Part shown: piece by piece, positions 1 to 64,000 of the stretch
How the letters are laid out: the number at the start of each line of letters is the position of its first letter
Numbering within the stretch: position 1 is the stretch's first letter
Source: Escherichia phage HildyBeyeler
Reading direction: 5' to 3' (one strand)
Sequence record: MZ501074
Length of the DNA: 64,000 nucleotides
Position numbers and translations under genes: made by a program
The notes under the pieces: model-generated
What the model was told of the DNA's origin: nothing
Databases searched by the model: none
Seen by the model: the letters and a program-made list of their open reading frames with translations, nothing else

Positions 1-1220
1 TTAGAGTTATTAACAAAGGCTTTTAATGCCTGTTTTCGACCGTTATTAAAATAATCTTGAATATTACGACTATTATCTTTAGTTGCAATATACTCAGATA
101 AAGCTGGGCGGATCTCCTTCTCTAGCCAACCAAAATCTACACCATCCTCTAACGCTCGGTGATATAGCTTTGGAATAATACGTAGATATACACCATCCTC
201 AGCCTCTTCTAACTCGCTAATGGTTTCTTCTACTTTATCAGAAGCAATCTTTTTGCCTTTAATTTGATCGAGTAAAGAGTAGAATTCCTCTTTAAACTCC
301 CCTCTAGTTGTTTCATAGTCAACCAGATTATTAGGTAAATTTACTTTAGAACCCTTAACAAATACCAGACGTGAAGCACCCTCCGCTTTAAACGGATCAA
401 CTATACCATCAGTAAATAAAGGATCTGCAAAGTAATGGAGCTGTACGGAAGAGTAATAAGCTAAGTCGGCAATATCAAAGCCATACTTTTGTCTACTACT
501 TTCATTGATAGATGTAAATAAGAACTTGATCTGACCCTGTGTAACTTTAACATTAGATTCTAGTATTAAGTGCATTCGGATACCTGGTTTTAGTCCAGCC
601 GAAGACGATGCATGAGCAATAAACCCTGCATCAAGAGGAAACATATCCTCACTAATACTATTCAACATTCTAATAATATGACGCGCCATGCCAACAAGAT
701 CAAACTTGTTACAACCTCCTGTATCTACAATACCATCCACGTCCATTGCAATTATATGACTTGGGTTAGATACATTAAAGTTGTCCTTCTTACGCCGCAC
801 ATTATTTTTAGGTGCAAGACATCGACCTCGTACCGCAACGATATGGGGGTCAGACGTTAAACGTCTCATAAGAGGGAGCATTTCTACTAGGGTTTGAGGA
901 TCAACTTCATCAATTACATCAAACTTGAAGGGCATTGAAGCTGGTTTACCTTCAGGATGCTTTGAGGAAAATCTTTTAGCAAAAAGATAATCTTCTGCTT
1001 TAACTTCTCGCCAATTGCCCGTGGCTAAATCGCGATGAAATCCTGCATGACCTTGTAGGATTGAGAACACAACAATACTCCTGTGTTGGAAATGAAATAA
1101 GTTTTCTTTAGGACTATTCAGAAAGAATAGAACAACTGTTACTGTCAATTTCTCAACAATTAATCGCAAATACTGAAGTGGGGTGGCAACTTCCACTTTC
1201 ACGCTGCGCTGCTGCCTCAT
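1..1220 (-). CDS. hypothetical protein, C-terminal part runs off window start; possible primase/polymerase-like protein
   Basis: Hand translation: ATG at 1220-1218 stays open to position 1 (over 400 codons); absent from ORF track (no stop in window); IIAMDVDG and SAGLKPGIRMH motifs. Confidence 0.5.
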   Translation of the reverse strand, partial: MRQQRSVKVEVATPLQYLRLIVEKLTVTVVLFFLNSPKENLFHFQHRSIVVFSILQGHAGFHRDLATGNWREVKAEDYLFAKRFSSKHPEGKPASMPFKFDVIDEVDPQTLVEMLPLMRRLTSDPHIVAVRGRCLAPKNNVRRKKDNFNVSNPSHIIAMDVDGIVDTGGCNKFDLVGMARHIIRMLNSISEDMFPLDAGFIAHASSSAGLKPGIRMHLILESNVKVTQGQIKFLFTSINESSRQKYGFDIADLAYYSSVQLHYFADPLFTDGIVDPFKAEGASRLVFVKGSKVNLPNNLVDYETTRGEFKEEFYSLLDQIKGKKIASDKVEETISELEEAEDGVYLRIIPKLYHRALEDGVDFGWLEKEIRPALSEYIATKDNSRNIQDYFNNGRKQALKAFVNNS

Positions 1221-1771
1221 TATACCGCACAAATCCTTGAGGATGGCCGCTAAGCCGGATTTGCTCACCTAATGCTTCATATACTAGCTCATACTAGATG
1301 CAATATAACTTACAGAATCACGTCTCGGTAGTTTTTCACTCCTCCCATCTCACTTCACAACCACCTCATACTAGGTTGCTTCGAGGCCTTACCAGGGTTC
1401 CTATGGGACGCAGATCGCTAAGTATTCTATTAACTATTTGTTTAAAAACTAACACGTAACAGTTAAAACAACCCTTAATGGGGCAGCCTAACTGTTCCGT
1501 ATCGCGGATTGTAAACAAGAAAAAACTTTTTCGTAAAGCTCTAGCAACGTACCTTATGCAGCTATTTACGGGTCATCGATTCCTCTCGCCGTAAATCCAT
1601 TGTCAGCTTCACTAAGAAAAATTAGCAAAATCAATTTTTACTAATGTCTCTCAATTCAATATAAATATTATAGCAAGATTTTGAGCATCATGCAAGTAAA
1701 TTTTTAAGGAGAATGCTATCAGTGTCTTTGAGCACAGTGAAAACCGAGCCAAAATGACTCGGTTATGTGGA

Positions 1772-1966
1772 TTAGACACTTAAAATACTTCTAATCTCTT
1801 CTATATACTTATCTACTTTTTTAGCATCTATTTTACTTAGTTTTCCTATATCAAAATCAGGATCAGTCAAATATCTTGCCATAAATTTTACTTGTTTAGC
1901 TGAAAGTTGACCCTTATTCCACTTTTTAATTTTACCATAACATACCCAATATTCTTTATTCATCAT
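1772..1966 (-). CDS. hypothetical small protein
   Basis: ORF track; last gene of compact minus-strand array. Confidence 0.4.
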   Translation of the reverse strand: MMNKEYWVCYGKIKKWNKGQLSAKQVKFMARYLTDPDFDIGKLSKIDAKKVDKYIEEIRSILSV

Positions 1967-2348
1967 TTAGTCCCGAAACATAAATCCCAACACGGTTTAA
2001 TTGTTCTTTGGCTTCTTTGAGAATATCTGGAGTGTACTCCCAAATATCATCTTCCACCTGTAAAAGATGGGGCGAACAACCGTCATCGGGCACACGACAT
2101 ATGGCCAAACCACGTGGATGGAACAAAGAGAAATTTAGTGCAACAATTAAACCCATAGCAGACAACTCATTCCAATCCAATTCCCATTCCCTAGCGTAGC
2201 CTGATAGGAAAACACCAATACAGGGATCGTCTATTTGCTGCTCCGGAAAAGTAAAGGAGGCTTGTCTTACCCCCAACCAACGTTGTAGCAGCTTCTCCGC
2301 ACGCTTCACCAAACTAGGATCAATCTGACGCCAATATACTTGTTCCAT
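1956..2348 (-). CDS. hypothetical protein, paralog of 2358-2786
   Basis: ORF track; shares CIG...MGL(I/V)xALN...LF(H/M)P motifs with neighbour. Confidence 0.55.
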   Translation of the reverse strand: MEQVYWRQIDPSLVKRAEKLLQRWLGVRQASFTFPEQQIDDPCIGVFLSGYAREWELDWNELSAMGLIVALNFSLFHPRGLAICRVPDDGCSPHLLQVEDDIWEYTPDILKEAKEQLNRVGIYVSGLNDE

Positions 2349-2357
2349 TGTGCCACC

Positions 2358-2786
2358 TTAGGCAGTTAAACCAGGAATTTGATAACCAAAACGACGAAGT
2401 TTCTGGATACCATCATTTACTTCTTCCGGTGAGTAAGACCAACCGTAATGTTCATCAACTTGAAAGCCAGGAGATTCACTGGTTTTATAGTTAACAACAA
2501 TACGGTGTTTATTGGGCATAAATAGCTTATAGTTTAATGCAAAAACCAACCCCATTTCATCCAGCTCTTTCCAGCCGACAATCTCTTCCAGACCATCCTC
2601 TACCTGCACAACTAGACCAATACACGGGGCCTCATCAATATCATCTTTAAAAGCAAAGGAGATTTCATTATTTTCACACCATATTTTCAAGGAGTTAATA
2701 GTCTCATTATACAGGCTAGCTGGGAGAGTACGCCAGAAGTTAACCAAAATTGGATTAGCTTCTTTAGAGAATACATTATTGAACAT
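2358..2786 (-). CDS. hypothetical protein, paralog of 1956-2348
   Basis: ORF track; tandem duplicate. Confidence 0.55.
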   Translation of the reverse strand: MFNNVFSKEANPILVNFWRTLPASLYNETINSLKIWCENNEISFAFKDDIDEAPCIGLVVQVEDGLEEIVGWKELDEMGLVFALNYKLFMPNKHRIVVNYKTSESPGFQVDEHYGWSYSPEEVNDGIQKLRRFGYQIPGLTA

Positions 2787-2788
2787 AT

Positions 2789-3295
2789 TTACACCTTAAG
2801 TTGTTGTAGGGCTTTACACATTTCAAGATCTGGACTAAATTCTAGCATATAGCTAACAGCCATTAAATCTTGAAGGTTTATTCCAGTTCTACCGTTGACT
2901 ATAACCGTTGGATACTGGTACATCATAGCACCAGCGTCATCCAGCACACACCAATGTTTGAGCTTATGCTTTTCAACGAAGCGAAGAACAGAATTACCCC
3001 TAGATAGCCCACCACCAGTAAAATCCGTTGTACCAAGAAAACGATCAATAAGATCTAATCTGGTCATAATCTGAACGTTCTCCATCTCATTCCTGACAGA
3101 GAACCATGAAGATACCCCAACAATCATTATTGGAGAAGGACGAATAAAGTCCTGAAAAGCCTTGAGAAGCGGCTTAAAAACCCAGTCACTTCCAAAGAAA
3201 ATCTTTTCATCATCAGGTGCATGATGGTGGGAGATGCTCGAATTAAGCACCCCATCGATGTCTAGAAAAATAATTGGAGTATTACTTATTTCCAT
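2789..3295 (-). CDS. HAD-superfamily phosphatase-like protein
   Basis: N-terminal IIFLDIDGVLN (DxDG HAD motif I). Confidence 0.5.
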   Translation of the reverse strand: MEISNTPIIFLDIDGVLNSSISHHHAPDDEKIFFGSDWVFKPLLKAFQDFIRPSPIMIVGVSSWFSVRNEMENVQIMTRLDLIDRFLGTTDFTGGGLSRGNSVLRFVEKHKLKHWCVLDDAGAMMYQYPTVIVNGRTGINLQDLMAVSYMLEFSPDLEMCKALQQLKV

Positions 3296-3464
3296 TTCTG
3301 TTCCTTTCTAAGAACGTATCATACTCAACCGTATCAACATATATGACACCATAGTCATCGGATTTATAGTCCATTTCCCATAGCTCACATCGATAGCACC
3401 AACTACCATCCGCCCATACAAATATATCATCGGGATGTGTATACACAGATTTAACTATGGACAT
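3282..3464 (-). CDS. hypothetical small protein
   Basis: ORF track; overlaps neighbours by a few nt. Confidence 0.4.
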   Translation of the reverse strand: MSIVKSVYTHPDDIFVWADGSWCYRCELWEMDYKSDDYGVIYVDTVEYDTFLERNRNGNK

Positions 3465-4279
3465 ATTTGTTTTCCCGGCATATAAGGTCTACCCTCTAGA
3501 TGAGCTTCTACACGAGCAATAAAACCAGGATCACTGAAAGCATCTACTGCACCTTTACTCCAGTAAGGAATACCACGATCTTCCAGTTGGTACATATCAC
3601 TACGAGTCATACCTTGATAGCCTGGTTTCGACGCTAGGGCACTATCATAGTAGTTAACTACCATAAGTTTCGCAGCAGTCCGATTAAGAACAGGGAATAG
3701 TTCCCAGTAGAAGTTAATTACTTGGTTAGAGCAACCAACTACAACGATCATATCTTGACTGGTAATACCATCAAAAATATTGTACATTTCTGCGTACGCT
3801 GGAGCATGCTCACCAAAAAAGATTACATTAGGTTTAACCCATTTATAATCATCTGGGTCAATAGAGTTATACCCAACATCAATAACCCGTTTATTACTAC
3901 TATTGTAGCTATCAGCTACAACAACCTCTTTTAAATATCCGTGAATGTGCAGAATATCACTATGTGGAACGCCAGCACGCTCAATAAGGTCATCAACGTT
4001 GGTAGTCAAGTTTACTACTTGACCCGGATATTTCTTATACCATTCACCAATACGCAAGTGTGCAAGATTAGGTTCAACAGTTTCTAACTCTTCACGCCGC
4101 TTGTTGTAAAACATATGGGTTTTATGATAAAAGTTACCACGAAAGGCGTGAATATTACATACTTCTTCTAGATCATAATCATCCCACAGTGCTTTACCAC
4201 TAGCAGTATCGGTACGAAAAGCTCGTACACCACTTTCAACGCTCAAACCTGCACCGCTAATAATAATTAATCTACGCAC
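3455..4279 (-). CDS. Sir2-family NAD-dependent protein (sirtuin-like)
   Basis: GAGLSVESG near N-terminus, TTNVD, HG and VVVGCS motifs in sirtuin order. Confidence 0.65.
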   Translation of the reverse strand: MRRLIIISGAGLSVESGVRAFRTDTASGKALWDDYDLEEVCNIHAFRGNFYHKTHMFYNKRREELETVEPNLAHLRIGEWYKKYPGQVVNLTTNVDDLIERAGVPHSDILHIHGYLKEVVVADSYNSSNKRVIDVGYNSIDPDDYKWVKPNVIFFGEHAPAYAEMYNIFDGITSQDMIVVVGCSNQVINFYWELFPVLNRTAAKLMVVNYYDSALASKPGYQGMTRSDMYQLEDRGIPYWSKGAVDAFSDPGFIARVEAHLEGRPYMPGKQICP

Positions 4280-4473
4280 TATACGATTCCTCGCTTAAAT
4301 CCTTCGATAATATTTCGGAGTAAAATTGCTTCCTCCGGGCGTACCTTCTCTTGCTTAATAAGCATATCCAATCCAGCAATACAACTAGTTACACCAGCAT
4401 TATAACCAGAGTTCCATTGCTCAATGAGCATGTTTTCTAGATTACTTTTTAGATTCTGATTCAAGAAGTCCAT
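4279..4473 (-). CDS. hypothetical protein
   Basis: ORF track; AGGAG 7 nt upstream of ATG. Confidence 0.45.
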   Translation of the reverse strand: MDFLNQNLKSNLENMLIEQWNSGYNAGVTSCIAGLDMLIKQEKVRPEEAILLRNIIEGFKRGIV

Positions 4474-4648
4474 AAAGTTTCTCCTCTAGTCCCATAATAC
4501 GATTTTCATAAGAAGCACGCAACTTTTCAATTGCCAGCGCACGCACTGTAACCTCATTAGAATTAATAGCTAACTGGGCCAGATCTTCTGTTTCCATACG
4601 TCCGTTGTAAATTAAGCGATATTTAAGGTGTTTCACATTCTTGGTCAT
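4442..4648 (-). CDS. hypothetical protein
   Basis: ORF track frame; start moved to internal ATG 4648 preceded by GGAG. Confidence 0.4.
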   Translation of the reverse strand: MTKNVKHLKYRLIYNGRMETEDLAQLAINSNEVTVRALAIEKLRASYENRIMGLEEKLYGLLESESKK

Positions 4649-5021
4649 TATTAAACTCCACTGCAACTGTTTCTAGGTCTTCGTCAAAAAAACTAGAGTA
4701 TGTATCTTTAAGATACTGTTTAATACTCCAAGTAATATCTTCGTATCCATCTGGACTACGTTGGTATACTTTTAACACTCTATTATACACAAATTCAAGA
4801 TTACATTTTACTTCATCTCTGTCTTCATCAAACAAGCAATATGGGTTATATGGCGATACATCTAGATTTGTTTCCACCCAATCACCAATAACGGTGGGGT
4901 ATCCAGCACCATCTATATGAGAGTAATCACCTGTGGCAGCAAAGACAGCCTCAGCAATATCATCCACGCCCAGATGGAAATCACCACATGTAGATTCAAC
5001 TATATAGGGCTTTAATTCCAT
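4623..5021 (-). CDS. hypothetical acidic protein
   Basis: ORF track; immediately downstream of nrdD, no radical-SAM CxxxCxxC so not NrdG. Confidence 0.5.
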   Translation of the reverse strand: MELKPYIVESTCGDFHLGVDDIAEAVFAATGDYSHIDGAGYPTVIGDWVETNLDVSPYNPYCLFDEDRDEVKCNLEFVYNRVLKVYQRSPDGYEDITWSIKQYLKDTYSSFFDEDLETVAVEFNNDQECETP

Positions 5022-5120
5022 ATCTTTCTCCTCTCAAATTTATAAATCTATTATACATAAATTTTTAGCTGAAAGCAAATAAAATAAAAGCCAGGTCGAC
5101 TAGCAACCCGGCTGATTAGC

Positions 5121-6947
5121 TTACTTAAGATTTAAGTGTTTTACTCTACCAAGAACTTCTTTTTGTTTCCCAGAATTGAAAGGCCTACTGCTAGGGGATC
5201 CCAAGTACCCGCAAACCCTACGTGTAACCTCTATTTCTTCAGACCCACAACTCGGACATACAAACCCACGTTCAGAGGCAACAGATTCACCCATATACCC
5301 ACAGTTGAAGCACTCATCAATTGGTATATTAACACCAATATAATGGCTACATTCTAGCCCCTTATCCACCACATACTCAAGAGCTTTGTGGAACTTTTTC
5401 ATTTGAGGTAGTTCCACAAATGATATATTACCACCATTAGCTATTTTGGTAAAATGAGCCTCGTACTCAAATTTAGTATCTGGGGCTACCTTCTCTCTTA
5501 CGTCCAAATGGTGACTATTAGTGAGATAGCCTTTATCTGTTAGCCAAGAATACTCTGGGAATCTACGTTCTAGTAATTTATTAAAACGATTACATAGAGA
5601 CTCACTAGGAGTAGCGTATAAGCTAAATCCAAGATTAGTCTCATTAGCTTTAACTTCGCAACGATTTTTTAGGTGAGTAAGAACTTCTTCTGTAAATTCA
5701 ATACAATCCCTATGGGTTTGTGGTAGACCAAACATTATTTGGCACATCTCATAGACCCCAATGTATCCAAGAGATACAGAAGATCTACCCTCAAAAATAG
5801 GCCATACATACTCTTCCCCATCTAAACGCACACCAAAACCACCGTGCATATAAAGAATAGGGGCTTGTTTAGCCTTAACTTTCTTCAGTCTGTTTAAGAA
5901 GAAGTCATGCGCTTCAAAAGCCTCATCCACATATTTGTCTAGAATATCCCAGAAATCTTCAAAAACCCCATCTGCCTCAGCAGCAACCATAGGTAGATTA
6001 ATAGACACTACACCTAAATTATTGCGCCCTGCAATTTCTCCGGAGGGGATAGCAGATAAAAAGCTACGACAACCCATAGGTGCTTTAAAATCACCAGTAA
6101 CAGCTACAACTTTCTCATAGCTTAAATAGTCCGGGTACATACGGGTAGCAGAACACTCAAGTGCTAGCTGTTTTATATCGTAGTTAGGATCGCCTGGATT
6201 TTTATTTAACCCTTCTTTAACTGAGAATACTAGTTTAGGGAAGATAGGGGTTGACTCAGCAGCACCTAAACCTTTAATACGGTTTTGGAGGATGGCTTTC
6301 TGAATCATCCTTTCCTCCCACTCCTGTCCTAGCCCAAAGCCAAGCGTAACAAAAGGAGTCTGTCCATTAGAGTTAAATAATGAATTAGTTTCATACTCTA
6401 GGGCTTGGAATGCGTCATAACACTCTTTTTCAGTGAGTTCAGTAGCATATACAGCAGCTTTCCTTTCATCCTTGAGCCAACGTAGACCACGACCCAGGTG
6501 CTTATCATAAGACTTTCTGACATAAGGGGCTAAAACCTCATCGATACGATCAATAGAAGTGCCACCATACTGAGCACCAGATACTTGGGCAATAATCTGA
6601 GCAGTGATTGCACATGCAGTAGTTATGGATTTAGGAGTTTCAATATTTGCATTACCAATTTTAGTACCATTCTTCAGCATGCCACCAAGGTCTACTAAAC
6701 AACAGTTAGTGTATCCCTGTGCCCTGTAATCCATATCATGGATGTGTATTTTACCTAGATTATGGGAGTCTAATAGATGTTTAGGTAATTCTTGTGCTAC
6801 TAAATACTTGTTGATTTCTCCAGCTAATAAGTCTCTTTGGGTATGGAACATCTCACTAGGCTTATTAGCATTATTATGTTGTAAGTCCTTATCAGCAGTT
6901 AGAGTGAGCAGGCCTTTGCAATTCTCAATTAATTCATTCTCTGTCAT
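5121..6947 (-). CDS. nrdD: anaerobic ribonucleoside-triphosphate reductase (class III RNR)
   Basis: 608 aa; C-terminal CxxC..CxxC zinc ribbon followed by RVCGY glycyl-radical motif. Confidence 0.9.
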   Translation of the reverse strand: MTENELIENCKGLLTLTADKDLQHNNANKPSEMFHTQRDLLAGEINKYLVAQELPKHLLDSHNLGKIHIHDMDYRAQGYTNCCLVDLGGMLKNGTKIGNANIETPKSITTACAITAQIIAQVSGAQYGGTSIDRIDEVLAPYVRKSYDKHLGRGLRWLKDERKAAVYATELTEKECYDAFQALEYETNSLFNSNGQTPFVTLGFGLGQEWEERMIQKAILQNRIKGLGAAESTPIFPKLVFSVKEGLNKNPGDPNYDIKQLALECSATRMYPDYLSYEKVVAVTGDFKAPMGCRSFLSAIPSGEIAGRNNLGVVSINLPMVAAEADGVFEDFWDILDKYVDEAFEAHDFFLNRLKKVKAKQAPILYMHGGFGVRLDGEEYVWPIFEGRSSVSLGYIGVYEMCQIMFGLPQTHRDCIEFTEEVLTHLKNRCEVKANETNLGFSLYATPSESLCNRFNKLLERRFPEYSWLTDKGYLTNSHHLDVREKVAPDTKFEYEAHFTKIANGGNISFVELPQMKKFHKALEYVVDKGLECSHYIGVNIPIDECFNCGYMGESVASERGFVCPSCGSEEIEVTRRVCGYLGSPSSRPFNSGKQKEVLGRVKHLNLK

Positions 6948-7137
6948 TGATTATTTCCTCAATAAACTTTATAGCTACTTTTGGTTCAATATTGAAGAAT
7001 TCCGTAGCGCCGTCAAAATCTTTGTACTGGCAATTCTGCTCTTTAAAGTAGTTATGGGCTAATTTTTCTATTCGAACTGCACTACTATATTCTCCAATTT
7101 CAAATACTTTAATTTTTTCGGCATTACTCTTCTCCAC
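6934..7137 (-). CDS. hypothetical protein
   Basis: ORF track; first gene of leftward operon. Confidence 0.45.
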   Translation of the reverse strand: MEKSNAEKIKVFEIGEYSSAVRIEKLAHNYFKEQNCQYKDFDGATEFFNIEPKVAIKFIEEIINDRE

Positions 7138-7318
7138 AGAATTTTCACACCTATTATACTAAACATTATCCACTATGTCAATTAAAATTTTCTTTCGCCA
7201 CCTAATACTGTAATATTCCGCGTATAAATAAATGATTATCTAATACCATACATTTCCCGTTAAAAGCAAGCAAATTTTTTATTTAAATGCAATATCATAG
7301 GCTTATTTAAAATTGTAG

Positions 7319-7347
7319 TTGCTTTTTACTGCATATACTGGTATAAT
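7319..7347 (+). promoter_or_regulatory. sigma70-type promoter (TTGCTT-17-TATAAT)
   Basis: Hexamers read directly; upstream A/T tract; precedes phoH. Confidence 0.6.
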
Positions 7348-7423
7348 ATATTTGTAAGTTGATAAACAAGATCTCTTTGTTGATCCTCTGTTAGAAGCGA
7401 AGTACACTATAGGAGTGTTATGT

Positions 7424-8176
7424 ATGGGAAAAGCACGTCAAAAAAGAGAGAACCGCAATGGTTCAAGAAAGCGTGGCAACAAATATGAGAATAACGTAAT
7501 TCAGGCTGATTTTTCTAATGATTACGCTAACCCAGTTGCTAAATCCCTAGTAGGTAAAAACCGAGAGCAAAAATCATATATCAATATGATCAAGAACAAC
7601 ACAGTGACTGTGGGTATCGGTGAGCCAGGTACAGGTAAAACCTTTATCCCGTCTGTTCTTGCAGCTCAGGAACTCGTAGACATTCACTCAGATATTGAGC
7701 AAGTGATCCTCGTACGTCCTAATGAACCTCTAGGTAAGTCTCTTGGTATGCTTCCTGGTGATCTAGCAGAAAAGCTAGAGCCTTGGTTGGAGCCAATAGC
7801 TGATGGTATGAAATGGGCCATCGGTGATCATGCCTATAGGGGATACGTCGAACGTCAGAAAATTAAATTTTTGGCTATCGAACATGCTCGTGGCAGAACT
7901 TTCAACAACTCCTATGTAATTGTCGATGAAGCTCAGAATATTTCCGTTGAGGCAATGATTTGTCTCCTAACTCGTGTAGGACAAGACTGCCGTTTAATTA
8001 TCTGCGGAGATATAGCTCAGAAAGACATTAAAGGTGACTCAGGTCTAGCACTCCTTATGGAAGTCTATGAGAAATACGAAAATGCCCCCTTCTCAATGAT
8101 CGAATTGATTGATAACGTTCGTTCTGCTGAGTCTAAAGCATTCTACGATATTTTTAAAGACATGGGGAAGGTGTAA
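7424..8176 (+). CDS. phoH: PhoH-like ATPase
   Basis: Walker A GEPGTGKTF and VDEAQN; ATG 7424 with AGGAG 8 nt upstream (track start 7415 is GTG). Confidence 0.8.
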   Translation: MGKARQKRENRNGSRKRGNKYENNVIQADFSNDYANPVAKSLVGKNREQKSYINMIKNNTVTVGIGEPGTGKTFIPSVLAAQELVDIHSDIEQVILVRPNEPLGKSLGMLPGDLAEKLEPWLEPIADGMKWAIGDHAYRGYVERQKIKFLAIEHARGRTFNNSYVIVDEAQNISVEAMICLLTRVGQDCRLIICGDIAQKDIKGDSGLALLMEVYEKYENAPFSMIELIDNVRSAESKAFYDIFKDMGKV

Positions 8177-8177
8177 T

Positions 8178-8375
8178 ATGGGAGACGTTGTACATCTACA
8201 CCGAAAAACTAAAATACATCGTACTTCACTGAGTGCTGCTAATATGATTACACGTAAGGAAGGGGAAGAAAGTCCTAAGACTACCCTAGCGTGGAAAATT
8301 GTAACCTCAAATCCAAATCGGCCCTTCAATTATAACGAACTAAGTACCTCAATAGATATTCTGCTGAGAACTTAA
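8178..8375 (+). CDS. hypothetical small protein
   Basis: ATG directly after phoH stop; in frame with track ORF 8109-8375. Confidence 0.3.
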   Translation: MGDVVHLHRKTKIHRTSLSAANMITRKEGEESPKTTLAWKIVTSNPNRPFNYNELSTSIDILLRT

Positions 8376-8519
8376 GTGGCCAAAAACTAGACTGACAACA
8401 CAGAAGGCCTGGGTATGAAAGTACTCGGGCCTTTTCTATCAGAAAATTTTATTTGCCAAATGACTGAGAATAAAGTAAACTATTTCCTAAATCCTGATAA
8501 CTATAAAAAGGAAAGCCAA

Positions 8520-10853
8520 ATGAGCCATCGCATTGAAAAGGTAATTAAACGTGACGGTACTGTAGAAGACTTTGCTCCTGAAAAACTCAATGGTTGGGCA
8601 GAGTATGGTTGCAAAACAGTTGATGTAAGTTGGTCTGCCATTACTATGGCTGCTCAAAAAACTCTGCCTAAAGGGGTTGTAGATTCCGACACTCTGATGG
8701 ATGCGTTAATTAAAGCTGCTGAAAGTCTTATCAAAGATAATCCAGCATACGACGTGCCAGCAAAGGAATTACGTCTTGCGCAGATGCGTAAACGCCTTTA
8801 TGATTCCTTTGAACCACCTTCTCTACGCTTCTTCCACGATCATATGGTTAGTGTAGGTGCATGGGAAGACATGAGTGCATGGATTACCGATGAGCAATTT
8901 GAAGCTCTGAATCAGGTTATCGACCATGATCGTGACCGTCTTTTCACTAGTGGAGGACTGAAACAATTCTTTGATAAGTATTCCCGTCGTAACATAGCCA
9001 CCGGTGAAATTTATGAAACCCCGCAGTTTGCCTACATGGGTATGGCAATGGCGATGCTATCTCAACCTAACTGGACAATTCTCGATGCAATCGACCTATA
9101 CAACGCAATGTCACTCCACAAAATCAACGTTCCTACGCCGCCACTGGTTGGTCTGCGCTCTAGTGATCGTGGATTTGCTAGTTGTTGCCTCGTTGATTCC
9201 ACTGACACATTGGATTCAATCGACACAGCCGAGCACATCGTTTTTAAAATGGTCGCAGCCAGAGCGGGAATCGGGTATCATCTTGAAAGCAGATCAATTG
9301 CTGATCCGGTGCGAAATGGGGCATTCCCGCATTCCGGAAAACTGCCATATTATCGACACATTGACCGCTCAGTAAAGGCCAACACTCAGCAAACTCGTGG
9401 TGGTTCTGCTACAGTGTCTTATCCATACTTTGATCCTGAAATCATTCAGTTGATGCAGGTTAAGCAACAACGTGCTACAGACGAGAATAAAATCGATAAG
9501 ATGGATTATTCTCTGAGCTTCAACAATCTTTTGTTAAAACGTTATCTTAAAAATGAAGATATTACGCTAATGTCATACTTCTATGCTCCGGAAGTTCATG
9601 AAGCGTTTTATAGTGATGACGAGGCTAAATTTGAAGAAATCTATGTGGCAGCGGAGAAACGTGTGGCATCTCTTACAAAGATCGACCACGAAGGAAAAAC
9701 AGTTCCAGCAGCTCCTAAAGTCTCTGCAAAAGAAATCCTAGATACTTGGCTGCGTATCCGAATGGAAACAGGACGTATGTATGCCCACCACATTGGGGAA
9801 TCTAATCGTCACGGTAACTTCCTTGATCCGATCCGTATGACAAACCTTTGTGTTGAAATTACTCAGCCTACACGCCCGTTCCATCATATCACGGAACTGT
9901 ATAAAACGAAAGAGCAGCTTGACCAAATGAAGCCGGAGGATATTGGGGAAGTATCTCTATGTAACTTAGGTGGTGTTGTACTAGGACGCATGGAATCTCT
10001 AGCTGAGTGGGAAAAAACTTGCTACATCCTCCTGAAATTCGTTGATACAATTATTGAAATTCAGGATTATCCGTTCCCAACTATGGAATATACGGCTAAG
10101 AAACGTCGTAATGTTGGTATTGGCCTGATGAACGCAGCAGGTGCAATGGCAGCAGAAGGTCTGGCTTATGAAGGTATTGAAGCCCGTAACTGGATTCACC
10201 GTGAGGCTGAAAAACTGTCTTACTTCCTGCATAAAGCCTCTGTACGCCTAGCTAAAGAACAGGGTGCATGTGAGTGGTTTGATCGTACTAAACCATCTAA
10301 AGGAATTCTGGTAATCGACACATACAAGAAAACTGTTGATGAGCTGGTATCCGTAGGTCTAGAAATGGATTGGGAATCTCTGCGTGCAGATATTCTGAAA
10401 TACGGTATGCGTAACTCTGTTCTGACTGCGCAGATGCCTGGAGAAAGTTCCTCTGTACTATTGGGTGTTACCAACTCAATTGAGCCACCTCGTAGGATTG
10501 TATCTATCAAGGGTAGTGCAGTGAATAAAGTAATTGCAATTGCTCCGGGTGCAACTGATTGGGATACTCTCATGAGCTATAAACTGGCCTATGATATTGA
10601 TCGCACTGAGTGGATCAAATGGAACGCCGTTTACCAAAAATTCTTGAGCCAGTCATCAAGTTTCCAGATGTATTATGATTACTCTAAATTCGAGAATGAA
10701 ATCATTCCTGGCCCAGTAGTAGTTCGTGACTTTATGACTGCGGTTAAGTATGGTATAAAGACCTGGTATTATGCTAACTTTAACACTGCGAATGGTGGAG
10801 GAGCTGGTGAAGAGGCGGCAACAGGTTGTGCATCAGGCGGTTGTCAGTTATAA
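8520..10853 (+). CDS. nrdA: ribonucleotide reductase large subunit (class Ia)
   Basis: ATP-cone KRDGTVEDF, NLCVEI active-site loop, C-terminal CASGGC tail; ATG 8520 has AAGGAAA RBS (track start 8415). Confidence 0.9.
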   Translation: MSHRIEKVIKRDGTVEDFAPEKLNGWAEYGCKTVDVSWSAITMAAQKTLPKGVVDSDTLMDALIKAAESLIKDNPAYDVPAKELRLAQMRKRLYDSFEPPSLRFFHDHMVSVGAWEDMSAWITDEQFEALNQVIDHDRDRLFTSGGLKQFFDKYSRRNIATGEIYETPQFAYMGMAMAMLSQPNWTILDAIDLYNAMSLHKINVPTPPLVGLRSSDRGFASCCLVDSTDTLDSIDTAEHIVFKMVAARAGIGYHLESRSIADPVRNGAFPHSGKLPYYRHIDRSVKANTQQTRGGSATVSYPYFDPEIIQLMQVKQQRATDENKIDKMDYSLSFNNLLLKRYLKNEDITLMSYFYAPEVHEAFYSDDEAKFEEIYVAAEKRVASLTKIDHEGKTVPAAPKVSAKEILDTWLRIRMETGRMYAHHIGESNRHGNFLDPIRMTNLCVEITQPTRPFHHITELYKTKEQLDQMKPEDIGEVSLCNLGGVVLGRMESLAEWEKTCYILLKFVDTIIEIQDYPFPTMEYTAKKRRNVGIGLMNAAGAMAAEGLAYEGIEARNWIHREAEKLSYFLHKASVRLAKEQGACEWFDRTKPSKGILVIDTYKKTVDELVSVGLEMDWESLRADILKYGMRNSVLTAQMPGESSSVLLGVTNSIEPPRRIVSIKGSAVNKVIAIAPGATDWDTLMSYKLAYDIDRTEWIKWNAVYQKFLSQSSSFQMYYDYSKFENEIIPGPVVVRDFMTAVKYGIKTWYYANFNTANGGGAGEEAATGCASGGCQL

Positions 10854-10861
10854 TAAAAACA

Positions 10862-10890
10862 AGGAGATCTTCGGGTCTCCTTTTTCTTTG
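10862..10890 (+). terminator. rho-independent terminator
   Basis: GGAGATCTTCGGGTCTCC hairpin followed by TTTTTCTTT. Confidence 0.6.
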
Positions 10891-10899
10891 AAATTTTAC

Positions 10900-10928
10900 T
10901 TGCTAATCGCTACCAGATTTGCTATAAT
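10900..10928 (+). promoter_or_regulatory. sigma70-type promoter (TTGCTA-17-TATAAT)
   Basis: Hexamers read directly. Confidence 0.6.
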
Positions 10929-10954
10929 ATCTCCATTAGTTAAGGAGATTAGTT

Positions 10955-11470
10955 TTGATAACACAAGATGAATTAAAAAGGATTCTGGAGTATAATCCAG
11001 ATGAAGGAACATTTACTTGGTTAAATAACCAGGAAGTACACAATAAAGTAAGGGGACTACCTGCTGGCTGTTTAAAACCCCACTCAGTAGATCCTAACCG
11101 AAAAGACTTAGTAATACAAATCAAGGGTAAGAAGTATCCCGCACAAAATATTGCTTTCCTGTACATGACAGGAAACTTACCTAAAGTTATGGTTGACCAT
11201 ATAGATGGAGATTCACTAAACTATAAGTGGGCTAATCTAAGAGAAGCAGACTGGCAGTTAAATAGTCAAAATAGAAAAACTAGTAAAAACAATATATTGG
11301 GTACTAAGAATATTCGGAAGAAAGGGTCTGGATTTCAAGTTAGAAAATCCATTAACGGAAAAGAATATGTGAAAACTCTCCCAACTCTAGAAGAGGCGAT
11401 AGAGTATCGAGATTCTTTAATCCTCTCTATAACCAAAGATCCAACACTACTTAGAAACACAGATAAATAG
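10955..11470 (+). CDS. HNH homing endonuclease (free-standing, between nrdA and nrdB)
   Basis: VDHIDGD...N..WANLR HNH motif; TTG start with AAGGAG RBS. Confidence 0.75.
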   Translation: MITQDELKRILEYNPDEGTFTWLNNQEVHNKVRGLPAGCLKPHSVDPNRKDLVIQIKGKKYPAQNIAFLYMTGNLPKVMVDHIDGDSLNYKWANLREADWQLNSQNRKTSKNNILGTKNIRKKGSGFQVRKSINGKEYVKTLPTLEEAIEYRDSLILSITKDPTLLRNTDK

Positions 11471-11478
11471 GAGAACTA

Positions 11479-12624
11479 ATGACAACTTTACTTAACTTAA
11501 ACTGGGATCATACCAATAAAGATCTATTTCTCGGTGATTCTCTTGGTATTGCAGATTATGTACGAGTAGCCCATCCAGAGCTGGAAAGGCTGGCGTTATT
11601 AGCTCGCTCTCAATTCTGGACTGAAACTGAAATCAGTCTGGAAGCAGATAAGAAACAATGGCCTAATCTCCCACGAGAAATTCAGGAAATTACCCTCCTG
11701 AATTTAGCATGGCAGACTCAAACTGATTCCTTTATCAGTCGAGCGCCTGAAGCAGCTATTATGCCACTTGTAAGTCGTCCAGAATTGGAAGGTATGCTAA
11801 AGCAGTGGAGCTACTTCGAAGACCTGCATAGTCGCGCCTATAGCAATATTATTCGTAATGTGCTGACTGATCCAGCAGAATTTATTGATTCTGTAACCAA
11901 AAACCAGGAAGCATTCGCACGCATCGCTGATTCTGTTGAACTGTTCGATGAACTGTATCAGTTAGGTCAGTATTTCCTCGCAGTACGCGATCATCGTGGT
12001 GACAATACATATCCAGAAACTGAGTTCCCTGAAGTTAAACGTGAAACTCAGGCTAAACTATTAGACGCTTACTTTGCGATCTATGGTCTGGAAGCAATGC
12101 AGTTTTACGCATCCTTTGCATGTACTTTTGCTCTAGCAGAGAACGATATTCTGCAAGGTATTGCTAAGAACCTGCAATTAATCGCTAAAGATGAGGCTCT
12201 GCACACCCAGATGTCTAAAGCAATCATCCAGATTATGTTCCAGCAGTTTGACAAAGATCTGGTAGATGAAGCAGTGGCTAAAGCACCAGCACAGCTCCTG
12301 AAAACTCTGAAAACTGAAATTGAATGGGGTCATTTCATTTTCAAAGGTCGTAGTCTGATTGGCTTGAATGCAGAACTTCTAGAAGAATATCTGTACTTTG
12401 TGGGGCGTAATGCATTTATGCACATCGGTGTAGAATGGCCTAGTCATTTACCAGTAATCACTAAGAACCCCATTCCGTGGATCATGAACTGGCTGGATAC
12501 CACTTCTTTACAGCCTGCTCCACAAGAAATCCAGATTGGTGCAGCCTACCGTGTAGGTCAGGTAACTGAGACCTCTACTGATACTCTGAAAGATCTGGGT
12601 AATGAATTTGGAGATTTCTTATGA
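11479..12624 (+). CDS. nrdB: ribonucleotide reductase small subunit
   Basis: 381 aa immediately after nrdA/HNH; ferritin-like E/H-rich helices. Confidence 0.8.
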   Translation: MTTLLNLNWDHTNKDLFLGDSLGIADYVRVAHPELERLALLARSQFWTETEISLEADKKQWPNLPREIQEITLLNLAWQTQTDSFISRAPEAAIMPLVSRPELEGMLKQWSYFEDLHSRAYSNIIRNVLTDPAEFIDSVTKNQEAFARIADSVELFDELYQLGQYFLAVRDHRGDNTYPETEFPEVKRETQAKLLDAYFAIYGLEAMQFYASFACTFALAENDILQGIAKNLQLIAKDEALHTQMSKAIIQIMFQQFDKDLVDEAVAKAPAQLLKTLKTEIEWGHFIFKGRSLIGLNAELLEEYLYFVGRNAFMHIGVEWPSHLPVITKNPIPWIMNWLDTTSLQPAPQEIQIGAAYRVGQVTETSTDTLKDLGNEFGDFL

Positions 12625-13151
12625 TTACAGCAATGTATGCAGTTGGGCCGAATGGAGAGTTCGGCCTCCGAGGTAAACTTCCCTGGGGTTCCTTCAAAGA
12701 AGAGTTAGATGCTTTCTATTCTCAACTGGACGTGTTGAATCCAGATAACATCATCATTGGTGCGGGTACTTATTTAGCACTTCCAGAAGTTGTTAGGCAA
12801 CGTATGATTGGAGAATCCGACCTCTTTATTCGTGCTGACCGACCTCTGGCTGATAGCATCAAAGAAACTTACACTGCCATATCAAGGATAGGTGATACAC
12901 TACCTACTTTCCTAAAAGATCAGCAAACAGTAGTTCTAGGCGGAGCTAATCTTCTCCTAGAAATGTATCAGCATGGGCATATAGAAAGTGCTTTTGTATC
13001 TACAATCTTTAGTGAGCAGAAGCTAGAGGCAGATACATACCTAGATAGTATGATACTGGATTATAACTATGAATCCACTCGATTAGTCTATGCAGTTGGC
13101 GCAAACAGTGATAACAGCCTGCGATTTGTACAGGAATTGGTTACTTATTAA
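12621..13151 (+). CDS. frd: dihydrofolate reductase-like protein
   Basis: 176 aa; GLRGKLPW near N-terminus; positioned between nrdB and thyA. Confidence 0.55.
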   Translation: MITAMYAVGPNGEFGLRGKLPWGSFKEELDAFYSQLDVLNPDNIIIGAGTYLALPEVVRQRMIGESDLFIRADRPLADSIKETYTAISRIGDTLPTFLKDQQTVVLGGANLLLEMYQHGHIESAFVSTIFSEQKLEADTYLDSMILDYNYESTRLVYAVGANSDNSLRFVQELVTY

Positions 13152-13990
13152 TGCAACAATACTTAAAAATTTTGACAGATGTAATTTTACTAGGTGAACC
13201 CCGTAATGACCGTACAGGAACAGGCACAGTTTCAATTTTTGATTCCTATGCTAAGTTCGATCTACGTGAGGGATTCCCTGCCGTAACCACTAAACGTCTA
13301 GCCTGGAAATCAGTAGTAGGAGAACTTTTATGGTTCTTGTCTGGTTCCACAAATCTTCATGATCTACGTGTATTCACATTTGGGCGTGACGAAGGACAGT
13401 GGACCATCTGGACTCCAAATTATGAAGACCAAGCTATAAGTATGGGGTATGATAAGGGTAATCTAGGACCGGTATATGGTAAACAGTGGCGTAACTTTGG
13501 TGGGCGAGATCAGATTCTAGAACTTATTGAAGGACTCAAGAATAATCCTCATGGCCGCAGACATCTAGTTTCTGCATGGAACGTAGCTGAACTTGATAAA
13601 ATGGCATTACCGCCCTGCCACTACGGCTTCCAGTGCTATGTAAGTAACGATGGATACCTAGATCTTAAATGGACACAACGTTCTGTAGATTGTTTCCTCG
13701 GTTTACCCTTCAATATTGCTAGTTATGCTTTATTAACGCATATATTAGCAAAACTGACAGGATTAAAACCTCGTTATCTCATCTTTAGTGGTGGAGATAC
13801 TCATATCTATAATGACCACATGGAACAGGTAGAAGAACAGGTAAAACGCAAGCCACGCCCTCTACCAACTCTAGTAATGCCAGAGTTTGTAGATCTTTAC
13901 GATTTATTAGAAAATAATACGGCAGCTTGGTCCTTCCAGCTTGAAGGATATGATCCGCATCCGGCTCTTAAAGCTAAAATGTCTTCCTAA
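13151..13990 (+). CDS. thyA: thymidylate synthase
   Basis: Active-site LPPCHYGFQCYV motif. Confidence 0.9.
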   Translation: MQQYLKILTDVILLGEPRNDRTGTGTVSIFDSYAKFDLREGFPAVTTKRLAWKSVVGELLWFLSGSTNLHDLRVFTFGRDEGQWTIWTPNYEDQAISMGYDKGNLGPVYGKQWRNFGGRDQILELIEGLKNNPHGRRHLVSAWNVAELDKMALPPCHYGFQCYVSNDGYLDLKWTQRSVDCFLGLPFNIASYALLTHILAKLTGLKPRYLIFSGGDTHIYNDHMEQVEEQVKRKPRPLPTLVMPEFVDLYDLLENNTAAWSFQLEGYDPHPALKAKMSS

Positions 13991-13994
13991 CTCA

Positions 13995-14014
13995 AATAGC
14001 CCTTCGGGGCTATT
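13995..14014 (+). terminator. hairpin terminator
   Basis: AATAGCCCTTCGGGGCTATT palindrome after thyA. Confidence 0.5.
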
Positions 14015-14029
14015 ATATTTAAATTTCAT

Positions 14030-14058
14030 TTGCTTATTTAGTGAAATTTAAATATAAT
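14030..14058 (+). promoter_or_regulatory. sigma70-type promoter
   Basis: TTGCTT-17-TATAAT. Confidence 0.55.
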
Positions 14059-14083
14059 ATATTTTATAAATTGGAGGTATATA

Positions 14084-14365
14084 ATGATTTCAGCCAAAGA
14101 AGCTCAAGAACTTGCAGGATTAACAGAAGTACCCGCATTCCTAAAGTTTATAGAAGAAAAGATTGTAGAAGCTGCTAAGTCTGGAAATACAGAAGTAATT
14201 ATTCGAGATAATCCTTACGCTAGGTGGCTATATAATCCTAGAGAAATGCCAGGAGCAGCTAAATCGGTACTAAAAACCTTATCGGATAAGGGGTATCACC
14301 TCTCACAATACTACCGAGAAGCCGCCTTTGTAGACATGGGTCTTAAAATTAGTTGGGAGGTATAA
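14084..14365 (+). CDS. hypothetical protein
   Basis: ORF track; GGAGG RBS. Confidence 0.5.
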   Translation: MISAKEAQELAGLTEVPAFLKFIEEKIVEAAKSGNTEVIIRDNPYARWLYNPREMPGAAKSVLKTLSDKGYHLSQYYREAAFVDMGLKISWEV

Positions 14366-14841
14366 TGTCGGTTTTCCACATTTACACAGATGGTGCTTGT
14401 AAGTCTAACCCAGGTCCAGGTGCTTGGGGTTTTATTGTCTATAATGATAACGACGATCGTTTAGGTTCTAAATCTGGTTATAATCCTAAAACTACAAATA
14501 ATGAGATGGAACTCACAGCTATTGTAGAAGCTCTACGTTGGTCTGTTAAAAAAGATAATAGACCAATTGCTATCTATACTGATTCTGCTTATTGCAAAAA
14601 TGGCATGGAAAGTTGGATGTTTTCTTGGCAAAGGAAAGGCTGGAAGAAAGCAGATGGTGAAGTTCCCCTTAATCTAGAACTTTGGCAGGAAGCATTTAAA
14701 TTAACACAGCAGTATATCAACTTTCATAATATTAACCCTACTTTTATTAAGGTTAAAGGACATTCTGGTATTAGTGGTAATGAAGCTGTAGACGCCTTAT
14801 GTAACACAGTTATTACTGAGCAAGAACTTGCCGAGATGTGA
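14365..14841 (+). CDS. rnhA: ribonuclease H
   Basis: YTDGAC, MELTA, YTDS and GHSG...NE.D motifs; ATG 14365 with GGGAGG RBS. Confidence 0.8.
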   Translation: MSVFHIYTDGACKSNPGPGAWGFIVYNDNDDRLGSKSGYNPKTTNNEMELTAIVEALRWSVKKDNRPIAIYTDSAYCKNGMESWMFSWQRKGWKKADGEVPLNLELWQEAFKLTQQYINFHNINPTFIKVKGHSGISGNEAVDALCNTVITEQELAEM

Positions 14842-14861
14842 TAAGTAAATTAAAAATTCAA

Positions 14862-14890
14862 TTGCTTAAAGCCCTCTAATTTAGTATAAT
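14862..14890 (+). promoter_or_regulatory. sigma70-type promoter
   Basis: TTGCTT-17-TATAAT. Confidence 0.6.
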
Positions 14891-14917
14891 ATTCGTATTG
14901 AAAGTGAGGAGGGCTTT

Positions 14918-15202
14918 ATGAGAATTTATAACTCAAATTCATTAGGATTTAAACCATTGAGAAAACGTGCACAATCACCTCGTCAAATAAGAAAGGCTAA
15001 TATTGGTGAACCAGAAACACGTCTTCCACCTCCTCCAGAACAACGTTTAGTTTATCTGGACGAAGAATTAGCGGAACGCGAAAGAAAAGCTCAAGAAGAG
15101 ATTAAGCATAAGAAAATGTGTACTGCTCCAGCCTACTCCAAAGGGGCTTATCAATATATCTATACAGCCGAGGAGGCTAAAGATGCGGGGCGTAAAAAAT
15201 GA
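14918..15202 (+). CDS. hypothetical protein
   Basis: ORF track; GAGGAGGG RBS. Confidence 0.45.
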   Translation: MRIYNSNSLGFKPLRKRAQSPRQIRKANIGEPETRLPPPPEQRLVYLDEELAERERKAQEEIKHKKMCTAPAYSKGAYQYIYTAEEAKDAGRKK

Positions 15203-15648
15203 AGATTACTGAATTTAAAGGTACTTATAGTTTTTTATCTAACTTTTATTTATCACCAATTACTTTCGAATATCTAAATGAGATATGGCATGCTGATACT
15301 GTAGAACATGCTTTTCAGGCTATGAAATCCGACCAAAAAGATGATGTAGCTCATGTGCTGCGCTCCCTAAATGCAGGAGTTGCCAAACGTAGAGGACGTA
15401 AATTAACTCTGCGCTCTGACTGGGATAAGGTAAAAGATGATGTAATGTTAGAGCTTTTACGGTTAAAGTTTGCAATCCCTGATTTGAGGGACAAACTGTT
15501 AGCAACAAAAAATGCAACTTTGATCGAAGGAAATACCTGGGGAGATACATACTGGGGTGTTTGCCGAGGCATCGGGGATAATACTTTAGGAGTTCTTTTG
15601 ATGCAGGTAAGGTCTGAAATTAAAAGAAGTTTACAGTTAATAAATTAA
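15199..15648 (+). CDS. NADAR-domain (YbiA-like) protein
   Basis: FLSNFY, EHAFQAMK and WGD..WG motifs typical of NADAR/DUF1768. Confidence 0.55.
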   Translation: MKITEFKGTYSFLSNFYLSPITFEYLNEIWHADTVEHAFQAMKSDQKDDVAHVLRSLNAGVAKRRGRKLTLRSDWDKVKDDVMLELLRLKFAIPDLRDKLLATKNATLIEGNTWGDTYWGVCRGIGDNTLGVLLMQVRSEIKRSLQLIN

Positions 15649-15656
15649 AAATTCAT

Positions 15657-15685
15657 TTGCTAAACGCTTCAAATTCTAGTATAAT
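15657..15685 (+). promoter_or_regulatory. sigma70-type promoter
   Basis: TTGCTA-17-TATAAT. Confidence 0.6.
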
Positions 15686-15723
15686 ATACTTCATAAATTG
15701 ATAAACAAAAAGGAAAATAAATA

Positions 15724-16239
15724 ATGGCTAAGCAGAAAAACGCAAAAACTCAAGCAGCAACTACAGTTAAAACTTTCCCTCAGACTGAGGCTAACCGCAA
15801 AGCTCGTCTGGAACGCCACCTGCGCAAGCATCCTACTGATGCTCAAGCTGCACAGGCACTGAATCGTCCGGCTCCGATTCGTCAAAAGCCGAAGGCTAAG
15901 AATGCTACTCGTTCTGTAACCCGCCTTGTGACCTATGTACAGGGTTATGGCCACAAATCTGTTCCAGTAACACTGAGTTTCAATGCTGGAGCTGAATTGT
16001 TCCCTCGTAATGGCATGGCCATGAAAGATTACGAGAAAGCAGTTAACCAGAAACGCAAGCCAACGGCAGATGTGCTTCGTGACACTCATGGACAGTTTGG
16101 CTCTGTTAAGCCAAATATCTTTGGCGTAGAGTATAGTAAAGATAGTGTTCGTGCTCTGTGTTACGGTGTAGGCATTAAGTTCACTGGTGATTCTGCTCGT
16201 AAATCTGCTAAACCAGCTCGTAAACGTAAAGCGAAGTAA
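15724..16239 (+). CDS. hypothetical basic protein
   Basis: ORF track; promoter and RBS upstream; antisense ORF 15691-16266 rejected. Confidence 0.5.
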   Translation: MAKQKNAKTQAATTVKTFPQTEANRKARLERHLRKHPTDAQAAQALNRPAPIRQKPKAKNATRSVTRLVTYVQGYGHKSVPVTLSFNAGAELFPRNGMAMKDYEKAVNQKRKPTADVLRDTHGQFGSVKPNIFGVEYSKDSVRALCYGVGIKFTGDSARKSAKPARKRKAK

Positions 16240-16280
16240 TAGATAGGAGGGGCGAAAGCCCCTCATATTTTGGAGAAACT

Positions 16281-16517
16281 ATGCGTAATTTTGTAGTAAA
16301 GAATGATTTTAACCGTGCTAGCACCCATAAGTCCGCTAGAGATTATACACGACTTTCTAGTCATGAGGTAATGGATACCTGTTATGAAGAGCTGGAAGAT
16401 AACTGGAATGAATGGCCAGACTTTTCTATGGAAGAAAACTGGGATGTTAGTGAAGATATGCTTCCTGGTTTTAAAGACCCCAAGAAGTGGGAGTCTATTA
16501 AAGAGACAGCTCTTTAA
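16281..16517 (+). CDS. hypothetical acidic protein
   Basis: ORF track. Confidence 0.45.
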   Translation: MRNFVVKNDFNRASTHKSARDYTRLSSHEVMDTCYEELEDNWNEWPDFSMEENWDVSEDMLPGFKDPKKWESIKETAL

Positions 16518-16545
16518 TAGTTTTCTACACAATAAAGGATAAGTT

Positions 16546-17247
16546 ATGAAAGTAAAACCATTTGGTATGCTAGATATTGAATCTCTAGGAACTCCGGGGG
16601 ATTGTGGTACTACTCATATCGCAATGCCTTCTTTCGCTTTTGTGGCTATGCATGGGATTGATAAAGACCCTGACTTAGTATTTGCTACTTTGGATGTGCA
16701 GGATCAGCTTAATTCTGGTGCCAAAGTTACAGCATCTACTCTAGCATTCTGGATGGATCAAGCTAAAAATAGCCCGTCTGCTATTCACATTATGGAAGCT
16801 ATGAAGGAACGTAATCCAAAACTGATTGCCTTCCAAAATGGTAAACATCATTGCACTACTAAATTAGGCTCAAACTATGCTGCCTTCTCTATGGCTCAAA
16901 ATATTATGGAGTTGGCTCTAGGCGAAAATGCTTTGTATTATGGCAATGGCCCAGAGTTTGATATGACTATCTACTCTGCAAACACGTTCCATGCTGGAAC
17001 CAATGAAGAGGTAGTTCCGTGGAAATTCTGGAATTTAGGCAATGTTCGATCTCTTCGTAATCTCTGGATGCAAGCGGGTTATAGTTACAAAGATCTAGAG
17101 GCTGAAGGTATTAGCTGGGCAAAAGCTAAAATGGAGAAGATGGACACCATTCGTTATGGGATCTATCCGGTTAAGCACGACCCAGCATTCGATGCCCTAG
17201 TTGAGGGCTATTGTGTTGCAGCTATGATCGAAAAAATGAAAATTTGA
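16546..17247 (+). CDS. DEDDh-type 3-5 exonuclease-like protein
   Basis: LDIESLG (exo I) and KHDPAFDA (exo III) motifs. Confidence 0.5.
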   Translation: MKVKPFGMLDIESLGTPGDCGTTHIAMPSFAFVAMHGIDKDPDLVFATLDVQDQLNSGAKVTASTLAFWMDQAKNSPSAIHIMEAMKERNPKLIAFQNGKHHCTTKLGSNYAAFSMAQNIMELALGENALYYGNGPEFDMTIYSANTFHAGTNEEVVPWKFWNLGNVRSLRNLWMQAGYSYKDLEAEGISWAKAKMEKMDTIRYGIYPVKHDPAFDALVEGYCVAAMIEKMKI

Positions 17248-17248
17248 T

Positions 17249-17277
17249 TTGCTTCCGGCTCCAAAATTCTGTATAAT
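17249..17277 (+). promoter_or_regulatory. sigma70-type promoter
   Basis: TTGCTT-17-TATAAT. Confidence 0.6.
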
Positions 17278-17318
17278 ATATTTATAAATTTGAGAAAACA
17301 ATAAAAGGAAAAACAAAT

Positions 17319-17501
17319 ATGCCAGTATCTAAAAATGTTCGTAAAAATGGTAAGAAAGCTACTCGTAATCTGGGTATCCGTCGTATGGCCGAACGTCAAT
17401 CAGGTGTCCAGAAAATCTTTGATCTGTTAAATCGTGCTAATCCTAAAATTGATAACAGTAATGATACTGTTCTGCGCACTCTGCTGGCAATTGGTCTGTA
17501 A
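17319..17501 (+). CDS. hypothetical small basic protein
   Basis: ORF track; AAGGAAA RBS. Confidence 0.4.
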   Translation: MPVSKNVRKNGKKATRNLGIRRMAERQSGVQKIFDLLNRANPKIDNSNDTVLRTLLAIGL

Positions 17502-17554
17502 TAGATCAAATTTAAACAAATTCAAATCTCAAACTTCATATAAGGAAGCAAATA

Positions 17555-18193
17555 ATGACTACTCGTATTTCTAAAACTCGCGCTCTGGCAACTATCAAAT
17601 CTCTGGAAGCTAAAATCCGTAAAGCTGCTGAACAGCAGGTTCTGATCGCTGTTGGTGAAGGTAAGGATAAAAATAAGGTTGTAGTTGGCGCTGCAATCGA
17701 AGTAGACGATCTGTCCGCCCGTATTAAGGCAGATTTCCAATCTCTCCTGGATATGATGTCCCAGCGTGATCGTATCAAAGCTGCTCTGATTAAGAGCAAT
17801 GCGGAAACAATCGTTGAGATTGGCTCTCGTAAGATGACTGTTGCGGAAGCAATTGAAGCTAAGCGTTCTATGGAACTTAAAGCCCAACTGCTGGCTAACA
17901 TGCGTAAGCAGTTCCAAGCCGCTACGGCTAAGTTTAATACGCAGAAAGCACAGTTTGATGCTAAATATGAGCGTTTGCAGGATAGCATGGCTACCCGCGA
18001 TAAGAAAACTTCCGAAGATGAAGTTAAAATGCAGCTCAACCTGCTGGAACTCAAGAATACTCCATTCTTGATTGATCCGCTGGAACTGGAGAAGCTGATT
18101 AAGCAGCATGACGAGGAATACCAGGACTTTGCAACAAATGTTGACTTTGTTCTGTCCGAGTCTAACGCCTCTACCTTCATTGAAGTAGAGTAA
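17555..18193 (+). CDS. hypothetical coiled-coil protein
   Basis: ORF track; AAGGAAG RBS; overlapping minus ORFs rejected. Confidence 0.5.
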   Translation: MTTRISKTRALATIKSLEAKIRKAAEQQVLIAVGEGKDKNKVVVGAAIEVDDLSARIKADFQSLLDMMSQRDRIKAALIKSNAETIVEIGSRKMTVAEAIEAKRSMELKAQLLANMRKQFQAATAKFNTQKAQFDAKYERLQDSMATRDKKTSEDEVKMQLNLLELKNTPFLIDPLELEKLIKQHDEEYQDFATNVDFVLSESNASTFIEVE

Positions 18194-18576
18194 TAATTTA
18201 AAAGCTAGTAAATCGGTAGACGAAAGCCCAAGCATCTTACCTCGCAGCAGCGGTTGAAATACGAGGTTAAATAAGACCGCTGACCATACTATAAAGTATA
18301 ATCTATTGGAGATTATGTTTATTACATCAGACATTTAATCTGACACGTAAAAACAAAGCGTCGTTGATATTACCGACACAACTTCAAAGATCAACATTTA
18401 AGTATGAAAGCTGAAAAGTTTAAAGAACTCAAACTTCTAAACTTCTAAAGCTAAAAGATGCAAAGTATTCGTTGATGATTCAAACCCTAGATCAAAGGTA
18501 CATGGCTCATAAGATATGGCCTGTGGCGCCTCTAGGCTGTTTATCGGTTTACTAGTTTCACAATTTAAAAATGTAT

Positions 18577-18605
18577 TTGCTAATTTATTAAGTTATCTGT
18601 ATAAT
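18577..18605 (+). promoter_or_regulatory. sigma70-type promoter
   Basis: TTGCTA-17-TATAAT. Confidence 0.6.
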
Positions 18606-18635
18606 ATATTTTTAAATTGATGAAACGAGGCTATT

Positions 18636-19457
18636 ATGGGTAAATTACAAAAACAAATACTACCATATATAGATTATATCCGAGAAATTATAGAGTATAA
18701 TCCCTATACTGGTAAATTATTCTATAAGCCTAATAAATATAAGAATAAAACTTGGCATACTTTATATGCTGGGAGAGAAATATGTAGTAAGAACTCTGAT
18801 GGGTACATCAGAGTTAGTTTGCTCTTAGATAATAAACCCACAATTATTTATGGACACCGAATAGCGTGGCTCCTTCACTATGGGGAGGAACCACCTGCTA
18901 TGATTGATCATATAAATACTATACCGTGGGATAATAGAATTATTAACCTAAGAGAGACAAATTTTAAGTTAAACAGACTTAATACTAACAAAACGGTAGG
19001 TGTAGAGCTGCTGCCAGAAGGATTTGTGTACAGCATTACATTAGGTGAAAAGTTTTTTGTATCCCCCGGCTTCCCCACTTTCGAACAAGCTAAAGTGGAA
19101 AGAGAAAAACTAGTAAATGGTTTATGTAATGCAGAAATTGGGAAGCAGACCAATATTCTAATAGACGATGTTAGAGATTTACCTGAAATGTCCATTATTT
19201 GTCGTACAGTTATAGGTGCGCTGGAACTATCAGATGTGTTTAGTTTCACAGGATCCTATTTATTTATGGACTCAGATTTAGGAGATTCAGAGGTACAAGG
19301 AAAAGATTTATTAGATCATATACTATTATTAGGTCAAAGACCCCTAAAAGTGATTCTAGTAACATCTAATCCTGTTGACGCAGAGTACATGAGAGGTACT
19401 CTTACGTCTTATGGATACCGAGAAAATCCCAATAGATTAGAATATGATCTATTTTAA
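18636..19457 (+). CDS. HNH homing endonuclease
   Basis: GHRIAWLLHYGEEPPAMIDHIN...NLRETN HNH signature. Confidence 0.7.
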   Translation: MGKLQKQILPYIDYIREIIEYNPYTGKLFYKPNKYKNKTWHTLYAGREICSKNSDGYIRVSLLLDNKPTIIYGHRIAWLLHYGEEPPAMIDHINTIPWDNRIINLRETNFKLNRLNTNKTVGVELLPEGFVYSITLGEKFFVSPGFPTFEQAKVEREKLVNGLCNAEIGKQTNILIDDVRDLPEMSIICRTVIGALELSDVFSFTGSYLFMDSDLGDSEVQGKDLLDHILLLGQRPLKVILVTSNPVDAEYMRGTLTSYGYRENPNRLEYDLF

Positions 19458-19469
19458 GGAGTAAAAAGA

Positions 19470-19919
19470 ATGAAGGCAGCTTTGCTTTTAGTAGCTGCCC
19501 TTACCTTCAGCTTCAATAGTCATGCGACCTACGACTCAAAGCAGATTGATTGCATTGCAAAAAATATCTACTTCGAAGCACGAGGTGAGGGCATAAAGGG
19601 AATGACGGCGATTGCACACGTTACTAAAAACCGTGTTAACTCTGGTACTTTTCCTGATTCTTACTGTAAAGTAGTATATCAGTCTAACCAGTTCTCTTGG
19701 GTATCTAAGAGACCAAAAGTTGATAAAACTGATGAGGCTTGGAAAACCGCCAAGAATTTAGCTAGAGTGATATACTACGTTGATTCACCACAAGATCCTA
19801 CACATGGAGCGTTATACTTCCATAGTGGTAAAGATAAACCGCGCTGGACAAAGAAGTTTAAGAAAACAACTAAGATTGAGGGACATACATTTTATAAGCC
19901 TGTTGTCACTAAAACTTAA
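19470..19919 (+). CDS. secreted SleB/CwlJ-like cell-wall hydrolase
   Basis: Signal peptide then NIYFEARGE...AIAHVTKNR...CKVVYQSNQFSW motif. Confidence 0.5.
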   Translation: MKAALLLVAALTFSFNSHATYDSKQIDCIAKNIYFEARGEGIKGMTAIAHVTKNRVNSGTFPDSYCKVVYQSNQFSWVSKRPKVDKTDEAWKTAKNLARVIYYVDSPQDPTHGALYFHSGKDKPRWTKKFKKTTKIEGHTFYKPVVTKT

Positions 19920-19927
19920 AAATTTAT

Positions 19928-19956
19928 TTGCTTAAATACTTAAACTTCTGTATAAT
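19928..19956 (+). promoter_or_regulatory. sigma70-type promoter
   Basis: TTGCTT-17-TATAAT. Confidence 0.6.
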
Positions 19957-19987
19957 ACTTTCATAAATTAATGAGAGGAAGCGAAAT

Positions 19988-20158
19988 ATGAAAAACTTGA
20001 TCGTCATTGGTGTTAACACTCGCGGTATTCGTACTACGAAAACTGTTAAAACTTCTAACGTTGCTGAGATCACTACGAACCCTAAAAAGTTTGATTTCGC
20101 CAAAGTCTCAGCAGTTATGACAGAACAATCTTTTAACCAAGCGTTAGGAATGAAATAA
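19988..20158 (+). CDS. hypothetical small protein (56 aa)
   Basis: Not in ORF track (under 60 aa); GAGAGGAAG RBS; stop overlaps next ATG as TAATG. Confidence 0.45.
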   Translation: MKNLIVIGVNTRGIRTTKTVKTSNVAEITTNPKKFDFAKVSAVMTEQSFNQALGMK

Positions 20159-20601
20159 TGGGAGAGAATATTTTAGATGTTTTGCGTAGAGCTTTGCAGG
20201 ATTCTAAGTTTAATGGTTCTGATAAAGAAGTCGCTAAAAGCTATCAGACCATAATCGGGGATCTTCAGCGTATTGATAAAGATTTCATCACTTCTGAACA
20301 ATTTGTGTCTTATCTCAAAGCTCAACTAAAAAGCATTAACCAGATGAAAGCTAAACTTCATGGTCAAGATCTTGATAGTTATAGCTTGCAGTCCGCTCAG
20401 TATGAATACATTCTAAATAAGTGGTTGCAGGAGTATCTGCCTCCTCAGTTATCTGATACTGAGATTCGTAAATACTTTGCAGAATTAGTTAAGCTAAACC
20501 CTGGAATTACAAAAGGTATGCTGATGAAAGCGATTAAGGAAGAATTTCCTGGGCGTTATGATGGTGGTACTGCTGCTCAGATTGCTGGCGAATTTAATTA
20601 A
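20158..20601 (+). CDS. hypothetical protein
   Basis: ORF track. Confidence 0.5.
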   Translation: MGENILDVLRRALQDSKFNGSDKEVAKSYQTIIGDLQRIDKDFITSEQFVSYLKAQLKSINQMKAKLHGQDLDSYSLQSAQYEYILNKWLQEYLPPQLSDTEIRKYFAELVKLNPGITKGMLMKAIKEEFPGRYDGGTAAQIAGEFN

Positions 20602-20609
20602 AAATTTAT

Positions 20610-20638
20610 TTGCTAAATGCCTATAAATTCTGTATAAT
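20610..20638 (+). promoter_or_regulatory. sigma70-type promoter
   Basis: TTGCTA-17-TATAAT; drives ORF-free region. Confidence 0.55.
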
Positions 20639-20861
20639 ATATTAATAAATTAGAGAACAGCGGGCCGATTACGCTGAGTGCAGAATCCAAACCGGAGTGC
20701 ATTGAATAGAGTCGGTGGGTTAGTTGTAAAACTAGTACACAGTGGGCGGCAATCCCGGTTAGTGGCTAGAACGTGTAAAATGGGGCGTCTGAAACCTCTC
20801 CCCTAAACTCTTCTCTAGTTTATAAATAGTGGGGTGTGGAAATCACTTATGTAGTAACACT

Positions 20862-20933
20862 GCCGATCTAGTATAAACGGTATTATCAAGCCGTAACTGG
20901 TGGAAGATGTAGGTTCGAATCCTACGATCGGTA
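20862..20933 (+). ncRNA. tRNA-like element (acceptor plus canonical T-arm, poor anticodon arm)
   Basis: GCCGATC/GATCGGT acceptor pairing and GTAGG-TTCGAAT-CCTAC T-arm. Confidence 0.3.
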
Positions 20934-21434
20934 AGAACTGGATAACTGGTGCTTTTAACGTAAAAGCTTCCGAGGTTAGTTGCGCACTGCCTAAACCACG
21001 CGGTAGTTGGTTCCAGACTAACCAACCAGTCTGCTGAATAGTTTTATTACGATTTAACTATGTCCAGGCTAAAGAAGAACTTTAGAAGGTATTCTAGGTG
21101 GTGAAGTTTTTCCTCCATATCGGAGTAGTTTTTCAAGCTACCAACAAAGTGGGAAATGCTGACATGAGAGATGTCACTAATGGTGCACAATAGCACAGGT
21201 AATTCGCGATAACTCCTGTTGAGTAGCAGCAAAAGGCGGGAAGTCATGACCCCAAGCCTAACCGAGTCCTCAATATACCGCAGGACATAACCACTAAGTC
21301 ACCCTGACTTAAACTGGAAAATAATAGACGTTACTGTATTTTGTCTTGAAATACTTAATGAGTGAGACTTATGACTCTCCCGGTATCGTCTGTATTTTTA
21401 AGAGTTTTTACGAGAGTTCTTAAAAATACTTAAA

Positions 21435-21509
21435 CGGGGTGTAGTCTAAGGGAGAGGCAGGAGTCTTCTAAATTCCTTTATGCAGGTTCGAATCCTGTCA
21501 CCTCGGCCA
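21435..21509 (+). tRNA. tRNA-Arg (anticodon TCT)
   Basis: Hand-folded cloverleaf; 7-bp acceptor, loop CTTCTAA, T-loop TTCGAAT, encoded CCA. Confidence 0.7.
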
Positions 21510-21543
21510 ATTTTATTAACTGTAACTAAAACAAAGGAAATAT

Positions 21544-22491
21544 ATGTTTAATACTAAAAATATGAAAGAACTGACTTCTGAGCAAAAAGTAATTCGCACT
21601 ATTAAACGTTGGGGTATTGGTTCTGTAGTTGGTTTAGCAGGTTTAATCCTAGCTTTTAATTCATATACTATTGTTTCTGATGGTACAGTTAAAACCCAAA
21701 CATTTCTGGGTAAAGTAGATCCTAACCCAGTATTACCTGGTTTCCATCTTGTAAACCCATTTGCATCTTTCGATACTTTTAGTACAAAAGATATTGCTGT
21801 AAAATTAGATAAACTTCAGGTTCCTAGCCAGGATAAGTTTAAATCCACTGTTGACCTGACTGTTATGTTGCAGTTTGATGGTTCTAAGGCACCGATCAAC
21901 CGTATTAATGCAGGTACTCAGGATCAGGCGTTAGACAAATATGTTACTGAAAAATTACTGTCTACCATCCGTGAGTTTGGTAAGTCTGTACCTAAAGCAC
22001 AAGATTTGTTTGATGCTAAAATTCAAGCACAATTACAAACTGCAATTCAACAGGAAGTTGAAGAGTATGCACGCCCTTATGGTTACACAGTTAAGCAAGT
22101 GTTCCTTCAGGATATTACATTGCCACCGGTAATTATGGAACAGGTACAGAATACCAAAGTTCGTGAAGAACAAGTTAATGCTGCGAAAGCTGAATTGGCT
22201 CGTGTTGAACAAGAAGCACAGCAGAAGGTTAAACAAGCAGAAGCAGATCGTGAAGCTCGTAACAACCAAGCTATTGCAAACGAACGTGATGCAGATGCTA
22301 AACTGTATGCAGCTAAGAAAGAAGCCGAAGCTAACGCCGCTCTGCAACGTACTATTACTCCTGAGATGATTCGCTGGAAACAACTAGAAGTTGAAATGAC
22401 TCGTGCTCAGAAGTATCAAGGTGGTGTGCCTCAGACTGTAGTAGGTACTGGTTACGATGGTCAAATGATCATGGATATGCGTAACAAGTAA
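21544..22491 (+). CDS. SPFH/Band-7 (prohibitin-like) membrane protein
   Basis: N-terminal TM helix, Band-7-like core, long A/E/Q-rich coiled coil. Confidence 0.6.
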   Translation: MFNTKNMKELTSEQKVIRTIKRWGIGSVVGLAGLILAFNSYTIVSDGTVKTQTFLGKVDPNPVLPGFHLVNPFASFDTFSTKDIAVKLDKLQVPSQDKFKSTVDLTVMLQFDGSKAPINRINAGTQDQALDKYVTEKLLSTIREFGKSVPKAQDLFDAKIQAQLQTAIQQEVEEYARPYGYTVKQVFLQDITLPPVIMEQVQNTKVREEQVNAAKAELARVEQEAQQKVKQAEADREARNNQAIANERDADAKLYAAKKEAEANAALQRTITPEMIRWKQLEVEMTRAQKYQGGVPQTVVGTGYDGQMIMDMRNK

Positions 22492-22515
22492 TAGTTACAC
22501 GTAATCTTCGAAGTA

Positions 22516-22556
22516 AGCCCTGTGTTCCCTGGAGAGCGCAGGGCTTTTCTGTTTTA
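22516..22556 (+). terminator. rho-independent terminator
   Basis: AGCCCTG...CAGGGCT stem followed by TTTTCTGTTTT. Confidence 0.65.
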
Positions 22557-22717
22557 AGGTAGAGGATAAGTGTGTCTCTTTGGTCACTCAGCTATGACAA
22601 ATACTTTACACTATATCACATTGAAAATCAAGTGGGGATAACAATTTTGGGGTCTATCCACTTACCTGCTACCCTTAAGCATCCTGTTATTTTCCTCTAA
22701 AAAGTTAAAAAATTCAA

Positions 22718-22746
22718 TTGCTTGAATGCTAAATTCTCTGTATAAT
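22718..22746 (+). promoter_or_regulatory. sigma70-type promoter
   Basis: TTGCTT-17-TATAAT. Confidence 0.6.
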
Positions 22747-22778
22747 ATACTTATAAATTTGAGAGAGAGGAATCTAGT

Positions 22779-23297
22779 ATGACTGTTGATGAACTAACAG
22801 AACATCTCTTATCTAGAGGGTTTGATACAGATAAGTATCATTGCTGGTTAAGTCCGGAAGGATGGCTAACAGTCCCGTTGTATGACTTCTCTGGGATGTT
22901 GAGAGGCTATCAGACTTATAATCCTTCTGCTCCAAAAGGTCATGGTAAGTGCCCCTTTGAAGCTAAATATTTTACTTATTCAACTACACAGTGTGTATGG
23001 GGATTAGAAACTCTCAATGGAGATGAAAAAGTAGTATTGATTGCTGAATCTGTATTTAAGGCAGTTGCGTTACATAACGCTGGTTATCCAGCCCTGGCAA
23101 TGTTGGGTTCTTCCCCCGGAAAAGCATTGTTAAAGCAATTGAAATTATTACCTTTTAAATTGGTAGCTGTCGGAGATAATGATCCTGCGGGTGAAAAATT
23201 TGCTAGAAAATTAAACGGCTTTGTTTCTCCTGTAGATGTAGATGAGATGTCTACCGAAAACTTGAAAAATTTTCTTGCTATGAAGCTAAATTTCTAA
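22779..23297 (+). CDS. Toprim-domain protein
   Basis: VVLIAES (Glu) and VGDNDPAGE (DxD) Toprim motifs. Confidence 0.45.
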   Translation: MTVDELTEHLLSRGFDTDKYHCWLSPEGWLTVPLYDFSGMLRGYQTYNPSAPKGHGKCPFEAKYFTYSTTQCVWGLETLNGDEKVVLIAESVFKAVALHNAGYPALAMLGSSPGKALLKQLKLLPFKLVAVGDNDPAGEKFARKLNGFVSPVDVDEMSTENLKNFLAMKLNF

Positions 23298-23303
23298 TAT
23301 AAT
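23275..23303 (+). promoter_or_regulatory. sigma70-type promoter embedded in 3-prime end of CDS
   Basis: TTGCTA-17-TATAAT directly upstream of tRNA-Ser. Confidence 0.5.
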
Positions 23304-23317
23304 ATATTTATAAATTC

Positions 23318-23406
23318 GGAAGAATAGCATAACGGTATTGCAGCAGATTGCTAATCTGTCGGTTTGAAATATAGCCTTGTGGGTTCGATTCCCACTTCTT
23401 CCGCCA
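23318..23406 (+). tRNA. tRNA-Ser (anticodon GCT), class II
   Basis: GGAAGAA/TTCTTCC acceptor, loop TTGCTAA, long variable arm, T-loop TTCGATT, CCA. Confidence 0.7.
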
Positions 23407-23412
23407 AATTCT

Positions 23413-23490
23413 GGTTCTCAAGCTCATATGGTATGAGCACCCAGCTCATAACTGGAAGGTACGTAGGTTCGAATCCTCGGGGAGCCACCA
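23413..23490 (+). tRNA. tRNA with CAT anticodon (Met or Ile2)
   Basis: Acceptor with two GU pairs, D-arm GCTC/GAGC, loop CTCATAA, CCA. Confidence 0.5.
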
Positions 23491-23509
23491 AATTAAATAA
23501 GGACAACTA

Positions 23510-23698
23510 ATGGAATTATTCATAGTTTCTGTTAAATTTGCACAAGATAGAGAACGTTCGGATGAGTTTAAACAAGGGTACAGACTAGTAAAGGCTACAT
23601 CTGAACTCCATGCTATGGACAAAGTAGTAGACTATATGTATAATGTAGAAGATGTTTACTACGTCAATGCTTTAGAAGCCTCAAAAGTAATTGACTAA
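23510..23698 (+). CDS. hypothetical small protein
   Basis: ORF track; AAGGA RBS. Confidence 0.4.
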   Translation: MELFIVSVKFAQDRERSDEFKQGYRLVKATSELHAMDKVVDYMYNVEDVYYVNALEASKVID

Positions 23699-23707
23699 GG
23701 AGACTAT

Positions 23708-23893
23708 ATGTCTAAGTTTCAAGAACTCAAGCAAGAGCTAGAAGAATGTGCCTGCCCTGAGTGTAGAGGAATTGGTGAAAGTTCTGATGCAGAAGCAGTG
23801 GATACTTTTTGCAATATCTGGGTTTGCCCAAATTGCAAGGGTACAGGTATTAATCCTAACTGTGGTATTTCTCTAGATATTGAAAGAGGATAA
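23708..23893 (+). CDS. small zinc-finger protein with two DnaJ-type CxxCxGxG motifs
   Basis: CPECRGIG and CPNCKGTG in 61 aa. Confidence 0.45.
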   Translation: MSKFQELKQELEECACPECRGIGESSDAEAVDTFCNIWVCPNCKGTGINPNCGISLDIERG

Positions 23894-23993
23894 TACCTGT
23901 GAAACTAAAAGATTATTATATTGGTTGGTTTGTGGGACTAGTAGTAGGATTTTCACTAGGCTATAATATGTATCAACTAATAAACTGATTACA

Positions 23994-24070
23994 TGGGGGT
24001 GTAATCGAATTGGCATAGGTACTGTACTTAAAATTCAGGTTTTGTGGGTTCGAATCCCACCACCCCTACC
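23994..24070 (+). tRNA. tRNA, anticodon read as TAA (Leu-like) but class I architecture
   Basis: Acceptor GGGGGTG/CACCCCT, T-arm GTGGG-TTCGAAT-CCCAC, CCA; loop CTTAAAA. Confidence 0.45.
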
Positions 24071-24246
24071 AAATTAAGGAAATAAGATGTATAGACATCC
24101 ACCTCCGCCAACACGTCGTTCTAGAGAAGTTATTCTCATGGAATTGACGAAAAACTTCAAGGCAACCCTTGAGGATAGAGACTTAGGTACAGATGAAGAC
24201 GTTGATTTTATCTGTAAACTATTAAAAATGAAACTGGAGAAGCAAC

Positions 24247-24453
24247 ATGGCTAATCCTGAAATTACCATGCAACGACTCATGACTAAAGGTATGATATCC
24301 GAGGCAGGCATTGAACAAGAAGTAAAAAGTTATTACGAACAGATTAAGGGTATTATAGACTCTGCTAAAAACACAGGAGAAAAAGAACACGGTGCAGCAA
24401 TTATGGCTATAACTCTTATTAGTCTAGACTTGGCAGAAGAATCTGGAGTTTAG
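24247..24453 (+). CDS. hypothetical protein
   Basis: ORF track. Confidence 0.4.
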   Translation: MANPEITMQRLMTKGMISEAGIEQEVKSYYEQIKGIIDSAKNTGEKEHGAAIMAITLISLDLAEESGV

Positions 24454-24543
24454 CTCCTCCAAACAGAATTTTTAAAAATGTACTTGCCTTTTGCTTTAAA
24501 TTTCTGGTATAATAGTTATATAAATTGATGAAGGAGTTAACGA

Positions 24544-24819
24544 ATGCAAAATCGTGTTATAGCAACTGGTATTGAAAGTGCAATCTGTAAATCCTGGGAA
24601 GGCTGGGAAGGTGAGATTGAATGGCTTTATTTCTACGATGTAGAACTTCTGCCGGAAATTAAAGCTAAATGTGTTGAAGCTGGCATGGCTCCAGATGCAA
24701 AAGCTGATATTGATATTTCAATGTCTGAACTTAAAGGTCGTGTAGTTACCGTTAGTAATGAGGGCGAAGAAGTTTTTGAACTTCCGTTCTCCTTAGCTGT
24801 CACTCCTAAGTTCGACTAA
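24544..24819 (+). CDS. hypothetical protein
   Basis: ORF track; AAGGAG RBS. Confidence 0.45.
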   Translation: MQNRVIATGIESAICKSWEGWEGEIEWLYFYDVELLPEIKAKCVEAGMAPDAKADIDISMSELKGRVVTVSNEGEEVFELPFSLAVTPKFD

Positions 24820-24828
24820 CTAATACAG

Positions 24829-24866
24829 CACTGAGCAAGTCCTTTAAAATTTGACTTGCTCAGTGC
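24829..24866 (+). terminator. perfect 14-bp hairpin overlapping next promoter
   Basis: GCACTGAGCAAGTC...GACTTGCTCAGTGC; downstream TTGCTC-17-TATAAT. Confidence 0.5.
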
Positions 24867-25018
24867 CTTAAAACTTGGTATAATAGTTATCTAATTTGGA
24901 AAGTTCTTTTTAAGGTAGTTCTTACTTTAGCAGAGTAAACTTTCGGCAGATGGTGGCAGCCACTTTACCGATATTCCATAGTCAGTGCCGCAAACACTGG
25001 CTACCTTAAAGAGAATTT

Positions 25019-25106
25019 GGGCGTTTATTCCGTAAGTGGTAGCGGAGGGGATTGTAAATCCCTGGTCATTGCGACTCGAGTGGTTCGACTCCATTAACGC
25101 CCACCA
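25019..25106 (+). tRNA. tRNA-Tyr (anticodon GTA), class II
   Basis: GGGCGTT/AACGCCC acceptor, loop TTGTAAA, long variable arm, CCA. Confidence 0.65.
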
Positions 25107-25114
25107 AATTTAAT

Positions 25115-25189
25115 GCACCTATCGTCTAATGGCTAGGACATCAGGATTTCAATCTGAGAATCGGAGTTCAATTCTCCGTGGGTGTACCA
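25115..25189 (+). tRNA. tRNA-Glu (anticodon TTC)
   Basis: Loop ATTTCAA, T-arm CGGAG-TTCAATT-CTCCG, CCA. Confidence 0.6.
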
Positions 25190-25198
25190 ATTTCTGCA

Positions 25199-25274
25199 TT
25201 CCTAGAGTGTTACTGGACAGCATGTCGGTCTCCAAAACCGTACGGTCTAGGTTCGAGTCCTAGTAGGTTTGCCA
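25199..25274 (+). tRNA. possible tRNA-Trp (CCA anticodon loop CTCCAAA); acceptor pairing unresolved
   Basis: T-arm CTAGG-TTCGAGT-CCTAG and 3-prime GCCA; 5-prime acceptor not found by hand. Confidence 0.3.
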
Positions 25275-25280
25275 AAATTT

Positions 25281-25355
25281 GCACCTTTAGCTGAGATGGA
25301 TTAGCGCTTGCCTGAAGAGCTTGAGAGGTTGGATCGTTACCAACGGGGTGCACCA
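25281..25355 (+). tRNA. tRNA, anticodon uncertain (GAA or CTG)
   Basis: GCACCTT/GGGGTGC acceptor, unusual T-loop ATCGTTA, CCA. Confidence 0.45.
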
Positions 25356-25372
25356 AATTGAAGGAGCTGCTG

Positions 25373-25645
25373 ATGCATCCTGAAAACTTCTTTATTTACT
25401 GCGCGGATAAGTCGCTGAAACGTAGAATTAACAAAGTCTATCATTATCGTGCTAGTCAACAGCCTTATGTATACGCTTTTGACGGTGATCACATTCCACT
25501 AGAACAATTATCTTGTGATTACATGATATTGAAGAACTTTGACGAGACGAAGATCTCAAGCGTTTATAATCGACAGAATCCATTAACGTGGAAATATAAG
25601 AAGAAAAAGAAAGGCATCAAATTCTTAAAAAATATAGTTGCTTAG
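25373..25645 (+). CDS. hypothetical protein
   Basis: ATG 25373 with AAGGAG RBS (track start 25358 is TTG). Confidence 0.4.
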   Translation: MHPENFFIYCADKSLKRRINKVYHYRASQQPYVYAFDGDHIPLEQLSCDYMILKNFDETKISSVYNRQNPLTWKYKKKKKGIKFLKNIVA

Positions 25646-25666
25646 TTTCCAAAAGTTCTGTATAAT
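25638..25666 (+). promoter_or_regulatory. sigma70-type promoter
   Basis: TTGCTT-17-TATAAT. Confidence 0.6.
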
Positions 25667-25714
25667 AATTACATAAATTGAACTGGAGAAGCAACATGAT
25701 AGAACAAGATAAAT

Positions 25715-25790
25715 CGACCGTTGGCTGAATGGCTTAGGCGAAGGATTGCAAATCCTTTTTATGTGAGTTCAAATCTCATGCGGTCGTCCA
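25715..25790 (+). tRNA. tRNA-Cys (anticodon GCA)
   Basis: CGACCGT/GCGGTCG acceptor, anticodon stem AAGGA/TCCTT, loop TTGCAAA, CCA. Confidence 0.7.
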
Positions 25791-25792
25791 AT

Positions 25793-25933
25793 TTGCTGAA
25801 AGAATTGTTAAATCAATTCAGGCACGCGTAGGAACACTGTCTCCGTAATTGAAAGATGAGGCACGGTTTGGAGAGGTATGCCGCTACACGCTACGGTGCT
25901 AACTCCGTCTAGGTGAAAATCCTAGTCAGCAAT
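25793..25933 (+). ncRNA. 141-nt tRNA-like structured RNA candidate
   Basis: Perfect 7-bp terminal pairing TTGCTGA/TCAGCAA, 6-bp hairpin GAATTG/CAATTC, T-arm-like CTAGG-TGAAAAT-CCTAG. Confidence 0.35.
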
Positions 25934-25942
25934 GTAAATTTA

Positions 25943-26028
25943 GGGTCGTTGGCTGAACGGTTTAAGCGCCGGACTGTTAATCCGTATCCGCAAGGATAAA
26001 GTAGGTTCAACTCCTACACGGCCCGCCA
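25943..26028 (+). tRNA. class II tRNA, anticodon loop reads GTT (identity uncertain)
   Basis: GGGTCGT/ACGGCCC acceptor, variable-arm hairpin TATCC-GCAA-GGATA, T-loop TTCAACT, CCA. Confidence 0.5.
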
Positions 26029-26130
26029 AATTCTGTGTAGAGTTAAGTAAACCGGTAGCCAACCAGCTATCATTGCTGACATCGAATTCAGCCACAGATA
26101 CCATTTTCATTAATAACTAAGGAAACAAGC

Positions 26131-26316
26131 ATGTCCAAGAATGTGATTGCGCAGCTAGAAGTTCATCGTGATAGCACTATCAACAATATTAAGTGCCGAC
26201 AAAAAGATATTGAAGCTCAAAAGGCTGATCTTTTAATGAGTATTCGAGAGCTTAATGTACGAAAAGAGTTTCTTAAAGAACTTAATGCAGCTATTGAAAA
26301 ACTCAAAGCTGAGTAA
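26131..26316 (+). CDS. hypothetical small protein
   Basis: ORF track; AAGGAAA RBS. Confidence 0.4.
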   Translation: MSKNVIAQLEVHRDSTINNIKCRQKDIEAQKADLLMSIRELNVRKEFLKELNAAIEKLKAE

Positions 26317-26325
26317 ATGAATTAT

Positions 26326-26402
26326 GCGACCGGGGCTGGCTTGGTAATGGTACTCCCCTGTCACGGGAGGGAATGTGGGTTCAAATCCCATCGGTCGCGC
26401 CA
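26326..26402 (+). tRNA. tRNA-Asp (anticodon GTC)
   Basis: GCGACCG/CGGTCGC acceptor, stem CTCCC/GGGAG, loop CTGTCAC, CCA. Confidence 0.7.
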
Positions 26403-26419
26403 GATAAGGTAGGTTAGCT

Positions 26420-26578
26420 ATGGAACGTAGGGAGTTTACTCCAGAAGAGATAGAGCAGATAAAAGAATCTGCTATGAAAAATGCTAGAATATCTCTGTCA
26501 CTGGAAGGTATCATTATTAGTGATGTAAACTTTGAAAAAATCAAAGCCATAGCTGATGAACTGGAAAAAGTAATTTAA
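26420..26578 (+). CDS. hypothetical small protein (52 aa)
   Basis: Not in ORF track; AAGGTAGG RBS; fills gap between two tRNAs. Confidence 0.35.
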   Translation: MERREFTPEEIEQIKESAMKNARISLSLEGIIISDVNFEKIKAIADELEKVI

Positions 26579-26579
26579 T

Positions 26580-26655
26580 ACATCCATAGCTCAATGGTTA
26601 GAGCTACCGCCTCTTAAGCGGAGGGTTCTAGGTTCAAGTCCTAGTGGGTGTACCA
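26580..26655 (+). tRNA. tRNA-Lys (anticodon CTT)
   Basis: D-arm GCTC-AATGGTTA-GAGC, loop CTCTTAA, T-loop TTCAAGT, CCA. Confidence 0.6.
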
Positions 26656-26685
26656 AACAAACTAAACTAGCACGAGAAATATGCT

Positions 26686-27033
26686 ATGATTAATGCTAAA
26701 GAAGAATTGTTACTTGCCCTAAAGAATACTAATTCTGAAGTTAAGTGTATTAAGATAGAATTCGGTTATTATGGGGACAAAGAAGTTTTGGTATTACCCA
26801 TAGGTTACACAGAAAAAGATATTGAAGATTTTCTAAATAATCTAGACTTTAAATATGATTCTGGTTTCGGTGGACAATTGCTTTATGGTAACGTATGGTT
26901 TACTGATGGAACTTGGTTAGAACGTGGTGAATATGATGGTTCTGAATGGTGGGAATATAAGACTACACCAGCAATTCCAGAGGAATGCCGAACAATTAAT
27001 GGTGAAGTAGATCGTACTTTACTATTAAATTAA
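26686..27033 (+). CDS. hypothetical protein
   Basis: ORF track. Confidence 0.45.
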   Translation: MINAKEELLLALKNTNSEVKCIKIEFGYYGDKEVLVLPIGYTEKDIEDFLNNLDFKYDSGFGGQLLYGNVWFTDGTWLERGEYDGSEWWEYKTTPAIPEECRTINGEVDRTLLLN

Positions 27034-27155
27034 CAAAATCTCAGTGCAGAACACGGAGCTAGCAATTCGGAAATGCTGACTCATGATAAGCTGCCTATGT
27101 ACTTGCGAAGCGGTCGTGTCCAAGACTCGGACTCTTGCACTGAAAACAATCAAAC

Positions 27156-27276
27156 ATTCTAGCGTGGTTGATGGGGAAACCAGCTTGGCTAGGGCAGAAG
27201 CTCGTTCGATTCGAGTGAAAGAATGGTTCTCGTAAGTCCGCACAAGTGATAACAGGTTCGAGTCCTGTCTAGAATG
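27156..27276 (+). ncRNA. 121-nt tRNA-like structured RNA candidate
   Basis: Perfect 7-bp terminal pairing ATTCTAG/CTAGAAT, T-arm ACAGG-TTCGAGT-CCTGT, internal TTCGATT loop. Confidence 0.35.
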
Positions 27277-27425
27277 ACACTATAAAGTTTACTTATTATG
27301 TAGGTTCCGATAGACCGGCGGGTCTATTCTGGCATTTAAGAGAGGTCTCGCAAACTTCTTTGTCAGCCGTGGGGTTGATAGCCCCCAGGTGGCCTACACA
27401 ATAAGTAAATTTATGAAAAATGTAG

Positions 27426-27454
27426 TTGCTATTTAGCTTAATTCTCTGTATAAT
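27426..27454 (+). promoter_or_regulatory. sigma70-type promoter
   Basis: TTGCTA-17-TATAAT. Confidence 0.6.
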
Positions 27455-27486
27455 ATATTCTATAAAGTGAAGAGAAGGAAAGCAAA

Positions 27487-28062
27487 ATGGAAGGATTTAA
27501 ACCAATACCCGAGTATCCAGAATACTTAGTATCTGAGAAGGGAGAAATATACTCCACTATCAGTAATAAATATTTAAAACCTACCATAAACGGGAGCGGC
27601 TATTACCACTTTGCAGTACGTGAAGATACTAATGAGTATAGATGGCTTCTGCTGCACAGAGTTATATGCAGGGTTTATGGTAATCTCCCCTCTTTAGATA
27701 GTGAAATGGAAGTAGATCATAATGATTGTAATAGGCTTAATATACTCCCTAGTAATTTAGTTGCCAGAGAGAAGAAAGATCATTACGATAAAACTACACT
27801 GGAGAGAGGAAAAACTATAGGGGGCACTAGATGTATAGTCTGTAATAAGAGGATACACTCTGGTCGAGAATACTGCATAAATTGCAGTCCAGTTAAACAG
27901 ACTAAATCCCCAGAGATTACCGCAGAACAGATAGAATATTGGGTATCAAAGTATTCCTGGACTAGAGCTGCAAAAGAGTTAAATTTATCTGATAATGGTC
28001 TACGAAAACGGTATACTAAATTAACAGGTAAATCCCCAAAAGAAATTAAAAAATCAGGGTAA
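27487..28062 (+). CDS. HNH endonuclease inside tRNA cluster
   Basis: EVDHNDCNRLN...N HNH motif plus C-terminal Cys cluster; 3-prime end overlaps tRNA-Pro. Confidence 0.6.
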   Translation: MEGFKPIPEYPEYLVSEKGEIYSTISNKYLKPTINGSGYYHFAVREDTNEYRWLLLHRVICRVYGNLPSLDSEMEVDHNDCNRLNILPSNLVAREKKDHYDKTTLERGKTIGGTRCIVCNKRIHSGREYCINCSPVKQTKSPEITAEQIEYWVSKYSWTRAAKELNLSDNGLRKRYTKLTGKSPKEIKKSG

Positions 28063-28132
28063 GGGCGATAAGGTACGCCACCTCGTTTGGGGCGAGGAAA
28101 TCTTTAGAGTTCGAATCTCTATACCCTGACCA
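28055..28132 (+). tRNA. tRNA-Pro (anticodon TGG)
   Basis: D-stem GGCG/CGCC, stem CCTCG/CGAGG, loop TTTGGGG, CCA. Confidence 0.65.
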
Positions 28133-28138
28133 AACAAT

Positions 28139-28214
28139 TGCGGGTGGGAGGCATAGAGTTCTTCTTAGTCTCATAAGCTAAGTAAGTCCAGGGCAGTACT
28201 GGAACCCGCTACCA
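28139..28214 (+). tRNA. tRNA with CAT anticodon, atypical (1-72 mismatch, non-standard T-loop)
   Basis: Loop CTCATAA; T-arm TCCAG-GGCAGTA-CTGGA; CCA encoded. Confidence 0.4.
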
Positions 28215-28232
28215 ATTTCAAGAAAAACGCAG

Positions 28233-28261
28233 TTGCTTAATGCTTAATTTCTTGTTATAAT
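28233..28261 (+). promoter_or_regulatory. sigma70-type promoter
   Basis: TTGCTT-17-TATAAT; no ORF for 330 bp downstream. Confidence 0.6.
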
Positions 28262-28264
28262 ATT

Positions 28265-28597
28265 TATATAAATTGATGCGAAAATAGCTGCCTAGATACC
28301 AGGTGTATGACGTCTACACTAGCAGAGCTACCGAAAAAGAGATCCCCAGGATAAACGTCGTAGCAAAATTAGTCTGGTATCCATCAATTTAGTTCACTAA
28401 GGTATTAGCTCGACCTAGGACTGGCTGCCAAAAAGCACGATCCCTACGATTCGGGAGAAGTTCTAGATTAGTCCACTAGATTCAGCGGCAACTGAATAGT
28501 GTATTGGGTTTGCGAGATGACGCAGTTCCTTCCGCTCGAAGCGAAGGTGCTGTAGTTACGCCGAGCTAATAGCCTTAGTAAACTAGAAGGAATATCT
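28265..28597 (+). ncRNA. candidate promoter-driven non-coding RNA region
   Basis: ORF-free (longest ORF 15 codons), several imperfect hairpins, no tRNA T-loop. Confidence 0.35.
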
Positions 28598-28861
28598 ATG
28601 TTTGATCTGAAAGATATGGCTAAAAAGTTAATGTCGCAACGCTATCAACAAAGAACACTCCATAAACGAGTTTCCGATATGAAAAAACGTTGCAATAATG
28701 CTAAATATTATAATAGTCTTAATAAACTATCTGATGCAGATCTTGTTAAAACTGAAGCAATATATAATCACTTAGCAGTAGAGTATGATATAGTGAATAA
28801 AGATATTGCTAGGCTAGAAGCTCAGATTGTAGCAACTGTACTTGACATGTACAGGGAATAA
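28598..28861 (+). CDS. hypothetical protein
   Basis: ORF track; GAAGGAA RBS. Confidence 0.45.
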   Translation: MFDLKDMAKKLMSQRYQQRTLHKRVSDMKKRCNNAKYYNSLNKLSDADLVKTEAIYNHLAVEYDIVNKDIARLEAQIVATVLDMYRE

Positions 28862-28872
28862 ATAAAGAATTT

Positions 28873-28951
28873 GGGGGATGGGTCTGCTGGGAGTGGACAC
28901 CTCGCTTGCACCGAGGACATCAGAACGATTCGAATTCGTTATCCTCCACCA
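28873..28951 (+). tRNA. tRNA-Ala (anticodon TGC)
   Basis: GGGGGAT/ATCCTCC acceptor, stem CCTCG/CGAGG, loop CTTGCAC, CCA. Confidence 0.65.
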
Positions 28952-28956
28952 AATAC

Positions 28957-29033
28957 GCGTGATTGATGGAATTGGCATACATACCGTCCTTAGAAGTCGG
29001 GTTTTGAGGGTTCGAATCCCTTGTCACGCACCA
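28957..29033 (+). tRNA. tRNA, anticodon read as TAG (Leu-like) but class I architecture
   Basis: GCGTGAT/GTCACGC acceptor, loop CTTAGAA, T-arm GAGGG-TTCGAAT-CCCTT, CCA. Confidence 0.45.
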
Positions 29034-29157
29034 AATTTGATGGTCAGAGTAAATTAAACCTACTATCTCGGTTGAGCTGTTTTAATGGGTTCGAATCCCA
29101 GCGAGGCGTAACTGCCTGGTGTGATAGAGGCATCATTCCACTAATATTGGAAAACTA

Positions 29158-29388
29158 ATGAAACGAAAATTAAAAAAATCTTATATAATTAAGATAAATA
29201 AGCTAAGAAGTAGGGCAAAAGGATGGCCACTTCGGATATTAATTGCGGATAACCATATTAGATACCATGCGGAACAACGTCATTATAAACAGTGGGAGTC
29301 ATACTGCCGCTCAAAAGCAGGTCGTTTAGATGGATCTTATGAGTTTCTATTTGGTAAGAAGCCTACTAGAGTAGCTTTAGGTAATTAA
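29158..29388 (+). CDS. hypothetical basic protein
   Basis: ORF track. Confidence 0.4.
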   Translation: MKRKLKKSYIIKINKLRSRAKGWPLRILIADNHIRYHAEQRHYKQWESYCRSKAGRLDGSYEFLFGKKPTRVALGN

Positions 29389-29393
29389 TACTT

Positions 29394-29484
29394 GGAAGAG
29401 CAAATCGAATTGGCGACGAAAACCGCTTGGAAAGTGGCTGACCGGTAAAACGGCTTGAGAGTTCAAATCTCTCCTCTTCCGCCA
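29394..29484 (+). tRNA. tRNA-Ser (anticodon GGA), class II
   Basis: Perfect GGAAGAG/CTCTTCC acceptor, loop TTGGAAA, long variable arm, CCA. Confidence 0.65.
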
Positions 29485-29496
29485 AACAATTTATAT

Positions 29497-29591
29497 GGTA
29501 GGTCAATCCAACGGCTGGCGCTGGACTCCGACTTGAAATCGGTTGATCGTAGTGATACGGTGTAAGGGTTCGATCCCCTTACCTACCTCCA
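29497..29591 (+). tRNA. tRNA-Ser (anticodon TGA), class II
   Basis: Perfect GGTAGGT/ACCTACC acceptor, loop CTTGAAA, long variable arm, CCA. Confidence 0.65.
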
Positions 29592-29957
29592 AATCTTGAA
29601 GTATGCCGGAATCGGTAGACGGGGCTGCCTAAAAGGTTTATAGGGAACATCCACTCCCTGCAACATACCTCATAAAGCGGCTGAGATAAATGGTCTATCT
29701 CGTGAAGGTTCAAGTCCTTCTGCTTCTTGATACATCTATGGCTCAAAGTGTAACGGTGCTATTTGATGCTCTTGGTAAGACTTCCCCGACATGCGTTCGG
29801 GAGTAAGCTGCTAAGACTAGAGTAGAAGAGTTTCTGAGAGCCGCCACAATTGAAAATTCGTACTCGTCTTGAGCTGCGTGCAATAGGAGATAACTTGATT
29901 AGTATTCTAGAACATGCTAATTGAGGATGGTTTCGCTAACCCTGCGAGTTTTCAATT

Positions 29958-30034
29958 GTGGCTATATCATAATTGGTTAATGATCCTGATTGTGAATCAG
30001 GCCTATGTGGATTCGAATTCCACTAGCCACCCCA
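29958..30034 (+). tRNA. tRNA-His (anticodon GTG)
   Basis: Perfect GTGGCTA/TAGCCAC acceptor, stem CCTGA/TCAGG, loop TTGTGAA, CCA. Confidence 0.7.
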
Positions 30035-30059
30035 AATTAACTTAAATAGGAAATAAAAT

Positions 30060-30257
30060 ATGGCTGATTTCTGCAAACAATGCTCCATTGATATGTGGGG
30101 CAGAGATACTGGTGATCTTTCTGGTTTGATTACAGAAGCCGAAGTCAAAGAAGGTTATGGTGCAGTTGTGGTTTGCGAAGGATGCGGAGTTATTCGAGTA
30201 GATCATGAAGGCAAACGTTTAGAAGAACCGGAAAATTTAGGAGAAACAAATGAGTAA
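30060..30257 (+). CDS. hypothetical small zinc-ribbon protein
   Basis: CxxC...CxxC spacing; GGAAA RBS. Confidence 0.4.
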   Translation: MADFCKQCSIDMWGRDTGDLSGLITEAEVKEGYGAVVVCEGCGVIRVDHEGKRLEEPENLGETNE

Positions 30258-30486
30258 TGCTTTAATTAGTGAAATTATGTTAACACGTCTTGCAGAACTG
30301 CAAACTCTTCGAGATGAATCTCAGAATAACTTATCCTACCATAAACAGATGGTAGATACTCTTACTACTCGTATTGAAACTTACGAGCGTGATATTGCAG
30401 CATTACAAGCTCTTTTCTCCGTATCAGCACCAGATACGTTAGAACAGCCTGCTGTATCTCAGCCAGTAGAGACAGCATCTAGTTAA
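30250..30486 (+). CDS. hypothetical protein
   Basis: ORF track; translationally coupled to upstream ORF. Confidence 0.4.
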   Translation: MSNALISEIMLTRLAELQTLRDESQNNLSYHKQMVDTLTTRIETYERDIAALQALFSVSAPDTLEQPAVSQPVETASS

Positions 30487-30495
30487 TAGCATTTT

Positions 30496-30571
30496 TGGAG
30501 TGTAGATCAATTGGCAGATCGTCGGCCTCTGACTCCGAAGGTTCCTGGTTCGATCCCAGGCACTCCAGCCA
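30496..30571 (+). tRNA. tRNA-Gln (anticodon CTG)
   Basis: TGGAGTG/CACTCCA acceptor, D-stem GATC/GATC, loop CTCTGAC, CCA. Confidence 0.6.
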
Positions 30572-30577
30572 AATAAT

Positions 30578-30653
30578 TGGAGAGTAGTGTAACGGTTAGC
30601 ACAACGGCCTTTGACTCCGTTAATGGTAGGTTCGATTCCTCCTTCTCCAGCCA
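30578..30653 (+). tRNA. tRNA-Gln (anticodon TTG)
   Basis: TGGAGAG/TTCTCCA acceptor, loop CTTTGAC, T-loop TTCGATT, CCA. Confidence 0.6.
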
Positions 30654-30660
30654 AAATAAT

Positions 30661-30735
30661 GCGTGATTAGTTCAGTGGCTAGAACAACTGGCTTCCAACC
30701 AGTAGACACGAGTTCGACTCTCGTATCCCGCACCA
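30661..30735 (+). tRNA. tRNA-Gly (anticodon TCC)
   Basis: D-arm GTTC-AGTGGCTA-GAAC, stem ACTGG/CCAGT, loop CTTCCAA, CCA. Confidence 0.7.
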
Positions 30736-30749
30736 AATAAGGAATCTCT

Positions 30750-31001
30750 ATGCACGTTTTTGAGTTTCGTAATAAAAGTACCAATAAACGAGTTATTGTT
30801 ATTGGGGAAACATATCGAGCATATGAACAAACTGACGGCTCTGTTATCTTGAATGATGAGAAAGGGGGTTTTAGCTTTTATCCAGAAGAACCTTATGAAG
30901 AGTTTCGAAAACAATTTAACCTAGACTGGAGAAAGCATTTAAACACTGTTGCTTCATCTGTAGTACTGCCAACTACCAGTACTGTACTATCTAATGGCTG
31001 A
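30750..31001 (+). CDS. hypothetical protein
   Basis: ORF track; AAGGAA RBS. Confidence 0.4.
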   Translation: MHVFEFRNKSTNKRVIVIGETYRAYEQTDGSVILNDEKGGFSFYPEEPYEEFRKQFNLDWRKHLNTVASSVVLPTTSTVLSNG

Positions 31002-31158
31002 TAACCTAAAAGTCAAGATCGACAAACAAAAGAAACGTGTAGAAGTAGAGATTGGTGAAGAACGTGTAGCCTTCACCTTTGAATTTCTACAACAAATGGC
31101 AATGACAGTTATGACTGATAAGTCTCCTGTTATTGAAAAAGAAATCCCGTTGAAATAA
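30994..31158 (+). CDS. hypothetical small protein (54 aa)
   Basis: Not in ORF track; ATG overlaps upstream stop (ATGGCTGA); followed by hairpin. Confidence 0.3.
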   Translation: MADNLKVKIDKQKKRVEVEIGEERVAFTFEFLQQMAMTVMTDKSPVIEKEIPLK

Positions 31159-31166
31159 CGGGTTCT

Positions 31167-31253
31167 GCTGGGTTGGCAGAATGGTTGAATGCACCTGATT
31201 TGTAATCAGGAGGAGTAATCCCGTTGCAGGTTCGAATCCTGTGCCCAGCACCA
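31167..31253 (+). tRNA. tRNA with 15-nt variable region, anticodon loop reads TGT (identity uncertain)
   Basis: GCTGGGT/GCCCAGC acceptor, perfect stem CCTGA/TCAGG, loop TTTGTAA, CCA. Confidence 0.5.
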
Positions 31254-31267
31254 ATTTAAGGACTATT

Positions 31268-31435
31268 ATGTTTAAACTGTTAGTAGTTATCTGGTATAGT
31301 CAATCAAATAGAGCGAATACCTCCCACGTTATAGACTTTACTACTAAAAATGAAGCTGAAAAAGCATATGCTAATTTAATAGAACGCAATAAAGAATCTC
31401 GTAGTATAGTTTATGAAGTGACTAAACTTTATTAA
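31268..31435 (+). CDS. hypothetical small protein
   Basis: ATG 31268 after tRNA; AAGGAC RBS. Confidence 0.35.
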   Translation: MFKLLVVIWYSQSNRANTSHVIDFTTKNEAEKAYANLIERNKESRSIVYEVTKLY

Positions 31436-31443
31436 AAATTCAT

Positions 31444-31472
31444 TTGCTTTCCCTCTTATTTATTGTTATAAT
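31444..31472 (+). promoter_or_regulatory. sigma70-type promoter
   Basis: TTGCTT-17-TATAAT. Confidence 0.6.
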
Positions 31473-31502
31473 ATTTATATAAATTAATGAGAGGGAAACC
31501 AA

Positions 31503-31793
31503 ATGAAACGTTATCTTTCTGTTATGTTCCAAACCGGCGGCCAAAGATACACCTATGAATTTCCACCTTCCTGGAAAATCAGGGAAGGTGATCAAATAGT
31601 TGTGTTGACACCGCGTGAAGAATATAAAGTAGTGACGGTTAAACAAGTATTTCCAAAAGATCATGAACCAGCTATAGGCATCCGATATAAGATGATTCAT
31701 GGCGTGGTTCGTCAAGTACCACGAACTGAGGTAGAAGTAGATAATACTGGAGAAACTAAATTCCATTATACTTCTTACTTAGACAGTGTGTGA
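31503..31793 (+). CDS. hypothetical protein
   Basis: ORF track; GAGAGGGAAA RBS. Confidence 0.45.
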   Translation: MKRYLSVMFQTGGQRYTYEFPPSWKIREGDQIVVLTPREEYKVVTVKQVFPKDHEPAIGIRYKMIHGVVRQVPRTEVEVDNTGETKFHYTSYLDSV

Positions 31794-31807
31794 TGTAAAT
31801 ATTTTAA

Positions 31808-31884
31808 TGCTTCGGTAGCTTAGCGATCTAAAGCACTCGGCTGATAACCGAGAGATCAGGGGTTTAAATCCCTCCCGGAGTACC
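31808..31884 (+). tRNA. tRNA-Ile (anticodon GAT)
   Basis: D-stem GCTT/AAGC, perfect stem CTCGG/CCGAG, loop CTGATAA, CCA. Confidence 0.65.
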
Positions 31885-31981
31885 AAATCTAGGAATTAAG
31901 ACTATGCGTCCAGGAAAGTTTAAAAAAGCTAGTTGGTCTAAAGAGTACAAAGAATACTTACTTAGCCTAGTAAAACGTAAT

Positions 31982-32057
31982 AGTTAGTTGGCAGAGTGGT
32001 TATGCGCCTCCTTCATACGGAGCGACTACAGTGGTTCAAATCCACTACTAACTACCA
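31982..32057 (+). tRNA. tRNA with CAT anticodon (Met or Ile2)
   Basis: Perfect AGTTAGT/ACTAACT acceptor, loop TTCATAC, T-arm AGTGG-TTCAAAT-CCACT, CCA. Confidence 0.6.
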
Positions 32058-32070
32058 AACAGGAGATCTA

Positions 32071-32439
32071 ATGAAAGCGTATCAAAATCTTAAATCTGGC
32101 GTAATTAATATTGTTCATAATAATCAGATTATTCAACTGTACTCTAAAGATGGTGAACTTAAACAAAAGGTTCTAGTTGAAGATCTAGATGGTATCACAC
32201 CTCATTTTGACCCAGAATCCTTTCGTGAAGTCAAAGTGGAAGTCGCCCCTCAAATTGAAGGTGGTCAACACCTAAATGTCAATGTGTTAAGTCGTGATCA
32301 GCTTTTGGATGCGCAGAAACATCCTGAAAAATACCCTCAATTAACTATCCGTGTTTCAGGGTACGCTGTGCGTTTTAACGCACTGACGCGTGAACAGCAG
32401 AACGACGTTATTAGTCGTACATTTACTCAGGCGATGTAA
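32071..32439 (+). CDS. grcA: autonomous glycyl-radical cofactor (GrcA/YfiD-like)
   Basis: C-terminus [11 protein letters not shown]...[20 protein letters not shown] matches the PFL/YfiD glycyl-radical signature; ATG 32071 after AGGAG. Confidence 0.8.
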
Positions 32440-32520
32440 TGGGGCTTGGATACGGTTTCTACGAACTACGTAAGGTAGTCGAGCAAACTCCATTTATCTC
32501 CCAAGTTTTAGGAGAAATGT

Positions 32521-32835
32521 GTGGATCGAGCATTAAGACGTCATCACCGGCAACGTGTAAAGAACAACCGCAAGAAGTATTGGACAGTCTTCCCACATGA
32601 AGAAAGCCCTAAACGGTTAGGTATTATCACTACTACTCCTTGTATCTGTTCTTGTTGGATGTGCGGGAACCCTCGCAAACACTTTAAGAATAGTAAAGCA
32701 GGGATGAAAACCTCGGAGATTAGGAAAATGGAAGCAATGATTACGGATATTTCAAATGATGAATTTGATGGCTTCGTAGGATTCGGGGAAGATATTAGCT
32801 CGGACTGTTTCGAAGATGAGCTCCCAGGTCTATGA
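32521..32835 (+). CDS. hypothetical protein
   Basis: ORF track (GTG start after AGGAG). Confidence 0.4.
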   Translation: MDRALRRHHRQRVKNNRKKYWTVFPHEESPKRLGIITTTPCICSCWMCGNPRKHFKNSKAGMKTSEIRKMEAMITDISNDEFDGFVGFGEDISSDCFEDELPGL

Positions 32836-32843
32836 TTAATAAC

Positions 32844-32881
32844 AAACCCCAGCTATTGAATAAGTAGTCTGGGGTTTTTCT
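32844..32881 (+). terminator. rho-independent terminator
   Basis: AAACCCCAG...CTGGGGTTT stem followed by TTCTG. Confidence 0.6.
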
Positions 32882-32956
32882 GTATACAGGTAGATAATTT
32901 ATGTATAATAAAATTCATCCACATTAGGTTAATTCAAAAGACTTAATGGAGGTAAT

Positions 32957-33304
32957 ATGAGCCGTACTTATCGTAGACAAACTGGTGATCAGTGGTGGAA
33001 GTCTAAAGCTAATTACACCCAGGGATATACTTTCCTCAAAGCAAGTGACTACTACATTCGTGTTACTTATGCTAAATCCTGGGATGAGGTAGAACAGGAA
33101 ATGGAAGAAGCAACCATTCGTAATGAGAAAAAGGATGGTTATAGCTGGAATTCTGTTAGTAAGAATGTTAAGTGGCATTCTAATAAAATGGTTCGTCAAG
33201 GAAATCGTCAAGAACTCCACCGCGTGATGAAAGACCCAGAAAATTACGACTATAATCGCGATCATGACATGCGTAAGCGTGGGTTACGGTGGTGCTATGA
33301 CTAA
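32957..33304 (+). CDS. hypothetical protein
   Basis: ORF track; GGAGG RBS. Confidence 0.45.
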   Translation: MSRTYRRQTGDQWWKSKANYTQGYTFLKASDYYIRVTYAKSWDEVEQEMEEATIRNEKKDGYSWNSVSKNVKWHSNKMVRQGNRQELHRVMKDPENYDYNRDHDMRKRGLRWCYD

Positions 33305-33321
33305 ATTCTGAAATAATTCAT

Positions 33322-33350
33322 TTGCTAAACCTCTCTTTTCTTGCTATAAT
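33322..33350 (+). promoter_or_regulatory. sigma70-type promoter
   Basis: TTGCTA-17-TATAAT. Confidence 0.6.
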
Positions 33351-33380
33351 ATATTTATAAATTGATGAGAGAGGTTTGAA

Positions 33381-33662
33381 ATGAAAACTCGTCTAGACTG
33401 TGCTGTTCATGTTCTTGAACATGATGTTGTGGGAACCTGTATGTCTTATCACGAAGCAGGTCGTTTAATTAAAGAACGTGTGGCAGATGTATGTGGGTTG
33501 AAGATTACTGCTGAGGAAGCTGATGATCTTCTAGACCAGGCACTGGGGAAAACAGAAATATTCCTCTGCGATTCCTGCTCCTGGTGGTGTGAAGCTCACG
33601 AACATTCCTTCAACGATTATGATGTATGCCGTGACTGTAATGAGGGGGACCATGATGAATAA
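33381..33662 (+). CDS. hypothetical Cys-rich protein
   Basis: ORF track; C-terminal CDSCSWWC...CRDC cluster. Confidence 0.45.
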   Translation: MKTRLDCAVHVLEHDVVGTCMSYHEAGRLIKERVADVCGLKITAEEADDLLDQALGKTEIFLCDSCSWWCEAHEHSFNDYDVCRDCNEGDHDE

Positions 33663-33954
33663 GTTTATTGTTGCACTGATGGTTTCAGCAGTTAGTTTCG
33701 GTTCTCTAGCATCTACCAAAGTTTTTATGAAAAACGGTAATGTTAGGGTACAACAGAATGGTATTATTACCGAGTATGGTAAAGTGCGTGATATTAAAGA
33801 ACGTAATGGCAAAGTAGAAATATATACTAATAAAAACTTCTCTACTCCAGCCGTTACTGTTAGCAAACGCGGTGAAATAACCACTCAACGTACTAATAGC
33901 TCTAGTTCTTTTACTTGTCGTTATGATTGCGACTTTGAAGGTGAAGATGAATAA
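33652..33954 (+). CDS. hypothetical secreted protein
   Basis: Start moved to ATG 33652 (MMNKFIVALMVSAVSFGSLAS signal peptide). Confidence 0.45.
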   Translation: MMNKFIVALMVSAVSFGSLASTKVFMKNGNVRVQQNGIITEYGKVRDIKERNGKVEIYTNKNFSTPAVTVSKRGEITTQRTNSSSSFTCRYDCDFEGEDE

Positions 33955-34297
33955 TTTAGATCCTAGAATTAAATTTGCAATTACAGAAATCCAAGATCAA
34001 ATTGATGAAGACTTCACTGTTTGGTCAAGGTCCGGTAACGGGGAATACTGCCAGCTTTATAGCATGAAAATGGGTATCTCAATTGAGCTTAATATCAACT
34101 CTGAAGGTAGAGTAGAAGCCCAACCCATGTTCAGTGTTCCAGGCTTCTCTGGATTTGTTGCAGGTATGAAATTGTGTCTACCAAATAACCATCTTCATCG
34201 AGTTATTTGTCAACTAGAGACTATTAAACACTTCTTGCCAGAAGGTAATATTAATGACTACTACCATGAAGTTGTAGCAGCTCATATGATGAAATAA
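33947..34297 (+). CDS. hypothetical protein
   Basis: In-frame ATG 33947 after GGTGA RBS; track ORF 33923-34297. Confidence 0.4.
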   Translation: MNNLDPRIKFAITEIQDQIDEDFTVWSRSGNGEYCQLYSMKMGISIELNINSEGRVEAQPMFSVPGFSGFVAGMKLCLPNNHLHRVICQLETIKHFLPEGNINDYYHEVVAAHMMK

Positions 34298-34319
34298 TGC
34301 AAACGTCGGAGAGAAGAAC

Positions 34320-34616
34320 GTGAAAAGACTAAACATCAACAGCACAGTGCAGATTCCAGCAACTAAGGATATTTTAACCTTCCTACGGAGTGAAAACGCT
34401 CAGTTTTGGCATGATCATGTTGTAAAGAACGGTAGTACTCCAGATGTAGTTGCCTTTGCTAAAAAACGTATCGAGGAGTACAAAGATCCAGAGATTAAAG
34501 ATGGTATGATTACTATGCAGTTGTGGGTAGCTATGCAAACCTTTGGCCCCACCATGTGTTTAGGAAATACTCCATTATTTACAAATATTTTAATTAATGA
34601 AAAGGATTTGAAATGA
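34320..34616 (+). CDS. hypothetical protein
   Basis: ORF track. Confidence 0.45.
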   Translation: MKRLNINSTVQIPATKDILTFLRSENAQFWHDHVVKNGSTPDVVAFAKKRIEEYKDPEIKDGMITMQLWVAMQTFGPTMCLGNTPLFTNILINEKDLK

Positions 34617-34897
34617 TTGTTTCTCCATTTGCTCTTTGGTTCGTCATTGGGTCTATAGTTGCTATTTATAGTCTAATAGATGATTTATTCATCTCCAAGA
34701 ATAAAGATGTGTTCTTATATGTTGCACACAAAACACGCCCATCAGACCTAGCACCTCTTGATGATAAAACGCTACTAAGATGTGCTAGAGCTGCAATATT
34801 TATTATGGATATTCTGCTAGGACCAGCATCTGTATTTTTCTATTACCGAAAAACTCGTAATATGAAAAAATTTAAAGCAGAAATGCAGAATAACTAA
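34613..34897 (+). CDS. hypothetical membrane protein
   Basis: ORF track; two hydrophobic segments; ATGA overlap. Confidence 0.45.
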   Translation: MIVSPFALWFVIGSIVAIYSLIDDLFISKNKDVFLYVAHKTRPSDLAPLDDKTLLRCARAAIFIMDILLGPASVFFYYRKTRNMKKFKAEMQNN

Positions 34898-35007
34898 AGA
34901 ACTCGCGTAGGACCGAGTTGCGTCACCTGCAACTGTTACGGATAAGGGAGTCGTGCCCCTTAGTGCGGTAAGTGGTGAGTTGGTCGCTGACCCTAACTGG
35001 AGATGAT

Positions 35008-35352
35008 ATGACTATATTACTAATTCTTGTTACTACCTGGTTTTTAATCGGTGCTGGATATGCAATAGCTATTATTAGACATTTGGATGAACATTCTGCT
35101 GAATGGTTTGTTAAATATCTACGTATAGACAACAAGGATCACGAGTTTAAAGATGAAAAGCAGAAAAAAGCAGTTGAAGAAATGACAGGCGAAGAATGTT
35201 TATTCTATATGCGTGCAATAGGATTCTTAGGATTATTTAGTGCTGGCCCACTAGGTTTTACCATAGCTCCTTATAAAGAAACAGTAGACGATATTAAGTT
35301 ATGGAGAAATGCAGGGGTACTACGCAAAGCTAGAGAAACTAATATTACATAA
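35008..35352 (+). CDS. hypothetical membrane protein
   Basis: ATG 35008 after GGAG; N-terminal TM helix. Confidence 0.45.
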   Translation: MTILLILVTTWFLIGAGYAIAIIRHLDEHSAEWFVKYLRIDNKDHEFKDEKQKKAVEEMTGEECLFYMRAIGFLGLFSAGPLGFTIAPYKETVDDIKLWRNAGVLRKARETNIT

Positions 35353-35446
35353 GATTGACACTAAGTCAGCTTACTAGCAAAAGCAAATAATGACAAAGCC
35401 CAGCCTGCACTTTTGCAACTGGGCTATTTTTATAATAAAATTTTAG

Positions 35447-35475
35447 TTGCTTAGATGCCCAAACTTTTGTATAAT
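35447..35475 (+). promoter_or_regulatory. sigma70-type promoter
   Basis: TTGCTT-17-TATAAT. Confidence 0.6.
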
Positions 35476-35506
35476 ATGTTTATAGATTGAGGCAAGAGGA
35501 TTAAAT

Positions 35507-36187
35507 ATGAGGATTATTTCTAAGTTCGCCGATGTGTATGATCTGCAGAACAGTTTGTTTGACCCAGATCGTGTGTGGGAACGTAAAACTGAAGAGCTAA
35601 CAATAAAAGCCCCAGATGATGACAACTATACGATCATGCAAGAACGTAGGATTGCTCGTATTGAGGGAAAGATTGGTTACTTTAAAATTTTGCCTTTCTT
35701 CCTAGCTGGGGAGATTTACTGGTTATACCACATTGATGTACTGGATACCCAAGTAAAAACCTTCAGTTTGGACGAGGCGTTAGAAATTTTGGAGGAGAAG
35801 GGATGGTCAACAGGGTTTTCTTTGCTAGACATAAATAGGGGGAAGCCAAAAGAGTCTATCTTAGCATGGCAAGAAGAAGTTACCCCCAAAGCTAAAGAAG
35901 CCTTAACTGAGTTAAGAGTACCCTTAGCAATTCTAGACTCAGTAGTTCCAAATGATAAAGATAACAATAAATACTTCAAGGTTATAACTAATCCACGCCT
36001 ACACCTATCAGGAATACCGTGGCAGAGTGTGGAACCTAACTTATATCGACTGCACCAAAGAATCGAGCAGTATATTTGGGGTGTACTAGGAACTGGTGAG
36101 CCTGATATGATTACTGTGTCAGATAAAGACCGCCTAGCAGCACATGGATTTGATACGGTTACGTCATTCAGGAATATGAAAAGATGA
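35507..36187 (+). CDS. hypothetical protein
   Basis: ORF track; AAGAGGA RBS. Confidence 0.5.
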   Translation: MRIISKFADVYDLQNSLFDPDRVWERKTEELTIKAPDDDNYTIMQERRIARIEGKIGYFKILPFFLAGEIYWLYHIDVLDTQVKTFSLDEALEILEEKGWSTGFSLLDINRGKPKESILAWQEEVTPKAKEALTELRVPLAILDSVVPNDKDNNKYFKVITNPRLHLSGIPWQSVEPNLYRLHQRIEQYIWGVLGTGEPDMITVSDKDRLAAHGFDTVTSFRNMKR

Positions 36188-36627
36188 TAAAAAACTTTAT
36201 TAGTTCTCTATGGCAAGGTAAATGGTATATCCTGGGAGCAGGTCTAGCGATAGGCATCGGATTCGGTGCTTATCACTTAGTAGATAAAGTGGAGACTTTA
36301 GCAGGAGATCTTGCGGTAGCTACTAAAAAGATTTCTTCCCTAGAAACTTCCCTCAATAAGGTGAAAGCTGAAAGCGAACTTCGTGAGACTAGAATGAATC
36401 AGTATTTCACAATGAATAATATTTCGCAAGCAGATCTAGACAAAAAGATTAAGCAGTTAGATAAAGCTCTTAGTCGCCAAGATATTATAGCTGCAAAGCC
36501 TGGATTGGTAACATTAATTGCTAAAAAGCAGAGTAAAGAATTTGAGGAGAGATTAGCATGTCTTTCTGGAAGTGTGGAATACTGCTCGCAGCCGCAATCA
36601 CAATCACAGGCTGTGCACAAGAAATAA
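36184..36627 (+). CDS. i-spanin-like protein (N-terminal TM plus coiled coil)
   Basis: ILGAGLAIGIGFGAY TM helix then coiled coil; overlaps downstream lipoprotein gene. Confidence 0.4.
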   Translation: MIKNFISSLWQGKWYILGAGLAIGIGFGAYHLVDKVETLAGDLAVATKKISSLETSLNKVKAESELRETRMNQYFTMNNISQADLDKKIKQLDKALSRQDIIAAKPGLVTLIAKKQSKEFEERLACLSGSVEYCSQPQSQSQAVHKK

Positions 36628-36911
36628 AGCCAGAGCCCTCTCATGAGCTACCAACAGCTCACGTAGATTGGCCTAAAGGACTTCAACCTTGTAGCTTTGA
36701 CTTTAAGTTTGAAAAGAAAGTAGCTACAAATGGAGAAGAGGGCGTAGTAGTTGTTGTACCATATAAAGATTGGAATATGTTGGCAAAATGCCGTGAGGCA
36801 GAATATTCCTTTATTTCACGACTGACTAGTATGGTTTGCTTCTATCGCCAAGATTTACAAGAAAAACGTTGCTTAATTTACTATCCACCCATTAACAGTA
36901 GGAAAGATTAA
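36558..36911 (+). CDS. o-spanin-like lipoprotein
   Basis: Signal peptide with lipobox ITGC; start embedded in 3-prime end of 36184-36627. Confidence 0.4.
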   Translation: MSFWKCGILLAAAITITGCAQEIKPEPSHELPTAHVDWPKGLQPCSFDFKFEKKVATNGEEGVVVVVPYKDWNMLAKCREAEYSFISRLTSMVCFYRQDLQEKRCLIYYPPINSRKD

Positions 36912-37663
36912 TGTCAGTATTAGTAGGTTTACATGGCGAGGCAGGTGCAGGAAAAGATACCGTTGCAAAATTAATTATCGATTGGTGTAATGACACGTAT
37001 CCAACGTGTTTACCACGTCGTTACAGTTTTGCTAAACCAGTTTATGAGCTTGCATCCGTAATCCTCGGGGTAACTCCAGAGTTTCTAGGAGAGCGCAGGG
37101 GAAAAGAAATTGACCAATGGTTTACGGTCACACAATCTCAATTGGAGCGAGCTAGAGACGTATGGTTTAAATATGGTATCGATAAGTTTGAAGACTTCTC
37201 GTACGTTTGGCCGATTTTTGAGGAAAAATATCTTAATCCTCAACAACTTATCTCAGAGAATAAAGAAGACGGACTTTATAGTTTATTTATTTCTCCGAGA
37301 AAAATGTTACAGCTCGTAGGAACAGAGCTAGGAAGGCAGCTGGTACATGAACGCATTTGGCTCATAATTCTGGAGCAATCCATCGCTAAAGACGACCCAG
37401 ATGTCGCCGTAATAACAGATGTGAGATTCCCCAATGAAGGAGAGTTACTCAGAGAAACGAACCATTTAGATATGGATTCTTTACTAATAAATGTAGTGCC
37501 CGCTGAGCAGAAGTTCACTATTAAATCAGATCATCCATCTGAAAGTGGTATTCCTACAAAATATATCACTCACGAATTAGTTAATAAATTCGATGGTATC
37601 AATAACCTTAAACTAGAAGTGTATAACTTCTGTGACTTAGAGCTAGAACCACTAGTTGGATAA
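36911..37663 (+). CDS. deoxynucleoside monophosphate kinase-like P-loop kinase
   Basis: GLHGEAGAGKDT P-loop at N-terminus; 250 aa. Confidence 0.5.
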   Translation: MSVLVGLHGEAGAGKDTVAKLIIDWCNDTYPTCLPRRYSFAKPVYELASVILGVTPEFLGERRGKEIDQWFTVTQSQLERARDVWFKYGIDKFEDFSYVWPIFEEKYLNPQQLISENKEDGLYSLFISPRKMLQLVGTELGRQLVHERIWLIILEQSIAKDDPDVAVITDVRFPNEGELLRETNHLDMDSLLINVVPAEQKFTIKSDHPSESGIPTKYITHELVNKFDGINNLKLEVYNFCDLELEPLVG

Positions 37664-37675
37664 TCAAGGATTGCT

Positions 37676-38269
37676 ATGGCTAATAAAAAAGAAGAAAAGA
37701 CTAACCTGTTTCACTCCATTCGCCAATCTAACGAGTATACCTTTTTCTTTGATGAAGAACTTGGTCCGCCTGATGAATACCGTGATTTATCAATGGTACT
37801 TATGCAGGCAAATGAGGACGACGAAATTAATCTGATGATTAATGGCCCTGGTGGCTATGTTGATACCGCTGCACAGTTATCTAACTTAATTGCCAATTGC
37901 CGTGGAACAGTTATAGGACATCTGATTGGTCCTAGTGCTTCTGCTTATTGCACAATTTTCCTATCCTGTCATAGATGGGTAGTACATCCACATGCTACGC
38001 TAATGGGACACACGTTCTCTGGCGGATTCTGTGAGAAAGGTCAAGAAATCAAGAAAGCCTATGAATCTTACAACAAGTTTGTAGAAGATATGATGCTAGA
38101 TGTCTACTATCCGTTCTTCTCAATAGATGAAATCGACGAGATGGTAAAAGACAACAAAAATATCTATCTAGATAGCAAGGAAATTCATAAGCGTATTGAA
38201 ATCTTGGCAAAATATCGATCTGAGCAATATAATAAAGCCCAGTTACCTCAATCCTGGGGGCACAACTAA
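37676..38269 (+). CDS. ClpP-family serine peptidase-like protein
   Basis: INGPGGYV, GPSASAY (Ser) and HPHATLMGH (His) in ClpP order. Confidence 0.45.
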   Translation: MANKKEEKTNLFHSIRQSNEYTFFFDEELGPPDEYRDLSMVLMQANEDDEINLMINGPGGYVDTAAQLSNLIANCRGTVIGHLIGPSASAYCTIFLSCHRWVVHPHATLMGHTFSGGFCEKGQEIKKAYESYNKFVEDMMLDVYYPFFSIDEIDEMVKDNKNIYLDSKEIHKRIEILAKYRSEQYNKAQLPQSWGHN

Positions 38270-38285
38270 GAGTAAGTAGTTTTAA

Positions 38286-38316
38286 GCCAGGGTTTAACGA
38301 CCCTGGCCTTTCTTTT
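38286..38316 (+). terminator. rho-independent terminator
   Basis: GCCAGGGT...ACCCTGGC stem followed by CTTTCTTTT. Confidence 0.65.
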
Positions 38317-38378
38317 ATCTAAAATTCTTCTTGACAACGACATAATTTTGTGCTCCAAGTGTAACGTTTAAAAACCAA

Positions 38379-38407
38379 TTGAAATTTTCCTCCAAAATTA
38401 GTATAAT
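38379..38407 (+). promoter_or_regulatory. sigma70-type promoter
   Basis: TTGAAA-17-TATAAT; also TTGACA at 38329. Confidence 0.55.
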
Positions 38408-38432
38408 GGTACTGGTTAGAGGAGGTTACAAA

Positions 38433-39089
38433 TTGGAAAAGTTCTTACAATTATTAACAGTACTGCTCCAAGAAGCGAAAGACCCAGCATCGCTTCTTAA
38501 ACGTCTGCTAACTATCTTAGTTGCTGTCATTATTTTCTTATTTGTTAGTAATACTAGTGAGGTGATGTCATTCTTAAAGACTTTCTCCACGTCTGCGGTT
38601 CTACAGGATGTTCAAACTCAAAGGATAAGTAATTTTCCTAACGTAGCTAGAGAAAAGAGCATGGTGCTTTTTTCCCAAACGGGTGCGGATGCTGTTTTTG
38701 TAGTCAAGTATAAACCCGATGCCATTAATGATTATTCTAACATTATTGCATGGGAAAGCAATGCGCAATTAGATAGGGCTGACTTGGCTGATAAAGCGGT
38801 AAATAAGACGTCTGAGCTATATAGACGTCACTTAGACGGCTTTAACTACGCATCGGATTTAAGTGTAAAAGTAAATAAATACATGGGGTTAAATATACCT
38901 GCGTTTAAGAACGTTACTTTTAATTACATATACACTTGTCCGTATTTCAATCTAAACAATATCTATGCTGGATATATTGGTATTGCTTGGAAAGATAATC
39001 CTGTAGATACAGCTGATTCTGAACAGTTCAAGGAATATTTAGCAAAGCTCTGTTCCCCACAACAGAGATCTTTAGGTAGGTCAATATGA
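38433..39089 (+). CDS. holin-like membrane protein
   Basis: TTG 38433 after GAGGAGG (218 codons); TM segment; immediately upstream of endolysin with ATGA overlap. Confidence 0.5.
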   Translation: MEKFLQLLTVLLQEAKDPASLLKRLLTILVAVIIFLFVSNTSEVMSFLKTFSTSAVLQDVQTQRISNFPNVAREKSMVLFSQTGADAVFVVKYKPDAINDYSNIIAWESNAQLDRADLADKAVNKTSELYRRHLDGFNYASDLSVKVNKYMGLNIPAFKNVTFNYIYTCPYFNLNNIYAGYIGIAWKDNPVDTADSEQFKEYLAKLCSPQQRSLGRSI

Positions 39090-39499
39090 GTTTTAAATTT
39101 AGTAAAAGAAGTTTAGATAGATTAAAGGGTGTTCATCCAGATTTAGTAAAAGTAACTCATAGAGCTTTAGAATTAAGCCCATATGATTTTACTATTACAG
39201 AAGGATTACGTTCCTTAGAACAAAGCGCCCAAAATATTAAGAATGGAACCTCGTTTTTAAAAGACCCGAGCAAGTCAAAACACGTACAAGGGCTGGCTGT
39301 TGACTTTGCTCCTCTTAAAAATGGGGAGATTGATTGGAATGATTTAGAATCATTCAAATTAGTGGCAGATGCCTTCTTTAAGGCAGCAGAAGAGCTAGGA
39401 GTAAAGATTAGATGGGGTGGTGATTGGAACCAGAACGGAAGTTATAAGGATGAAATCCAACGTGGTACTTTTGATGGCCCACATATAGAATTGATTTAA
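39086..39499 (+). CDS. lys: endolysin, L-alanyl-D-glutamate peptidase (M15-type)
   Basis: 137 aa; SKSKHVQGLAVDFAP...GGDWN...DGPHIEL zinc-peptidase motifs. Confidence 0.85.
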   Translation: MSFKFSKRSLDRLKGVHPDLVKVTHRALELSPYDFTITEGLRSLEQSAQNIKNGTSFLKDPSKSKHVQGLAVDFAPLKNGEIDWNDLESFKLVADAFFKAAEELGVKIRWGGDWNQNGSYKDEIQRGTFDGPHIELI

Positions 39500-39508
39500 G
39501 TAAAATAC

Positions 39509-39531
39509 GGCGGGAATACTCCCGCCTTTTT
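39509..39531 (+). terminator. rho-independent terminator
   Basis: GGCGGGA-ATAC-TCCCGCC followed by TTTTT. Confidence 0.7.
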
Positions 39532-39574
39532 AGGCAAAGGGGGCTTTAATAACTTTTGAAGATAGGAGAAAGCC

Positions 39575-39991
39575 ATGTTTGCAGAACTATTCACTACGAT
39601 GCTGCTAGGTATCTGGAAAATAAGTCTAGTAGTATTCGTTTTAATAATAGTCTTTACTATCCTTGCACTAACTACCAGAAATATCTTATTAATAAAGATT
39701 ACTCATGGACTAGAGTATATAATTATGGGTTCATTCGGCGTTTGTAAATGCAATTGCCATAGAGATACGAAATATTGTTGGTTATGGATGGAACTAGAGA
39801 ATCCTATATCCATAGCTTTGGCTGTTTCATTCGGTATGATTCTTATGGCCCTTACTCTAGCATTAATACCTTTGATGTTAGCTGGGGGAGTTACAGCGTA
39901 TTTCACCCTTTTATCCCCGATACTTATGTACTCAATTTACCCAATAACTATGTATCTAGTTAGGAAAAGATTTATACATGCAGTAGATTAA
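39575..39991 (+). CDS. hypothetical multi-pass membrane protein
   Basis: ORF track; AGGAGAAAG RBS; several hydrophobic helices. Confidence 0.45.
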   Translation: MFAELFTTMLLGIWKISLVVFVLIIVFTILALTTRNILLIKITHGLEYIIMGSFGVCKCNCHRDTKYCWLWMELENPISIALAVSFGMILMALTLALIPLMLAGGVTAYFTLLSPILMYSIYPITMYLVRKRFIHAVD

Positions 39992-40004
39992 GATAAAAAA
40001 GTAG

Positions 40005-40033
40005 TTGACTTTTAGCCCTAGTTATTATATAAT
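40005..40033 (+). promoter_or_regulatory. sigma70-type promoter
   Basis: TTGACT-17-TATAAT. Confidence 0.6.
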
Positions 40034-40066
40034 ATATACATAAATTAGTTAAGAGAGGTATATATT

Positions 40067-40474
40067 ATGTCTGATCGTTTCTATACTCAAATGGCGGAAC
40101 ATTATAACATGGCTCCATATGAGTTGAACATCGCATTACGTGACCTCGATTCACCAGAGCGTAAAAAACTTGAGAAGAAGGCAGGAACTACTATGTCTAA
40201 AGGCAAAAAGTTAACTCGTCTTGATCTTAATAAAATTTTAACTGAACTTTTGGGTACTGATATTGAAGGTGCTAAATTACCGCTTCTTGTACTAGAGACT
40301 ATGATTAAAAAGGTCAAAAATAAAGAATATAAGAAGGTAGAAGTCCCAGAAGGCAGATTAAAGGCTCCTTATCAGGAAGCATTAACCGAGTGTTTGGGTG
40401 TAAATCTTGATCTGAGCACCGCAACCGTAAAAACTATGAAAAACTTCTTAGAGGCCATTAATAACTATGAGTAA
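40067..40474 (+). CDS. hypothetical protein
   Basis: ORF track; GAGAGG RBS. Confidence 0.45.
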   Translation: MSDRFYTQMAEHYNMAPYELNIALRDLDSPERKKLEKKAGTTMSKGKKLTRLDLNKILTELLGTDIEGAKLPLLVLETMIKKVKNKEYKKVEVPEGRLKAPYQEALTECLGVNLDLSTATVKTMKNFLEAINNYE

Positions 40475-40757
40475 ATTAGTATATCTATTAAAAGGTTCCA
40501 CGTGTCGTCCTTGTGCTCTTTTCGAGCCAGTATTTGATAAAGTAGTCAATGAGTATAATTTGGAAGTCCATAAAGAGACTGATAATACAGAATTAATGCA
40601 GAAATTTGGCGTACGCCAAGTTCCTGTAGTAGTTCTGGCGGATCGCTTACCTAATGGTCGAGTAGAAGCTAATCATATTTTGATTGGACGTCAGCTTCGT
40701 AAAGAAACTATGCACGAAGCTATTAAAAATTTCCTGGATGATAATCCAGAAGGTTAA
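40467..40757 (+). CDS. thioredoxin/glutaredoxin-like protein
   Basis: CRPC CxxC motif in thioredoxin-fold context (VPVVVL). Confidence 0.5.
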   Translation: MSKLVYLLKGSTCRPCALFEPVFDKVVNEYNLEVHKETDNTELMQKFGVRQVPVVVLADRLPNGRVEANHILIGRQLRKETMHEAIKNFLDDNPEG

Positions 40758-40763
40758 TAAACC

Positions 40764-40796
40764 AAGCCTGATCTTAGCGGATCAGGCTTTTATTTT
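40764..40796 (+). terminator. rho-independent terminator
   Basis: AGCCTGAT...ATCAGGCT stem followed by TTTTATTTT. Confidence 0.65.
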
Positions 40797-40798
40797 AC

Positions 40799-40827
40799 TT
40801 GCTTTTTGCTAAAAATTTTGGTATAAT
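40799..40827 (+). promoter_or_regulatory. sigma70-type promoter
   Basis: TTGCTT-17-TATAAT. Confidence 0.55.
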
Positions 40828-40884
40828 ACTTATATAAATTGATAAGAAGGCTATCTACGCACTACAAAAAATAGGAGTATTCCA

Positions 40885-41262
40885 ATGAACTATGCATATC
40901 TAATTATTAATAATAACGTAGTTTGTGGTACTCGCGCTGTTGAGATGGGTATTACAGAAGAAGAGTATAAGTCACTTCCAGAAAAGGAACAACAATATTA
41001 TGTTGAAGAAGCTGCTTGGGAGTATGCTGAGGTTTATCCCGAACAACGTGAAGATCGCGTTACTATTGTTGTTTCTTTGGGGCTGGTTGGCTGTGATACC
41101 GAAGTTGATACAGACCTAGAGACTTTAGAGGAGTGGGAAGAGTTAGATATTTCAGCTAAAAACTCCTTAATCCGTGAAGCCTTTTGGGAAGCTGTAGATT
41201 GCCACGTAGTATTTGAGCCTAATGATGAAGAGGCTGAAAAACATACTAACCATTGGAGATAA
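40885..41262 (+). CDS. hypothetical acidic protein
   Basis: ORF track; GGAG RBS. Confidence 0.45.
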   Translation: MNYAYLIINNNVVCGTRAVEMGITEEEYKSLPEKEQQYYVEEAAWEYAEVYPEQREDRVTIVVSLGLVGCDTEVDTDLETLEEWEELDISAKNSLIREAFWEAVDCHVVFEPNDEEAEKHTNHWR

Positions 41263-41266
41263 TTAA

Positions 41267-41512
41267 ATGTTAGCAGAGCGAGCAAAACGTTTAGCTAGGG
41301 TTAATAGAGCTGCTCTTCTCAAGAGCAGGAAGAAATCATATAAGTATGTTAAAAGACGGATTATAGCTTCTGTAGAGGCTGGAGGTTCTTATGTGCAGTT
41401 TAACCGTGACGAAATTAGTTATGAAGCTATAAAAGCCCTCAATAAAGATGGTTATACTCTCAAACTATCTAATGAGTATGGCACAACTATTTTAACTGTT
41501 ATTTGGGAATAA
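41267..41512 (+). CDS. hypothetical protein
   Basis: ORF track. Confidence 0.4.
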   Translation: MLAERAKRLARVNRAALLKSRKKSYKYVKRRIIASVEAGGSYVQFNRDEISYEAIKALNKDGYTLKLSNEYGTTILTVIWE

Positions 41513-42366
41513 TTATGAAAAAAGAATTTAATGTACATAAAACTCTAGTAGTGCCAGATGATGCCAACTTGTTTTTCGTTGGTGATATTCATGGGTGCAA
41601 CGATTTGCTAGAAGATGCACTACAATTAGCTGGCTATAACGGCAAGAAAGATTGCGTTGTATGCGTAGGGGATTTAATTGACCGAGGCACGCAGAACCTA
41701 CAAGTTTTAGCCAAATTCCTGTATAATCCACGCTTTATCAGTGTCCGTGGTAATCATGACCAATTTATGATTGTGGGAGATTGGGCTAACTGGATGTATA
41801 ACGGTGGTATGTGGGCTATGAATGAACTAGATGCAGATACCATTAAAAATATTGCCGAAGACATGGCTGAAAAAATGCCAGTATTCCTAACTGTTAAACA
41901 TCGTGGCAAGAAGTATGGTGTTGTTCACGGTGCGGTTCCCTACAGGCATAAAGGGGATAATAACATATCTAAAATCCCAAATTGGGACACTCTTATTCTG
42001 GAGGCAGAGCAGGCCAAAGGGCTTGATTTAGCAGATATTATAGACGATGCTCTATGGGATAGGGATGTGATCCAAGATGTATTTTCCCATATGTCTGAGG
42101 ATGCTGACCACCCGTATTTTCAAAGATATGCTGGACTTCCAGAAAACTTAATTAATCACATTCCTAAGGTAGAAGGAGTAGAATTCGTATTTCACGGGCA
42201 TACTGGAGTTCCTTACCCAATATTATATAAGAACCGTGTCTATCTTGATACTGGCGGTGTTTTCAACGGGCAGTTGACGGTTGCGCAGGTTAATGATGAA
42301 ACTGGCAAAATCACCACATTTACCACAGACAAAAATGATAGCTGCGGTGTACAGAGGGTTCTTTAA
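41503..42366 (+). CDS. Ser/Thr protein phosphatase (calcineurin-like metallophosphoesterase)
   Basis: GDIHG, GDLIDRG and GNHD motifs in order. Confidence 0.7.
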   Translation: MGIIMKKEFNVHKTLVVPDDANLFFVGDIHGCNDLLEDALQLAGYNGKKDCVVCVGDLIDRGTQNLQVLAKFLYNPRFISVRGNHDQFMIVGDWANWMYNGGMWAMNELDADTIKNIAEDMAEKMPVFLTVKHRGKKYGVVHGAVPYRHKGDNNISKIPNWDTLILEAEQAKGLDLADIIDDALWDRDVIQDVFSHMSEDADHPYFQRYAGLPENLINHIPKVEGVEFVFHGHTGVPYPILYKNRVYLDTGGVFNGQLTVAQVNDETGKITTFTTDKNDSCGVQRVL

Positions 42367-42653
42367 TGAATGATAGAATGAAAGAAGTACAAGAAGAGTT
42401 ACGAGCAATGCGTATTGATGCCCTTCGTTGGAGGGCATTAGTTAATGCTTTCGTAAAAGGAGATACCGGAGTAATATATTCTGGAATAGCAGTCAATTTT
42501 TGTTTTAATTCTCCTGCTGAAATAGAGATAGAAACAAGGCTTACTACCTTCCTTAATGAGGTAGACCTTAAGGAAGGAGAGACTCCCGAGGAGTTTAAAA
42601 CTAGAGTATTAACTACCTGGGTTGATAATTTAATACAAAAAAGGAGTAAGTGA
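42366..42653 (+). CDS. hypothetical protein
   Basis: ORF track; ATGA overlap. Confidence 0.4.
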   Translation: MNDRMKEVQEELRAMRIDALRWRALVNAFVKGDTGVIYSGIAVNFCFNSPAEIEIETRLTTFLNEVDLKEGETPEEFKTRVLTTWVDNLIQKRSK

Positions 42654-43243
42654 TGAGGGTTAAATTCTGGTCAGACTTGCACTTAGACCACCCTGGAGCA
42701 CTACGTTTCCGTCCGTGGTTTAAGAACATGAAAGAGCACGATGAGTATATTCTAGATACTTTGTCCAAGCATATTGGTAAACGAACAAAACTTATTTTGC
42801 TAGGAGATATTGCAGTAGGTCGTGAAGGTCTGGCCAAATTAAAGTCGGTTATCCACAATGTCCCTAATCAACTCATTATGGGTAATCATGATGCGGAGCG
42901 TCAAGGACTGAGTATTAGGGACTTAGCGGAAGTTTATGACGATATTCAAGCTCTAGGCAAACAGACTGGAGGTGGCAAAAAGTTTTGGCTATCTCATTGC
43001 CCTTTGCACCCCAATGAGCTTCGGGGCAAATTAAATATTCACGGACACGTACATGCTACTTCTATACGTGACCCTCGTTACATCAATGTCTCATTTGAAA
43101 TGAGCAAAACTCCTATTCCTCTAGAAGATATTGTATCAGGTAAGTTTACTAGCTATGATAGAGTAGTTAATTGTACTACTGGCGAAGTATTACAAATAGG
43201 GGAAGATGTAGCTGCTGTATTACGTGGCGATATAAATGTCTAA
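42650..43243 (+). CDS. metallophosphoesterase
   Basis: SDLHLD, GD, GNHD and HGHVH motifs. Confidence 0.6.
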   Translation: MMRVKFWSDLHLDHPGALRFRPWFKNMKEHDEYILDTLSKHIGKRTKLILLGDIAVGREGLAKLKSVIHNVPNQLIMGNHDAERQGLSIRDLAEVYDDIQALGKQTGGGKKFWLSHCPLHPNELRGKLNIHGHVHATSIRDPRYINVSFEMSKTPIPLEDIVSGKFTSYDRVVNCTTGEVLQIGEDVAAVLRGDINV

Positions 43244-43351
43244 GTATATAGCTGGGGCTATAATTAAACGAGTCATACAAGCAGTAGCAATACTTATAAT
43301 CATTTGTATTGCTATTGGTACAGGACTAGGCATTTTAATTAAAAGTTTTAT

Positions 43352-43380
43352 TTGCTAAAATGCCTAAGTTTCTGTATAAT
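43352..43380 (+). promoter_or_regulatory. sigma70-type promoter
   Basis: TTGCTA-17-TATAAT. Confidence 0.6.
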
Positions 43381-43410
43381 TACTTTATAAATTGATGAGA
43401 GGGAAACAAA

Positions 43411-43842
43411 ATGAACAAAGTAGATAAAGCTCTAGTTTTTGCAGCAGCAGATAAGTTTGAACAAGTTAAAGCTACTTTCCGAACCCTGTTCCAGTCTTAC
43501 GTTCAGGATAAGTCTAATCCTATTTCTGAACGCTTGATGGTTTGGGAGTGTCATGCTTGCAATGCCTTGCTAATTGCTGATTACCGTAGTGATATAGATA
43601 AAGATCTTTGTGAAATCCTTATCCCCGAGGAAGCAGAACGTTATCAGTTAATCTCTTTTCAAGATTTAGCAGAACAGATCATCCCTGATGATCTTTGGGA
43701 CAAGTATTATGGTGATCCTGAAGACGAAGGAATGACTCCAGAAGCATGTATTGAACTGATCTGCAAAGATCATCCTGAAATTGCAGAAAAATTTGAGAAA
43801 GTTTTTGTTTCTGAGTTCTCCGGTGTTGTTAACGATTGGTAA
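43411..43842 (+). CDS. hypothetical protein
   Basis: ORF track; GAGAGGGAAA RBS. Confidence 0.45.
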   Translation: MNKVDKALVFAAADKFEQVKATFRTLFQSYVQDKSNPISERLMVWECHACNALLIADYRSDIDKDLCEILIPEEAERYQLISFQDLAEQIIPDDLWDKYYGDPEDEGMTPEACIELICKDHPEIAEKFEKVFVSEFSGVVNDW

Positions 43843-43859
43843 GTAATTAAAAAATTCAG

Positions 43860-43888
43860 TTGCTTCAAGCCTTAAAATTCTGTATAAT
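43860..43888 (+). promoter_or_regulatory. sigma70-type promoter
   Basis: TTGCTT-17-TATAAT. Confidence 0.6.
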
Positions 43889-43920
43889 AAGTTCATAAAT
43901 TAATGAGAGAGGAAATTCTA

Positions 43921-44199
43921 ATGGAAAACATGACTAAAGACTTCGACGCCTCTAACCTTACCAAGACTGAAATGGCCAATGTATTAGCAATTCTCCTCGA
44001 CATGCAAGGATTTGAGGGGCAACTGATGAAAATGTCTATTCCGGCGATGAAGAAGATGTATGATTCTCTTAACAAGAACGCCATGGCCTTTAACTTAGCA
44101 AAACAAGAGGCACGCTTTGCTAAGGAGCACCAAGCAGTGGCAGAACGCCGAGCAGCTAGCTTTGAGCGTGAAGTTAAGCAATTAAAGAAAAAATGCTAA
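43921..44199 (+). CDS. hypothetical protein
   Basis: ATG 43921 after GAGAGAGG (track start 43903 lies in promoter-proximal sequence). Confidence 0.45.
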   Translation: MENMTKDFDASNLTKTEMANVLAILLDMQGFEGQLMKMSIPAMKKMYDSLNKNAMAFNLAKQEARFAKEHQAVAERRAASFEREVKQLKKKC

Positions 44200-44729
44200 C
44201 ACAAGAAAGATTAAAAGAGCTATTTGAATACCGCCCGGAAACGGGCGAGTTTATTAGATTAGTAAGTATAGGTAATCAAAAAGCTGGTAGTACTGCTGGC
44301 TGTCTAAGAAAGACTGGGTATATAGAAATAAGAGTAGATAAAGTAGGCTACAAAGCACATCGACTAGCCTTCCTCTATATGGAAGGTTATATTCCCGAAG
44401 TAATAGACCACGTAAATCGTATACGGAGTGATAATAGGTGGGCTAACCTTAGAGAATCTAATAACCAAGAAAATTCTAGAAATAGAACAGCAAGGAGCAA
44501 ATCATGGTATTTGGGAATCTTTTGGCATAAACAAAAGCAAAAATGGGAAGTAAGGGTTGTAGATTCGTACAAAAAGTTAGTGCATGGTGGGTATTTTGAT
44601 TTTCTAGATCTAGAATTAGCGGTTCAAAGAGCTAATGAACTACGTTTAGAACTACATGGGCCTAACGCTGTTATAGAAACTTTTGATCATACAAAACCCT
44701 TACCTACTTTAGAGGAATTAAATAAATGA
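44193..44729 (+). CDS. HNH homing endonuclease
   Basis: HRLAFLYMEGYIPEVIDHVN...NRWANLRESN HNH signature. Confidence 0.65.
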   Translation: MLTQERLKELFEYRPETGEFIRLVSIGNQKAGSTAGCLRKTGYIEIRVDKVGYKAHRLAFLYMEGYIPEVIDHVNRIRSDNRWANLRESNNQENSRNRTARSKSWYLGIFWHKQKQKWEVRVVDSYKKLVHGGYFDFLDLELAVQRANELRLELHGPNAVIETFDHTKPLPTLEELNK

Positions 44730-45007
44730 TTACAGAAATTCTTATTGGGTTACTAGTTCTTACTACACTAGTAGCGATTGGCGGAGTTATTGGGATTGTG
44801 AATGCACGAAAAAACATGGAAAATATGCTCATTACTAATGATGGGCTACACCACCGCTTGCTAGAGCAAGAGCAGGATATTGAACTAGCACAGAGACGCT
44901 CAGATATTCTTAAAGAAAAATTAAATAATATAGAAGCAATAGTTGGGAATAATAAATTACCTGCTAAAGTAATGCGTACACAGATAATTACGGAGATTAA
45001 AAAATGA
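44726..45007 (+). CDS. hypothetical membrane protein
   Basis: ORF track; N-terminal TM helix. Confidence 0.4.
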   Translation: MITEILIGLLVLTTLVAIGGVIGIVNARKNMENMLITNDGLHHRLLEQEQDIELAQRRSDILKEKLNNIEAIVGNNKLPAKVMRTQIITEIKK

Positions 45008-45246
45008 TGTTTATTCTAGCGTTTTATTTGATTGTGGTAGGAGTTCTGGTTACTAAGTACCATACATGGGCACCAAAGAATGTAGCTAAGGTAGCACTAT
45101 TTGTTATCCCAGTTCCACTTATTATACTTTCTATGTTACTGGTGATGTTAATCGGTAAAGTGACGAAGACCGATATTAAGCGCATTGCTGACGAATTGCA
45201 ACAGTCCTGTGATATGATTGAGGATATTATTAAAGATGAAACTTAA
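45004..45246 (+). CDS. hypothetical membrane protein
   Basis: ORF track; two TM helices. Confidence 0.4.
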   Translation: MMFILAFYLIVVGVLVTKYHTWAPKNVAKVALFVIPVPLIILSMLLVMLIGKVTKTDIKRIADELQQSCDMIEDIIKDET

Positions 45247-45562
45247 TTTCAATGAGTTAAATACCTTGCATGAGCTGTTACAGTTTGTAAATAATAATAT
45301 TAGTATTCCAGCTGACACACTAGAAGTTCTCACGGTAATCGAGAAAAAGGTAGGAATTGAAATTGAGGACTCTTGGAAACCACTTTCTGTATTAACGCCA
45401 CTCAATATGAAAGTGATTGTTAAAAATATCAATACCGGAGAAGAACGTGAGATGGTTCGTACAGAACTGGCTGATAGTTACTCTCCAACGTCTGTAGTGA
45501 TGCAACATGATGGTGTTTCTGAAGTTCTACAGACAGCTAATTACGTATGGCGTCTCCCATGA
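45236..45562 (+). CDS. hypothetical protein
   Basis: In-frame ATG 45236; track ORF 45218-45562. Confidence 0.4.
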   Translation: MKLNFNELNTLHELLQFVNNNISIPADTLEVLTVIEKKVGIEIEDSWKPLSVLTPLNMKVIVKNINTGEEREMVRTELADSYSPTSVVMQHDGVSEVLQTANYVWRLP

Positions 45563-45661
45563 TTGATCTAGTACCAATTACTGCGGGACTAATAGCACTA
45601 TTAGTGCTCGCAGTTTTCATTATTGTGGAGCAGGCCAAAGTAATAAGGAGACTTAAAAACA

Positions 45662-45862
45662 ATGATAAAACGTCTTGTTTATCAGACACCAAAGATTGTA
45701 ACTGAGTATTTTGTATTACTGCCTCAAATTGTATTTCTAACAGCATTATTTAATATACTTTTTCGACATCTAGGAATAACAGAAAATATATTCTATACTT
45801 CTGGGTTACTTCCTTTTATGTACGAAGGCATCATTATGGCGATTAACGGGGTTCGTAAATGA
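45662..45862 (+). CDS. hypothetical membrane protein
   Basis: ORF track; AAGGAG RBS. Confidence 0.4.
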   Translation: MIKRLVYQTPKIVTEYFVLLPQIVFLTALFNILFRHLGITENIFYTSGLLPFMYEGIIMAINGVRK

Positions 45863-46326
45863 CAGCGCTACAACAACTACAGAATTACTGGTTTGATAAC
45901 CAATTTAACGATCTTTTCATCCAGTTGTTTGTCGAAACGAACGGACGCTTCAACTACCGATTCTTTAATAAGTTTCATGAAACAAAATTCTCACATACAG
46001 AAATTAATGCAGCGATCCAAGACCTAACTGGTTCTAAAGTAATTCAATATCGCGAAGTAGACTTTACACCAGATTGTTTTGGGTTTGAATTGTTTAAGAA
46101 AGCATATAAGTTTGGTAAGTTTGAAGATGCTCGTCAATGGGTTCACGATTTTTGGTATAACACCGATATTGTTCCTAGTCGCGTGCTGATTCTTAACTGG
46201 ATTGCTAAGCAACATCCACCTAAAATGCAATCATCCTTCTTACCGACTGCCACAGGAAACCTCTACCATGACAGAAAAGAAGAATCCATTATTGGAGCAG
46301 ATGAAGGAGTGGGAGAGCAATATTGA
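45859..46326 (+). CDS. hypothetical protein
   Basis: ORF track; ATGA overlap. Confidence 0.45.
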   Translation: MTALQQLQNYWFDNQFNDLFIQLFVETNGRFNYRFFNKFHETKFSHTEINAAIQDLTGSKVIQYREVDFTPDCFGFELFKKAYKFGKFEDARQWVHDFWYNTDIVPSRVLILNWIAKQHPPKMQSSFLPTATGNLYHDRKEESIIGADEGVGEQY

Positions 46327-46639
46327 ATCTGGTCTAATAGACGGTGAAGATATTGTTAATTCCATGTTAGAAGTAACAGTAGATAATATTAATCCTATTT
46401 TGGAGGGAGAAACCTCAGATCTTATAGGACTCTCTAGCACATTTGATTCTTTGGCTAAATTAGCTTTAGACGATGAAGAGATAACCAAAGAAGATCTCGC
46501 TACAGCTATGAATATGGCTATTAATGCTTACATCGGTAAACGTACTGATGAACTTGGTAAACAGATCAAAAAGCGTGATGCTACGCTAGGTCTTATGGAA
46601 ACGGCCACTATGTTACGAAGTGGTAAACAACTTCATTAA
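46268..46639 (+). CDS. hypothetical acidic protein
   Basis: In-frame ATG 46268 after AGGAAA; track ORF 46202-46639. Confidence 0.4.
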   Translation: MTEKKNPLLEQMKEWESNIESGLIDGEDIVNSMLEVTVDNINPILEGETSDLIGLSSTFDSLAKLALDDEEITKEDLATAMNMAINAYIGKRTDELGKQIKKRDATLGLMETATMLRSGKQLH

Positions 46640-46695
46640 TTTTAGGGGGCCAGGGCTTAACTGTTCTGGCCTTTTATGTTTTCAAGGAAATTCAA

Positions 46696-46899
46696 ATGCA
46701 AGTATATGTCCTTACTAGAGATATAAATGAGTATAATCAGGATGGTGAGTATTTTGTAAAAGTATTCGCTGAAAAGCCAAGTAAACAACAATTATTAGAT
46801 GTTGGAGTACCGGAAGACCAGGCTAAGTGTTTATTACAGGATAAAGAGTTTACTGGAGATGCTTACGAATGTTTCCACCTTAGCTGTGAGACTATTTAG
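46696..46899 (+). CDS. hypothetical small protein
   Basis: ORF track. Confidence 0.4.
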   Translation: MQVYVLTRDINEYNQDGEYFVKVFAEKPSKQQLLDVGVPEDQAKCLLQDKEFTGDAYECFHLSCETI

Positions 46900-46900
46900 T

Positions 46901-47347
46901 ATGAGAGAAAAAGTAAATGAATTATTAATCGAGGAAGCTAACAACTTTCCAATAAATAGGTTCGTCAAATCAGATGGGTCTATTAATAGAACTAAGATTA
47001 AGCAGCTACACCCCGACTTCCAGCAAGAAGCGCTAAACCTTATCTTTATCAAGAAAGCCATTGCAGCTCACGGGGCTTTCTTTGGGTATGAGCGTGTAAA
47101 TTATAAAACAATGCAGCAGCAAGTCGAGATCTATTGTCCAGACCATGATGGTTATTACTGGCAAACTGCTAGATCTCATTTAGAAGGGCATGGATGTCGA
47201 CTGTGCGCACACAAGGTTGTGCAGCGTGTCACGGATTATGGAACTTATACCGTACCAGCATGTTACCATAAATTTGTAATTGACGATAATCACATAGTTT
47301 GGTATAATAAGTTTTCAAAGTTAAGAATGGAGATAAGTAGTGAGTAG
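46901..47347 (+). CDS. hypothetical protein with CxxH...CxxC zinc-binding-like motif
   Basis: ATG 46901 directly after upstream stop; CPDHDGYYW...HGCRLCAH. Confidence 0.45.
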   Translation: MREKVNELLIEEANNFPINRFVKSDGSINRTKIKQLHPDFQQEALNLIFIKKAIAAHGAFFGYERVNYKTMQQQVEIYCPDHDGYYWQTARSHLEGHGCRLCAHKVVQRVTDYGTYTVPACYHKFVIDDNHIVWYNKFSKLRMEISSE

Positions 47348-47630
47348 CTATATTGTATGGTCAAACCCACTAGCAGCACTTAGTAACAAACTATTTAAAA
47401 CAACGTGGGGGTATAATGAAATAGACTTAGGTAGTCACCCAATACCAAACAAACATCCCTTAGTTCCAGAGCTGTATAGGGTAGTGATAAATGGCGCGGA
47501 GTATTTGGTTGATAAATTTGACAGAAAACGTTTACTAGAGGGTATCTACGATAATTCTACATCAATAAATGAATTAGTAGAACATGCCCAAATATATGAT
47601 AAAAGCTGGATGTTAATATGGAGATCATAG
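47340..47630 (+). CDS. hypothetical protein
   Basis: ORF track. Confidence 0.4.
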   Translation: MSSYIVWSNPLAALSNKLFKTTWGYNEIDLGSHPIPNKHPLVPELYRVVINGAEYLVDKFDRKRLLEGIYDNSTSINELVEHAQIYDKSWMLIWRS

Positions 47631-47842
47631 TAATTATTTTAGCAGTTATGTTGTTTATTGTAACATTTGTATCATTTGCTATTATGCGCAGAGCTAGAGA
47701 ACTAGCGGAAGATATAACAAAATTACGTGGTGAGTTGGCTGCCCTTAAACTACAGCGCGAGGCTTTAAAGTTATTTGTGGTTCAAGTAGCGTGGAGCATA
47801 CAACAGAAGACTTCATCACGTATCTCAAACATTACATGGTAA
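47618..47842 (+). CDS. hypothetical membrane protein
   Basis: ORF track; TM helix. Confidence 0.35.
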   Translation: MEIIVIILAVMLFIVTFVSFAIMRRARELAEDITKLRGELAALKLQREALKLFVVQVAWSIQQKTSSRISNITW

Positions 47843-47849
47843 TTAAATA

Positions 47850-48035
47850 ATGGAAACTCTTTTTCTTTTAATGCTTGTAGGTTCCCTGCTAGTCATATTA
47901 GCACTTCTACTAATCTGCAATATTCTTAATAATAAGAATTTAGAGTTAAAGTGTGAGAACCAAATCCTTAATCGTGAACTTAAACAATATAATCTAGCAG
48001 CTCATAAACTGCTAGACAAACTGGAGAATAAATAA
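47850..48035 (+). CDS. hypothetical membrane protein
   Basis: ORF track; TM helix. Confidence 0.35.
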   Translation: METLFLLMLVGSLLVILALLLICNILNNKNLELKCENQILNRELKQYNLAAHKLLDKLENK

Positions 48036-48643
48036 TGTTTACACAACAACCTATTCAAGTAGTACCAGATCATGAACTGAATACATGGGATTATAGCTTT
48101 AAAGATTTAACTGCTACTGTACAATTCAAATCTATGAAGCTAACCTTTGCACACACTAATATTAAAGCATGTAAAGATTTTGAAGGTAGGCTCAACAACG
48201 CTCGTAAGATTTTTGGTACGGCTCGGATTCCAGCTGATAACCTTATTAACGCATTAATAGATGCGGGCTATAAACTCGTGAAGGCTGAGGTGAACCGCCC
48301 TAGTACTCCAGTAACTGTTAGTGATCCGTGGCAGTCAGGGCCAATTATAAGGTGGAACAGTCCTAAAATAACGTCGGATTTGCACAATGTTCCATGCGGT
48401 GGTGCGCTGTCGTCTAATCAGTCCTATCGAGTTGGGGAAGATTATGGGCCTTCTGCACAGTTGAAACATACTCAAGAAGCTTTTGAATCTGACATGAAAA
48501 GCGTAGCACCTGCAGATGCTGGAGTTTCTAGGAGTTCTGTTTGTACTATTCATTTTAATAATCCTAGTAAACATGGAAGTCTAGAAGATGCTATTATGGG
48601 GGCGTTGGGAGCTGCTCTTAATGAAGATAAGAGAGGTAATTAA
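48035..48643 (+). CDS. hypothetical protein
   Basis: ORF track; ATGA overlaps. Confidence 0.45.
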   Translation: MFTQQPIQVVPDHELNTWDYSFKDLTATVQFKSMKLTFAHTNIKACKDFEGRLNNARKIFGTARIPADNLINALIDAGYKLVKAEVNRPSTPVTVSDPWQSGPIIRWNSPKITSDLHNVPCGGALSSNQSYRVGEDYGPSAQLKHTQEAFESDMKSVAPADAGVSRSSVCTIHFNNPSKHGSLEDAIMGALGAALNEDKRGN

Positions 48644-49368
48644 TGAGTATTAAAAAGAATTTAGCAGAGATTATTAAATTAGCTAGAGCTTGTAATGGAA
48701 AATGTGTTTCTCAACTTAATGAACTAGAGGCACATGCAGTAGCGTTTTGTGCAGAGTTTTATCCTGCATATATTAACGCTAGTGGACAGCCGAAATATAA
48801 TAAAGATGCAGAAGAAGTTACGTTAGCTCCTTCGTATATTAGTATACGTCGTCTGATTCAAACTGTTGACCCTAATATTAAAGGATTTTCAGCAGATTCA
48901 TTCCATGTTTTTGCGGATAAAGAACTCCCACATTTTAAAGAAGGAAGTGCAAAGACAGCCCTAGAATGTTATCCTAATATTTTGATGATTCCACCTAAGC
49001 AATGTAAGTATGATCATCTTCCTAGACTTACAAAGAAAGTAGAACCACCTTATTCTTCTCTATCTGAATTAAAGCTAGGAATTGTATCTACACTTGCGCA
49101 GGTTCATCTAAGTATAGTTGACGACTCAACAACATCTAATCCAGTCTTAGATGCTGCACATTATGAAATTTTACGTGACCCTGAACAGGCTAGAAAAGTT
49201 GCGAAGTCTGTTAAGTTTGACATCTCAACAATTCTTGATACGATGCAAGATACGAGACCTAGAGGAAGTGTAGATTATTCTGCGCTAAATTCCGAGTCAT
49301 CTTACCTAGCAACATTCCTTTTCATGGCATCGAAGGGAATCATACTCAAAGTCAATCACGATGTATAA
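48643..49368 (+). CDS. hypothetical protein
   Basis: ORF track; last gene before repeat region. Confidence 0.45.
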   Translation: MSIKKNLAEIIKLARACNGKCVSQLNELEAHAVAFCAEFYPAYINASGQPKYNKDAEEVTLAPSYISIRRLIQTVDPNIKGFSADSFHVFADKELPHFKEGSAKTALECYPNILMIPPKQCKYDHLPRLTKKVEPPYSSLSELKLGIVSTLAQVHLSIVDDSTTSNPVLDAAHYEILRDPEQARKVAKSVKFDISTILDTMQDTRPRGSVDYSALNSESSYLATFLFMASKGIILKVNHDV

Positions 49369-49385
49369 ACGTTAACAAAATCTTC

Positions 49386-49414
49386 TTGACATTATTTGAG
49401 CTGTATGTTATAAT
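49386..49414 (+). promoter_or_regulatory. consensus sigma70 promoter TTGACA-17-TATAAT
   Basis: Both hexamers perfect, 17-bp spacer; no ORF downstream. Confidence 0.7.
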
Positions 49415-49767
49415 AATCTCATAGATTAAAAACATCAACTTGTTTTTACCTCTAGGCCGTAGATTTACATCATTCCTCGTAGGAAAACACTTGATGACGG
49501 TTCTGTTCGCAGGTTCTCGTCAATTGTTCTTCCTCCCCGAGACTCAGGAGGATGTATCAAATCGCACGCGCCTAGAGGGGCTAACTCTCATGAAATGGGG
49601 GTATATTAACTTTTAAATAACTGATAAATATTTAAAGGCAATATCTGTGTTCAAGATGATACACCTGTTGCCGCTCATCTGCTAGGATGGCACAACACTT
49701 TCTTCTAGACTCCTAAGTTTCTAGGAAATTGATAAGCACAAATTCTAGAGATCGCACAAAAATATTC

Positions 49768-50546
49768 ATCGGATTTGCACATATTCTAGGAAATTGATAA
49801 GTACAAAAATATTCATCGGATTTGCACATATTCTAGGGCAGTTTCTCTCAAACGTTACACATACTAGGCGGTTAATATAGGGCGGTTATAGGGAGGGCGG
49901 TTATTTCTAGGAGACATTTTTTGAAAACACATTTCTGGATTTTACTGTCGGATTTGCACACTGCATTTCTAGAAATTTATGGTCGGATTTGCACAAACGC
50001 CTAAGTTTTTAGGAACATATAATCTCTTGAAAATGGCAGCATTATTTCGGGCCGAAGGCCCATGATTGCCTGAGTTTTTAGAGCCACAGGAATTTTCACT
50101 TGTCAAGCTATTTTGCCCCATTTTGCTAATAAAATTTTACTTTTTCTGCACCTATCTCAAATTTCCCCAAATTATCTCAACTCTTCCCCAAAACCCCGCA
50201 AATCAGGTGCTCCGCACCAATCCTGCGCCCACACCATTCTAGCCTCCCAAATTTCTCTCGCTCTCTCATCTTCTCCTCAAACCTATACAATCACACACCC
50301 TCTCATCGAAGTCACAAAAATTTCATCGGATTCGCACAAATAAACCCATGTCGGATTTGCACATATTCTAGCTAATTCCACAGGATTGATGCGCAGCATC
50401 GGATTGCTGGAGTTTTTGGGAAAATTCGTCGTCGGATTCGCACATCACAAAAGTTTTTAGGGTCGGATTTGCACACTACCAAAAATTGTCGGATTCGCAC
50501 ATACACGCCCGCACGTAACACCCGTGGAGCAATGTCGGATTTGCAC
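49768..50546 (+). repeat. ten direct copies of 13-bp iteron TCGGATT(T/C)GCACA
   Basis: Copies start at 49768, 49815, 49947, 49982, 50325, 50350, 50431, 50462, 50488, 50534, all same orientation. Confidence 0.85.
49866..49902 (+). repeat. three direct copies of GGCGGTTA at 14-15 bp spacing
   Basis: Copies at 49866, 49880, 49895. Confidence 0.7.
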
Positions 50547-50575
50547 AAAAGCGCAGGGCAATTGCCCTGCGACTT

Positions 50576-50800
50576 TGAATGAGAATCATTATCATTTAAG
50601 AAGTGGAATGCAAATGATAATTATTCTCATTTAAGAAGTGGAATGATTCTCATTTAATAAGTGGAATGCAAATGATAATTATTCTCATTTAAGAAGTGGA
50701 ATGAGAACTATTCAAGAAGTGAAACGATTCTCATTAAAGAAGCGAAACGATTCTCATCCTAGAAAGGGAATGCAAATGATAATGATTCTCATTTAAAAAC
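50576..50800 (+). repeat. tandem array of about 24-bp units (GATTCTCATTTAAGAAGTGGAATG and variants)
   Basis: About eight degenerate contiguous units read directly. Confidence 0.8.
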
Positions 50801-50822
50801 GGAAGTGAGAAACACTGTTATT

Positions 50823-50936
50823 TAAGTTATCCACAGACTTATTAACAGCACGATTTGACTTGACAGAATCCTAGCCATTTTGAGGCGTTATCCACAGACT
50901 TATCCACAGCTTATTCTACTGTATAAATATACAGTA
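50823..50936 (+). promoter_or_regulatory. left inverted repeat with three perfect DnaA boxes and 20-bp palindrome
   Basis: TTATCCACA at 50827, 50888, 50900; TACTGTATAAATATACAGTA at 50917-50936. Confidence 0.8.
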
Positions 50937-51191
50937 TTCCTACGCAGTGAATAATTCTAATATAGGCCTAAAACGTCCTGAATCGCATTCTAGCGCGTTT
51001 TATTTTGGCGGGGATACTAAAACAAGGGCAAAACTGGAGGAGGCTTAGAAATTAGTTAGCTCGCTAACGATCACACAAGGCGACACGTAACACCCTAATC
51101 ATTAGCAGGCTAACCATCGCGGGCGCGGTCAAATGAGAATCATTCTCATTTGAGGATTGGGGGCACTTCCTGATAATTGCCCCCGTGATTA

Positions 51192-51386
51192 TTAGTCCGG
51201 TAATTGATGCGTGATCTTCTCCTCTTCCCCGTAGGAATCGACTAAATGCTGATAATAACCATCATGATCATAAATGACTTTATCATATTCGCCCAGCTCG
51301 ACCGCTTGCCGGTTTTCCGGAGTATCGGGCACATAAAAAACGTCAACCATTGTGGTAGTTTTGGTCACAATAATTTTATCGCTCAT
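51192..51386 (-). CDS. hypothetical protein
   Basis: ORF track; last gene of leftward operon. Confidence 0.4.
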   Translation of the reverse strand: MSDKIIVTKTTTMVDVFYVPDTPENRQAVELGEYDKVIYDHDGYYQHLVDSYGEEEKITHQLPD

Positions 51387-51401
51387 AATAACGCCCCGTT
51401 A

Positions 51402-51683
51402 TTAGTTGACTATCTCAAAGATAGCGTTCTCAAGTGTCGCCCTTAGGATCCCATCGCGCCCTACTACGGAATACTTGAGATCAGGTATTTTGTAACGCTC
51501 AATTGCTTTGAGTAATTGATCTTTTTGGGCTTTATATTTTTGCCCTTCTCGCGCTATCGTGTCGCCTTCGGCTTTAATGCAAATCAGTGTAACCATAATA
51601 ATCCCCCTAGTAAATATATTTTTGCCAATAGCGGCGAACGTTATCGCCACCAGCGGAATCATTAGCTGCCTTACTATTACCAA
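51402..51683 (-). CDS. hypothetical protein (start uncertain)
   Basis: ORF track; possible internal start at MVTLICIK. Confidence 0.4.
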   Translation of the reverse strand: MVIVRQLMIPLVAITFAAIGKNIFTRGIIMVTLICIKAEGDTIAREGQKYKAQKDQLLKAIERYKIPDLKYSVVGRDGILRATLENAIFEIVN

Positions 51684-51707
51684 CGAAAATATATAATCTC
51701 ATTAGTA

Positions 51708-51869
51708 TTATTTTCCCCGCATTAATTTATACATAACTAACATCCCGCAAAACTGACCTAAGATAGTGCAGACAACAAGGGATAACACAATATTGCCTAT
51801 GGTGTTATAAGTAACCACACCAACAATAAGGGATAATGCATACCCTAGCAGGGCAATATAAACAGCCAT
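51708..51869 (-). CDS. hypothetical mini membrane protein (53 aa)
   Basis: Hand translation MAVYIALLGYALSLIVGVV...; not in ORF track. Confidence 0.35.
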   Translation of the reverse strand: MAVYIALLGYALSLIVGVVTYNTIGNIVLSLVVCTILGQFCGMLVMYKLMRGK

Positions 51870-51878
51870 ATTATTTAC

Positions 51879-52214
51879 CTATTTTCGAAACGCTGTTTCA
51901 ATACTATCAGCCGTGGATTGAATATACGCGCCTTTCATTATCAGGCGCTCGGTGCATACTTTGCGAAAAATATTAATAAAATCATCTTCATTTTCTGCGA
52001 TTAACGCCTCCCCCATGACCTGAATATCACACGATGCAAAGGTCAAAAATTGAAACGCTAGTTCACGGGCGACGACCGCATTAATTTTATAATGCGCCTT
52101 TCCATCGTAAATATTAACAACGCCCTTATATTCAGGCGAAAGCTGATTTAAGTAGTTTGCTAATAATCCCGGGCGGCAATTAGTAACAAAGCGATTCCCT
52201 TCATAAATTACCAT
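51879..52214 (-). CDS. hypothetical protein
   Basis: ATG 52214 (MVIYEGNRF) preceded by GGGAGG; track ORF 51879-52229. Confidence 0.45.
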   Translation of the reverse strand: MVIYEGNRFVTNCRPGLLANYLNQLSPEYKGVVNIYDGKAHYKINAVVARELAFQFLTFASCDIQVMGEALIAENEDDFINIFRKVCTERLIMKGAYIQSTADSIETAFRK

Positions 52215-52215
52215 T

Positions 52216-52341
52216 TTATAACCTCCCAATCAGATAGCCAGATAAAAGCATAAAAATCCCCAGCGAACTAGGGTCATTCTTAAACAAGGTGGCGGTAAAA
52301 CCGCCAACCATTGCAAGGATAACAACAATAACGCTTTTCAT
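52216..52341 (-). CDS. hypothetical mini membrane protein (41 aa)
   Basis: Hand translation MKSVIVVILAMVGGFTATLF...; ATGA-coupled to upstream gene; not in ORF track. Confidence 0.35.
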   Translation of the reverse strand: MKSVIVVILAMVGGFTATLFKNDPSSLGIFMLLSGYLIGRL

Positions 52342-52550
52342 AGTACCCCACGAAACGCAGCGTAAAAGGTGGCAAAGTGTCTAACCGTTTCAGCTATCAC
52401 GTTGCCGCGCTTATCGAATTTTTTCTCGGTAACACGAAAGGCGTTTTTATTCCGTGCTACATATTCGATTTTACAATCTTCCCGCTCGAACGTGTTAACG
52501 TCCACCAGCTTAAAGCCTTTGGAACGAGCAAGGGAAACATTACGAATCAT
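52338..52550 (-). CDS. hypothetical protein
   Basis: ORF track. Confidence 0.4.
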   Translation of the reverse strand: MIRNVSLARSKGFKLVDVNTFEREDCKIEYVARNKNAFRVTEKKFDKRGNVIAETVRHFATFYAAFRGVL

Positions 52551-52552
52551 TT

Positions 52553-52741
52553 TTATTCTCCTTTACTATTCATGCAGCCCAGCAGATAAGAAAATACAGC
52601 GACACCCGCGCCAATAATAACCATAGGTTTAGTATTTGCTAAACTGCAATAAGAATCCTGAATACCATAAGCGGTGGCGAAAAGAGTCAAAATAGCGCCC
52701 AAGATACCTGCTAAAAAAGCCCGAAAAATAACCATTTTCAT
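52553..52741 (-). CDS. hypothetical two-helix membrane protein
   Basis: ORF track; two hydrophobic stretches. Confidence 0.4.
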   Translation of the reverse strand: MKMVIFRAFLAGILGAILTLFATAYGIQDSYCSLANTKPMVIIGAGVAVFSYLLGCMNSKGE

Positions 52742-52781
52742 TCTCCTAGTTAGTGGGGCGAAAGTAGCGCCCCGTTATTAC

Positions 52782-53012
52782 TTACATTAAAACGATTTTG
52801 GCGGCTTGTTTTTTGGTGCAATGTTCTGCTTTCAGGGTATCCAGCAAAAAGCCCGCCGTTTGCTGATCGATTTGATCATTATCATAAAGCGCCTGAATGG
52901 TAGTGTAAGTTTTAGCAATGCCGTATTCTTGCACCATTTCTTGAATGATCCAGCGATTTGATACCCAGCCTTTTCCAGTGAAAAGATGACTAGCAGAAGA
53001 ATAAGCAACCAT
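52782..53012 (-). CDS. hypothetical protein
   Basis: ORF track. Confidence 0.4.
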   Translation of the reverse strand: MVAYSSASHLFTGKGWVSNRWIIQEMVQEYGIAKTYTTIQALYDNDQIDQQTAGFLLDTLKAEHCTKKQAAKIVLM

Positions 53013-53130
53013 TATAAGCCTCCAAAATTTTTTGGGAAATTTTCAACCGTCCTCAAACGGTGTAAGGGCATTATAACAAAAAGGCCGCCATAATCGGCGA
53101 CCTTTACAAAACTTTACATTAGATTATTTA

Positions 53131-54123
53131 TTACTCGTTTTCGGTGTTAGTGGTAAAAGTAGAAATATCGATACCTTTTACCATTTCATCAATCATCTCA
53201 GCGATGTTAAAACTTTGCACCATTTCCAACATTGCCGCTTCCATAGCCGCTCCTGCTACCGCTTTCGCTTTCTGGTTATTCGGGGCGTACTGGTCAACCG
53301 CTACACTCAGCAGGTTAGCGATCACTACTCGACCGATCGGCGTATCAATATAGCCTTTAATCATAAATGGCGCTTTTTTAGCCGCTACTTTCGTGATTTG
53401 AGTTAGTGCAATTTTACCCGCTTCCAGTTTTGCAGCATTTACAACAGCGGATTTATTAGCGGCAACGATGTTAGCGATCTTAGTCATGGTATTTTTTCCT
53501 TTGTTTTCAGTGGTTTGAGTGTTAACGCTTTGAGTGTTAGAATTTACAGCATGTTTTTCTATATTGTCAATAGGCTGATCTTCATCTTTCCAGAAAGAAA
53601 AGCCCGCGCTTTCTATATCCCCATCGTATACGTATGGGTATACTTCCGACGGTAGCAAAAAATTGCCATCATCATCAAAGGCCATTACAGCCGCCAGACG
53701 ATACCCGTCACCGATTGACCGATTCCAGCCAACTGATAAATAACGCCAAAATGAATCAAGAAAGTTTTCAACGTCATAAAGATCCTTATCATAAGGCTCA
53801 TAATTTTCTATTGAAAAAACTTCTAAGCCCGCCCCAGCATCATAGGCTTTTACTGTGCTACCTTTTACGATTATGAAATCAGTGTCCGGCCCCCTACTAG
53901 TAAGCAGGTGATTATCCCTATTATATAAGATAATAGTTGCCCCTTGCTTATATAATGGTAGAAAACTACTCATATCATAGGCGTCGAAATCATCAAAAAA
54001 ATTCTGGTGAATATCTTCGGCCTTGTTAACAAAGTGCTTAATGCTGGTTGTTCTGCTACCGTCCAGCAGGTTGCGCAGCGCACCTTTTAAGACGGTTGCG
54101 TTATCTGGTTTATATAGCCTCAT
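53131..54123 (-). CDS. hypothetical two-domain protein (330 aa)
   Basis: ORF track; acidic N-terminal domain, N/T/Q-rich linker, A/K-rich C-terminal domain; no motif recognised. Confidence 0.55.
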   Translation of the reverse strand: MRLYKPDNATVLKGALRNLLDGSRTTSIKHFVNKAEDIHQNFFDDFDAYDMSSFLPLYKQGATIILYNRDNHLLTSRGPDTDFIIVKGSTVKAYDAGAGLEVFSIENYEPYDKDLYDVENFLDSFWRYLSVGWNRSIGDGYRLAAVMAFDDDGNFLLPSEVYPYVYDGDIESAGFSFWKDEDQPIDNIEKHAVNSNTQSVNTQTTENKGKNTMTKIANIVAANKSAVVNAAKLEAGKIALTQITKVAAKKAPFMIKGYIDTPIGRVVIANLLSVAVDQYAPNNQKAKAVAGAAMEAAMLEMVQSFNIAEMIDEMVKGIDISTFTTNTENE

Positions 54124-54389
54124 TTGTTGGCCTCCCTCGTTAATCGGTGAGTGAATGATAAAGGCAATTTTCTAGCATAGGCAAATATTATTTTACCTTT
54201 TTATTTTCCTTGCCTAGCGCCTAGTTTTATGCTAACCGCGCAGCGGTACAGTAAAGAGCAAAACACGGTGAAGCCACCAGGCCGACGCGTTGAGGCTTTA
54301 CTTTAATATTACCCCACTGCGTTTAGCTCGTTAGAAAGCGATTTAGGCCGCTTAAAATTGATTGCAGTTGTTAACACTACCTTTTTACC

Positions 54390-54497
54390 CTGTATATTTA
54401 TACAGTAGGATAACCTGTGGATAAGTCTGTGGATAAGCCCTTATATCGCCGCCTATTGTGTCAAATCATTTTGTGCTGTGATTAAGTCTGTGGATAA
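54390..54497 (-). promoter_or_regulatory. right inverted repeat with three DnaA boxes (reverse orientation) and palindrome
   Basis: TGTGGATAA at 54416, 54428, 54489; CTGTATATTTATACAG at 54390-54405; mirrors 50823-50936. Confidence 0.8.
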
Positions 54498-54538
54498 CTT
54501 AAATGATAGTTTTTCTCACTTAGGCCGATAGTTTCTTA

Positions 54539-54580
54539 TAGTGATTATTTTTATAGTGATTATTTTTATAGTTATTATTT
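54539..54580 (+). repeat. tandem 15-bp AT-rich repeats (ATAGTGATTATTTTT)
   Basis: Two perfect units plus one degenerate, read directly. Confidence 0.6.
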
Positions 54581-55247
54581 CTCATTAATTTATATGTATA
54601 TTATATAATATGAAATAGTTAGTTGGCTAATGAGATTTTACGGGATTAGTAGTCTGCTAATGGTTCAGGCTGTTACAATCCACCAGCACGATTATCATTC
54701 TAGTAATTATTAGTCTGCTATCTTTCTAATACACAACAACAAATAAAAGTCAATTAATTAATTTTATAAAATAACTCATTTAGTCTTGATTTTTAAAAGT
54801 CAATACCTTTTACAACTATTTTTCAATTTTGCTTTTATTAAATATTTGTTAAGTCGAAAATAAGCCGCCTAAAACGCCCTAGAAAGCGGTAAAATTTTCA
54901 GGTATCCCATCATAAGGGGATAGCCCGTTTATCGTCACCTGATGGATTCTAGAAAAATCAAGTAGGGCAAGGCAAATATAAGTGAAAAAATTACTTGCCT
55001 ATCTGCTATGTTTTGTGGTATCCGCGCGCCCGTTTCCTTTAAACTTGGGCAATCGCCGGACACCTTGCTTTCTTTACATTTCTTTACAAAAATAAGGTTG
55101 CGCCATTTTTGGTATTTGCTATTATTTACCTCGTAGGGCGGCAATGACGAACTACACGGCGGGAAGTTTACCGCCGCGCTCTTTAAAAATTGGGTATATC
55201 TTAAAGTCTATCGGCGGCAAACTTATACATTATAAGGAATCGCAGAT

Positions 55248-55451
55248 ATGAAACAAACTTTATTGATCACTGGCAAGCCAGCTAAAAAACTGGATGGCAA
55301 TACTAGAAAGCTGTTGACAGTAGCGCAAAGATCAGTAAAATATCGATTTAAGCAGTACAAGAAAGGCCGCCAGCAAGGTCTAGAAATGATCTGGCGAAAT
55401 ATTATGATCGACCTAAAGGAAAATCATAAAAAACTGCAAAAAATTGTTTGA
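55248..55451 (+). CDS. hypothetical basic protein
   Basis: ORF track; AAGGAA RBS. Confidence 0.4.
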   Translation: MKQTLLITGKPAKKLDGNTRKLLTVAQRSVKYRFKQYKKGRQQGLEMIWRNIMIDLKENHKKLQKIV

Positions 55452-55679
55452 CAACCTAGCCGATAGGCTTTAAGATGTACCCAGTTCGATAAGAGCGATA
55501 ACTTGATACAATTTGACGGCCGGTACTTGCCATAATGTGCCCCGCCCCCTAACTGGGATATAGCGGCCCGCGTGGAGTTCTTTAAATTGATTATATTGGC
55601 AAGCGGATTTTTTCTTATTACCTGCTAGAAAGTAGCAGGTAATGCGGAACAATCCACTAAATAAACTGGAGTTTATACT

Positions 55680-55931
55680 ATGCAAAACATTACTAATGCG
55701 CCGAAAGTTGGTCAATCCGTTTTTATCCCTTTCGTTACTAAAACGGACGAGGCAACCGGAAAGGCCGAACGCATCAAAGGCGCGGCGCTTATGCCGTTTG
55801 ATGTGATTGATGCGGTATACGCTGAAACGGAACAGAGTAACAACGGGAAAACCGTTTTTAGCGTTCGCGTTAAATCCGGCGACGTTGTAAAGGTTGCCCA
55901 GCGTAACGAAAAATGGGAAGCTGTAGCGTAA
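55680..55931 (+). CDS. hypothetical protein
   Basis: ORF track; followed by CCCCCAG...CGGGGGG hairpin. Confidence 0.45.
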   Translation: MQNITNAPKVGQSVFIPFVTKTDEATGKAERIKGAALMPFDVIDAVYAETEQSNNGKTVFSVRVKSGDVVKVAQRNEKWEAVA

Positions 55932-56034
55932 TATAGTGTTAACTTTATATTCCCCCAGTAGTTCGGGGGGAATATAACGATTAACATTATGTTAATCATT
56001 TAATCCCTTAAATTAAATCGATAGGAGCTATATC

Positions 56035-56451
56035 ATGACTAACGTTAAAGCCGAAAAATCCGCAAAATTTGCTTGGAATGAAGAAAACACCCAGCAGGCG
56101 GTTACTATGTATCAGCAGTTAATTAATGAAAACGGATTAGATTTTGCAAATAGCGACGGTTTAAAAGAGATTGCGAAAGCAGTTGGCGCGGCTTCTCCCG
56201 TGTCCGTTCGGTCAAAATTGACCAGCGCGAAAGCCTATCAAAAAAGCGATAAGCCGCGCAAAGTTGGCGGCGGCAGTTCAATCCGCAAAGCGCATTACGT
56301 GCGCGTTATTGCAAAACATGCCATCGATTCCGGCATTATCAAGGACGCCGATGATCTGGCATCACTGGAAAGCGCAAAATTAGAAACGTTGGACGTCGTG
56401 GCGCAGATGTTAGGCGTTGCCGATGAAGTAAAACAAGCCGCAGGCGAATAA
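56035..56451 (+). CDS. hypothetical protein
   Basis: ORF track; GGAG RBS. Confidence 0.45.
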   Translation: MTNVKAEKSAKFAWNEENTQQAVTMYQQLINENGLDFANSDGLKEIAKAVGAASPVSVRSKLTSAKAYQKSDKPRKVGGGSSIRKAHYVRVIAKHAIDSGIIKDADDLASLESAKLETLDVVAQMLGVADEVKQAAGE

Positions 56452-56540
56452 TAGTTATATCTTGCCCCTTCTAGCGAGGGGGCAATAATATAACTGTTTA
56501 GCGATAGTTATTTTCTTCCCCTAAATCAGGAGTTTTAAAA

Positions 56541-56738
56541 ATGATCTTTTACCCTACTGAATCGCTCATTCTAGGATTATTTATTATGGCGGCCTCATTA
56601 TTGTTTGCTTATTTCCAAAATGATCTGGATTCGTATTATTTTAAGCGCAAAGCTAAATTAGCAAAGCGGTTGGGCTTACTTTGCTTAATTGCCGCCGTTG
56701 CTTGTGGTGTTAGTTCTAGCCTGATGCCGATTAGTTAA
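56541..56738 (+). CDS. hypothetical membrane protein
   Basis: ORF track; two TM helices; hairpin ATAACGCC...GGCGTTAT downstream. Confidence 0.4.
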   Translation: MIFYPTESLILGLFIMAASLLFAYFQNDLDSYYFKRKAKLAKRLGLLCLIAAVACGVSSSLMPIS

Positions 56739-56835
56739 ATATCGCAAGTTATAACGCCTATTATTTAAGGCGTTATATCTGGCAATATTGCCAATAACAA
56801 ACGTTTTTTAATCCCTTTAATGGAGTTTTATTATT

Positions 56836-58506
56836 ATGGTTATTTCCGCAGAAAAACAAACCCAGATCCTCAACCTTGCCGCTGATTTCAATTTCTATGG
56901 TAAACGTCTGCGCGCTACTAAGCTGGAAGTTTGTGACGATATTTCAAAAGCTGTTTATGATACGCCGAAACATTCCACCGCTATTTGTGACTGGTTGGAA
57001 GCAAATAAACCAGCGAAACCGAAAGCGGCGAAAGTAGCAAAAGCCATAAAAAACGATGACCGCCCTGAAGCCGCTGGAGTTATTTCTAGCACGGTGGAGC
57101 AATGGGAAGTAAAACAAGGCAAACGCTTTATCATTACATCGATTCAGAATAATACTTTCCCGCATAAAAACTTTTTGGCCGCGCTTGAACAATATGCCCA
57201 ATTTATTGGAGCTGATTTGCTGGTTAGCAAGTATATTTATAATAAAAACGGTTTTCAAAATGGGGAAGGGGCAGACGGAATCAAATATGATTCTGCATTT
57301 GACAAATATATTTGCAGCAAAAACGTGTTTTTAAATAACCGCCGCTTTGCTTTCATGGCTGAAATTAATGTTTTGCCAACCGCAGATTATCCGCTATCTG
57401 GATTTGCTGAAACTGCAACCGCGCTTAATCTGGAAGGTCTGGCAATTGGTCACGCTAAAATCACCGCCGAAAGCGTGCCAGCTTTAAAAGGTGAAGTAGT
57501 GCGCCGCATGTATTCAACCGGAACGGCAACGCTAAAAAATTACATTCAGCAGAAGGCAGGGCAAAAAGCGGAAGCGTTACATAATTTTGGTGCGCTGATT
57601 GTCGAGTTCGACGAGGACGGAGAATTTTTTGTTCGCCAGCTTGAAACGATGGACGAAAGCGGCGTTTTTTACGATTTGAATATTTGCGCCACTCCCACCG
57701 GATGCTATGAAACAACGGGGCACGTTTTAGGTTTACAGTATGGTGACATCCACGCTGAAAAATTAGATGAAGAGTGCGCCGCTGCATCATGGGGGCATGG
57801 TGATACCTATGGGCTTGTGGATATTCTCAAACCAAAATATCAATTCGTCCATGACGTGCATGATTTTACATCACGCAACCATCACAACCGCGCCTCCGGT
57901 GTATTCCTAGCAAAACAGTACGCCGCCGGACGTGATAAGGTTCTGGATGATCTTATCGATACGGGGCGCGTACTGGAAGCAATGGAGCGTGATTTCTCTC
58001 AAACAATCATTGTTGAATCGAATCACGATCTGGCGTTATCCCGCTGGCTTGATGATCGTAATGCTAACATTAAAGACGACCCAGCAAACGCGGAACTATA
58101 TCACCGCCTGAATGCCGCGATTTACGGAGCTATCGCAGAAAAAGACGAAACCTTCAACGTGCTTGATTATGCGTTGCGCAAGGTTGCAGGTTGCGAGTTT
58201 AACGCCATTTTCCTAACGACTGACCAATCTTTCAAGATTGCAGGCATTGAATGCGGCGTACACGGTCACAATGGCATTAACGGGAGTCGTGGCAATCCTA
58301 AACAGTTTAAGAAATTGGGCAAATTAAACACGGGGCATACTCATACGGCAAGCATTTACGGCGGTGTATATACCGCTGGCGTTGCTGGTAGTCTGGACAT
58401 GGGTTACAACGTTGGCGCGTCAAGCTGGACGCAAACGCATATTATTACCTATGTAAACGGTCAGCGCACTTTGATTGACTTTAAGAATGGTAAATTTTTC
58501 GCATAA
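56836..58506 (+). CDS. A1: A1-like pre-early protein, metallophosphoesterase-type nuclease
   Basis: 556 aa; GDIH, ESNHD and GVHGHNG phosphoesterase motifs; size and context recalled to match T5 A1. Confidence 0.5.
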   Translation: MVISAEKQTQILNLAADFNFYGKRLRATKLEVCDDISKAVYDTPKHSTAICDWLEANKPAKPKAAKVAKAIKNDDRPEAAGVISSTVEQWEVKQGKRFIITSIQNNTFPHKNFLAALEQYAQFIGADLLVSKYIYNKNGFQNGEGADGIKYDSAFDKYICSKNVFLNNRRFAFMAEINVLPTADYPLSGFAETATALNLEGLAIGHAKITAESVPALKGEVVRRMYSTGTATLKNYIQQKAGQKAEALHNFGALIVEFDEDGEFFVRQLETMDESGVFYDLNICATPTGCYETTGHVLGLQYGDIHAEKLDEECAAASWGHGDTYGLVDILKPKYQFVHDVHDFTSRNHHNRASGVFLAKQYAAGRDKVLDDLIDTGRVLEAMERDFSQTIIVESNHDLALSRWLDDRNANIKDDPANAELYHRLNAAIYGAIAEKDETFNVLDYALRKVAGCEFNAIFLTTDQSFKIAGIECGVHGHNGINGSRGNPKQFKKLGKLNTGHTHTASIYGGVYTAGVAGSLDMGYNVGASSWTQTHIITYVNGQRTLIDFKNGKFFA

Positions 58507-58561
58507 TTAAATTATTCCCTAGCGGCTTGAAATATAGCCGCTATTACAGGAGCCACAAAAA

Positions 58562-58852
58562 ATGAAAATTAATTTACCTAGCAATGAATTTTCCCCTAAA
58601 ACTTCTTTACTAGATGATATTTCTTATCAAGATGCTTATATAAATGAGGAAGTATATCGCGCTTGTTCTGACCTCCTAGAATATCCCGATTATCCAATCT
58701 ATAAAGGTGATTTCATTATACCCGTTTATAATGGTGTGCTAGTAGTAGGCAAAGCTGGGGTTATTGTTATAGATAGTTGTACATTGTCACAAGAAACGTT
58801 TAAAGTGCCACTAGAGTTAACTAATTATTCTCCTAGTATTACAGTACAATAA
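58562..58852 (+). CDS. hypothetical protein
   Basis: ORF track. Confidence 0.4.
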   Translation: MKINLPSNEFSPKTSLLDDISYQDAYINEEVYRACSDLLEYPDYPIYKGDFIIPVYNGVLVVGKAGVIVIDSCTLSQETFKVPLELTNYSPSITVQ

Positions 58853-58889
58853 ATTAAGTCCCTTATTAAACTAATTGGAGTTTATAAAT

Positions 58890-59282
58890 ATGAAAAAGCA
58901 AAATATCCCATTCGATCGCGCTCAGTCTTCTATCGTTCTGGTTTATTCTAATGGTGCGCGGTATCACGTCGAGGCCGGTCACGTTGTCGATGACTTAATC
59001 GAGTTTAATGACGTTTTGCAGGTTACTACTTTCGCCTATACCACGGGCAAGCTATCCAGCCGCATCAAGGCGAAAGGCGTTCACATTGACACGATGAAAC
59101 AAGAAACCATCATTATTGACGCGGTAAAATCCGGCCTAGCCTTTGCAGTTGTCGCGCCTTGCCCCGCTTGCCTTGATGATCAGCTAATGAGCGCAAAAGT
59201 ATTTACTTGTGCGGGGATTCGTTCCGATGTATCAGGTGAAGATATTAGTTTTATCGCTGATGCGCTGGCTTATGGTCTTTGA
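58890..59282 (+). CDS. A2-like pre-early protein (about 15 kDa)
   Basis: ATG 58890 after GGAG; position between A1-like and dmp-like genes. Confidence 0.35.
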   Translation: MKKQNIPFDRAQSSIVLVYSNGARYHVEAGHVVDDLIEFNDVLQVTTFAYTTGKLSSRIKAKGVHIDTMKQETIIIDAVKSGLAFAVVAPCPACLDDQLMSAKVFTCAGIRSDVSGEDISFIADALAYGL

Positions 59283-59320
59283 TAGTTGATTTATTATTGC
59301 CCGCTGATAAATAGCGGGCA

Positions 59321-60097
59321 ATGCTGGATAAACTAAATCCCTTTAATGGAGAACGTAACAAAATGAATCAAGTTAAAACGAATATTACCCGTAATTTCCC
59401 GCATGTTTCCCGCGTCATGATCTGGGATCTGGATGGCACTATCGTTAACTCATTCCATCGCGTAGCGCCTTGCTTTGATAGTGATGGTAATCTAGATCTG
59501 AATAAGTATAAAAATGAAGCGTGCAAACATGATTTAATAATGCAAGATACTTTATTGCCGCTTGTTACATATATGCGCCAATGCATGAATGACGCAAATA
59601 CTTTAAACATTATTTGTACCGCTCGACTGATGAGCAAGTCGGACTATTATTATTTGCGCAAACAAGGCTTGCGAGGGCGTGGGAATAGCAATATCCGTGT
59701 ATTTTCCCGCGATACACTGCATAAGTATTTTGAAGCTGATAAAGTTAGCGAAATATACCACAGTAAGGACGCAGTTTATAAAAGCCACTACTTTGAGTTA
59801 TTTAAGCAGTTATATCCGAACGCTGATTTCACGATGATAGACGATCATAAAGGTGTGCTAGCAGCGGCGGCATCATACGGATTTAAAACGTTGGACGCGC
59901 AAGCCGTTAACGATATTCTATCAATCGGTGTTACATTGATAGGCGAAACCTTTATCGACGAATCTCTTGAGGATGATAATGATTATCAGTTCCTAGTCGA
60001 TCGCTTGCAATTATGTTGGGAAAGTATGACCGAGGAAGAACGCGCAGAATATAGTTGCAGCCCGCAACAATATATCGAGAAACTAAAAGTTGCATAG
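59321..60097 (+). CDS. dmp: HAD-superfamily 5-prime deoxyribonucleotidase-like protein
   Basis: MIWDLDGTIVNS HAD motif I; 258 aa; pre-early context. Confidence 0.55.
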   Translation: MLDKLNPFNGERNKMNQVKTNITRNFPHVSRVMIWDLDGTIVNSFHRVAPCFDSDGNLDLNKYKNEACKHDLIMQDTLLPLVTYMRQCMNDANTLNIICTARLMSKSDYYYLRKQGLRGRGNSNIRVFSRDTLHKYFEADKVSEIYHSKDAVYKSHYFELFKQLYPNADFTMIDDHKGVLAAAASYGFKTLDAQAVNDILSIGVTLIGETFIDESLEDDNDYQFLVDRLQLCWESMTEEERAEYSCSPQQYIEKLKVA

Positions 60098-60103
60098 TAA
60101 TTA

Positions 60104-60140
60104 AAGTTGATATTGTTTCACCTTGCAATTAAAATGGTTG
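60104..60140. terminator. bidirectional terminator, perfect 14-bp hairpin
   Basis: GTTTCACCTTGCAA-TTAAAATGG-TTGCAAGGTGAAAC between convergent genes. Confidence 0.7.
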
Positions 60141-60272
60141 CAAGGTGAAACAGTTAGCATGATAATAGTAACGGGGGTGGCGGTTAGCAGACTAAGTATT
60201 TTCGCCCAGCCCACTGCACCCACCCACGCGTACGTAATCCAAAGAATTTGGCAAAAGTCATTTTAGCGCTAA

Positions 60273-60812
60273 TTACCTGTTTAATTGGGCAACGTCTGGT
60301 ATACTTCCTTTGAACATCTCCTGTATTGCAAAGTCACCATGAAATGTCCTTCTTAGTAAATTTGCATAATTTACGGCATCTTCTAATTCGCTATAGGGAA
60401 AGTACTTAGTAGTGCCCCTTATCAGCCCCTGTTTATCGTGTAATCTTACCATCCACTTCTGAAGTTCTTTATGCCATGTAACATTTAGATAGCCTGATGA
60501 TGCTCTTGAGATTCTGCCATTATGATTATTCTCTGTAATTGAAGCCTCTCTTAAATTTGACCATCTATTATTTAGTTTATTCCTATCTATGTGGTCTACA
60601 CATTCCTCTGGCCATCTATTCTCCATAATAACAAAAGCTACTTGATGTGCATAAGCTTTAAACCCTCGATACTTGAGCTGCCTATATCCCCTATTTAAAG
60701 TACCTGCTTCTTTACCCTTACGATTGCCGCTTTTCCAGGTAAAAACTCCAGTTTCGGGGTCATAAGCAAATACTTCTTGTATTTCCTGTATATTTAGATT
60801 ATTCTTCACCAT
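60273..60812 (-). CDS. HNH homing endonuclease
   Basis: HQVAFVIMENRWPEECVDHIDRN...NRWSNLREAS HNH signature. Confidence 0.65.
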   Translation of the reverse strand: MVKNNLNIQEIQEVFAYDPETGVFTWKSGNRKGKEAGTLNRGYRQLKYRGFKAYAHQVAFVIMENRWPEECVDHIDRNKLNNRWSNLREASITENNHNGRISRASSGYLNVTWHKELQKWMVRLHDKQGLIRGTTKYFPYSELEDAVNYANLLRRTFHGDFAIQEMFKGSIPDVAQLNR

Positions 60813-60854
60813 GAACCTCCATGTGTAATCTTATGAAATTTGGCAAAAGTCAAA

Positions 60855-61100
60855 TTAGTGCATAGAAGGGTCATCAAACCTGTGTTCTGGTCTAAACTCA
60901 CGGAATCTCTTCCGCGACGCCCGAGAACCATCATTCCACTCCCGTTCAAACTCCGCACGTTTCTCATCGAACTTCCGCTCCCTTTCCGCAATCTCCCGCG
61001 ATACTTCCGCAATATATTTACGATGCCTGTCGATAGCCGCAGTCATCCCGAAAACTCCCGCAAGTACCCCGATAATAAAAGCAATTATAATACTAAACAT
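60855..61100 (-). CDS. mini membrane protein (array member a)
   Basis: ORF track; N-terminal TM IIIAFIIGVLAGVFG then charged tail. Confidence 0.45.
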   Translation of the reverse strand: MFSIIIAFIIGVLAGVFGMTAAIDRHRKYIAEVSREIAERERKFDEKRAEFEREWNDGSRASRKRFREFRPEHRFDDPSMH

Positions 61101-61287
61101 CTAATTCCCTCTCAATTTGCAGAATACGGGTGCTACCACAACGTTGCAGTAGTACTAGCTTTTCTAGAGCAACTTGTTGTTGTTTTACTTGAGCTTCTAG
61201 AGTTTTTAGGCGAACATACGCGTTATAAGAAACAATGAAAGTTGCCCAGACTAGTATTACTATTAGTGTAGCTACTATTTCCATCAT
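61093..61287 (-). CDS. mini membrane protein (array member b)
   Basis: ORF track; TM helix then coiled coil. Confidence 0.45.
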   Translation of the reverse strand: MMEIVATLIVILVWATFIVSYNAYVRLKTLEAQVKQQQVALEKLVLLQRCGSTRILQIERELDV

Positions 61288-61391
61288 TTACGCTTCTCCG
61301 TTAATAAGGTTTCAATTCTAGCTAAGTGATTATCTAAAATACATTGCCCGATAATCACAATCCCTAGTAGTGCAATAATTACCCATTCCAT
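61284..61391 (-). CDS. mini membrane protein (array member c, 35 aa)
   Basis: Hand translation MEWVIIALLGIVIIG...RIETLLTEKRK; ATGA/TAATG coupling; not in ORF track. Confidence 0.4.
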   Translation of the reverse strand: MEWVIIALLGIVIIGQCILDNHLARIETLLTEKRK

Positions 61392-61546
61392 TATTTACGC
61401 TCCTCTAATAAAGTTTCAATTCTAGATAATCTATTGCTCAACTGCATTAATTTAACCTCTACTTGGGTTACAGAGGTATCTATTACACGTAAGCCTACAA
61501 AGAGAAGTATTAGTAAGACGAATATGCCAATAATTACCCATTCCAT
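61391..61546 (-). CDS. mini membrane protein (array member d, paralog of c)
   Basis: Start MEWVIIGIFVLL at internal ATG of track ORF; C-terminus RIETLLEERK. Confidence 0.45.
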   Translation of the reverse strand: MEWVIIGIFVLLILLFVGLRVIDTSVTQVEVKLMQLSNRLSRIETLLEERK

Positions 61547-61683
61547 TAAATCCACCCCGCCATAGCTGCTAACCAAAAACCTACGAAAATAAAGAATAGA
61601 ATAGTTCCGAATCCAAAGCTATTAATCCAGCTATCGTACACTTCCCCACGTCTACTTTTTCTTCTGTTTGACATATCTTTCAT
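61546..61683 (-). CDS. mini membrane protein (array member e, C-terminal TM)
   Basis: Hand translation MKDMSNRRKSRRGEV...TILFFIFVGFWLAAMAGWI; TAATG coupling to d; not in ORF track. Confidence 0.4.
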   Translation of the reverse strand: MKDMSNRRKSRRGEVYDSWINSFGFGTILFFIFVGFWLAAMAGWI

Positions 61684-61850
61684 GCTCCTATAAGTGCGGT
61701 ATTTGAAATATTCTATAACTTGTGCACAACCAACCGTGCCTATGAACTCCTAGAAGGACTTCTACTTTTCCTACCTAGTGGTTTCTGCCAGTACACCATC
61801 CGAGAAATAAAAAATTTAGTTTACTTGGATGTCTTTTTGCTTTATACTAA

Positions 61851-62117
61851 TTACAGGTAGTTAGATTGCTCTAGTTTAAATTTACAATCACCGTATTTAA
61901 GATCAAACTGACTGAGATCCCACCACCCAAACTTAGTACGGAGCTGTACTACTGGAAAGCGATCTCCCTTAATACGAACTTTTTGAACCTTGAGGCCGTA
62001 ATGCTCCTCCCCAGCACCGCCAAAAGATTTTACAAATCCCGTACAAAATGGTTTGGGAGCAGGTGCACAACCAGATAACATAGCTGCGGCAACTAGTGCA
62101 ATTACAAACTTTTTCAT
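61851..62117 (-). CDS. llp: Llp-like lipoprotein (candidate receptor-blocking superinfection exclusion protein)
   Basis: Signal peptide with lipobox LSGC; divergent from receptor-binding-protein gene as in T5. Confidence 0.5.
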   Translation of the reverse strand: MKKFVIALVAAAMLSGCAPAPKPFCTGFVKSFGGAGEEHYGLKVQKVRIKGDRFPVVQLRTKFGWWDLSQFDLKYGDCKFKLEQSNYL

Positions 62118-62202
62118 ATTTATCTCTCCATTTCTAATTTATGAATCTATTATAGCAAAATAGAGGGATGAAAGCAAATACATTTTTATAATAGGAGATT
62201 AT

Positions 62203-63990
62203 ATGGGTTTTTTCGCTGGAAAATATAGTGATGGTAAAACTGTATTATCACTAAACAAGGTGAATGGGGGGGATATTAATGCTCACAAAACTCCTAACGC
62301 CAATACTATATTTCATTCTGACATGCCATTTGTTCTAGTTGAGAGTACGTATGAGAGTGCGTTAAGTAGTGCTGGTAATGGGTTCTTTGTATGTCAAATG
62401 CCTTCTGATATAGCTAATTTAAAGAGCAACGACCCTGGTAGAGTTATACTAACCGCTGTTGAGATAAACGGTACACATAGAGCTTTTCTTAATGGTACTC
62501 AATCCCAGGTTGGGCAGTTCTCAGCATTTTTCGAGGATTTTGCTAGTGGTAGGGCTGGTGCTGAATTATCTGTAACATCTGCTTTTGCGATCGGTGATAG
62601 TTTAGCACACGGTACTTATACTTATAACTCTGGTTTAGGCCATGAGGAATCTATTGCTCGACAAGGTTCTGGGGGCAGTTTACTACAGGCCTCTGGGTTC
62701 CTGATCTATAGACCTGGTGGTGTTTCTGCTGGTGAAGCCATTTCCAGAGCCTGGAATCTTATGGGTTTTCCAGCGGGTGTCTCTACTGTTCCTTTAGATA
62801 GTAATCACGCAGATTATTGGGAGCCTAACTGGCAGGCACCTATTGGGTCTGCTGGTAGAGGTCACAATTGGTTTTATGTTTGTAACTCCAATATTCGTGG
62901 CTTTGCAGGTAAGAAAGGTGTATTACCAAATAACGTAAACGTTATTTATAAATCCCCCGCATACCCAGAAAAAATCTATGTTTGTAGAGGTTCTACCTCT
63001 AACTTAGCGAATCAAAGTGCTAAAAAAATGATTGTACAAGATAATTTTAATGTAACTCCAACTAAGGTTATTTGGTACGTATTGAATCTTAAGTACTCTA
63101 ATGGGGGTATGAGTGTTGCTAGTAATCCCTTTACTGGATCCGATATTCATATAAGTCCATCTAACTTTACTATAAAAGGTGTTAGTCTTCCAAACACTAG
63201 CTACAAATTCATTAATCAGAATGCTTTTGGTAATTTAGCGTCTAGACCTGATATGGAGTATGTTGGTAATAACGCTGCGTATACCGGAGTTTTTGGTGAT
63301 AATACTGCAAGATGTGAAATTGTAGGTTCTAATAAAGGCTCTTTATGGTCTCCAGTAGATTATGGTGGTTCTAAGTCTCAGATAAGTATTTACAAATTCT
63401 CTGCTGGTAAGCAATGGTATGTTAATTCCAACAATAATACTATAGGTAATGAGCATGGAGTTGTTTGGGGACCCTCTTCAGTACCTTTACGATTACTACC
63501 AAATAACGTAGCCAGTACTTATATAGGTGATGACATAAACCCTTCTTACCCGGGTACAGGTAACAAGTATGTAGCCTTATCCACAGTAAGTCTTGGACTA
63601 CCAAATGCAAACTCTACAGTAATCCTAACTACTGAAGTAGTTGCTGGAAATCTTAATACTGCTGGAATGCCTGTGCGTACTTACAGTGGTAGCGCTTGGC
63701 AGGTACAAGGTAGACGTAAACAAAGTTACACAGCTGGTGATGGCATATTCCATCAAATATTAACTTTACCACCCAACCATCTAGTACCATTCCATACTAC
63801 AGCTTCCTATAGCTATGCACAAACTCAGGCTAGTAGGCCTGATGATTTAACATTTACTAGAAATGGGTTTATTTATACTATTAAAAATTTGGGTAACGGT
63901 AACGTTGAGTTGGGTGTAGTTATACATGCTGCGGAAGCGGCAGCTGTTTTCTTACCAAGACTACGTGTAACAGTTCAACGCCTTACCTAA
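62203..63990 (+). CDS. receptor-binding tail protein candidate (pb5/Oad-like)
   Basis: 595 aa Gly/Asn/Ser-rich protein adjacent and divergent to llp-like gene; AGGAG RBS; no sequence motif recognised. Confidence 0.4.
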   Translation: MGFFAGKYSDGKTVLSLNKVNGGDINAHKTPNANTIFHSDMPFVLVESTYESALSSAGNGFFVCQMPSDIANLKSNDPGRVILTAVEINGTHRAFLNGTQSQVGQFSAFFEDFASGRAGAELSVTSAFAIGDSLAHGTYTYNSGLGHEESIARQGSGGSLLQASGFLIYRPGGVSAGEAISRAWNLMGFPAGVSTVPLDSNHADYWEPNWQAPIGSAGRGHNWFYVCNSNIRGFAGKKGVLPNNVNVIYKSPAYPEKIYVCRGSTSNLANQSAKKMIVQDNFNVTPTKVIWYVLNLKYSNGGMSVASNPFTGSDIHISPSNFTIKGVSLPNTSYKFINQNAFGNLASRPDMEYVGNNAAYTGVFGDNTARCEIVGSNKGSLWSPVDYGGSKSQISIYKFSAGKQWYVNSNNNTIGNEHGVVWGPSSVPLRLLPNNVASTYIGDDINPSYPGTGNKYVALSTVSLGLPNANSTVILTTEVVAGNLNTAGMPVRTYSGSAWQVQGRRKQSYTAGDGIFHQILTLPPNHLVPFHTTASYSYAQTQASRPDDLTFTRNGFIYTIKNLGNGNVELGVVIHAAEAAAVFLPRLRVTVQRLT

Positions 63991-64000
63991 AGGAGGAAAT

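What the first reader, a model, noticed from the sequence alone, without database searches (positions are those of the whole stretch)
50100..50320. Strongly strand-asymmetric pyrimidine-rich tract inside the repeat region
About 220 bp of the plus strand is almost purine-free in runs (CCCCAAA, CTCTCTC, CACACACCC motifs). The track ORF 50113-50343 here is probably a low-complexity artefact. Such tracts can form triplex or single-stranded structures.
Basis: seen in the sequence. Interest (0 to 1): 0.4.

Follow-up and report, generated by a model that had tools for sequence, protein, structure and literature searches.

The report
G-poor tract at T5-like genome end
A 220-bp non-coding stretch that almost lacks G on one strand lies about 20 bp inside the physical end of a T5-like phage chromosome, is kept G-poor by selection across the phage family, and most likely helps the phage cut and package its DNA ends (and perhaps stops transcription there), rather than forming a triplex or encoding a protein.

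Summary
The asymmetry is real, but it is G-versus-C, not purine-versus-pyrimidine. Positions 50100-50320 are G 7%, C 36%, A 27%, T 30%, the strongest C>G stretch in the 64-kb window on either strand.

The window is a T5-like phage (Demerecviridae). The tract starts about 20 bp inside the inner end of the long terminal repeat. By homology to T5, that boundary (50080|50081) is the physical right end of the mature genome.

ORF 50113-50343 is an artefact: relatives carry frameshifts and stops, and there is no codon periodicity. Triplex and G4 structures are not supported.

Across 14 relatives the central part is only 70% identical, yet its length (135-137 nt) and composition are fixed. A<->G changes are almost absent, which indicates selection against G. 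The same C-rich tract, with no sequence identity, recurs next to the conserved core in four other genera.

Internally there are about 10 phased CCC-AAA-TTTT units (predicted strongly bent), a covarying mini-hairpin, and a second G-free arm. TCGGATTYGCACA iterons flank the whole.

Best reading (0.4): a bent DNA element of the packaging and end-maturation site. Main rival (0.3): a Rho-loading (rut) site that terminates transcripts from a conserved consensus promoter upstream. The two are compatible.

The parts
49386..49414 (+). Perfect sigma-70 promoter (TTGACA-17-TATAAT with an extended -10 TG) firing toward the tract.
   Evidence: 12/12 match. Conserved in the alignment A2. A perfect or near-perfect equivalent is present in Proteus RP7, Vibrio D260 and Sugarland.
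49421..49612 (+). Candidate rod-shaped non-coding RNA made from that promoter. It is context for the tract, not part of it.
   Evidence: RNA fold -66.5 kcal/mol, z = -5.3. The same architecture appears in the divergent T5 version (z = -6.2) and in Sugarland (z = -2.3). No Rfam match.
49769..49995 (+). Four TCGGATTTGCACA iterons (Wang and Davison's 'direct repeat D'), outside the terminal repeat.
   Evidence: 11 exact copies in the window, all on the plus strand, where about 2 matches at up to 2 mismatches are expected by chance. AY587007 annotation.
50029..50138 (.). Most conserved core. It holds hairpin (i) GGGCC-GAA-GGCCC (50049-50061), GATTGCCTGAGTTTTT, the terminal-repeat boundary and inferred genome end at 50080|50081, CCACAGGAAT and TTGTCAAGC.
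   Evidence: 95.5% mean pairwise identity in 14 phages. It is the only part that still aligns to Klebsiella Sugarland-type phages. T5 TR end 10219 and the right end of record AY587007 both map here. Elw and EscoHU1 annotate the same boundary.
50100..50323 (+). The G-poor, C-rich tract (the finding).
   Evidence: Composition and length are conserved while the sequence drifts. Selection against G.
50106..50205 (+). Arm 1: about 10 head-to-tail units of roughly 10 bp, CCC-AAA-TTTT. It includes Wang's direct repeat A copies (50153-50171 and 50173-50191). Predicted to be strongly curved.
   Evidence: Periodicity of 9.75-10.0 nt in all 14 relatives and in Sugarland. Phase table and rows of 10. TRF finds period 10 and period 20. 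Predicted curvature averages 41 deg per 30 bp against a window value of 18+-10, peaking at 59 deg at 50125.
50206..50218 (.). Hairpin (iii), GGTGC-TCC-GCACC, the only cluster of G in the tract. It is an inverted copy of the module at 50381-50422.
   Evidence: It covaries (GGTGC/GCACC versus GGCGT/ACGCC). Over the three hairpins together, 94% of cells pair against 41% or less when the partners are slid. Inverted repeat I1. It is the only robust element in the ssDNA folds.
50219..50323 (+). Arm 2: the most extreme C>G segment (50228-50305 has C=35, G=2). Its last 49 nt, CAAACC..ACACAATCACACACCCTC..ATCGAAGTCACAAAAAT, are 92% conserved.
   Evidence: The 10-nt phasing is weaker here.
50326..50547 (+). 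Six TCGGATTYGCACA iterons inside the repeat. Hairpin (ii) GATGC-GCA-GCATC (50388-50400) and GATTGCTGGAGTTTTT (50402-50417) lie among them.
   Evidence: The HNH insertion point in phage NR01 lies at about 50388.
50544..50571 (+). Homologue of the T5 major single-strand nick site, CACAAAA|GCGCAGG (nick at 50550|50551 on the plus strand), followed by the palindrome CGCAGGGCAATTGCCCTGCG.
   Evidence: T5 annotation places the nick at 9748/9749 on the minus strand and as 'nick 5, 99.7%'. Sequence identity. The motif is unique in the window.
50576..50910 (.). Injection-stop region proper: Fur-box-like repeats (50576-50805) and DnaA boxes TTATCCACA (50827, 50888, 50900). Context only.
   Evidence: T5 annotates the iss at 9140-10149. 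Davison 2020.

Best explanation
The tract is non-coding, cis-acting DNA. It forms the last ~240 bp of the T5-type chromosome. It starts about 20 bp inside the point where the terminal repeat ends, which in the right-hand repeat copy is the physical genome end.

I propose that it is the architectural part of the packaging-initiation and end-maturation site. In this model, terminase with its partners cuts concatemers in the conserved core (50080|50081). The adjacent ~100 bp of phased CCC-AAA-TTTT units form an intrinsically bent segment that binds protein on one face. A small conserved hairpin and a second G-free arm then lead into an array of TCGGATTYGCACA iterons, the presumed binding sites.

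Because the 10-bp units lie head to tail, all their C runs fall on one strand. That strand is also the nicked strand, the one that ends 5' at the right terminus, and the one that runs 5'->3' in the inferred direction of packaging.

The same G-free strand makes any RNA entering the repeat from the conserved upstream promoter unstructured and C-rich. The element probably therefore also acts as a Rho-loading insulator that keeps RNA polymerase off the maturation site.

Shown: location, conservation pattern, selection against G, phasing, hairpin covariation, iteron layout.

Inferred: that terminase or its partners bind here, the direction of packaging, and Rho action.
For: - Locus identity: 446-525 T5-like phage records match at 80-93%. 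The T5 annotation gives LTR 1-10219, iss 9140-10149 and the major nick at 9748/9749.
- Terminus: two independent T5 records, plus Elw and EscoHU1, place the repeat end or genome end at window 50080|50081. Record I14 ends there. This lies inside the most conserved block (95.5% identity), the only block that still aligns to Sugarland-type phages.
- Constraint on form, not sequence: positions 50139-50274 are 70% identical (minimum 57%), yet length stays at 135-137 nt, C at 0.36-0.41 and G at 0.07-0.12.
- Selection against G: the arms vary as much as the flanks (92 of 194 columns). G makes up 10% of variable states against 20-21% in the flanks. A<->G changes number 15 against 193 C<->T; in the flanks the counts are 170 and 209.
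- Phasing and bending: 9.75-10.0-nt periodicity of C, A/T and A in all 14 relatives and Sugarland. The unit is CCCAAATTTT. Predicted curvature is at or above the 99.9th percentile of the window.
- Family-wide: C-rich, G-poor tracts on the same strand flank the conserved 'AATTTTT..GTCAAGC' core in Sugarland, Proteus RP7 (C79/G16 in 220 nt), Aeromonas AhSzq-1 and Vibrio D260, with no sequence identity in the tracts. The repeat-side tract shows 10-nt C phasing in three of these four.
- Layout: direct iterons lie on both sides of the cut. The left genome end has almost no non-coding DNA, as expected if initiation signals sit at the right end.
- Contiguity: in NR01 an HNH gene inserted at about 50388 leaves the core, the tract and the first two iterons contiguous.
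Against: - No binding, cleavage or packaging data exist for this segment. I found no paper that discusses it beyond listing repeats.
- Bending needs only A/T-versus-G/C phasing. It does not by itself require all the C to be on one strand, so the head-to-tail-unit argument is an inference.
- Arm 2, the most G-depleted part, is only weakly phased.
- RP7 lacks the 10-nt phasing, and curvature in the distant genera reaches only about the 97th percentile.
- Other genera also carry C-rich tracts outside the repeat that are not phased. That fits an RNA-level role better.
- The termini of this particular phage were not measured. The boundary is mapped by homology, and some records annotate other boundaries (Kenya-K38 +28 nt, pork29 +207 nt, Sugarland at the nick motif).
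- The curvature values come from my own script with recalled wedge-model parameters.
- The 14 aligned phages are related, so they are not independent samples.
Confidence: 0.4

Rival explanations
1. The tract is an RNA-level element: a Rho-utilisation (rut) site. Transcripts from the consensus promoter at 49386-49414, and read-through from the early operon that ends at 49368, are untranslated. On reaching the tract they become C-rich, G-poor and unstructured. Rho loads and terminates at downstream pause hairpins (50388-50400, 50552-50571). This insulates the terminal repeat and the convergent pre-early genes. It is compatible with the DNA-level role above.
For: - It is the top C>G 'bubble' of the window: C=35 and G=2 in 78 nt.
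- The plus-strand RNA or DNA is nearly structure-free: -5 to -11 kcal/mol per 120 nt against -20 to -47 in the flanks, and -9.1 kcal/mol for 249 nt.
- There is no conserved ORF or RBS.
- A perfect promoter upstream in the right orientation is conserved in Tequintavirus/Epseptimavirus, Sugarlandvirus, Novosibvirus and Vibrio D260.
- It directly explains one-strand G avoidance.
- It explains the unphased C-rich tracts upstream of the core in other genera.
- Two C-rich arms around a small hairpin resemble lambda tR1 rutA-boxB-rutB (recalled knowledge).
Against: - It does not explain the 10-bp DNA phasing, the AnTn units or the predicted curvature.
- It does not explain the fixed length or why the tract abuts the genome end.
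- The rod-like RNA may already terminate near 49620, about 480 nt upstream.
- There are no data that the tract is transcribed, or on whether Rho acts here during T5 infection.
Confidence: 0.3
2. The tract belongs to the two-step injection machinery, either the injection stop or the restart. For example, it could be the DNA that sits in the tail or portal while transfer is paused, or the target of the A1/A2 proteins that Davison predicted to lie to the right of the stop signal.
For: - It lies within Davison's 'Repeat Region 3' and just beyond the mapped shear point at about T5 9618.
- T5's iss annotation (9140-10149) overlaps the tract.
- The region is conserved in all T5-like phages. The fixed length could serve as a ruler.
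Against: - The tract lies 370-600 bp beyond the shear point, so it has not entered the cell during the pause.
- A 560-bp HNH gene inserted between the tract and the nick, Fur-like repeats and DnaA boxes is tolerated in NR01, SHSML-45 and MET_P1_179_112. This argues against a fixed distance to the stop elements.
- Nothing in this model predicts strand asymmetry.
Confidence: 0.1
3. The tract gives telomere-like end protection or guides recombination. After 5' resection of the right end, the exposed 3' strand is G-rich and C-poor and cannot fold except for one hairpin. That would favour annealing with another repeat copy to build concatemers, or modulate RecBCD.
For: - The G-rich strand runs 5'->3' toward the physical end, as in telomeres, and the literal motif CCCCAAAACCCC occurs at 50186-50197.
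- Both strands are almost structure-free as ssDNA.
- On the minus strand, hairpin (iii) has a GNA-type triloop (GGA, GAA or GCA), which is known to be very stable in DNA (recalled knowledge).
- All three Chi sites of the window, and both in the T5 LTR, are oriented for RecBCD entering from this end.
- An exact Chi complement sits in or beside the tract in RP7 and D260.
Against: - It does not explain the C-rich tracts outside the repeat in other genera.
- The repeats are degenerate, not tandem telomeric units.
- T5-like tracts have only Chi-like sequences, not exact Chi.
- T5 is reported to neutralise RecBCD by pre-early functions.
Confidence: 0.07
4. The asymmetry is a neutral by-product of a local strand-biased mutation process, for example frequent single-strandedness, with no function.
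For: The sequence of the central part drifts freely, at 57-70% identity.
Against: - Cytosine deamination of an exposed strand would raise A or T, not double C. A is below the window mean (27% against 32%) while C is doubled.
- The length is fixed to within 1 nt.
- The 10-nt phase is retained.
- The same composition recurs at the same place in five genera without sequence identity.
Confidence: 0.03
5. One reading: a homopurine-homopyrimidine tract that forms a triplex (H-DNA), or alternatively a G-quadruplex or i-motif.
For: Strong strand asymmetry. Sugarland and two Epseptimaviruses contain one canonical C-run pattern.
Against: - A is 27%. The longest pyrimidine run is 10 nt, and the mirror repeat arms are 6 nt.
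- No canonical G4/i-motif pattern occurs in the window or in 11 of its 13 aligned relatives.
Confidence: 0.02
6. The tract encodes a small protein (ORF 50113-50343, or the longer ORFs annotated in pork29 and phage 1-19).
For: Stop-free plus-strand frames of up to 82 codons occur in every relative. A few GenBank records annotate a CDS here.
Against: - Frames are broken by 1-2-nt indels and stops in most relatives.
- Variability is equal at all codon phases.
- There is no Pfam hit and only a non-significant PHROG hit at E = 0.08.
- Annotations disagree in strand and frame, or are absent.
- Long ORFs are expected where G is rare.
Confidence: 0.01

Closest known systems
T5 'Repeat Region 3', the untranslated right end of the left terminal repeat that holds the injection stop signal (Heusterspreute 1987; Wang 2005; Davison 2015 and 2020).
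   Same: It is the same locus by direct homology, 87-93% DNA identity. It has the same direct repeats D (TCGGATTYGCACA) and A (inside the tract), the same major nick site, palindromes, Fur-like repeats and DnaA boxes.
   Different: The accessible literature lists repeats and palindromes and focuses on the DnaA-box part. I found no description of the G depletion, the 10-bp phasing and curvature, the covarying hairpins, or their conservation without sequence identity in other genera. The tract lies beyond the first-step shear point, at the very end of the repeat.
Packaging sites with an architectural bend: lambda cos (cosQ-cosN-cosB, with the IHF-bent I1 site between the R sites) and SPP1 pac (pacL-pacC-pacR, with intrinsically bent DNA). 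Recalled knowledge.
   Same: A cut site is flanked by repeated protein-binding sites. Bent DNA lies on the side that enters the capsid first. The accessory region tolerates sequence change.
   Different: There is no sequence or protein-level link tested here. T5 makes 10-kb direct terminal repeats rather than cohesive ends or headful cuts. One-strand G exclusion is not a described property of cosB or pac.
Rho-dependent terminators and rut sites, such as lambda tR1 (rutA-boxB-rutB) and trp t'. Recalled knowledge.
   Same: C far exceeds G over more than 80 nt. The segment is unstructured, untranslated and downstream of a strong promoter, with two C-rich arms around a small hairpin and pause hairpins downstream.
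   Different: It has DNA-helical (10-bp) phasing and a fixed length, and it sits exactly at a genome terminus. Rho dependence is untested.
The T7 concatemer junction: the CJ pause/termination signal for T7 RNA polymerase, the phiOR promoter, and the SRL/SRR short repeat arrays beside the terminal repeat. Recalled knowledge.
   Same: Both are direct-terminal-repeat phages. A promoter points at the junction, a hairpin plus T-run ends where the DNA end maps, and arrays of short one-strand repeats adjoin the repeat.
   Different: T5-like phages use host RNA polymerase. T7's repeat is 160 bp against about 10 kb here. There is no sequence similarity, and transcription-coupled maturation is not shown for T5.
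Telomeric C-strand/G-strand repeats.
   Same: The G-rich strand runs 5'->3' to the chromosome end, and the motif CCCCAAAACCCC is present.
   Different: The units are degenerate and phased rather than exact tandem repeats. Nothing is known of an overhang or telomerase-like maintenance, and the phage solves end replication with terminal repeats.

Membership tests
T5-type terminal-repeat end / 'Repeat Region 3' locus | DNA homology to the T5 LTR inner end, with the same order of elements (repeat D, nick site, palindromes, DnaA boxes). | tested here: met
T5-type terminal-repeat end / 'Repeat Region 3' locus | The position coincides with the experimentally assigned repeat boundary and genome end. 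| tested here: met
   Met by homology only: T5 (two records), Elw, EscoHU1 and the I14 record end all map to window 50080|50081. The termini of this phage itself cannot be measured from a collapsed sequence.
Phage packaging (cos/pac) accessory element | Adjacent to the terminase cut site, on the side packaged first. | tested here: inconclusive
   Adjacency to the mapped end is met. That the right end is packaged first is inferred from the left end being injected first, not shown.
Phage packaging (cos/pac) accessory element | Intrinsic or protein-induced DNA bend. | tested here: met
   Prediction only: 10-bp AnTn/C phasing and wedge-model curvature at or above the 99.9th percentile. No gel data.
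Phage packaging (cos/pac) accessory element | Binding by the small terminase subunit, and requirement for packaging. | not testable with these tools
   Needs EMSA or footprinting and packaging assays.
Rho-dependent terminator (rut site) | At least about 80 nt with C far exceeding G and little secondary structure in the RNA. | tested here: met
Rho-dependent terminator (rut site) | Lies on an untranslated transcript downstream of an active promoter. | tested here: inconclusive
   A consensus promoter is present and conserved and there is no conserved ORF. Whether transcripts reach the tract is unknown, because a structured RNA may end near 49620.
Rho-dependent terminator (rut site) | Rho-dependent, bicyclomycin-sensitive 3' ends. 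| not testable with these tools
   No transcript-end data for T5-like phages were found.
H-DNA / intramolecular triplex | An uninterrupted homopurine-homopyrimidine mirror repeat of about 15 bp or more. | tested here: not met
   Longest pyrimidine run is 10 nt; mirror arms are 6 nt; A is 27%.
G-quadruplex / i-motif | Four runs of at least 3 G or C with loops of 7-12 nt or less, conserved. | tested here: not met
   Absent from the window and from 11 of its 13 aligned relatives.
Protein-coding gene | A conserved reading frame, codon-phase substitution pattern, or family match. | tested here: not met
Known RNA family (Rfam) | Covariance-model match. | tested here: not met
   No credible hit in 49300-51300 at E<=1. 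The two chance-level hits lie at 50538-50654, outside the tract.

The most novel reading that the evidence does not exclude
T5-like phages may couple genome-end maturation to host transcription, as T7 does at its concatemer junction but using E. coli RNA polymerase and Rho.

The proposed sequence is as follows. A family-wide consensus promoter makes a rod-shaped RNA. Read-through polymerases then meet a hairpin plus T-run whose end coincides with the DNA terminus (50080|50081). Immediately beyond lies a bent, G-free tract that loads Rho on the RNA and terminase or nickase on the DNA.

The G-free strand would be the strand that the packaging motor and the T5 nicking enzyme track. That would explain why nicks, iterons, C runs and Chi orientation all share one polarity.
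Probability: 0.1. Interest if true: 0.75.

Novelty: new member of a known kind. Interest (0 to 1): 0.4.

Why it matters
Two questions about T5 have stayed open since the 1960s-80s: how its 10-kb terminal repeats and exact ends are generated, and what the elaborate non-coding DNA at the repeat's inner end does.

This analysis splits that DNA into testable modules:
- a cut-site core;
- a phased, bent, G-free segment held by selection on composition, length and phase rather than on sequence;
- three paralogous mini-hairpins;
- iteron arrays.

The layout is shared across at least five Demerecviridae genera.

It gives concrete constructs for testing: strand inversion, phase scrambling, and G-for-C swaps. 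These can separate a DNA-level role (terminase binding or bending) from an RNA-level role (Rho).

It also has a practical use for annotation. ORFs called in this tract are artefacts. A PhageTerm 'terminus' that falls on the nick motif, as in Sugarland, is probably a nick and not the genome end.

Tried and rejected
- Triplex/H-DNA and G4/i-motif: tested by run-length, mirror-repeat and motif scans and rejected.
- Protein coding: rejected.
- Known RNA family: no credible Rfam hit.
- A 'ruler' linking the tract to the injection-stop elements: weakened by the HNH insertions tolerated between them.
- Deamination or mutation-bias origin: rejected on base composition.
- A minus-strand promoter using the conserved TTGACA (the reverse complement of TGTCAA in the core): no acceptable -10 in T5-likes or RP7, judged by reading the sequence.
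- Other strongly G-poor or C-rich stretches in the window (1768-1990 and 60897-61116): both are coding on the minus strand, so they are not comparable.
Single-sequence folds were used instead.
- An IMG/VR pattern scan with the core returned only already-known isolates.
- Vibrio phage HNL01 has an A1 homologue but is organised differently, and its top C>G stretch is coding.
- The start of the VPT02 record is not the physical end, so it gave no independent terminus.
- Davison 2015 (Bacteriophage 5:e1086500) could not be retrieved. Wang 2005 and Heusterspreute 1987 are not in the library.
- Several fetched loci were not copied to the Python sandbox, so some relatives were handled through alignments only.
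Full report
**What is there.** Positions 50100-50320 of the plus strand contain A60 C79 G16 T66. G is 7.2% against a window mean of 20.2%, and C is 35.7% against 18.9%. A and T are near average. The asymmetry is therefore C versus G (GC skew -0.68), not purine versus pyrimidine. At 78, 150 and 220 nt it is the strongest C>G stretch of the whole 64-kb window on either strand. Positions 50228-50305 have C=35 and G=2, and at 220 nt the excess is about 5.4 sd from the mean. The two next-best candidates are ordinary minus-strand coding sequence. The longest pure pyrimidine run is 10 nt, and the best pyrimidine mirror repeat has 6-nt arms.

**Where it is.** The window is a T5-like phage of the Demerecviridae. 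The 2-kb non-coding region 49369-51191 matches 446 phage records at about 87-90% identity, and a 631-bp query around the tract matches 525. The window plus strand is the minus strand of T5. T5 annotates the left terminal repeat as 1-10219, the injection stop signal as 9140-10149, and the major single-strand nick at 9748/9749 on the minus strand.

T5 base 10219 corresponds to window 50081. A second, independent T5 record ends at the same place; the reverse complement of its right end reads GATCCACAGAAATTTTCAC.... Phages Elw and EscoHU1 annotate the same boundary, and record I14 stops at 50080. The tract therefore begins about 20 bp inside the inner end of the terminal repeat. In the right-hand repeat copy it is the last ~240 bp of the virion DNA. 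The G-poor strand is the strand that carries the T5 nicks and the one that ends 5' at that terminus.

**Not a gene.** In 14 aligned Tequintavirus and Epseptimavirus genomes, the frame of ORF 50113-50343 is broken by 1-2-nt indels and by in-frame stops in most relatives. Variable columns fall equally on the three codon phases (36/42/37 of 77). No frame is kept on either strand. Pfam gives nothing and PHROGs only a non-significant hit at E = 0.08. GenBank annotators call nothing here, or mutually inconsistent ORFs. Long plus-strand ORFs are expected where TAG and TGA cannot occur.

**Conservation pattern.**
- The block 50029-50138, which contains the boundary, is 95.5% identical. It is the only piece that still aligns to Klebsiella Sugarland-type phages.
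- The central part of the tract (50139-50274) is only 70% identical (minimum 57%). Its length nevertheless stays at 135-137 nt, its C at 0.36-0.41 and its G at 0.07-0.12.
- The last 49 nt are 92% identical.
- The G-free arms vary as often as the flanks (92 of 194 columns). G makes up only 10% of the states in variable columns against 20-21% in the flanks. A<->G differences are almost absent: 15 against 193 C<->T, while the flanks show 170 against 209.

This is the signature of selection against G on this strand, not of drift. Deamination of an exposed strand would not double C.

**The same feature without sequence identity.** Four other genera show the same layout: Sugarlandvirus, Novosibvirus RP7, Shenzhenvirus AhSzq-1 and Vibrio phage D260. 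The order of elements is:
1. a strong sigma-70 promoter;
2. a structured region;
3. C-rich, G-poor tract(s) on the same strand around a conserved 'AATTTTT..GTCAAGC' core;
4. iterons;
5. the nick motif R|GCGCAGG followed by a palindrome;
6. Fur-box-like repeats;
7. DnaA boxes;
8. the pre-early genes.

In RP7 the tract is the top C>G stretch of 23.7 kb, with C79 and G16 in 220 nt, the same numbers as here.

**Internal anatomy.**
- Arm 1 (50106-50205), written in rows of ten, is a head-to-tail array of about ten degenerate units, CCC-AAA-TTTT. TRF finds period 10 (CAAATTTCCC) and period 20, the latter being Wang's 'direct repeat A'.
- The strongest periodicity of C, of A/T and of A is 9.75-10.0 nt in all 14 relatives and in Sugarland. 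The same holds for the repeat-side tracts of AhSzq-1 and D260, but not for RP7 or for the tracts outside the repeat.
- Phased AnTn blocks are the classic recipe for bent DNA. My wedge-model script gives 41 deg per 30 bp over 50100-50200, against 18+-10 for the window. The peak is 59 deg at 50125, where the window maximum is 60.8. This script is home-made and uses recalled parameters.
- The only cluster of G is a 5-bp-stem, 3-nt-loop hairpin at 50206-50218. It covaries: GGTGC/GCACC in Tequintaviruses and GGCGT/ACGCC in most Epseptimaviruses.
- This hairpin is an inverted copy of a module at 50381-50422, which contains another covarying hairpin (50388-50400). A third, invariant hairpin (50049-50061) sits just outside the boundary.
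- Over the three hairpins together, 94% of cells pair against 41% or less when the partners are slid, and six pairs show double-sided changes.
- Several of the loops are GNA triloops closed by C-G, which from recalled knowledge are unusually stable in single-stranded DNA.
- Apart from the hairpin, both strands are almost structure-free: -9.1 and -10.8 kcal/mol for 249 nt.
- Eleven exact TCGGATTYGCACA iterons, all on the plus strand, lie outside the tract: four close on the unique-sequence side, six on the repeat side, and one further away at 48374.

**Best explanation (0.4).** A non-coding tract that abuts the mapped terminus, sits between a highly conserved core and direct iteron arrays, and keeps its length, helical phase and composition but not its sequence, looks like the architectural part of a packaging-initiation and end-maturation site. 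Lambda cosB with its IHF bend and SPP1 pacL/pacR with bent DNA are comparable cases (recalled knowledge).

The left end of T5 is injected first, so the right end should be packaged first (inference). The left terminus has almost no non-coding DNA. Head-to-tail asymmetric 10-bp units would place every C run on one strand. An HNH gene inserted at about 50388 in NR01 and others leaves the core, tract and first iterons contiguous but separates them from the injection-stop elements. That fits an end-proximal module and argues against a fixed-distance link to the stop signal.

**Main rival (0.3, compatible with the above).** A perfect, extended -10 consensus promoter at 49386-49414 points at the tract. 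It is conserved in every genus examined. It drives a rod-shaped RNA of about 190 nt (z = -5.3; T5 -6.2; Sugarland -2.3). Any read-through RNA is untranslated and, in the tract, extremely C-rich, G-poor and unstructured. That is a textbook Rho-loading site, and pause hairpins lie downstream. This explains one-strand G avoidance most simply, and it also explains the unphased C-rich tracts outside the repeat in other genera. It does not explain the DNA phasing, the fixed length or the position at the terminus. A dual role, a bent terminase platform that is also a transcription insulator, is plausible.

**Other readings.**
- A role in injection stop or restart: 0.1.
- Telomere-like end protection or annealing: 0.07. 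The G-rich strand runs 5'->3' to the end. All Chi sites of the window, and both in the T5 LTR, face this end.
- Neutral mutational bias: 0.03.
- Triplex or G4: 0.02.
- Protein coding: 0.01.

**Literature.** Davison (bioRxiv 10.1101/866236) and the T5 record annotations list the repeats, palindromes, DnaA boxes and nick. Later papers only repeat this description. I found nothing on the G depletion, phasing, hairpin covariation or cross-genus conservation of this segment. Wang 2005, Heusterspreute 1987 and Davison 2015 could not be read.

**Limits.**
- The termini of this phage are inferred by homology.
- The aligned phages are related and are not independent samples.
- The curvature is a prediction.
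- Packaging direction, terminase binding, transcription through the tract and Rho action are all inferred.

Noticed in passing
window 49386-49612 (+): A perfect consensus sigma-70 promoter is followed by a ~190-nt rod-shaped RNA candidate: a 5' hairpin, a long irregular stem and a 3' hairpin. Primary sequence differs strongly between phage groups, but the architecture and low folding energies recur (z = -5.3, -6.2 and -2.3). There is no Rfam match. Some records annotate small ORFs on it.
   Followed up: partly
window 51647-51654, 52502-52509, 54680-54687 (all on the minus strand); L002 8127 and 8689: These are the only three Chi sites (GCTGGTGG) in 64 kb, where 0.86 are expected. All lie in the terminal repeat within 4.6 kb of its inner end. 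All are oriented to be read by RecBCD entering from that end, the right genome terminus. T5 has two in the same orientation. An exact Chi complement (CCACCAGC) also sits in or beside the C-rich tract of Proteus RP7 (L033, about 4190) and Vibrio D260 (L036, about 5046).
   Followed up: partly
L008 1857 (Sugarland record position 10138): The PhageTerm-predicted repeat boundary of Klebsiella phage Sugarland falls exactly on the conserved nick motif CACATAA|GCGCAGG. It does not fall on the conserved terminus core, which lies 280-350 bp away (L008 1500-1580). A natural nick was probably scored as a genome end.
   Followed up: partly
window ~50388; L014 1352-1891: In Salmonella phage NR01 an HNH homing endonuclease gene with its own promoter is inserted into this non-coding region, and annotated homing-endonuclease genes lie at the split matches in SHSML-45 and MET_P1_179_112. 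In NR01 it replaces hairpin module (ii) and one iteron.
   Followed up: yes
window 50049-50061, 50206-50218, 50388-50400: There are three paralogous 5-bp-stem, 3-nt-loop hairpins. Shared flanking words (CCACAGGAWT, GATTGCYKGAGTTTTT) occur in rearranged order. The loops are mostly of GNA type. A hairpin with a GAA or GTA triloop also precedes the core in Vibrio D260 and Aeromonas AhSzq-1.
   Followed up: partly
window 49867-49905: Three copies of (A/G)GGCGGTTAT. The same word recurs at the equivalent place in Sugarland, RP7 and AhSzq-1, so it is probably a binding site conserved across the family.
   Followed up: no
window 50576-50805 and 51130-51160: An array of repeats and palindromes resembles the Fur box (GATAATGATTCTCATT). 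It lies between the nick site and the DnaA boxes and is conserved in all the genera looked at.
   Followed up: no
window 50101-50106 (minus strand): The conserved core word TGTCAA reads as a perfect -35 hexamer (TTGACA) on the minus strand in several genera. No usable -10 follows it.
   Followed up: partly
window 60239-60862: An HNH-like ORF (60273-60812, minus strand) is bracketed by a direct repeat AATTTGGCAAAAGTCA. It lies just beyond the outer end of the terminal repeat (about 60220), where the window stops being collinear with T5.
   Followed up: no
window 48374-48386: One further exact TCGGATTTGCACA iteron lies inside a coding region (ORF 48035-48643), about 1.4 kb from the main arrays.
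   Followed up: no

What the first reader, a model, noticed from the sequence alone, without database searches (positions are those of the whole stretch)
50576..50800. Tandem array of about eight degenerate 24-bp repeats next to the DnaA boxes
Contiguous units (GATTCTCATTTAAGAAGTGGAATG, some preceded by CAAATGATAAT) have no spacers, so they are not CRISPR. A related perfect palindrome AATGAGAATCATTCTCATT recurs at 51131-51151 on the other side of the left DnaA-box arm. This suggests a second binding-site family distinct from the 13-bp iterons.
Basis: seen in the sequence. Interest (0 to 1): 0.6.

Follow-up and report, generated by a model that had tools for sequence, protein, structure and literature searches.

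The report
Host Fur-box array in T5-like phage
The repeat array is real and is the already-annotated repeat/palindrome cluster at the "injection stop" region of a T5-like phage, but its palindromes turn out to be near-perfect binding sites for the host iron regulator Fur, which gives a testable handle on a 60-year-old unexplained piece of phage DNA.

Summary
Observation confirmed: 50576-50807 holds eight 23-bp units (three lengthened to 35 bp by a 12-bp insert), and the related palindrome is at 51132-51150. The window is a T5-like phage. The array is the homologue of T5 "direct repeat C / palindromes E-I" in the untranslated "Repeat Region 3" of the terminal repeat. That region lies between the 13-bp DRD repeats with the 7.9% nick site and the DnaA-box inverted repeat, where first-step DNA transfer stops. 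So the repeats are already annotated, but the literature I could read calls their function impossible to guess. New here: the five 19-bp palindromes (AATGAKAATnATTMTCATT) are Fur boxes. A matrix built only from the phage palindromes finds E. coli ryhB, fecI, fhuA, fepD-entS, exbB and cirA promoters as top hits (7 of the top 10 in 255 kb, P=2e-12). A matrix built only from E. coli Fur promoters scores the phage sites 23.8-25.7 bits, above every E. coli site. All 29 enterobacterial T5-like loci keep at least 3 such boxes; Klebsiella, Pectobacterium and Aeromonas relatives have them too. The sites are not in a promoter context. Fur binding is inferred, not shown, and the downstream role (DNA-entry arrest or hold, or packaging) is open. 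In passing: similar Fur-box arrays occur in about 20 unrelated viral contigs.

The parts
50576..50807 (.). Whole tandem array: eight 23-bp units (ATTCTCATT-TAAGAAGTGG-AATG), three of them 35 bp long through a 12-bp insert. Homologue of T5 AY587007 9468-9650 (direct repeat C copies 1-4, palindromes E-I).
   Evidence: alignment to T5 with 85% column identity; T5 annotation
50578..50596 (.). Fur-box-like palindrome 1, AATGAGAATCATTATCATT
   Evidence: 25.7 bits with the PWM derived from E. coli; 1 mismatch to TGATAATnATTATCA
50613..50631 (.). Fur-box-like palindrome 2, AATGATAATTATTCTCATT, with an overlapping weaker site 6 bp upstream (50607-50625, 13.6 bits)
   Evidence: 25.3 bits
50671..50689 (.). 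Fur-box-like palindrome 3, AATGATAATTATTCTCATT, with an overlapping weaker site at 50665-50683 (13.6 bits)
   Evidence: 25.3 bits
50775..50793 (.). Fur-box-like palindrome 4, AATGATAATGATTCTCATT, with an overlapping weaker site at 50769-50787 (10.2 bits). It ends 33 bp before the first DnaA box, and the intervening sequence is nearly invariant in relatives.
   Evidence: 25.7 bits; conserved junction in 30 phages
51132..51150 (.). Fur-box-like palindrome 5, AATGAGAATCATTCTCATT, on the far side of the DnaA-box inverted repeat. Present in most relatives, absent in T5 itself. A positional counterpart occurs in Vibrio phage D254.
   Evidence: 23.8 bits; relatives; L068 7003
50642..50654 (.). Truncated site AATG-ATTCTCATT (right half-site only). 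Similar right half-sites (ATTCTCA) are at 50727 and 50750, and a left half AATGAGAAC is at 50700.
   Evidence: half-site scan; 9.5 bits at 50636
50552..50571 (-). GC-rich hairpin CGCAGGGCAATTGCCCTGCG followed by a T-run on the minus strand (terminator-like), with GCGC at 50551-50554. Counterpart of T5 palindrome J and the 7.9% nick site; it bounds the array on the DRD side.
   Evidence: T5 features 9650-9668
50804..50822 (+). Conserved linker AGTGAGAAACACTGTTATT between the array and the DnaA boxes (weakly Fur-like, 11.2 bits). It is also found next to the DnaA boxes in the Proteus and Klebsiella relatives.
50827..50908 (+). DnaA-box cluster (TTATCCACA at 50827, 50888 and 50900; variant TTATTAACA at 50839), equivalent to T5 IRC'-spacer-IRD'. 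This is context and not part of the array.
   Evidence: Davison 2020
50535..50547 (+). Nearest copy of the 13-bp TCGGATTTGCACA repeat (T5 'direct repeat D'; 11 copies in 49.7-50.55 kb). This is context.

Best explanation
The array is a cluster of high-affinity operator sites for the host ferric uptake regulator Fur. It is embedded in the conserved untranslated 'Repeat Region 3' (the injection-stop region) of the terminal repeat of a T5-like phage. Each 19-bp palindrome AATGA(G/T)AATnATT(C/A)TCATT is a 7-1-7 Fur box. The 12-bp inserts add further GATAAT-type hexamers, which create overlapping sites 6 bp away, and the 23-bp units without inserts contribute half-sites. The proposed working is as follows. 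In an iron-replete cell, Fe2+-Fur dimers occupy the four array boxes and the fifth box beyond the DnaA boxes, and may oligomerise across the half-sites. Together with DnaA on the adjacent boxes they would build a host-protein complex on the inner end of the terminal repeat. This DNA is the last to enter in first-step transfer, and it lies about 0.5 kb from the terminal-repeat boundary. Shown here: the motif is equivalent to Fur operators, it is conserved, it lies outside a promoter context, and its position is as stated. Inferred: that Fur actually binds, and what the complex does. I consider a DNA-end transaction most likely, either holding or arresting the first-step-transfer DNA or assisting recognition of the terminal-repeat boundary and packaging. 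I consider gene regulation unlikely.
For: (1) Identity of the region. The region is 82-87% identical to many T5-like phages. It aligns to T5 9425-9690, where GenBank annotates direct repeat C and palindromes E-I.

(2) Phage-to-host test. A PWM was built only from self-complementary 19-mers found in the arrays of 30 distinct T5-like phages. In 175 kb of E. coli K-12 its top hits are ryhB (28.0 bits), fecI, fhuA, fepD-entS, fepB-entC, fecA and fepA-fes. In an independent 80 kb its top hits are exbB, oppA-upstream and cirA. Seven of the top 10 and 12 of the top 20 non-overlapping hits fall in Fur-regulated intergenic regions, which make up 1.09% of the bases (P=2e-12 and 3e-19). Column-permuted matrices average 0.56 of 10.

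(3) Host-to-phage test. A PWM from 12 E. coli Fur promoters scores the five window palindromes 23.8-25.7 bits, the top five positions in 64 kb. Every E. coli site scores lower in leave-one-out (maximum 22.8). The two frequency matrices correlate at r=0.93, reached by 0 of 2000 permutations.

(4) Consensus match. The 7-1-7 consensus has 8 hits at <=2 mismatches against 0.87 expected.

(5) Recognition bases. The invariant positions include the G/C pair and the thymines that Fur reads directly (Deng et al. 2015, PMC4506495). Overlapping sites 6 bp apart are typical of Fur clusters (Chen et al. 2007, PMC2189734).

(6) Conservation. All 29 distinct enterobacterial T5-like loci keep at least 3 boxes of >=16 bits at this position despite turnover of copy number and sequence. 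This also holds for Klebsiella and Pectobacterium My1 (L039). In Aeromonas phage AhSzq-1, six boxes that are not tandem copies of one another lie in the locus, four of them among DnaA boxes at 4.5-5.6 kb.

(7) Motif in other genomes. The same exact motif pair sits about 30 bp upstream of TonB-dependent receptor genes in 7 of 10 bacterial cases examined. It also recurs as arrays in unrelated phage contigs, whereas two permuted control patterns gave 0 hits. This argues for a conserved host ligand rather than a lineage-specific phage protein.

(8) T5 itself. Palindromes E, G and I are the Fur-PWM hits (20.0, 25.7 and 20.0 bits). The estimated first-step-transfer shear point, about 9618, lies within palindrome I.
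Against: There is no binding experiment; everything rests on sequence. The sites are not in a promoter context (6 promoter-like sites against 5.5 expected) and lie between convergent transcription units, so the usual Fur function of repression does not apply and the benefit to the phage is unexplained. Fur is least active in iron-starved cells, which is when the T5 receptor FhuA is most abundant. A single infecting genome carries too few sites to titrate Fur. T5 itself lacks the fifth box. Vibrio phage Chester has no strong box, and Proteus phage 1 has only weak ones. Copy number varies, with array lengths of 227-362 bp. Tandem duplication can amplify a chance resemblance. The array is also strongly self-complementary as single-stranded DNA (z=-5.4), so a structural role cannot be excluded.
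Confidence: 0.6

Rival explanations
1. The palindromes are sites for a phage-encoded DNA-binding protein that only resemble Fur boxes. Candidates are the pre-early protein A2, which is needed with A1 to resume DNA transfer, or a virion or terminase protein.
For: A2 is annotated as a DNA-binding protein in relatives and is required for second-step transfer (Davison 2020). The motif is confined to the terminal repeat: all 7 window hits of >=16 bits lie there and none in the other ~54 kb of the window. That is what a dedicated cis-site for a phage protein would look like. A2 is conserved (36% identity) even in the Aeromonas relative that also has the boxes.
Against: The motif is not merely similar to Fur operators; it scores above all natural E. 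coli sites with a host-derived matrix. The identical 19-mer recurs in unrelated phage contigs that lack any T5 hallmark, and upstream of bacterial TonB-receptor genes. First-step arrest occurs without phage protein synthesis (established T5 biology, my own knowledge). A2 has no recognisable DNA-binding family or solved relative.
Confidence: 0.15
2. This is the classical view: the repeats and palindromes act as DNA structure. Cruciforms or slipped structures would physically stall passage of the DNA through the tail or envelope, without any sequence-specific protein.
For: The array is strongly self-complementary (single-strand DNA fold -35.2 kcal/mol against -18.6 +/- 3.1 for shuffles, z=-5.4). 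There are twelve inverted-repeat pairs. The stop point maps here.
Against: Any set of similar palindromic protein sites gives this fold signal. The palindromes are short (19-21 bp) and AT-rich, in linear DNA that is not supercoiled. A structural role does not explain why the sequence, and not just the symmetry, matches the Fur operator column by column (r=0.93), nor why relatives keep Fur-scoring boxes while the spacers diverge. From my own knowledge, T5 ejects its whole genome in vitro with purified FhuA.
Confidence: 0.1
3. The array is an accessory element of a plasmid-like replication origin or a partition site, working with the DnaA boxes and the 13-bp 'iterons'. This is the framing implied by the first reader.
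For: The architecture superficially resembles iteron origins: DnaA boxes, 11 copies of a 13-bp repeat, and AT-rich repeats.
Against: No initiator or partition gene is adjacent, and the ten neighbouring ORFs have no such Pfam family. There is no similarity to any plasmid in PLSDB. The phage is a virulent T5 relative whose origins were mapped near the genome centre and whose replication genes are not on the first-step DNA (Davison 2020).
Confidence: 0.05
4. The array is a Fur 'sponge'. Once the phage DNA has replicated to hundreds of copies, the arrays would titrate Fur and derepress iron uptake for the benefit of the phage.
For: The Fur titration assay shows that multicopy Fur boxes derepress the regulon (described in Chen et al. 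2007). Arrays of 4-16 boxes occur in other phage contigs. Such pairs were found in more stretches of the viral collection (29) than of the 596-Gb cellular genome collection (12).
Against: T5 destroys host DNA within minutes, so derepression of host genes cannot help this phage. The boxes are concentrated on the first-step DNA and at a fixed place beside the DnaA boxes, which titration does not require.
Confidence: 0.07

Closest known systems
Phage T5 'Repeat Region 3' / injection stop signal region: direct repeat C copies 1-4 and palindromes E-I (AY587007 9468-9640; Heusterspreute 1987, Wang 2005, Davison 2020)
   Same: The position is the same: between the DRD repeats with the 7.9% nick palindrome and the DnaA-box inverted repeat, inside the terminal repeat. 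The sequence is homologous (85% column identity).
   Different: The window phage has one more 35-bp unit than T5 and an extra box at 51132 that T5 lacks. The literature I could read describes these only as repeats and palindromes of unknown function and never mentions Fur.
Fur operators / Fur-box clusters of enterobacterial iron-regulated promoters (e.g. ryhB, fecI, fhuA, fepD-entS, cirA, exbB)
   Same: The 19-bp / 7-1-7 motif is the same, as are the conserved G/C and T positions, the overlapping sites 6 bp apart and the clustering.
   Different: The sites do not overlap a promoter and lie between convergent transcription units on a virulent phage. The boxes score closer to consensus than any host site tested and are arranged as a tandem array with 35-, 58- and 104-bp spacing next to DnaA boxes.
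Host-factor sites in phage DNA-end regions, e.g. the IHF site I1 in lambda cosB (my own knowledge)
   Same: This is a functional analogy only: a site for an abundant host DNA-binding protein, placed among repeated sites near a genome terminus or packaging signal. In six unrelated contigs similar arrays lie next to terminase genes.
   Different: The host protein is different (Fur, not IHF). No terminase-binding sites have been identified here, and no experimental link to packaging exists.
Iteron-plus-DnaA-box origins of plasmids (P1 oriR, F oriS, RK2 oriV; my own knowledge)
   Same: Clusters of direct repeats lie beside DnaA boxes in an AT-rich untranslated region.
   Different: There is no adjacent initiator gene and no plasmid homology. 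The repeat motif is a host-regulator operator, not a Rep iteron.

Membership tests
T5 injection-stop region repeats (direct repeat C / palindromes E-I) | Lies in the untranslated stretch of the long terminal repeat of a T5-like phage, downstream of the pre-early genes | tested here: met
   The region matches 608 phage records, of which 261 match over >=80% of its length; all 30 best-scoring records are T5-like. dmp, A1 and A2 are on the same side, as in T5.
T5 injection-stop region repeats (direct repeat C / palindromes E-I) | Flanked by the DRD repeats and the nick/palindrome J on one side and by the DnaA-box inverted repeat IRC'-spacer-IRD' on the other | tested here: met
   T5 feature table
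T5 injection-stop region repeats (direct repeat C / palindromes E-I) | Sequence homology to T5 9468-9640 | tested here: met
   Pairwise alignment with 85% mean column identity
T5 injection-stop region repeats (direct repeat C / palindromes E-I) | DNA transfer actually pauses here in vivo | not testable with these tools
   This needs blender/shear experiments. For T5 the shear point is estimated at about 9618.
Fur box / Fur operator | Match to the 19-bp GATAATGATAATCATTATC or 7-1-7 TGATAATnATTATCA consensus | tested here: met
   Five sites have 1-2 mismatches to the 7-1-7 consensus; 8 hits against 0.87 expected. The strict 19-mer register gives no hit in the array at <=3 mismatches, because the boxes sit in the 6-bp-shifted register.
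Fur box / Fur operator | Position-specific equivalence with experimentally established Fur-regulated promoters | tested here: met
   Reciprocal PWM tests and matrix correlation r=0.93
Fur box / Fur operator | Conserved guanine (read by Arg57) and thymines (read by Tyr56), and an AT-rich narrow minor groove | tested here: met
   G at position 4 and C at position 16 are near-invariant in the phage sites. The contacts are taken from PMC4506495.
Fur box / Fur operator | Overlapping sites 3 or 6 bp apart forming clusters | tested here: met
   Secondary sites lie 6 bp upstream of boxes 2, 3 and 4. The criterion is from PMC2189734.
Fur box / Fur operator | Overlaps a promoter so that binding represses transcription | tested here: not met
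   Promoter-like sites are not enriched (6 against 5.5 expected) and none is convincingly placed. The flanking genes converge on the region.
Fur box / Fur operator | Metal-dependent binding by Fur protein | not testable with these tools
   Requires EMSA, footprinting, the Fur titration assay or ChIP
Plasmid/phage origin iterons or partition-site repeats | Adjacent gene for the cognate initiator or centromere-binding protein | tested here: not met
   Ten neighbouring ORFs have no Rep/Par family (only DUF7566), and there is no plasmid similarity.
CRISPR array | Identical repeats separated by unique spacers of similar length | tested here: not met
   The units are contiguous and degenerate.

The most novel reading that the evidence does not exclude
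Host Fur, and so the cell's iron status, is a cofactor for handling of the phage DNA ends. In T5-like phages a Fur-DnaA nucleoprotein complex at the inner end of the terminal repeat would take part in the two-step DNA delivery or in recognising the terminal-repeat boundary for packaging. More generally, non-coding arrays of Fur operators would be a recurrent device of unrelated phages, often placed next to terminase genes. Such a class of phage cis-element that recruits a host factor has not been described in the literature I could search.
Probability: 0.3. Interest if true: 0.85.

Novelty: new variant of a known kind. Interest (0 to 1): 0.68.

Why it matters
The mechanism that stops T5 DNA after 8% has entered has been unexplained since the 1960s. 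The repeat region at the stop point has been catalogued repeatedly, yet a 2020 analysis called its function "impossible to guess" and a 2023 paper noted that experimental studies are lacking. Recognising the palindromes as consensus operators of a well-studied, purifiable, genetically dispensable host protein turns this into simple experiments: EMSA, the Fur titration assay, ChIP, fur-deleted hosts, iron chelation and box mutants. It would also connect iron physiology with infection by phages that use iron-transport receptors. If the similar arrays in unrelated phages hold up, it would point to a wider use of Fur by phages.

Tried and rejected
- **Plasmid similarity search** of the region found no match. 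This argues against a plasmid-type origin.
- **Strict 19-bp classical Fur consensus** at <=3 mismatches hit only the site inside dmp. The array boxes sit in the 7-1-7 register, so I used matrices instead of consensus counting.
- **Promoter/terminator scan** showed no promoter enrichment. I rejected a conventional repressor-operator role.
- **Rfam** at E<=1 over 49.0-52.0 kb found nothing.
- **Pfam** on ten neighbouring pre-early ORFs, including A2, found only DUF7566. A PDB sequence search with A2 found nothing. No phage-encoded Fur-like or Rep/Par protein was found.
- **Distant environmental A1-encoding contigs** (33-49% identity): 14 of 17 have no box of >=16 bits. Vibrio phage Chester has none strong. 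The feature is therefore not universal in the family.
- **Literature.** Five full-text searches linking T5, phage genomes or the injection stop signal with Fur found nothing relevant. The one co-occurrence concerns the sit operon on lambdoid phages. Davison's 2015 review and the 1987 and 2005 primary papers are not in the library, so prior mention there cannot be excluded.
- **Chen et al. 2007 site sequences** could not be extracted from the text, because the sites are in figures. I rebuilt a site set from the E. coli K-12 genome instead.
- **Helical phasing of the boxes.** The 35-, 58- and 104-bp spacings show no consistent phase, so I dropped this idea.

Full report
**1. What is in the sequence**

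Window 50576-50807 holds a head-to-tail array. Tandem Repeats Finder reports nested periods of 23, 35, 58 and 104 bp, and the repeat finder gives 31-nt and 85-nt families. The basic unit is 23 bp: ATTCTCATT-TAAGAAGTGG-AATG. Eight unit cores lie at 50596, 50631, 50654, 50689, 50712, 50735, 50758 and 50793.

Three units carry a 12-bp insert (CAAATGATAAT plus one base). The insert completes a 19-bp palindrome at 50613-50631, 50671-50689 and 50775-50793; a fourth palindrome, at 50578-50596, opens the array. A fifth, perfect palindrome lies at 51132-51150, beyond the DnaA boxes at 50827, 50888 and 50900. The degenerate palindrome has 8 matches in the window against 0.34 expected.

**2. Where it is**

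The region is 82-87% identical to many T5-like phages of Escherichia, Salmonella and Citrobacter and matches no plasmid. A1 (56836-58506), A2 and dmp lie downstream, as in the T5 terminal repeat. In T5 (AY587007) the homologous stretch is annotated as direct repeat C copies 1-4 and palindromes E-I. It is flanked by palindrome J with the 7.9% nick and the direct repeat D copies on one side, and by inverted repeats C'/D' with DnaA boxes on the other.

This is "Repeat Region 3", the candidate injection stop signal (iss) where first-step transfer halts. The estimated shear point is about 9618, which falls inside the T5 array. The flanking genes converge on the region. A terminator-like hairpin, the palindrome J counterpart, bounds the array at 50552-50571.

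The repeats as such are therefore already known. [quoted passage not shown] A 2023 BF23 paper states that experimental studies of the region are lacking, and a 2026 preprint still describes it only as rich in repeats and palindromes. None of the texts I could read mentions Fur or iron.

**3. What the palindromes are**

They read as Fur boxes. The 7-1-7 Fur consensus TGATAATnATTATCA has 8 hits at <=2 mismatches in the window against 0.87 expected, and five of them are the palindromes. I tested this in both directions using E. coli K-12 sequence fetched for the purpose.

- **Phage to host.**
  - A matrix was built only from self-complementary 19-mers found in the arrays of 30 distinct T5-like phages.
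  - In 175 kb of E. coli its top hits were the promoters of ryhB (28.0 bits), fecI (23.1), fhuA (18.5), fepD-entS, fepB-entC, fecA and fepA-fes.
  - In an independent 80 kb the top hits were exbB, the oppA upstream region (a site gel-shifted by Chen et al. 2007) and cirA.
  - Overall, 7 of the top 10 and 12 of the top 20 non-overlapping hits lie in the 12 known Fur-regulated intergenic regions, which are 1.09% of the bases (P=2e-12 and 3e-19).
  - Column-permuted palindromic matrices average 0.56 of 10.
- **Host to phage.**
  - A matrix from one site in each of 12 E. coli Fur promoters, chosen by the literature consensus, scores the five window palindromes 23.8-25.7 bits.
  - These are the five best positions in 64 kb and score above every E. 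coli site in leave-one-out (best: ryhB, 22.8).
- **Matrix comparison.** The two frequency matrices correlate at r=0.93, which no column permutation out of 2000 reached.
- **Recognition features.**
  - The near-invariant G4/C16 and the thymines are the bases Fur reads directly.
  - Weaker sites 6 bp upstream of boxes 2-4 reproduce the overlapping-site clusters typical of Fur operators.
- **T5 itself.** The Fur-matrix hits are exactly the annotated palindromes E (9473-9491, 20.0 bits), G (9577-9595, 25.7) and I (9612-9630, 20.0).

**4. Conservation**

Using A1 as an unbiased anchor, all 29 distinct enterobacterial T5-like loci (A1 identity 65-98%) have at least 3 boxes of >=16 bits between the last DRD copy and the first DnaA box. 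Most also have the extra box beyond the DnaA boxes. This holds although array length (227-362 bp), unit number and box sequence vary.

The last box and the first DnaA box are joined by a nearly invariant linker...GGAAGTGAGAAACACTGTTATTTAAG-TTATCCACA.

More distant relatives:
- A Klebsiella relative (A1 74% identical) has three boxes followed by the same linker.
- Pectobacterium My1 (65%) has six hit positions of >=16 bits in its array, about five distinct boxes.
- Aeromonas phage AhSzq-1 (33%) has six hits of 16-24 bits that are not copies of one another; four of them lie among DnaA boxes between 4.5 and 5.6 kb.
- Vibrio phage D254 has a box in the position equivalent to window 51132, after the DnaA pair and a CTGTATA...TACAG palindrome.
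- Proteus phage 1 keeps the architecture but with weak boxes.
- Vibrio phage Chester and 14 of 17 distant environmental contigs have none.

In the window, all seven positions of >=16 bits lie in the terminal repeat. These include one inside dmp (59972) and one at an ORF start (52724). None lies in the remaining ~54 kb of the window.

**5. Support for a host ligand**

I scanned for the exact pair pattern, two consensus boxes 10-40 bp apart.
- In 596 Gb of bacterial and archaeal genomes there are only 12 stretches. Of the 10 examined, 7 lie about 30 bp upstream of TonB-dependent receptor genes, which are classic Fur targets.
- In the viral collection there are 29 stretches. About 20 of these lack every T5 hallmark and carry non-coding arrays of 2 to about 16 boxes.
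- Two composition-matched permuted palindromes gave 0 hits each.

The same 19-mer in unrelated phages and at bacterial iron-uptake promoters is hard to reconcile with a lineage-specific phage protein as the ligand.

**6. How it most likely works**

- **Shown:** the motif is equivalent to Fur operators, it is conserved, its position is as described, and it lacks a promoter context (6 promoter-like sites against 5.5 expected).
- **Inferred:** Fe2+-Fur occupies the boxes soon after entry. From my own knowledge, Fur is abundant, at thousands of molecules per cell, and polymerises from strong sites. Together with DnaA it would form a complex on the inner end of the terminal repeat.
- **Open:** what the complex does.
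  - (a) *Arrest or hold.* It may take part in arresting or holding the first-step DNA. The stop occurs here and needs no phage protein synthesis.
  - (b) *Packaging.* It may assist recognition of the terminal-repeat boundary for packaging. The boundary lies about 0.5 kb away among the DRD repeats, and in six unrelated contigs the arrays lie next to terminase genes. This would be analogous to IHF at lambda cosB.
  - Titration of Fur is unattractive for T5 because host DNA is destroyed early.

**7. Rivals**

- A phage protein such as A2 as the ligand. A2 has no recognisable family or solved relative, so this cannot be tested here. A2 is 36% identical in the Aeromonas relative.
- A purely structural DNA stop signal. 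The single-strand fold z-score is -5.4, but any set of similar palindromes gives such a signal.
- An origin or partition element. There is no adjacent Rep/Par gene and no plasmid homology.

**8. Verdict**

The repeats are already annotated in T5. Their identification as a conserved cluster of consensus Fur operators in a non-promoter, DNA-end context appears to be new in the literature I could search. I file it as a new variant of a known kind. My confidence is 0.6 that host Fur is the ligand in vivo, and about 0.85 that purified Fur would bind the boxes in vitro. No single downstream role rates above about 0.3.

Noticed in passing
IMG/VR loci L073-L100 (e.g. L079 1810-1900; L081 10759-11322; L095 270-463; L076 255-362; L089 6851-6956): About 20 viral contigs without any T5 hallmark carry non-coding tandem arrays of 2 to about 16 exact consensus Fur boxes, with periods of about 29-49 bp. 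Terminase genes lie within about 2.5 kb in six of them (L078, L080, L086, L093, L091, L081). HNH endonucleases lie next to two (L076, L083) and a replication module next to one (L095). Two permuted control patterns gave 0 hits, and 596 Gb of cellular genomes gave only 12. Many arrays are near contig ends, which may reflect genome termini or merely assembly breaks at repeats.
   Followed up: partly
window 59972-59990 (inside dmp, 59321-60097 +): There is a perfect 7-1-7 Fur-type box, TGATAATGATTATCA (21.5 bits), inside the deoxyribonucleotidase gene, encoding DDNDYQ. It is present at the same place in nearly all relatives, including the Klebsiella phage (L070 12856) and T5 (231-249). Whether the conservation reflects the protein or the site was not resolved.
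   Followed up: partly
window 52724-52742 and 54502-54520: Two further Fur-like sites lie in the terminal repeat. One (18.8 bits) overlaps the start codon of the minus-strand ORF 52553-52741. The other (15.3 bits) abuts the second DnaA-box cluster (about 54416-54497, the T5 IRC-spacer-IRD counterpart). All window hits of >=16 bits are in the terminal repeat.
   Followed up: no
window 50500-50523 and 51072-51095: A direct repeat containing CACGTAACACCC lies about 50-70 bp upstream of Fur box 1 and of Fur box 5. CACGTAACCC also precedes the Fur-like box in Vibrio phage D254 (L068, about 6990).
   Followed up: no
window 49868-49908: There are three close copies of GGGCGGTTA(T) just outside the terminal repeat, also present in T5 (about 10330-10370). 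Their function is unknown.
   Followed up: no
window 60097-60300: After the end of dmp, where T5 has its genome end, the window runs straight into other genes (60273-60812 minus strand; a 595-aa ORF at 62203). The source record is therefore probably an assembly with the two terminal repeats collapsed or circularly permuted. By homology to T5 the inner repeat boundary maps near window 50085; this is an inference.
   Followed up: partly
window 53131-54123 (-): A 330-aa pre-early protein belongs to DUF7566 (E=4e-112). None of the nine other pre-early ORFs scanned has a Pfam family.
   Followed up: no
E. coli K-12 L060 44581 (map-rpsB intergenic), L061 48740, L065 16111, L066 19067 (dps-rhtA intergenic): The phage-derived matrix also gives 12-15-bit hits in E. 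coli intergenic regions that I did not count as known Fur targets. They may be real weak Fur sites or false positives.
   Followed up: no
L112 6358-6434 (Ruminiclostridium hungatei) and L087 4008-4084 (70.9-kb viral contig): An identical pair of Fur-type boxes with identical flanks occurs in a Clostridia genome and in a viral contig, presumably a prophage. The motif pair is therefore not restricted to phages of Proteobacteria.
   Followed up: no

What the first reader, a model, noticed from the sequence alone, without database searches (positions are those of the whole stretch)
50823..54497. Inverted DnaA-box triplets bracket a 3.4-kb leftward operon of unknown genes
Two imperfect inverted repeats of about 110 bp (50823-50936 and 54390-54497) each carry three perfect DnaA boxes (TTATCCACA) and a palindrome (TACTGTATA-AA-TATACAGTA; CTGTATA-TT-TATACAG). 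They flank nine leftward genes with no recognisable function. Six host-initiator sites in mirror symmetry around a gene block suggests host DnaA could gate expression or DNA transfer of this block, or that it is a replication or transfer origin. No such module architecture is known to me.
Basis: partly seen in the sequence, partly recalled or inferred. Interest (0 to 1): 0.85.

Follow-up and report, generated by a model that had tools for sequence, protein, structure and literature searches.

The report
Known T5 injection-stop DnaA-box inverted repeats
The mirrored clusters of host-initiator (DnaA) binding sites are real and strongly conserved, but they are the inverted repeats already described in the terminal repeat of T5-like phages beside the signal that pauses DNA injection, so this is a known structure.

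Summary
Six perfect TTATCCACA boxes sit in two inverted arms (50803-50934 and 54390-54521, 132 nt, 83% complementary). Each arm also has one near-consensus box and a palindrome. The arms flank nine leftward ORFs.

The window is a T5-like phage (Demerecviridae), read in reverse relative to T5, and the region lies in the terminal repeat, which is the first-step-transfer DNA. The arms are homologues of T5 IRD'spacerIRC' (part of the annotated injection stop signal) and IRCspacerIRD. Davison (bioRxiv 10.1101/866236) described eight DnaA boxes in pairs 3 bp apart and proposed that membrane-bound DnaA stops injection. That idea is still untested.

The enclosed genes are the second pre-early operon (T5.011-017 homologues). 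One of them is the Ung-dependent AP-site nickase.

Both arms occur in 29 of 29 independently anchored relatives, and an arm occurs in 541 phage records. It occurs in no plasmid or E. coli genome. A viable T5 deletion removes one arm and the whole block, so the mirror pair is dispensable. No evidence supports a replication origin.

One possibly new point: the palindrome matches the LexA SOS-box consensus at 19/20 and is among the best-conserved parts of the arm, which the searchable literature does not mention.

Verdict: already known, low interest.

The parts
50040..60220 (.). Single collapsed copy of the direct terminal repeat (the first-step-transfer DNA), reverse-complemented relative to T5. 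Boundaries are approximate. A2 is at 56035-56451, A1 at 56836-58506 and dmp at 59321-60097, all on the + strand.
   Evidence: blastn maps window 49650-51040 to T5 10608-9301 and window 58848-60206 to T5 1375-15. The T5 LTR is annotated 1-10219. Kenya-K15 has its DTR annotated over the matching region. ORFs.
50325..50547 (+). Six copies of GTCGGATTTGCACA, the DRD repeats of the T5 iss region. Three of these six copies carry ATTTGCACA, a DnaA-like box with one mismatch, in the same orientation as the left-arm boxes. Two more ATTTGCACA lie at 49952 and 49987.
   Evidence: named in Davison 2020
50565..50811 (.). Nested direct repeats and palindromes built on AATGAGAATCATTCTCATT (the DRC/DRE/pal elements of Repeat Region 3). 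The T5 shear point and the major nick map to about 50600-50650.
   Evidence: T5 nick annotated at 9748; shear point
50803..50934 (.). Left arm, next to the injection stop signal. It is the homologue of T5 IRD'spacerIRC' (NC_005859 9405-9542, 92% identity).
   Evidence: row H67 is annotated 'injection stop signal (iss)'
50827..50847 (+). Outer DnaA box pair of the left arm: TTATCCACA-gac-TTATTAACA (one perfect box, one variant).
50888..50908 (+). Inner DnaA box pair of the left arm: TTATCCACA-gac-TTATCCACA.
50917..50936 (.). Palindrome TACTGTATAAATATACAGTA, matching the LexA/SOS-box consensus TACTG(TA)5CAGTA at 19/20.
   Evidence: CTGT-N8-ACAG is kept in 28 of 30 left arms
50937..51040 (.). Weaker inward extension of the inverted repeat (GGCCTAAAACG ... 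GGGGATACTAAAAC).
51192..54123 (-). Second pre-early operon with nine ORFs, homologous to T5.011-T5.017. The ORFs are 53131-54123 (gp011, DUF7566), 52782-53012, 52553-52741, 52338-52550 (Ung-dependent AP-site nickase), 52216-52341, 51879-52229, 51708-51869, 51402-51683 and 51192-51386.
54155..54216 (-). Promoter-like hexamers at the position of the experimentally characterised T5 promoter upstream of gene 011.
   Evidence: T5 promoter annotated at 6411-6489; 'one upstream of gene 011'
54300..54389 (.). Weaker inward extension of the right arm (…GTTAGAAAGCGATTTAGGCC…).
54388..54407 (.). Palindrome CCCTGTATATTTATACAGTA, matching the LexA consensus at 17/20. A promoter-like TTAACA-16-TATATT (54371-54398, + strand) overlaps it.
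54390..54521 (.). Right arm, in the divergent region between the two pre-early operons. It is the homologue of T5 IRCspacerIRD (NC_005859 6098-6288, 77% identity).
54416..54436 (-). Inner DnaA box pair of the right arm: two perfect boxes, 3 bp apart.
54477..54497 (-). Outer DnaA box pair of the right arm: TTATCCACA plus TTAATCACA.
54533..54577 (.). Three tandem AT-rich 15-mers (TTATAGTGATTATTT) just outside the right arm.

Best explanation
**Identity (about 0.97).** These are the two conserved inverted repeats of the first-step-transfer DNA, in the terminal repeat of a T5-like Demerecviridae phage. The left arm is the homologue of T5 IRD'spacerIRC', the innermost part of the injection-stop-signal region. 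The right arm is the homologue of IRCspacerIRD, which lies between the two divergent pre-early operons. Between them is the variable, dispensable second pre-early operon of host-takeover genes, including the Ung-dependent nickase.

**Mechanism (inferred, not shown).** Each arm is a cis-acting platform for host DNA-binding proteins. It carries two pairs of DnaA boxes, 3 bp apart, of the highest-affinity R1/R4 type, followed by a LexA-type palindrome.

The genome enters from the dmp end, so in window coordinates entry runs from about 60.2 kb leftward. The right arm enters first. The left arm is the last element to enter before transfer pauses, about 150-200 bp further on.

The most likely role is that DnaA, which needs no phage protein synthesis, assembles on the iss-proximal arm and helps to hold or organise the end of the FST DNA during the pause. 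A1/A2 later relieve the pause. This is Davison's model. The second arm would be an accessory copy.

**Rough probabilities.** DnaA binds these sites in vivo: about 0.7. That binding contributes to the injection pause or to anchoring: about 0.35-0.4.
For: **Identity.** The region is 88-94% identical to T5-like phages, and it lies under features annotated 'DTR' or 'left TR; comprises FST DNA'. The arms align to T5 9345-9565 (92%) and 6098-6288 (77%). The T5 match lies under the annotated iss feature.

**Prior description.** Davison 2020 describes two 131-bp inverted repeats carrying 8 DnaA/DnaA* boxes in pairs 3 bp apart. He places the shear point just beyond IRD'spacerIRC'.

**Conservation.** Both arms are present and inverted in 29 of 29 contigs that were anchored on A2, independently of the arms. 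The cargo between them varies, with arm spacing of 1.7-4.2 kb. An arm occurs in 541 phage records, typically at 2 places per record, or 4 when both terminal repeats are present.

The spacers are arm-specific, while the boxes and palindrome are shared between arms. This points to selection on the motifs rather than a recent duplication.

**DnaA-like constraint.** Across 238 pooled boxes, variation is confined to positions 3 (A/T), 5 (any base) and 6 (C/A). Positions 3 and 5 are exactly the degenerate positions of TTWTNCACA.

**Deep conservation.** The core of box pair plus palindrome survives in a Vibrio Pogseptimavirus, where the flanks no longer align.
Against: - No DnaA binding or genetic test exists.
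- T5 with a deletion of about 5391-9160 lacks IRCspacerIRD and the whole block and is viable, with small plaques. The pair as such is therefore not required.
- Davison reports that Type 4 relatives lack IRC/IRD entirely.
- In relatives, the iss-proximal arm often carries non-consensus boxes such as TTATTAACA, TTATCAACA and TTATCCCCA. T5 has only 3 perfect boxes against 6 here.
- It is not obvious, on physical grounds, how a protein complex on DNA already inside the cell would stop further entry. This is my own inference.
Confidence: 0.6

Rival explanations
1. The arms act as transcriptional insulators or regulators. DnaA, and possibly LexA, bound at the arms would block or modulate RNA polymerase. 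The right arm would separate the two divergent pre-early operons. The left arm would stop read-through from the 011-017 operon into the iss repeats. The mirror symmetry would present the same face to polymerases leaving the block.
For: The right arm lies in the divergent promoter region. The P011-like promoter (54216-54155) is on one side and strong promoter-like sites at 55314 and 55448 (+) are on the other. The left arm lies just downstream of the last ORF. DnaA-box complexes are known to block transcribing RNA polymerase (Schaefer and Messer, recalled from memory). A promoter-like TTAACA-16-TATATT overlaps the right palindrome and is conserved in most relatives.
Against: The boxes lie 170-230 bp upstream of the mapped operon promoter rather than over it. 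The promoter-like hexamers at the palindrome are not conserved in T5, L015 or L019. The promoter scan gives only 28 hits against 17.9 expected. Deleting the operon and one arm has only a mild phenotype.
Confidence: 0.17
2. The repeats are recognised by phage proteins (A2, a DNA-binding protein, and/or A1), for example as the sites where A1/A2 act to restart transfer or to cut the DNA. On this view the resemblance to DnaA and LexA sites is incidental or is mimicry.
For: A1 and A2 are both required for second-step transfer, and A2 is annotated as DNA-binding. Palindromes suit dimeric phage proteins. Davison proposes A1/A2 cleavage at a palindrome near this position.
Against: There are exact 9/9 matches to the highest-affinity DnaA box, with variation only at the degenerate positions of the DnaA consensus. 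The palindrome matches the LexA consensus at 19/20. Coincidence with two different host consensus sequences is unlikely. The pause itself needs no phage protein synthesis (established T5 biology, from memory).
Confidence: 0.1
3. The arms are recombination substrates that bound an exchangeable or invertible cargo cassette. On this view the arms matter mainly as homology for swapping or flipping the pre-early accessory genes between co-infecting phages.
For: Cargo length (arm spacing 1.7-4.2 kb) and gene content vary between conserved arms. In Klebsiella phages L039 and L040 the enclosed operon, including a gp011 homologue at 37-38% identity, is on the opposite strand relative to A2. The centre of the palindrome flips between AAA and TTT among arms.
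Against: No recombinase, integrase or transposase lies inside or beside the block. The arm-specific spacers are conserved across phages, so the arms are not being homogenised by frequent exchange. The arms are absent from plasmids and E. coli genomes. Recombination here is better seen as a consequence of conserved arms than as their selected function.
Confidence: 0.07
4. The arms form a DnaA-dependent replication origin or a transfer origin.
For: There is a DnaA-box cluster with three AT-rich 15-mers beside the right arm (54533-54577), which superficially resembles oriC. Davison also calls the arrangement 'reminiscent of oriC'.
Against: According to the references Davison cites, T5 origins map near the genome centre, and the replication genes are not present during the FST phase. 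Box spacing is 3 bp rather than the 2 bp of oriC arrays (from memory). The AT-rich repeats lie beside one arm only. GC skew changes only with gene orientation. One arm is deletable.
Confidence: 0.03

Closest known systems
T5 IRCspacerIRD / IRD'spacerIRC' inverted repeats (Repeat Regions 2 and 3 of the T5 left terminal repeat, part of the injection stop signal). Sources: Heusterspreute 1987 and Wang 2005 as cited by Davison, and Davison 2020 bioRxiv 10.1101/866236.
   Same: The position in the terminal repeat is the same. Sequence homology is 92% and 77%. The order of elements matches, with two box pairs 3 bp apart per arm. The neighbouring DRE/DRC/DRD repeats and the flanked 011-017 operon also match.
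   Different: There are only minor differences. This phage has 6 perfect boxes against 3 in T5. [quoted passage not shown] Two extra small ORFs are present in the operon.
Chromosomal DnaA-box clusters of E. coli (oriC, datA, DARS)
   Same: They share clustered consensus TTATCCACA boxes in a defined orientation, expected to nucleate DnaA oligomers (consensus from established knowledge; boxes).
   Different: No origin activity maps here. The boxes are in pairs 3 bp apart in two mirrored copies 3.5 kb apart. They sit on a virulent phage's terminal repeat, and no sequence match exists in E. coli genomes.
LexA operators (SOS boxes, TACTG(TA)5CAGTA) of Gammaproteobacteria
   Same: The palindromes match the consensus at 19/20 and 17/20, with CTGT-N8-ACAG intact. 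None are expected by chance.
   Different: They do not demonstrably overlap a functional promoter. They occur in a virulent phage. The right-arm copy has a broken CAG half-site in 4 of 30 relatives. LexA binding is untested.
Invertible or TIR-flanked DNA segments (for example the Mu G or P1 C segments, and transposons)
   Same: Inverted repeats flank a gene block whose orientation differs between lineages.
   Different: There is no invertase or transposase. The arms are dominated by host-protein motifs. They are confined to Demerecviridae.

Membership tests
T5-type FST inverted-repeat pair (IRCspacerIRD / IRD'spacerIRC') | Lies inside the direct terminal repeat (first-step-transfer DNA) of a Demerecviridae genome | tested here: met
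T5-type FST inverted-repeat pair (IRCspacerIRD / IRD'spacerIRC') | Sequence homology of each arm to the corresponding T5 arm | tested here: met
   92.3% over 221 bp to T5 9345-9565, and 76.7% over 197 bp to T5 6098-6288. One search, row H67.
T5-type FST inverted-repeat pair (IRCspacerIRD / IRD'spacerIRC') | Two pairs of DnaA/DnaA* boxes per arm, with pair members 3 bp apart (8 boxes in all) | tested here: met
   defined
T5-type FST inverted-repeat pair (IRCspacerIRD / IRD'spacerIRC') | One arm adjoins the iss repeat array (DRE/DRC/DRD, palindromes) and the other adjoins the divergent pre-early promoter region | tested here: met
T5-type FST inverted-repeat pair (IRCspacerIRD / IRD'spacerIRC') | Functions as (part of) the injection stop signal | not testable with these tools
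   Hypothesis only. A deletion removing one arm is viable.
DnaA-dependent replication origin (oriC type) | Cluster of DnaA boxes | tested here: met
DnaA-dependent replication origin (oriC type) | Adjacent AT-rich unwinding element | tested here: inconclusive
   Three AT-rich 15-mers at 54533-54577 lie beside the right arm only. There is no equivalent beside the left arm.
DnaA-dependent replication origin (oriC type) | Replication initiates here | not testable with these tools
   Literature cited places T5 origins near the genome centre. GC skew follows gene strand only.
LexA operator (SOS box) | CTGT-N8-ACAG palindrome close to TACTG(TA)5CAGTA | tested here: met
   19/20 and 17/20, with 0 expected by chance
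LexA operator (SOS box) | Overlaps or adjoins a promoter that it represses | tested here: inconclusive
   Promoter-like hexamers overlap both palindromes. They are weak and not conserved in T5, L015 or L019.
LexA operator (SOS box) | Bound by LexA | not testable with these tools
   none
Transposon / invertible segment | Recombinase or transposase encoded within or beside the repeats | tested here: not met
   PHROGs and Pfam scans of all nine ORFs found none
Transposon / invertible segment | Copies in unrelated replicons | tested here: not met
   No match in 72,556 plasmid records or 20,395 E. coli genome records

The most novel reading that the evidence does not exclude
Each arm is a composite platform for two host proteins rather than a DnaA-box cluster alone. 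A near-consensus LexA operator (19/20) directly abuts the inner DnaA-box pair, and a third TTATCC repeat overlaps the operator's left half. This composite is among the best-conserved parts of the arm in E. coli, Salmonella and Klebsiella T5-like phages, and the core survives in a Vibrio T5-like phage. I found no mention of LexA or SOS in Davison 2020, nor in any searchable paper on T5-like phages. If it is functional, T5-like phages would recruit both the host replication initiator and the SOS repressor to the end of the first-transferred DNA. That might couple pre-early expression, or the handling of the paused DNA end, to the state of the host DNA that A1 is destroying.
Probability: 0.2. Interest if true: 0.55.

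Novelty: already known. Interest (0 to 1): 0.2.

Why it matters
How T5 stops after injecting about 8% of its genome has been open since the 1960s, and these arms are the leading cis-acting candidates. The finding adds no new architecture to that question.

It does offer three modest additions:
- Independent confirmation, on a larger and unbiased set, that both arms are conserved with a DnaA-like substitution pattern.
- A reading of a recent T5 deletion mutant showing that the mirror pair and its cargo are dispensable. This focuses any test on the iss-proximal arm.
- The LexA-operator reading of the palindrome, which yields cheap experiments: EMSA, and infection of lexA(Def) or lexA(Ind-) hosts.

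Tried and rejected
- **Replication origin:** rejected. GC skew tracks gene orientation only. The literature places T5 origins centrally. One arm is deletable.
- **Mobile element or transfer origin:** rejected. The block has no recombinase or relaxase, and the arm is absent from plasmids and E. coli genomes.
- **Structured RNA:** no Rfam match at E <= 0.1 in 49500-56000. The right arm also lies upstream of the operon promoter, so the two arms are not on one transcript.
- **LexA cleavage as the trigger for second-step transfer:** considered and judged unlikely. T5 is generally known to grow on recA hosts such as DH5alpha (from memory, not tested), and A2 mutants degrade host DNA yet fail to complete transfer.
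- **LexA-controlled promoter at the palindromes:** inconclusive.
- **Prior mention of LexA in T5-like repeats:** the literature searches found nothing. Davison 2015, Wang 2005 and Heusterspreute 1987 were not readable here, so priority cannot be excluded.
- **Tool failures:** a script failed because L043 was not yet on disk, and two calls failed on argument limits.

Full report
**Observation.** Perfect TTATCCACA boxes lie at 50827, 50888 and 50900 on the + strand and at 54416, 54428 and 54489 on the - strand. The window holds 8 such boxes against 0.82 expected, and no shuffle reaches 8. The repeat finder reports one long inverted repeat, 50803-50934 / 54390-54521, 132 nt and 83% complementary.

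Each arm has a fourth, one-mismatch box: TTATTAACA at 50839 and TTAATCACA at 54477. So each arm carries two pairs of boxes, 3 bp apart, with the pairs 61 bp apart start to start. The palindromes are real. Weaker inverted similarity continues about 90-100 bp inward from each palindrome. Nine minus-strand ORFs fill 51192-54123.

**What the window is.** The region is 88-94% identical to many T5-like phages of Salmonella, E. coli and Shigella (Demerecviridae, Markadamsvirinae). In records that annotate it, the region lies under 'DTR' or 'left TR; comprises first-step-transfer (FST) DNA'.

Relative to T5 (NC_005859) the window is reverse-complemented. Window 49650-51040 aligns to T5 10608-9301, window 52336-54520 to T5 8300-6098, and window 58848-60206 to T5 1375-15. 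A2, A1 and dmp follow on the + strand at 56035-60097. The window therefore carries one collapsed copy of the terminal repeat, roughly 50040-60220. In virion DNA, everything described here is present twice.

**Identity of the arms.** The left arm aligns at 92% to T5 9345-9565 and the right arm at 77% to T5 6098-6288. The T5 match of the left arm lies under the annotated 'injection stop signal (iss)' feature (row H67).

Davison's preprint 'Phage T5 two-step injection' (10.1101/866236) describes exactly this structure:
- It reports eight DnaA/DnaA* boxes, 'always in pairs separated by 3 bp', in the same positions in 25 T5-like phages.
- One DnaA box was already noted in 1987.
- It notes that the variable coding region between the repeats is poorly conserved.
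- It proposes that membrane-bound DnaA binds these boxes and stops injection.

Later papers repeat this as an untested proposal.

**Surroundings.** Left of the left arm lie the other iss elements: nested AATGAGAATCATTCTCATT-type repeats and palindromes (50565-50811) and six GTCGGATTTGCACA repeats (50325-50547). The T5 major nick (9748) and the calculated shear point map to about 50600-50650.

The right arm sits in the divergent region between the two pre-early operons. Promoter-like hexamers at 54216-54155 (-) match the position of the characterised T5 promoter upstream of gene 011. Strong promoter-like sites at 55314 and 55448 (+) lie at the head of the A2-A1-dmp operon. This phage lacks T5's hegG insertion.

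**The enclosed genes.** They are homologues of T5.011-T5.017. ORF 52338-52550 is phrog_4227, 'endonuclease nicking abasic sites generated by host uracil glycosylase Ung' (E 8e-50). ORF 53131-54123 is DUF7566/gp011. The rest are small proteins of unknown function, with PHROG matches for most.

A 2026 preprint (10.64898/2026.04.02.716235) reports that T5 011, 013 and 015 are toxic in E. coli and that 13 of 17 pre-early genes are dispensable.

**Independent conservation test.** I anchored on the A2 protein, which is independent of the arms, and fetched 40 loci from 29 distinct T5-like contigs. In all 29 contigs with enough flank, both arms are present and inverted, 1.7-4.2 kb apart.

The spacer sequences are specific to each arm and conserved across phages. 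The boxes, the palindrome, GTGAGAA..ATTTAAG and a TTGACA block are shared between arms. This fits selection on the motifs rather than a recent duplication.

Across 238 pooled boxes, positions 1, 2, 4, 7, 8 and 9 are almost invariant. Variation is confined to position 3 (A/T), position 5 (any base) and position 6 (C/A). Positions 3 and 5 are exactly the degenerate positions of the DnaA consensus TT(A/T)TNCACA. These counts are of related sequences, not of independent events.

The arm is found in 541 phage records, at 2 places per record or 4 when both terminal repeats are present. It is found in no plasmid or E. coli genome record. In a Vibrio Pogseptimavirus only the core survives, cTTATCCACAcggTTATCCACAgcttataCCACTGTATAAATAAACAGTA, and a second, inverted cluster of DnaA-like boxes lies 2.8 kb away.

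This phage is unusual only in having six perfect boxes. T5 has three.

**Evidence on function.** The deletion primers of the T5 'hegG to 017' mutant map to NC_005859 5361-5390 and 9161-9186. The deletion therefore removes IRCspacerIRD, the 011 promoter and all of 011-017, and keeps the iss-proximal arm. Combined with other deletions, the phage is viable with smaller plaques.

So the mirror-image pair and the block are dispensable in the laboratory. According to Davison, Type 4 relatives lack IRC/IRD entirely. Any essential role therefore belongs to the iss-proximal arm.

Nothing supports an origin: the GC skew follows gene strand, and T5 origins map centrally according to the references Davison cites. 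No Rfam family matches.

**Most likely mechanism.** The structure and conservation are shown. The mechanism is inferred. The arms are platforms for host proteins that are already present when the DNA arrives. The left arm is the last element to enter before transfer pauses about 150-200 bp further on.

I consider DnaA binding likely (about 0.7), because these are R1/R4-type consensus boxes with a DnaA-like substitution pattern. I consider a contribution to the pause or to anchoring plausible but unproven (about 0.35-0.4).

The rival explanations are:
- Transcriptional insulation or regulation (0.17).
- Recognition by phage A2/A1 (0.10).
- Recombination boundaries of an exchangeable or invertible cargo (0.07).
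- A replication origin (0.03).

**A possibly new detail.** The palindrome is not just a palindrome. TACTGTATAAATATACAGTA matches the Gammaproteobacterial LexA operator consensus TACTG(TA)5CAGTA at 19/20, and the right-arm copy matches at 17/20. No such match is expected by chance in the window.

It is among the best-conserved stretches of the arms. CTGT-N8-ACAG is intact in 28 of 30 left arms and 25 of 30 right arms. The centre flips between AAA and TTT, as expected for a symmetric site or for exchange between inverted copies. It directly abuts the inner DnaA pair, and a third TTATCC repeat overlaps its left half.

Davison 2020 never mentions LexA or SOS. Library searches for LexA with T5, T5-like or Tequintavirus, and for the sequence itself, found nothing relevant. 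The older subscription papers could not be read. Whether a LexA-controlled promoter exists there is inconclusive.

**Verdict.** The claimed novelty is not supported. The structure is already known, and interest is low, apart from the LexA-operator reading and the deletion-mutant inference, which sharpen the experiments that could settle the injection-stop question.

Noticed in passing
window 50917-50936 and 54388-54407: The arm palindromes match the LexA SOS-box consensus at 19/20 and 17/20. They are among the most conserved parts of the arms across 30 phages. No paper I could search mentions this.
   Followed up: partly
L039 4860-8005 and L040 (Klebsiella T5-like phages), compared with window 51192-54123: The operon between the arms is on the opposite strand relative to A2 in the Klebsiella lineage, and it includes a gp011 homologue at 37-38% identity. 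The segment between the inverted repeats has therefore been inverted, or replaced in reverse, during evolution. [quoted passage not shown]
   Followed up: partly
window 49952-50547: ATTTGCACA is one mismatch from the relaxed DnaA consensus. It occurs five times here: three inside the GTCGGATTTGCACA (DRD) repeats and two further left at 49952 and 49987. All have the same orientation as the left-arm boxes. The 50500-50999 bin has the highest density of DnaA-like 9-mers in the window (8, against a mean of 1.2 per 500 bp).
   Followed up: partly
window 54533-54577: Three tandem AT-rich 15-mers (TTATAGTGATTATTT, 96% matches) lie immediately outside the right arm. They superficially resemble an origin unwinding element. 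There is no counterpart beside the left arm.
   Followed up: no
window 50575-50811, 51131-51152, and the outer edges of both arms (GTGAGAA): A family of AATGAGAATCATTCTCATT-type palindromes is scattered around the left arm. A conserved half-site lies at the outer edge of both arms. These are candidate sites for another dimeric DNA-binding protein.
   Followed up: no
window 55177-55215 / 55459-55497: A separate 39-nt inverted repeat (82% complementary) brackets the strong promoter-like sites at the head of the A2-A1-dmp operon. It is probably IRA/IRA' of T5 Repeat Region 1.
   Followed up: no
window ~60200-60300: The T5 left end maps to about 60220, and the sequence then continues into tail and receptor-binding genes (ORF 62203-63990). 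The source record is therefore a circularly collapsed assembly with one terminal-repeat copy.
   Followed up: partly
window 42849 and 63577 (also 63671): Two further perfect TTATCCACA boxes lie outside the arms. One is about 90 bp from a CTGT-N8-ACAG match inside the 595-aa ORF. This is probably chance.
   Followed up: no
L001 (T5) 5361-5390 and 9161-9186: The primers of the published T5 hegG-017 deletion map so that the deletion removes the IRCspacerIRD arm. That paper does not discuss this consequence in the passages I retrieved.
   Followed up: yes
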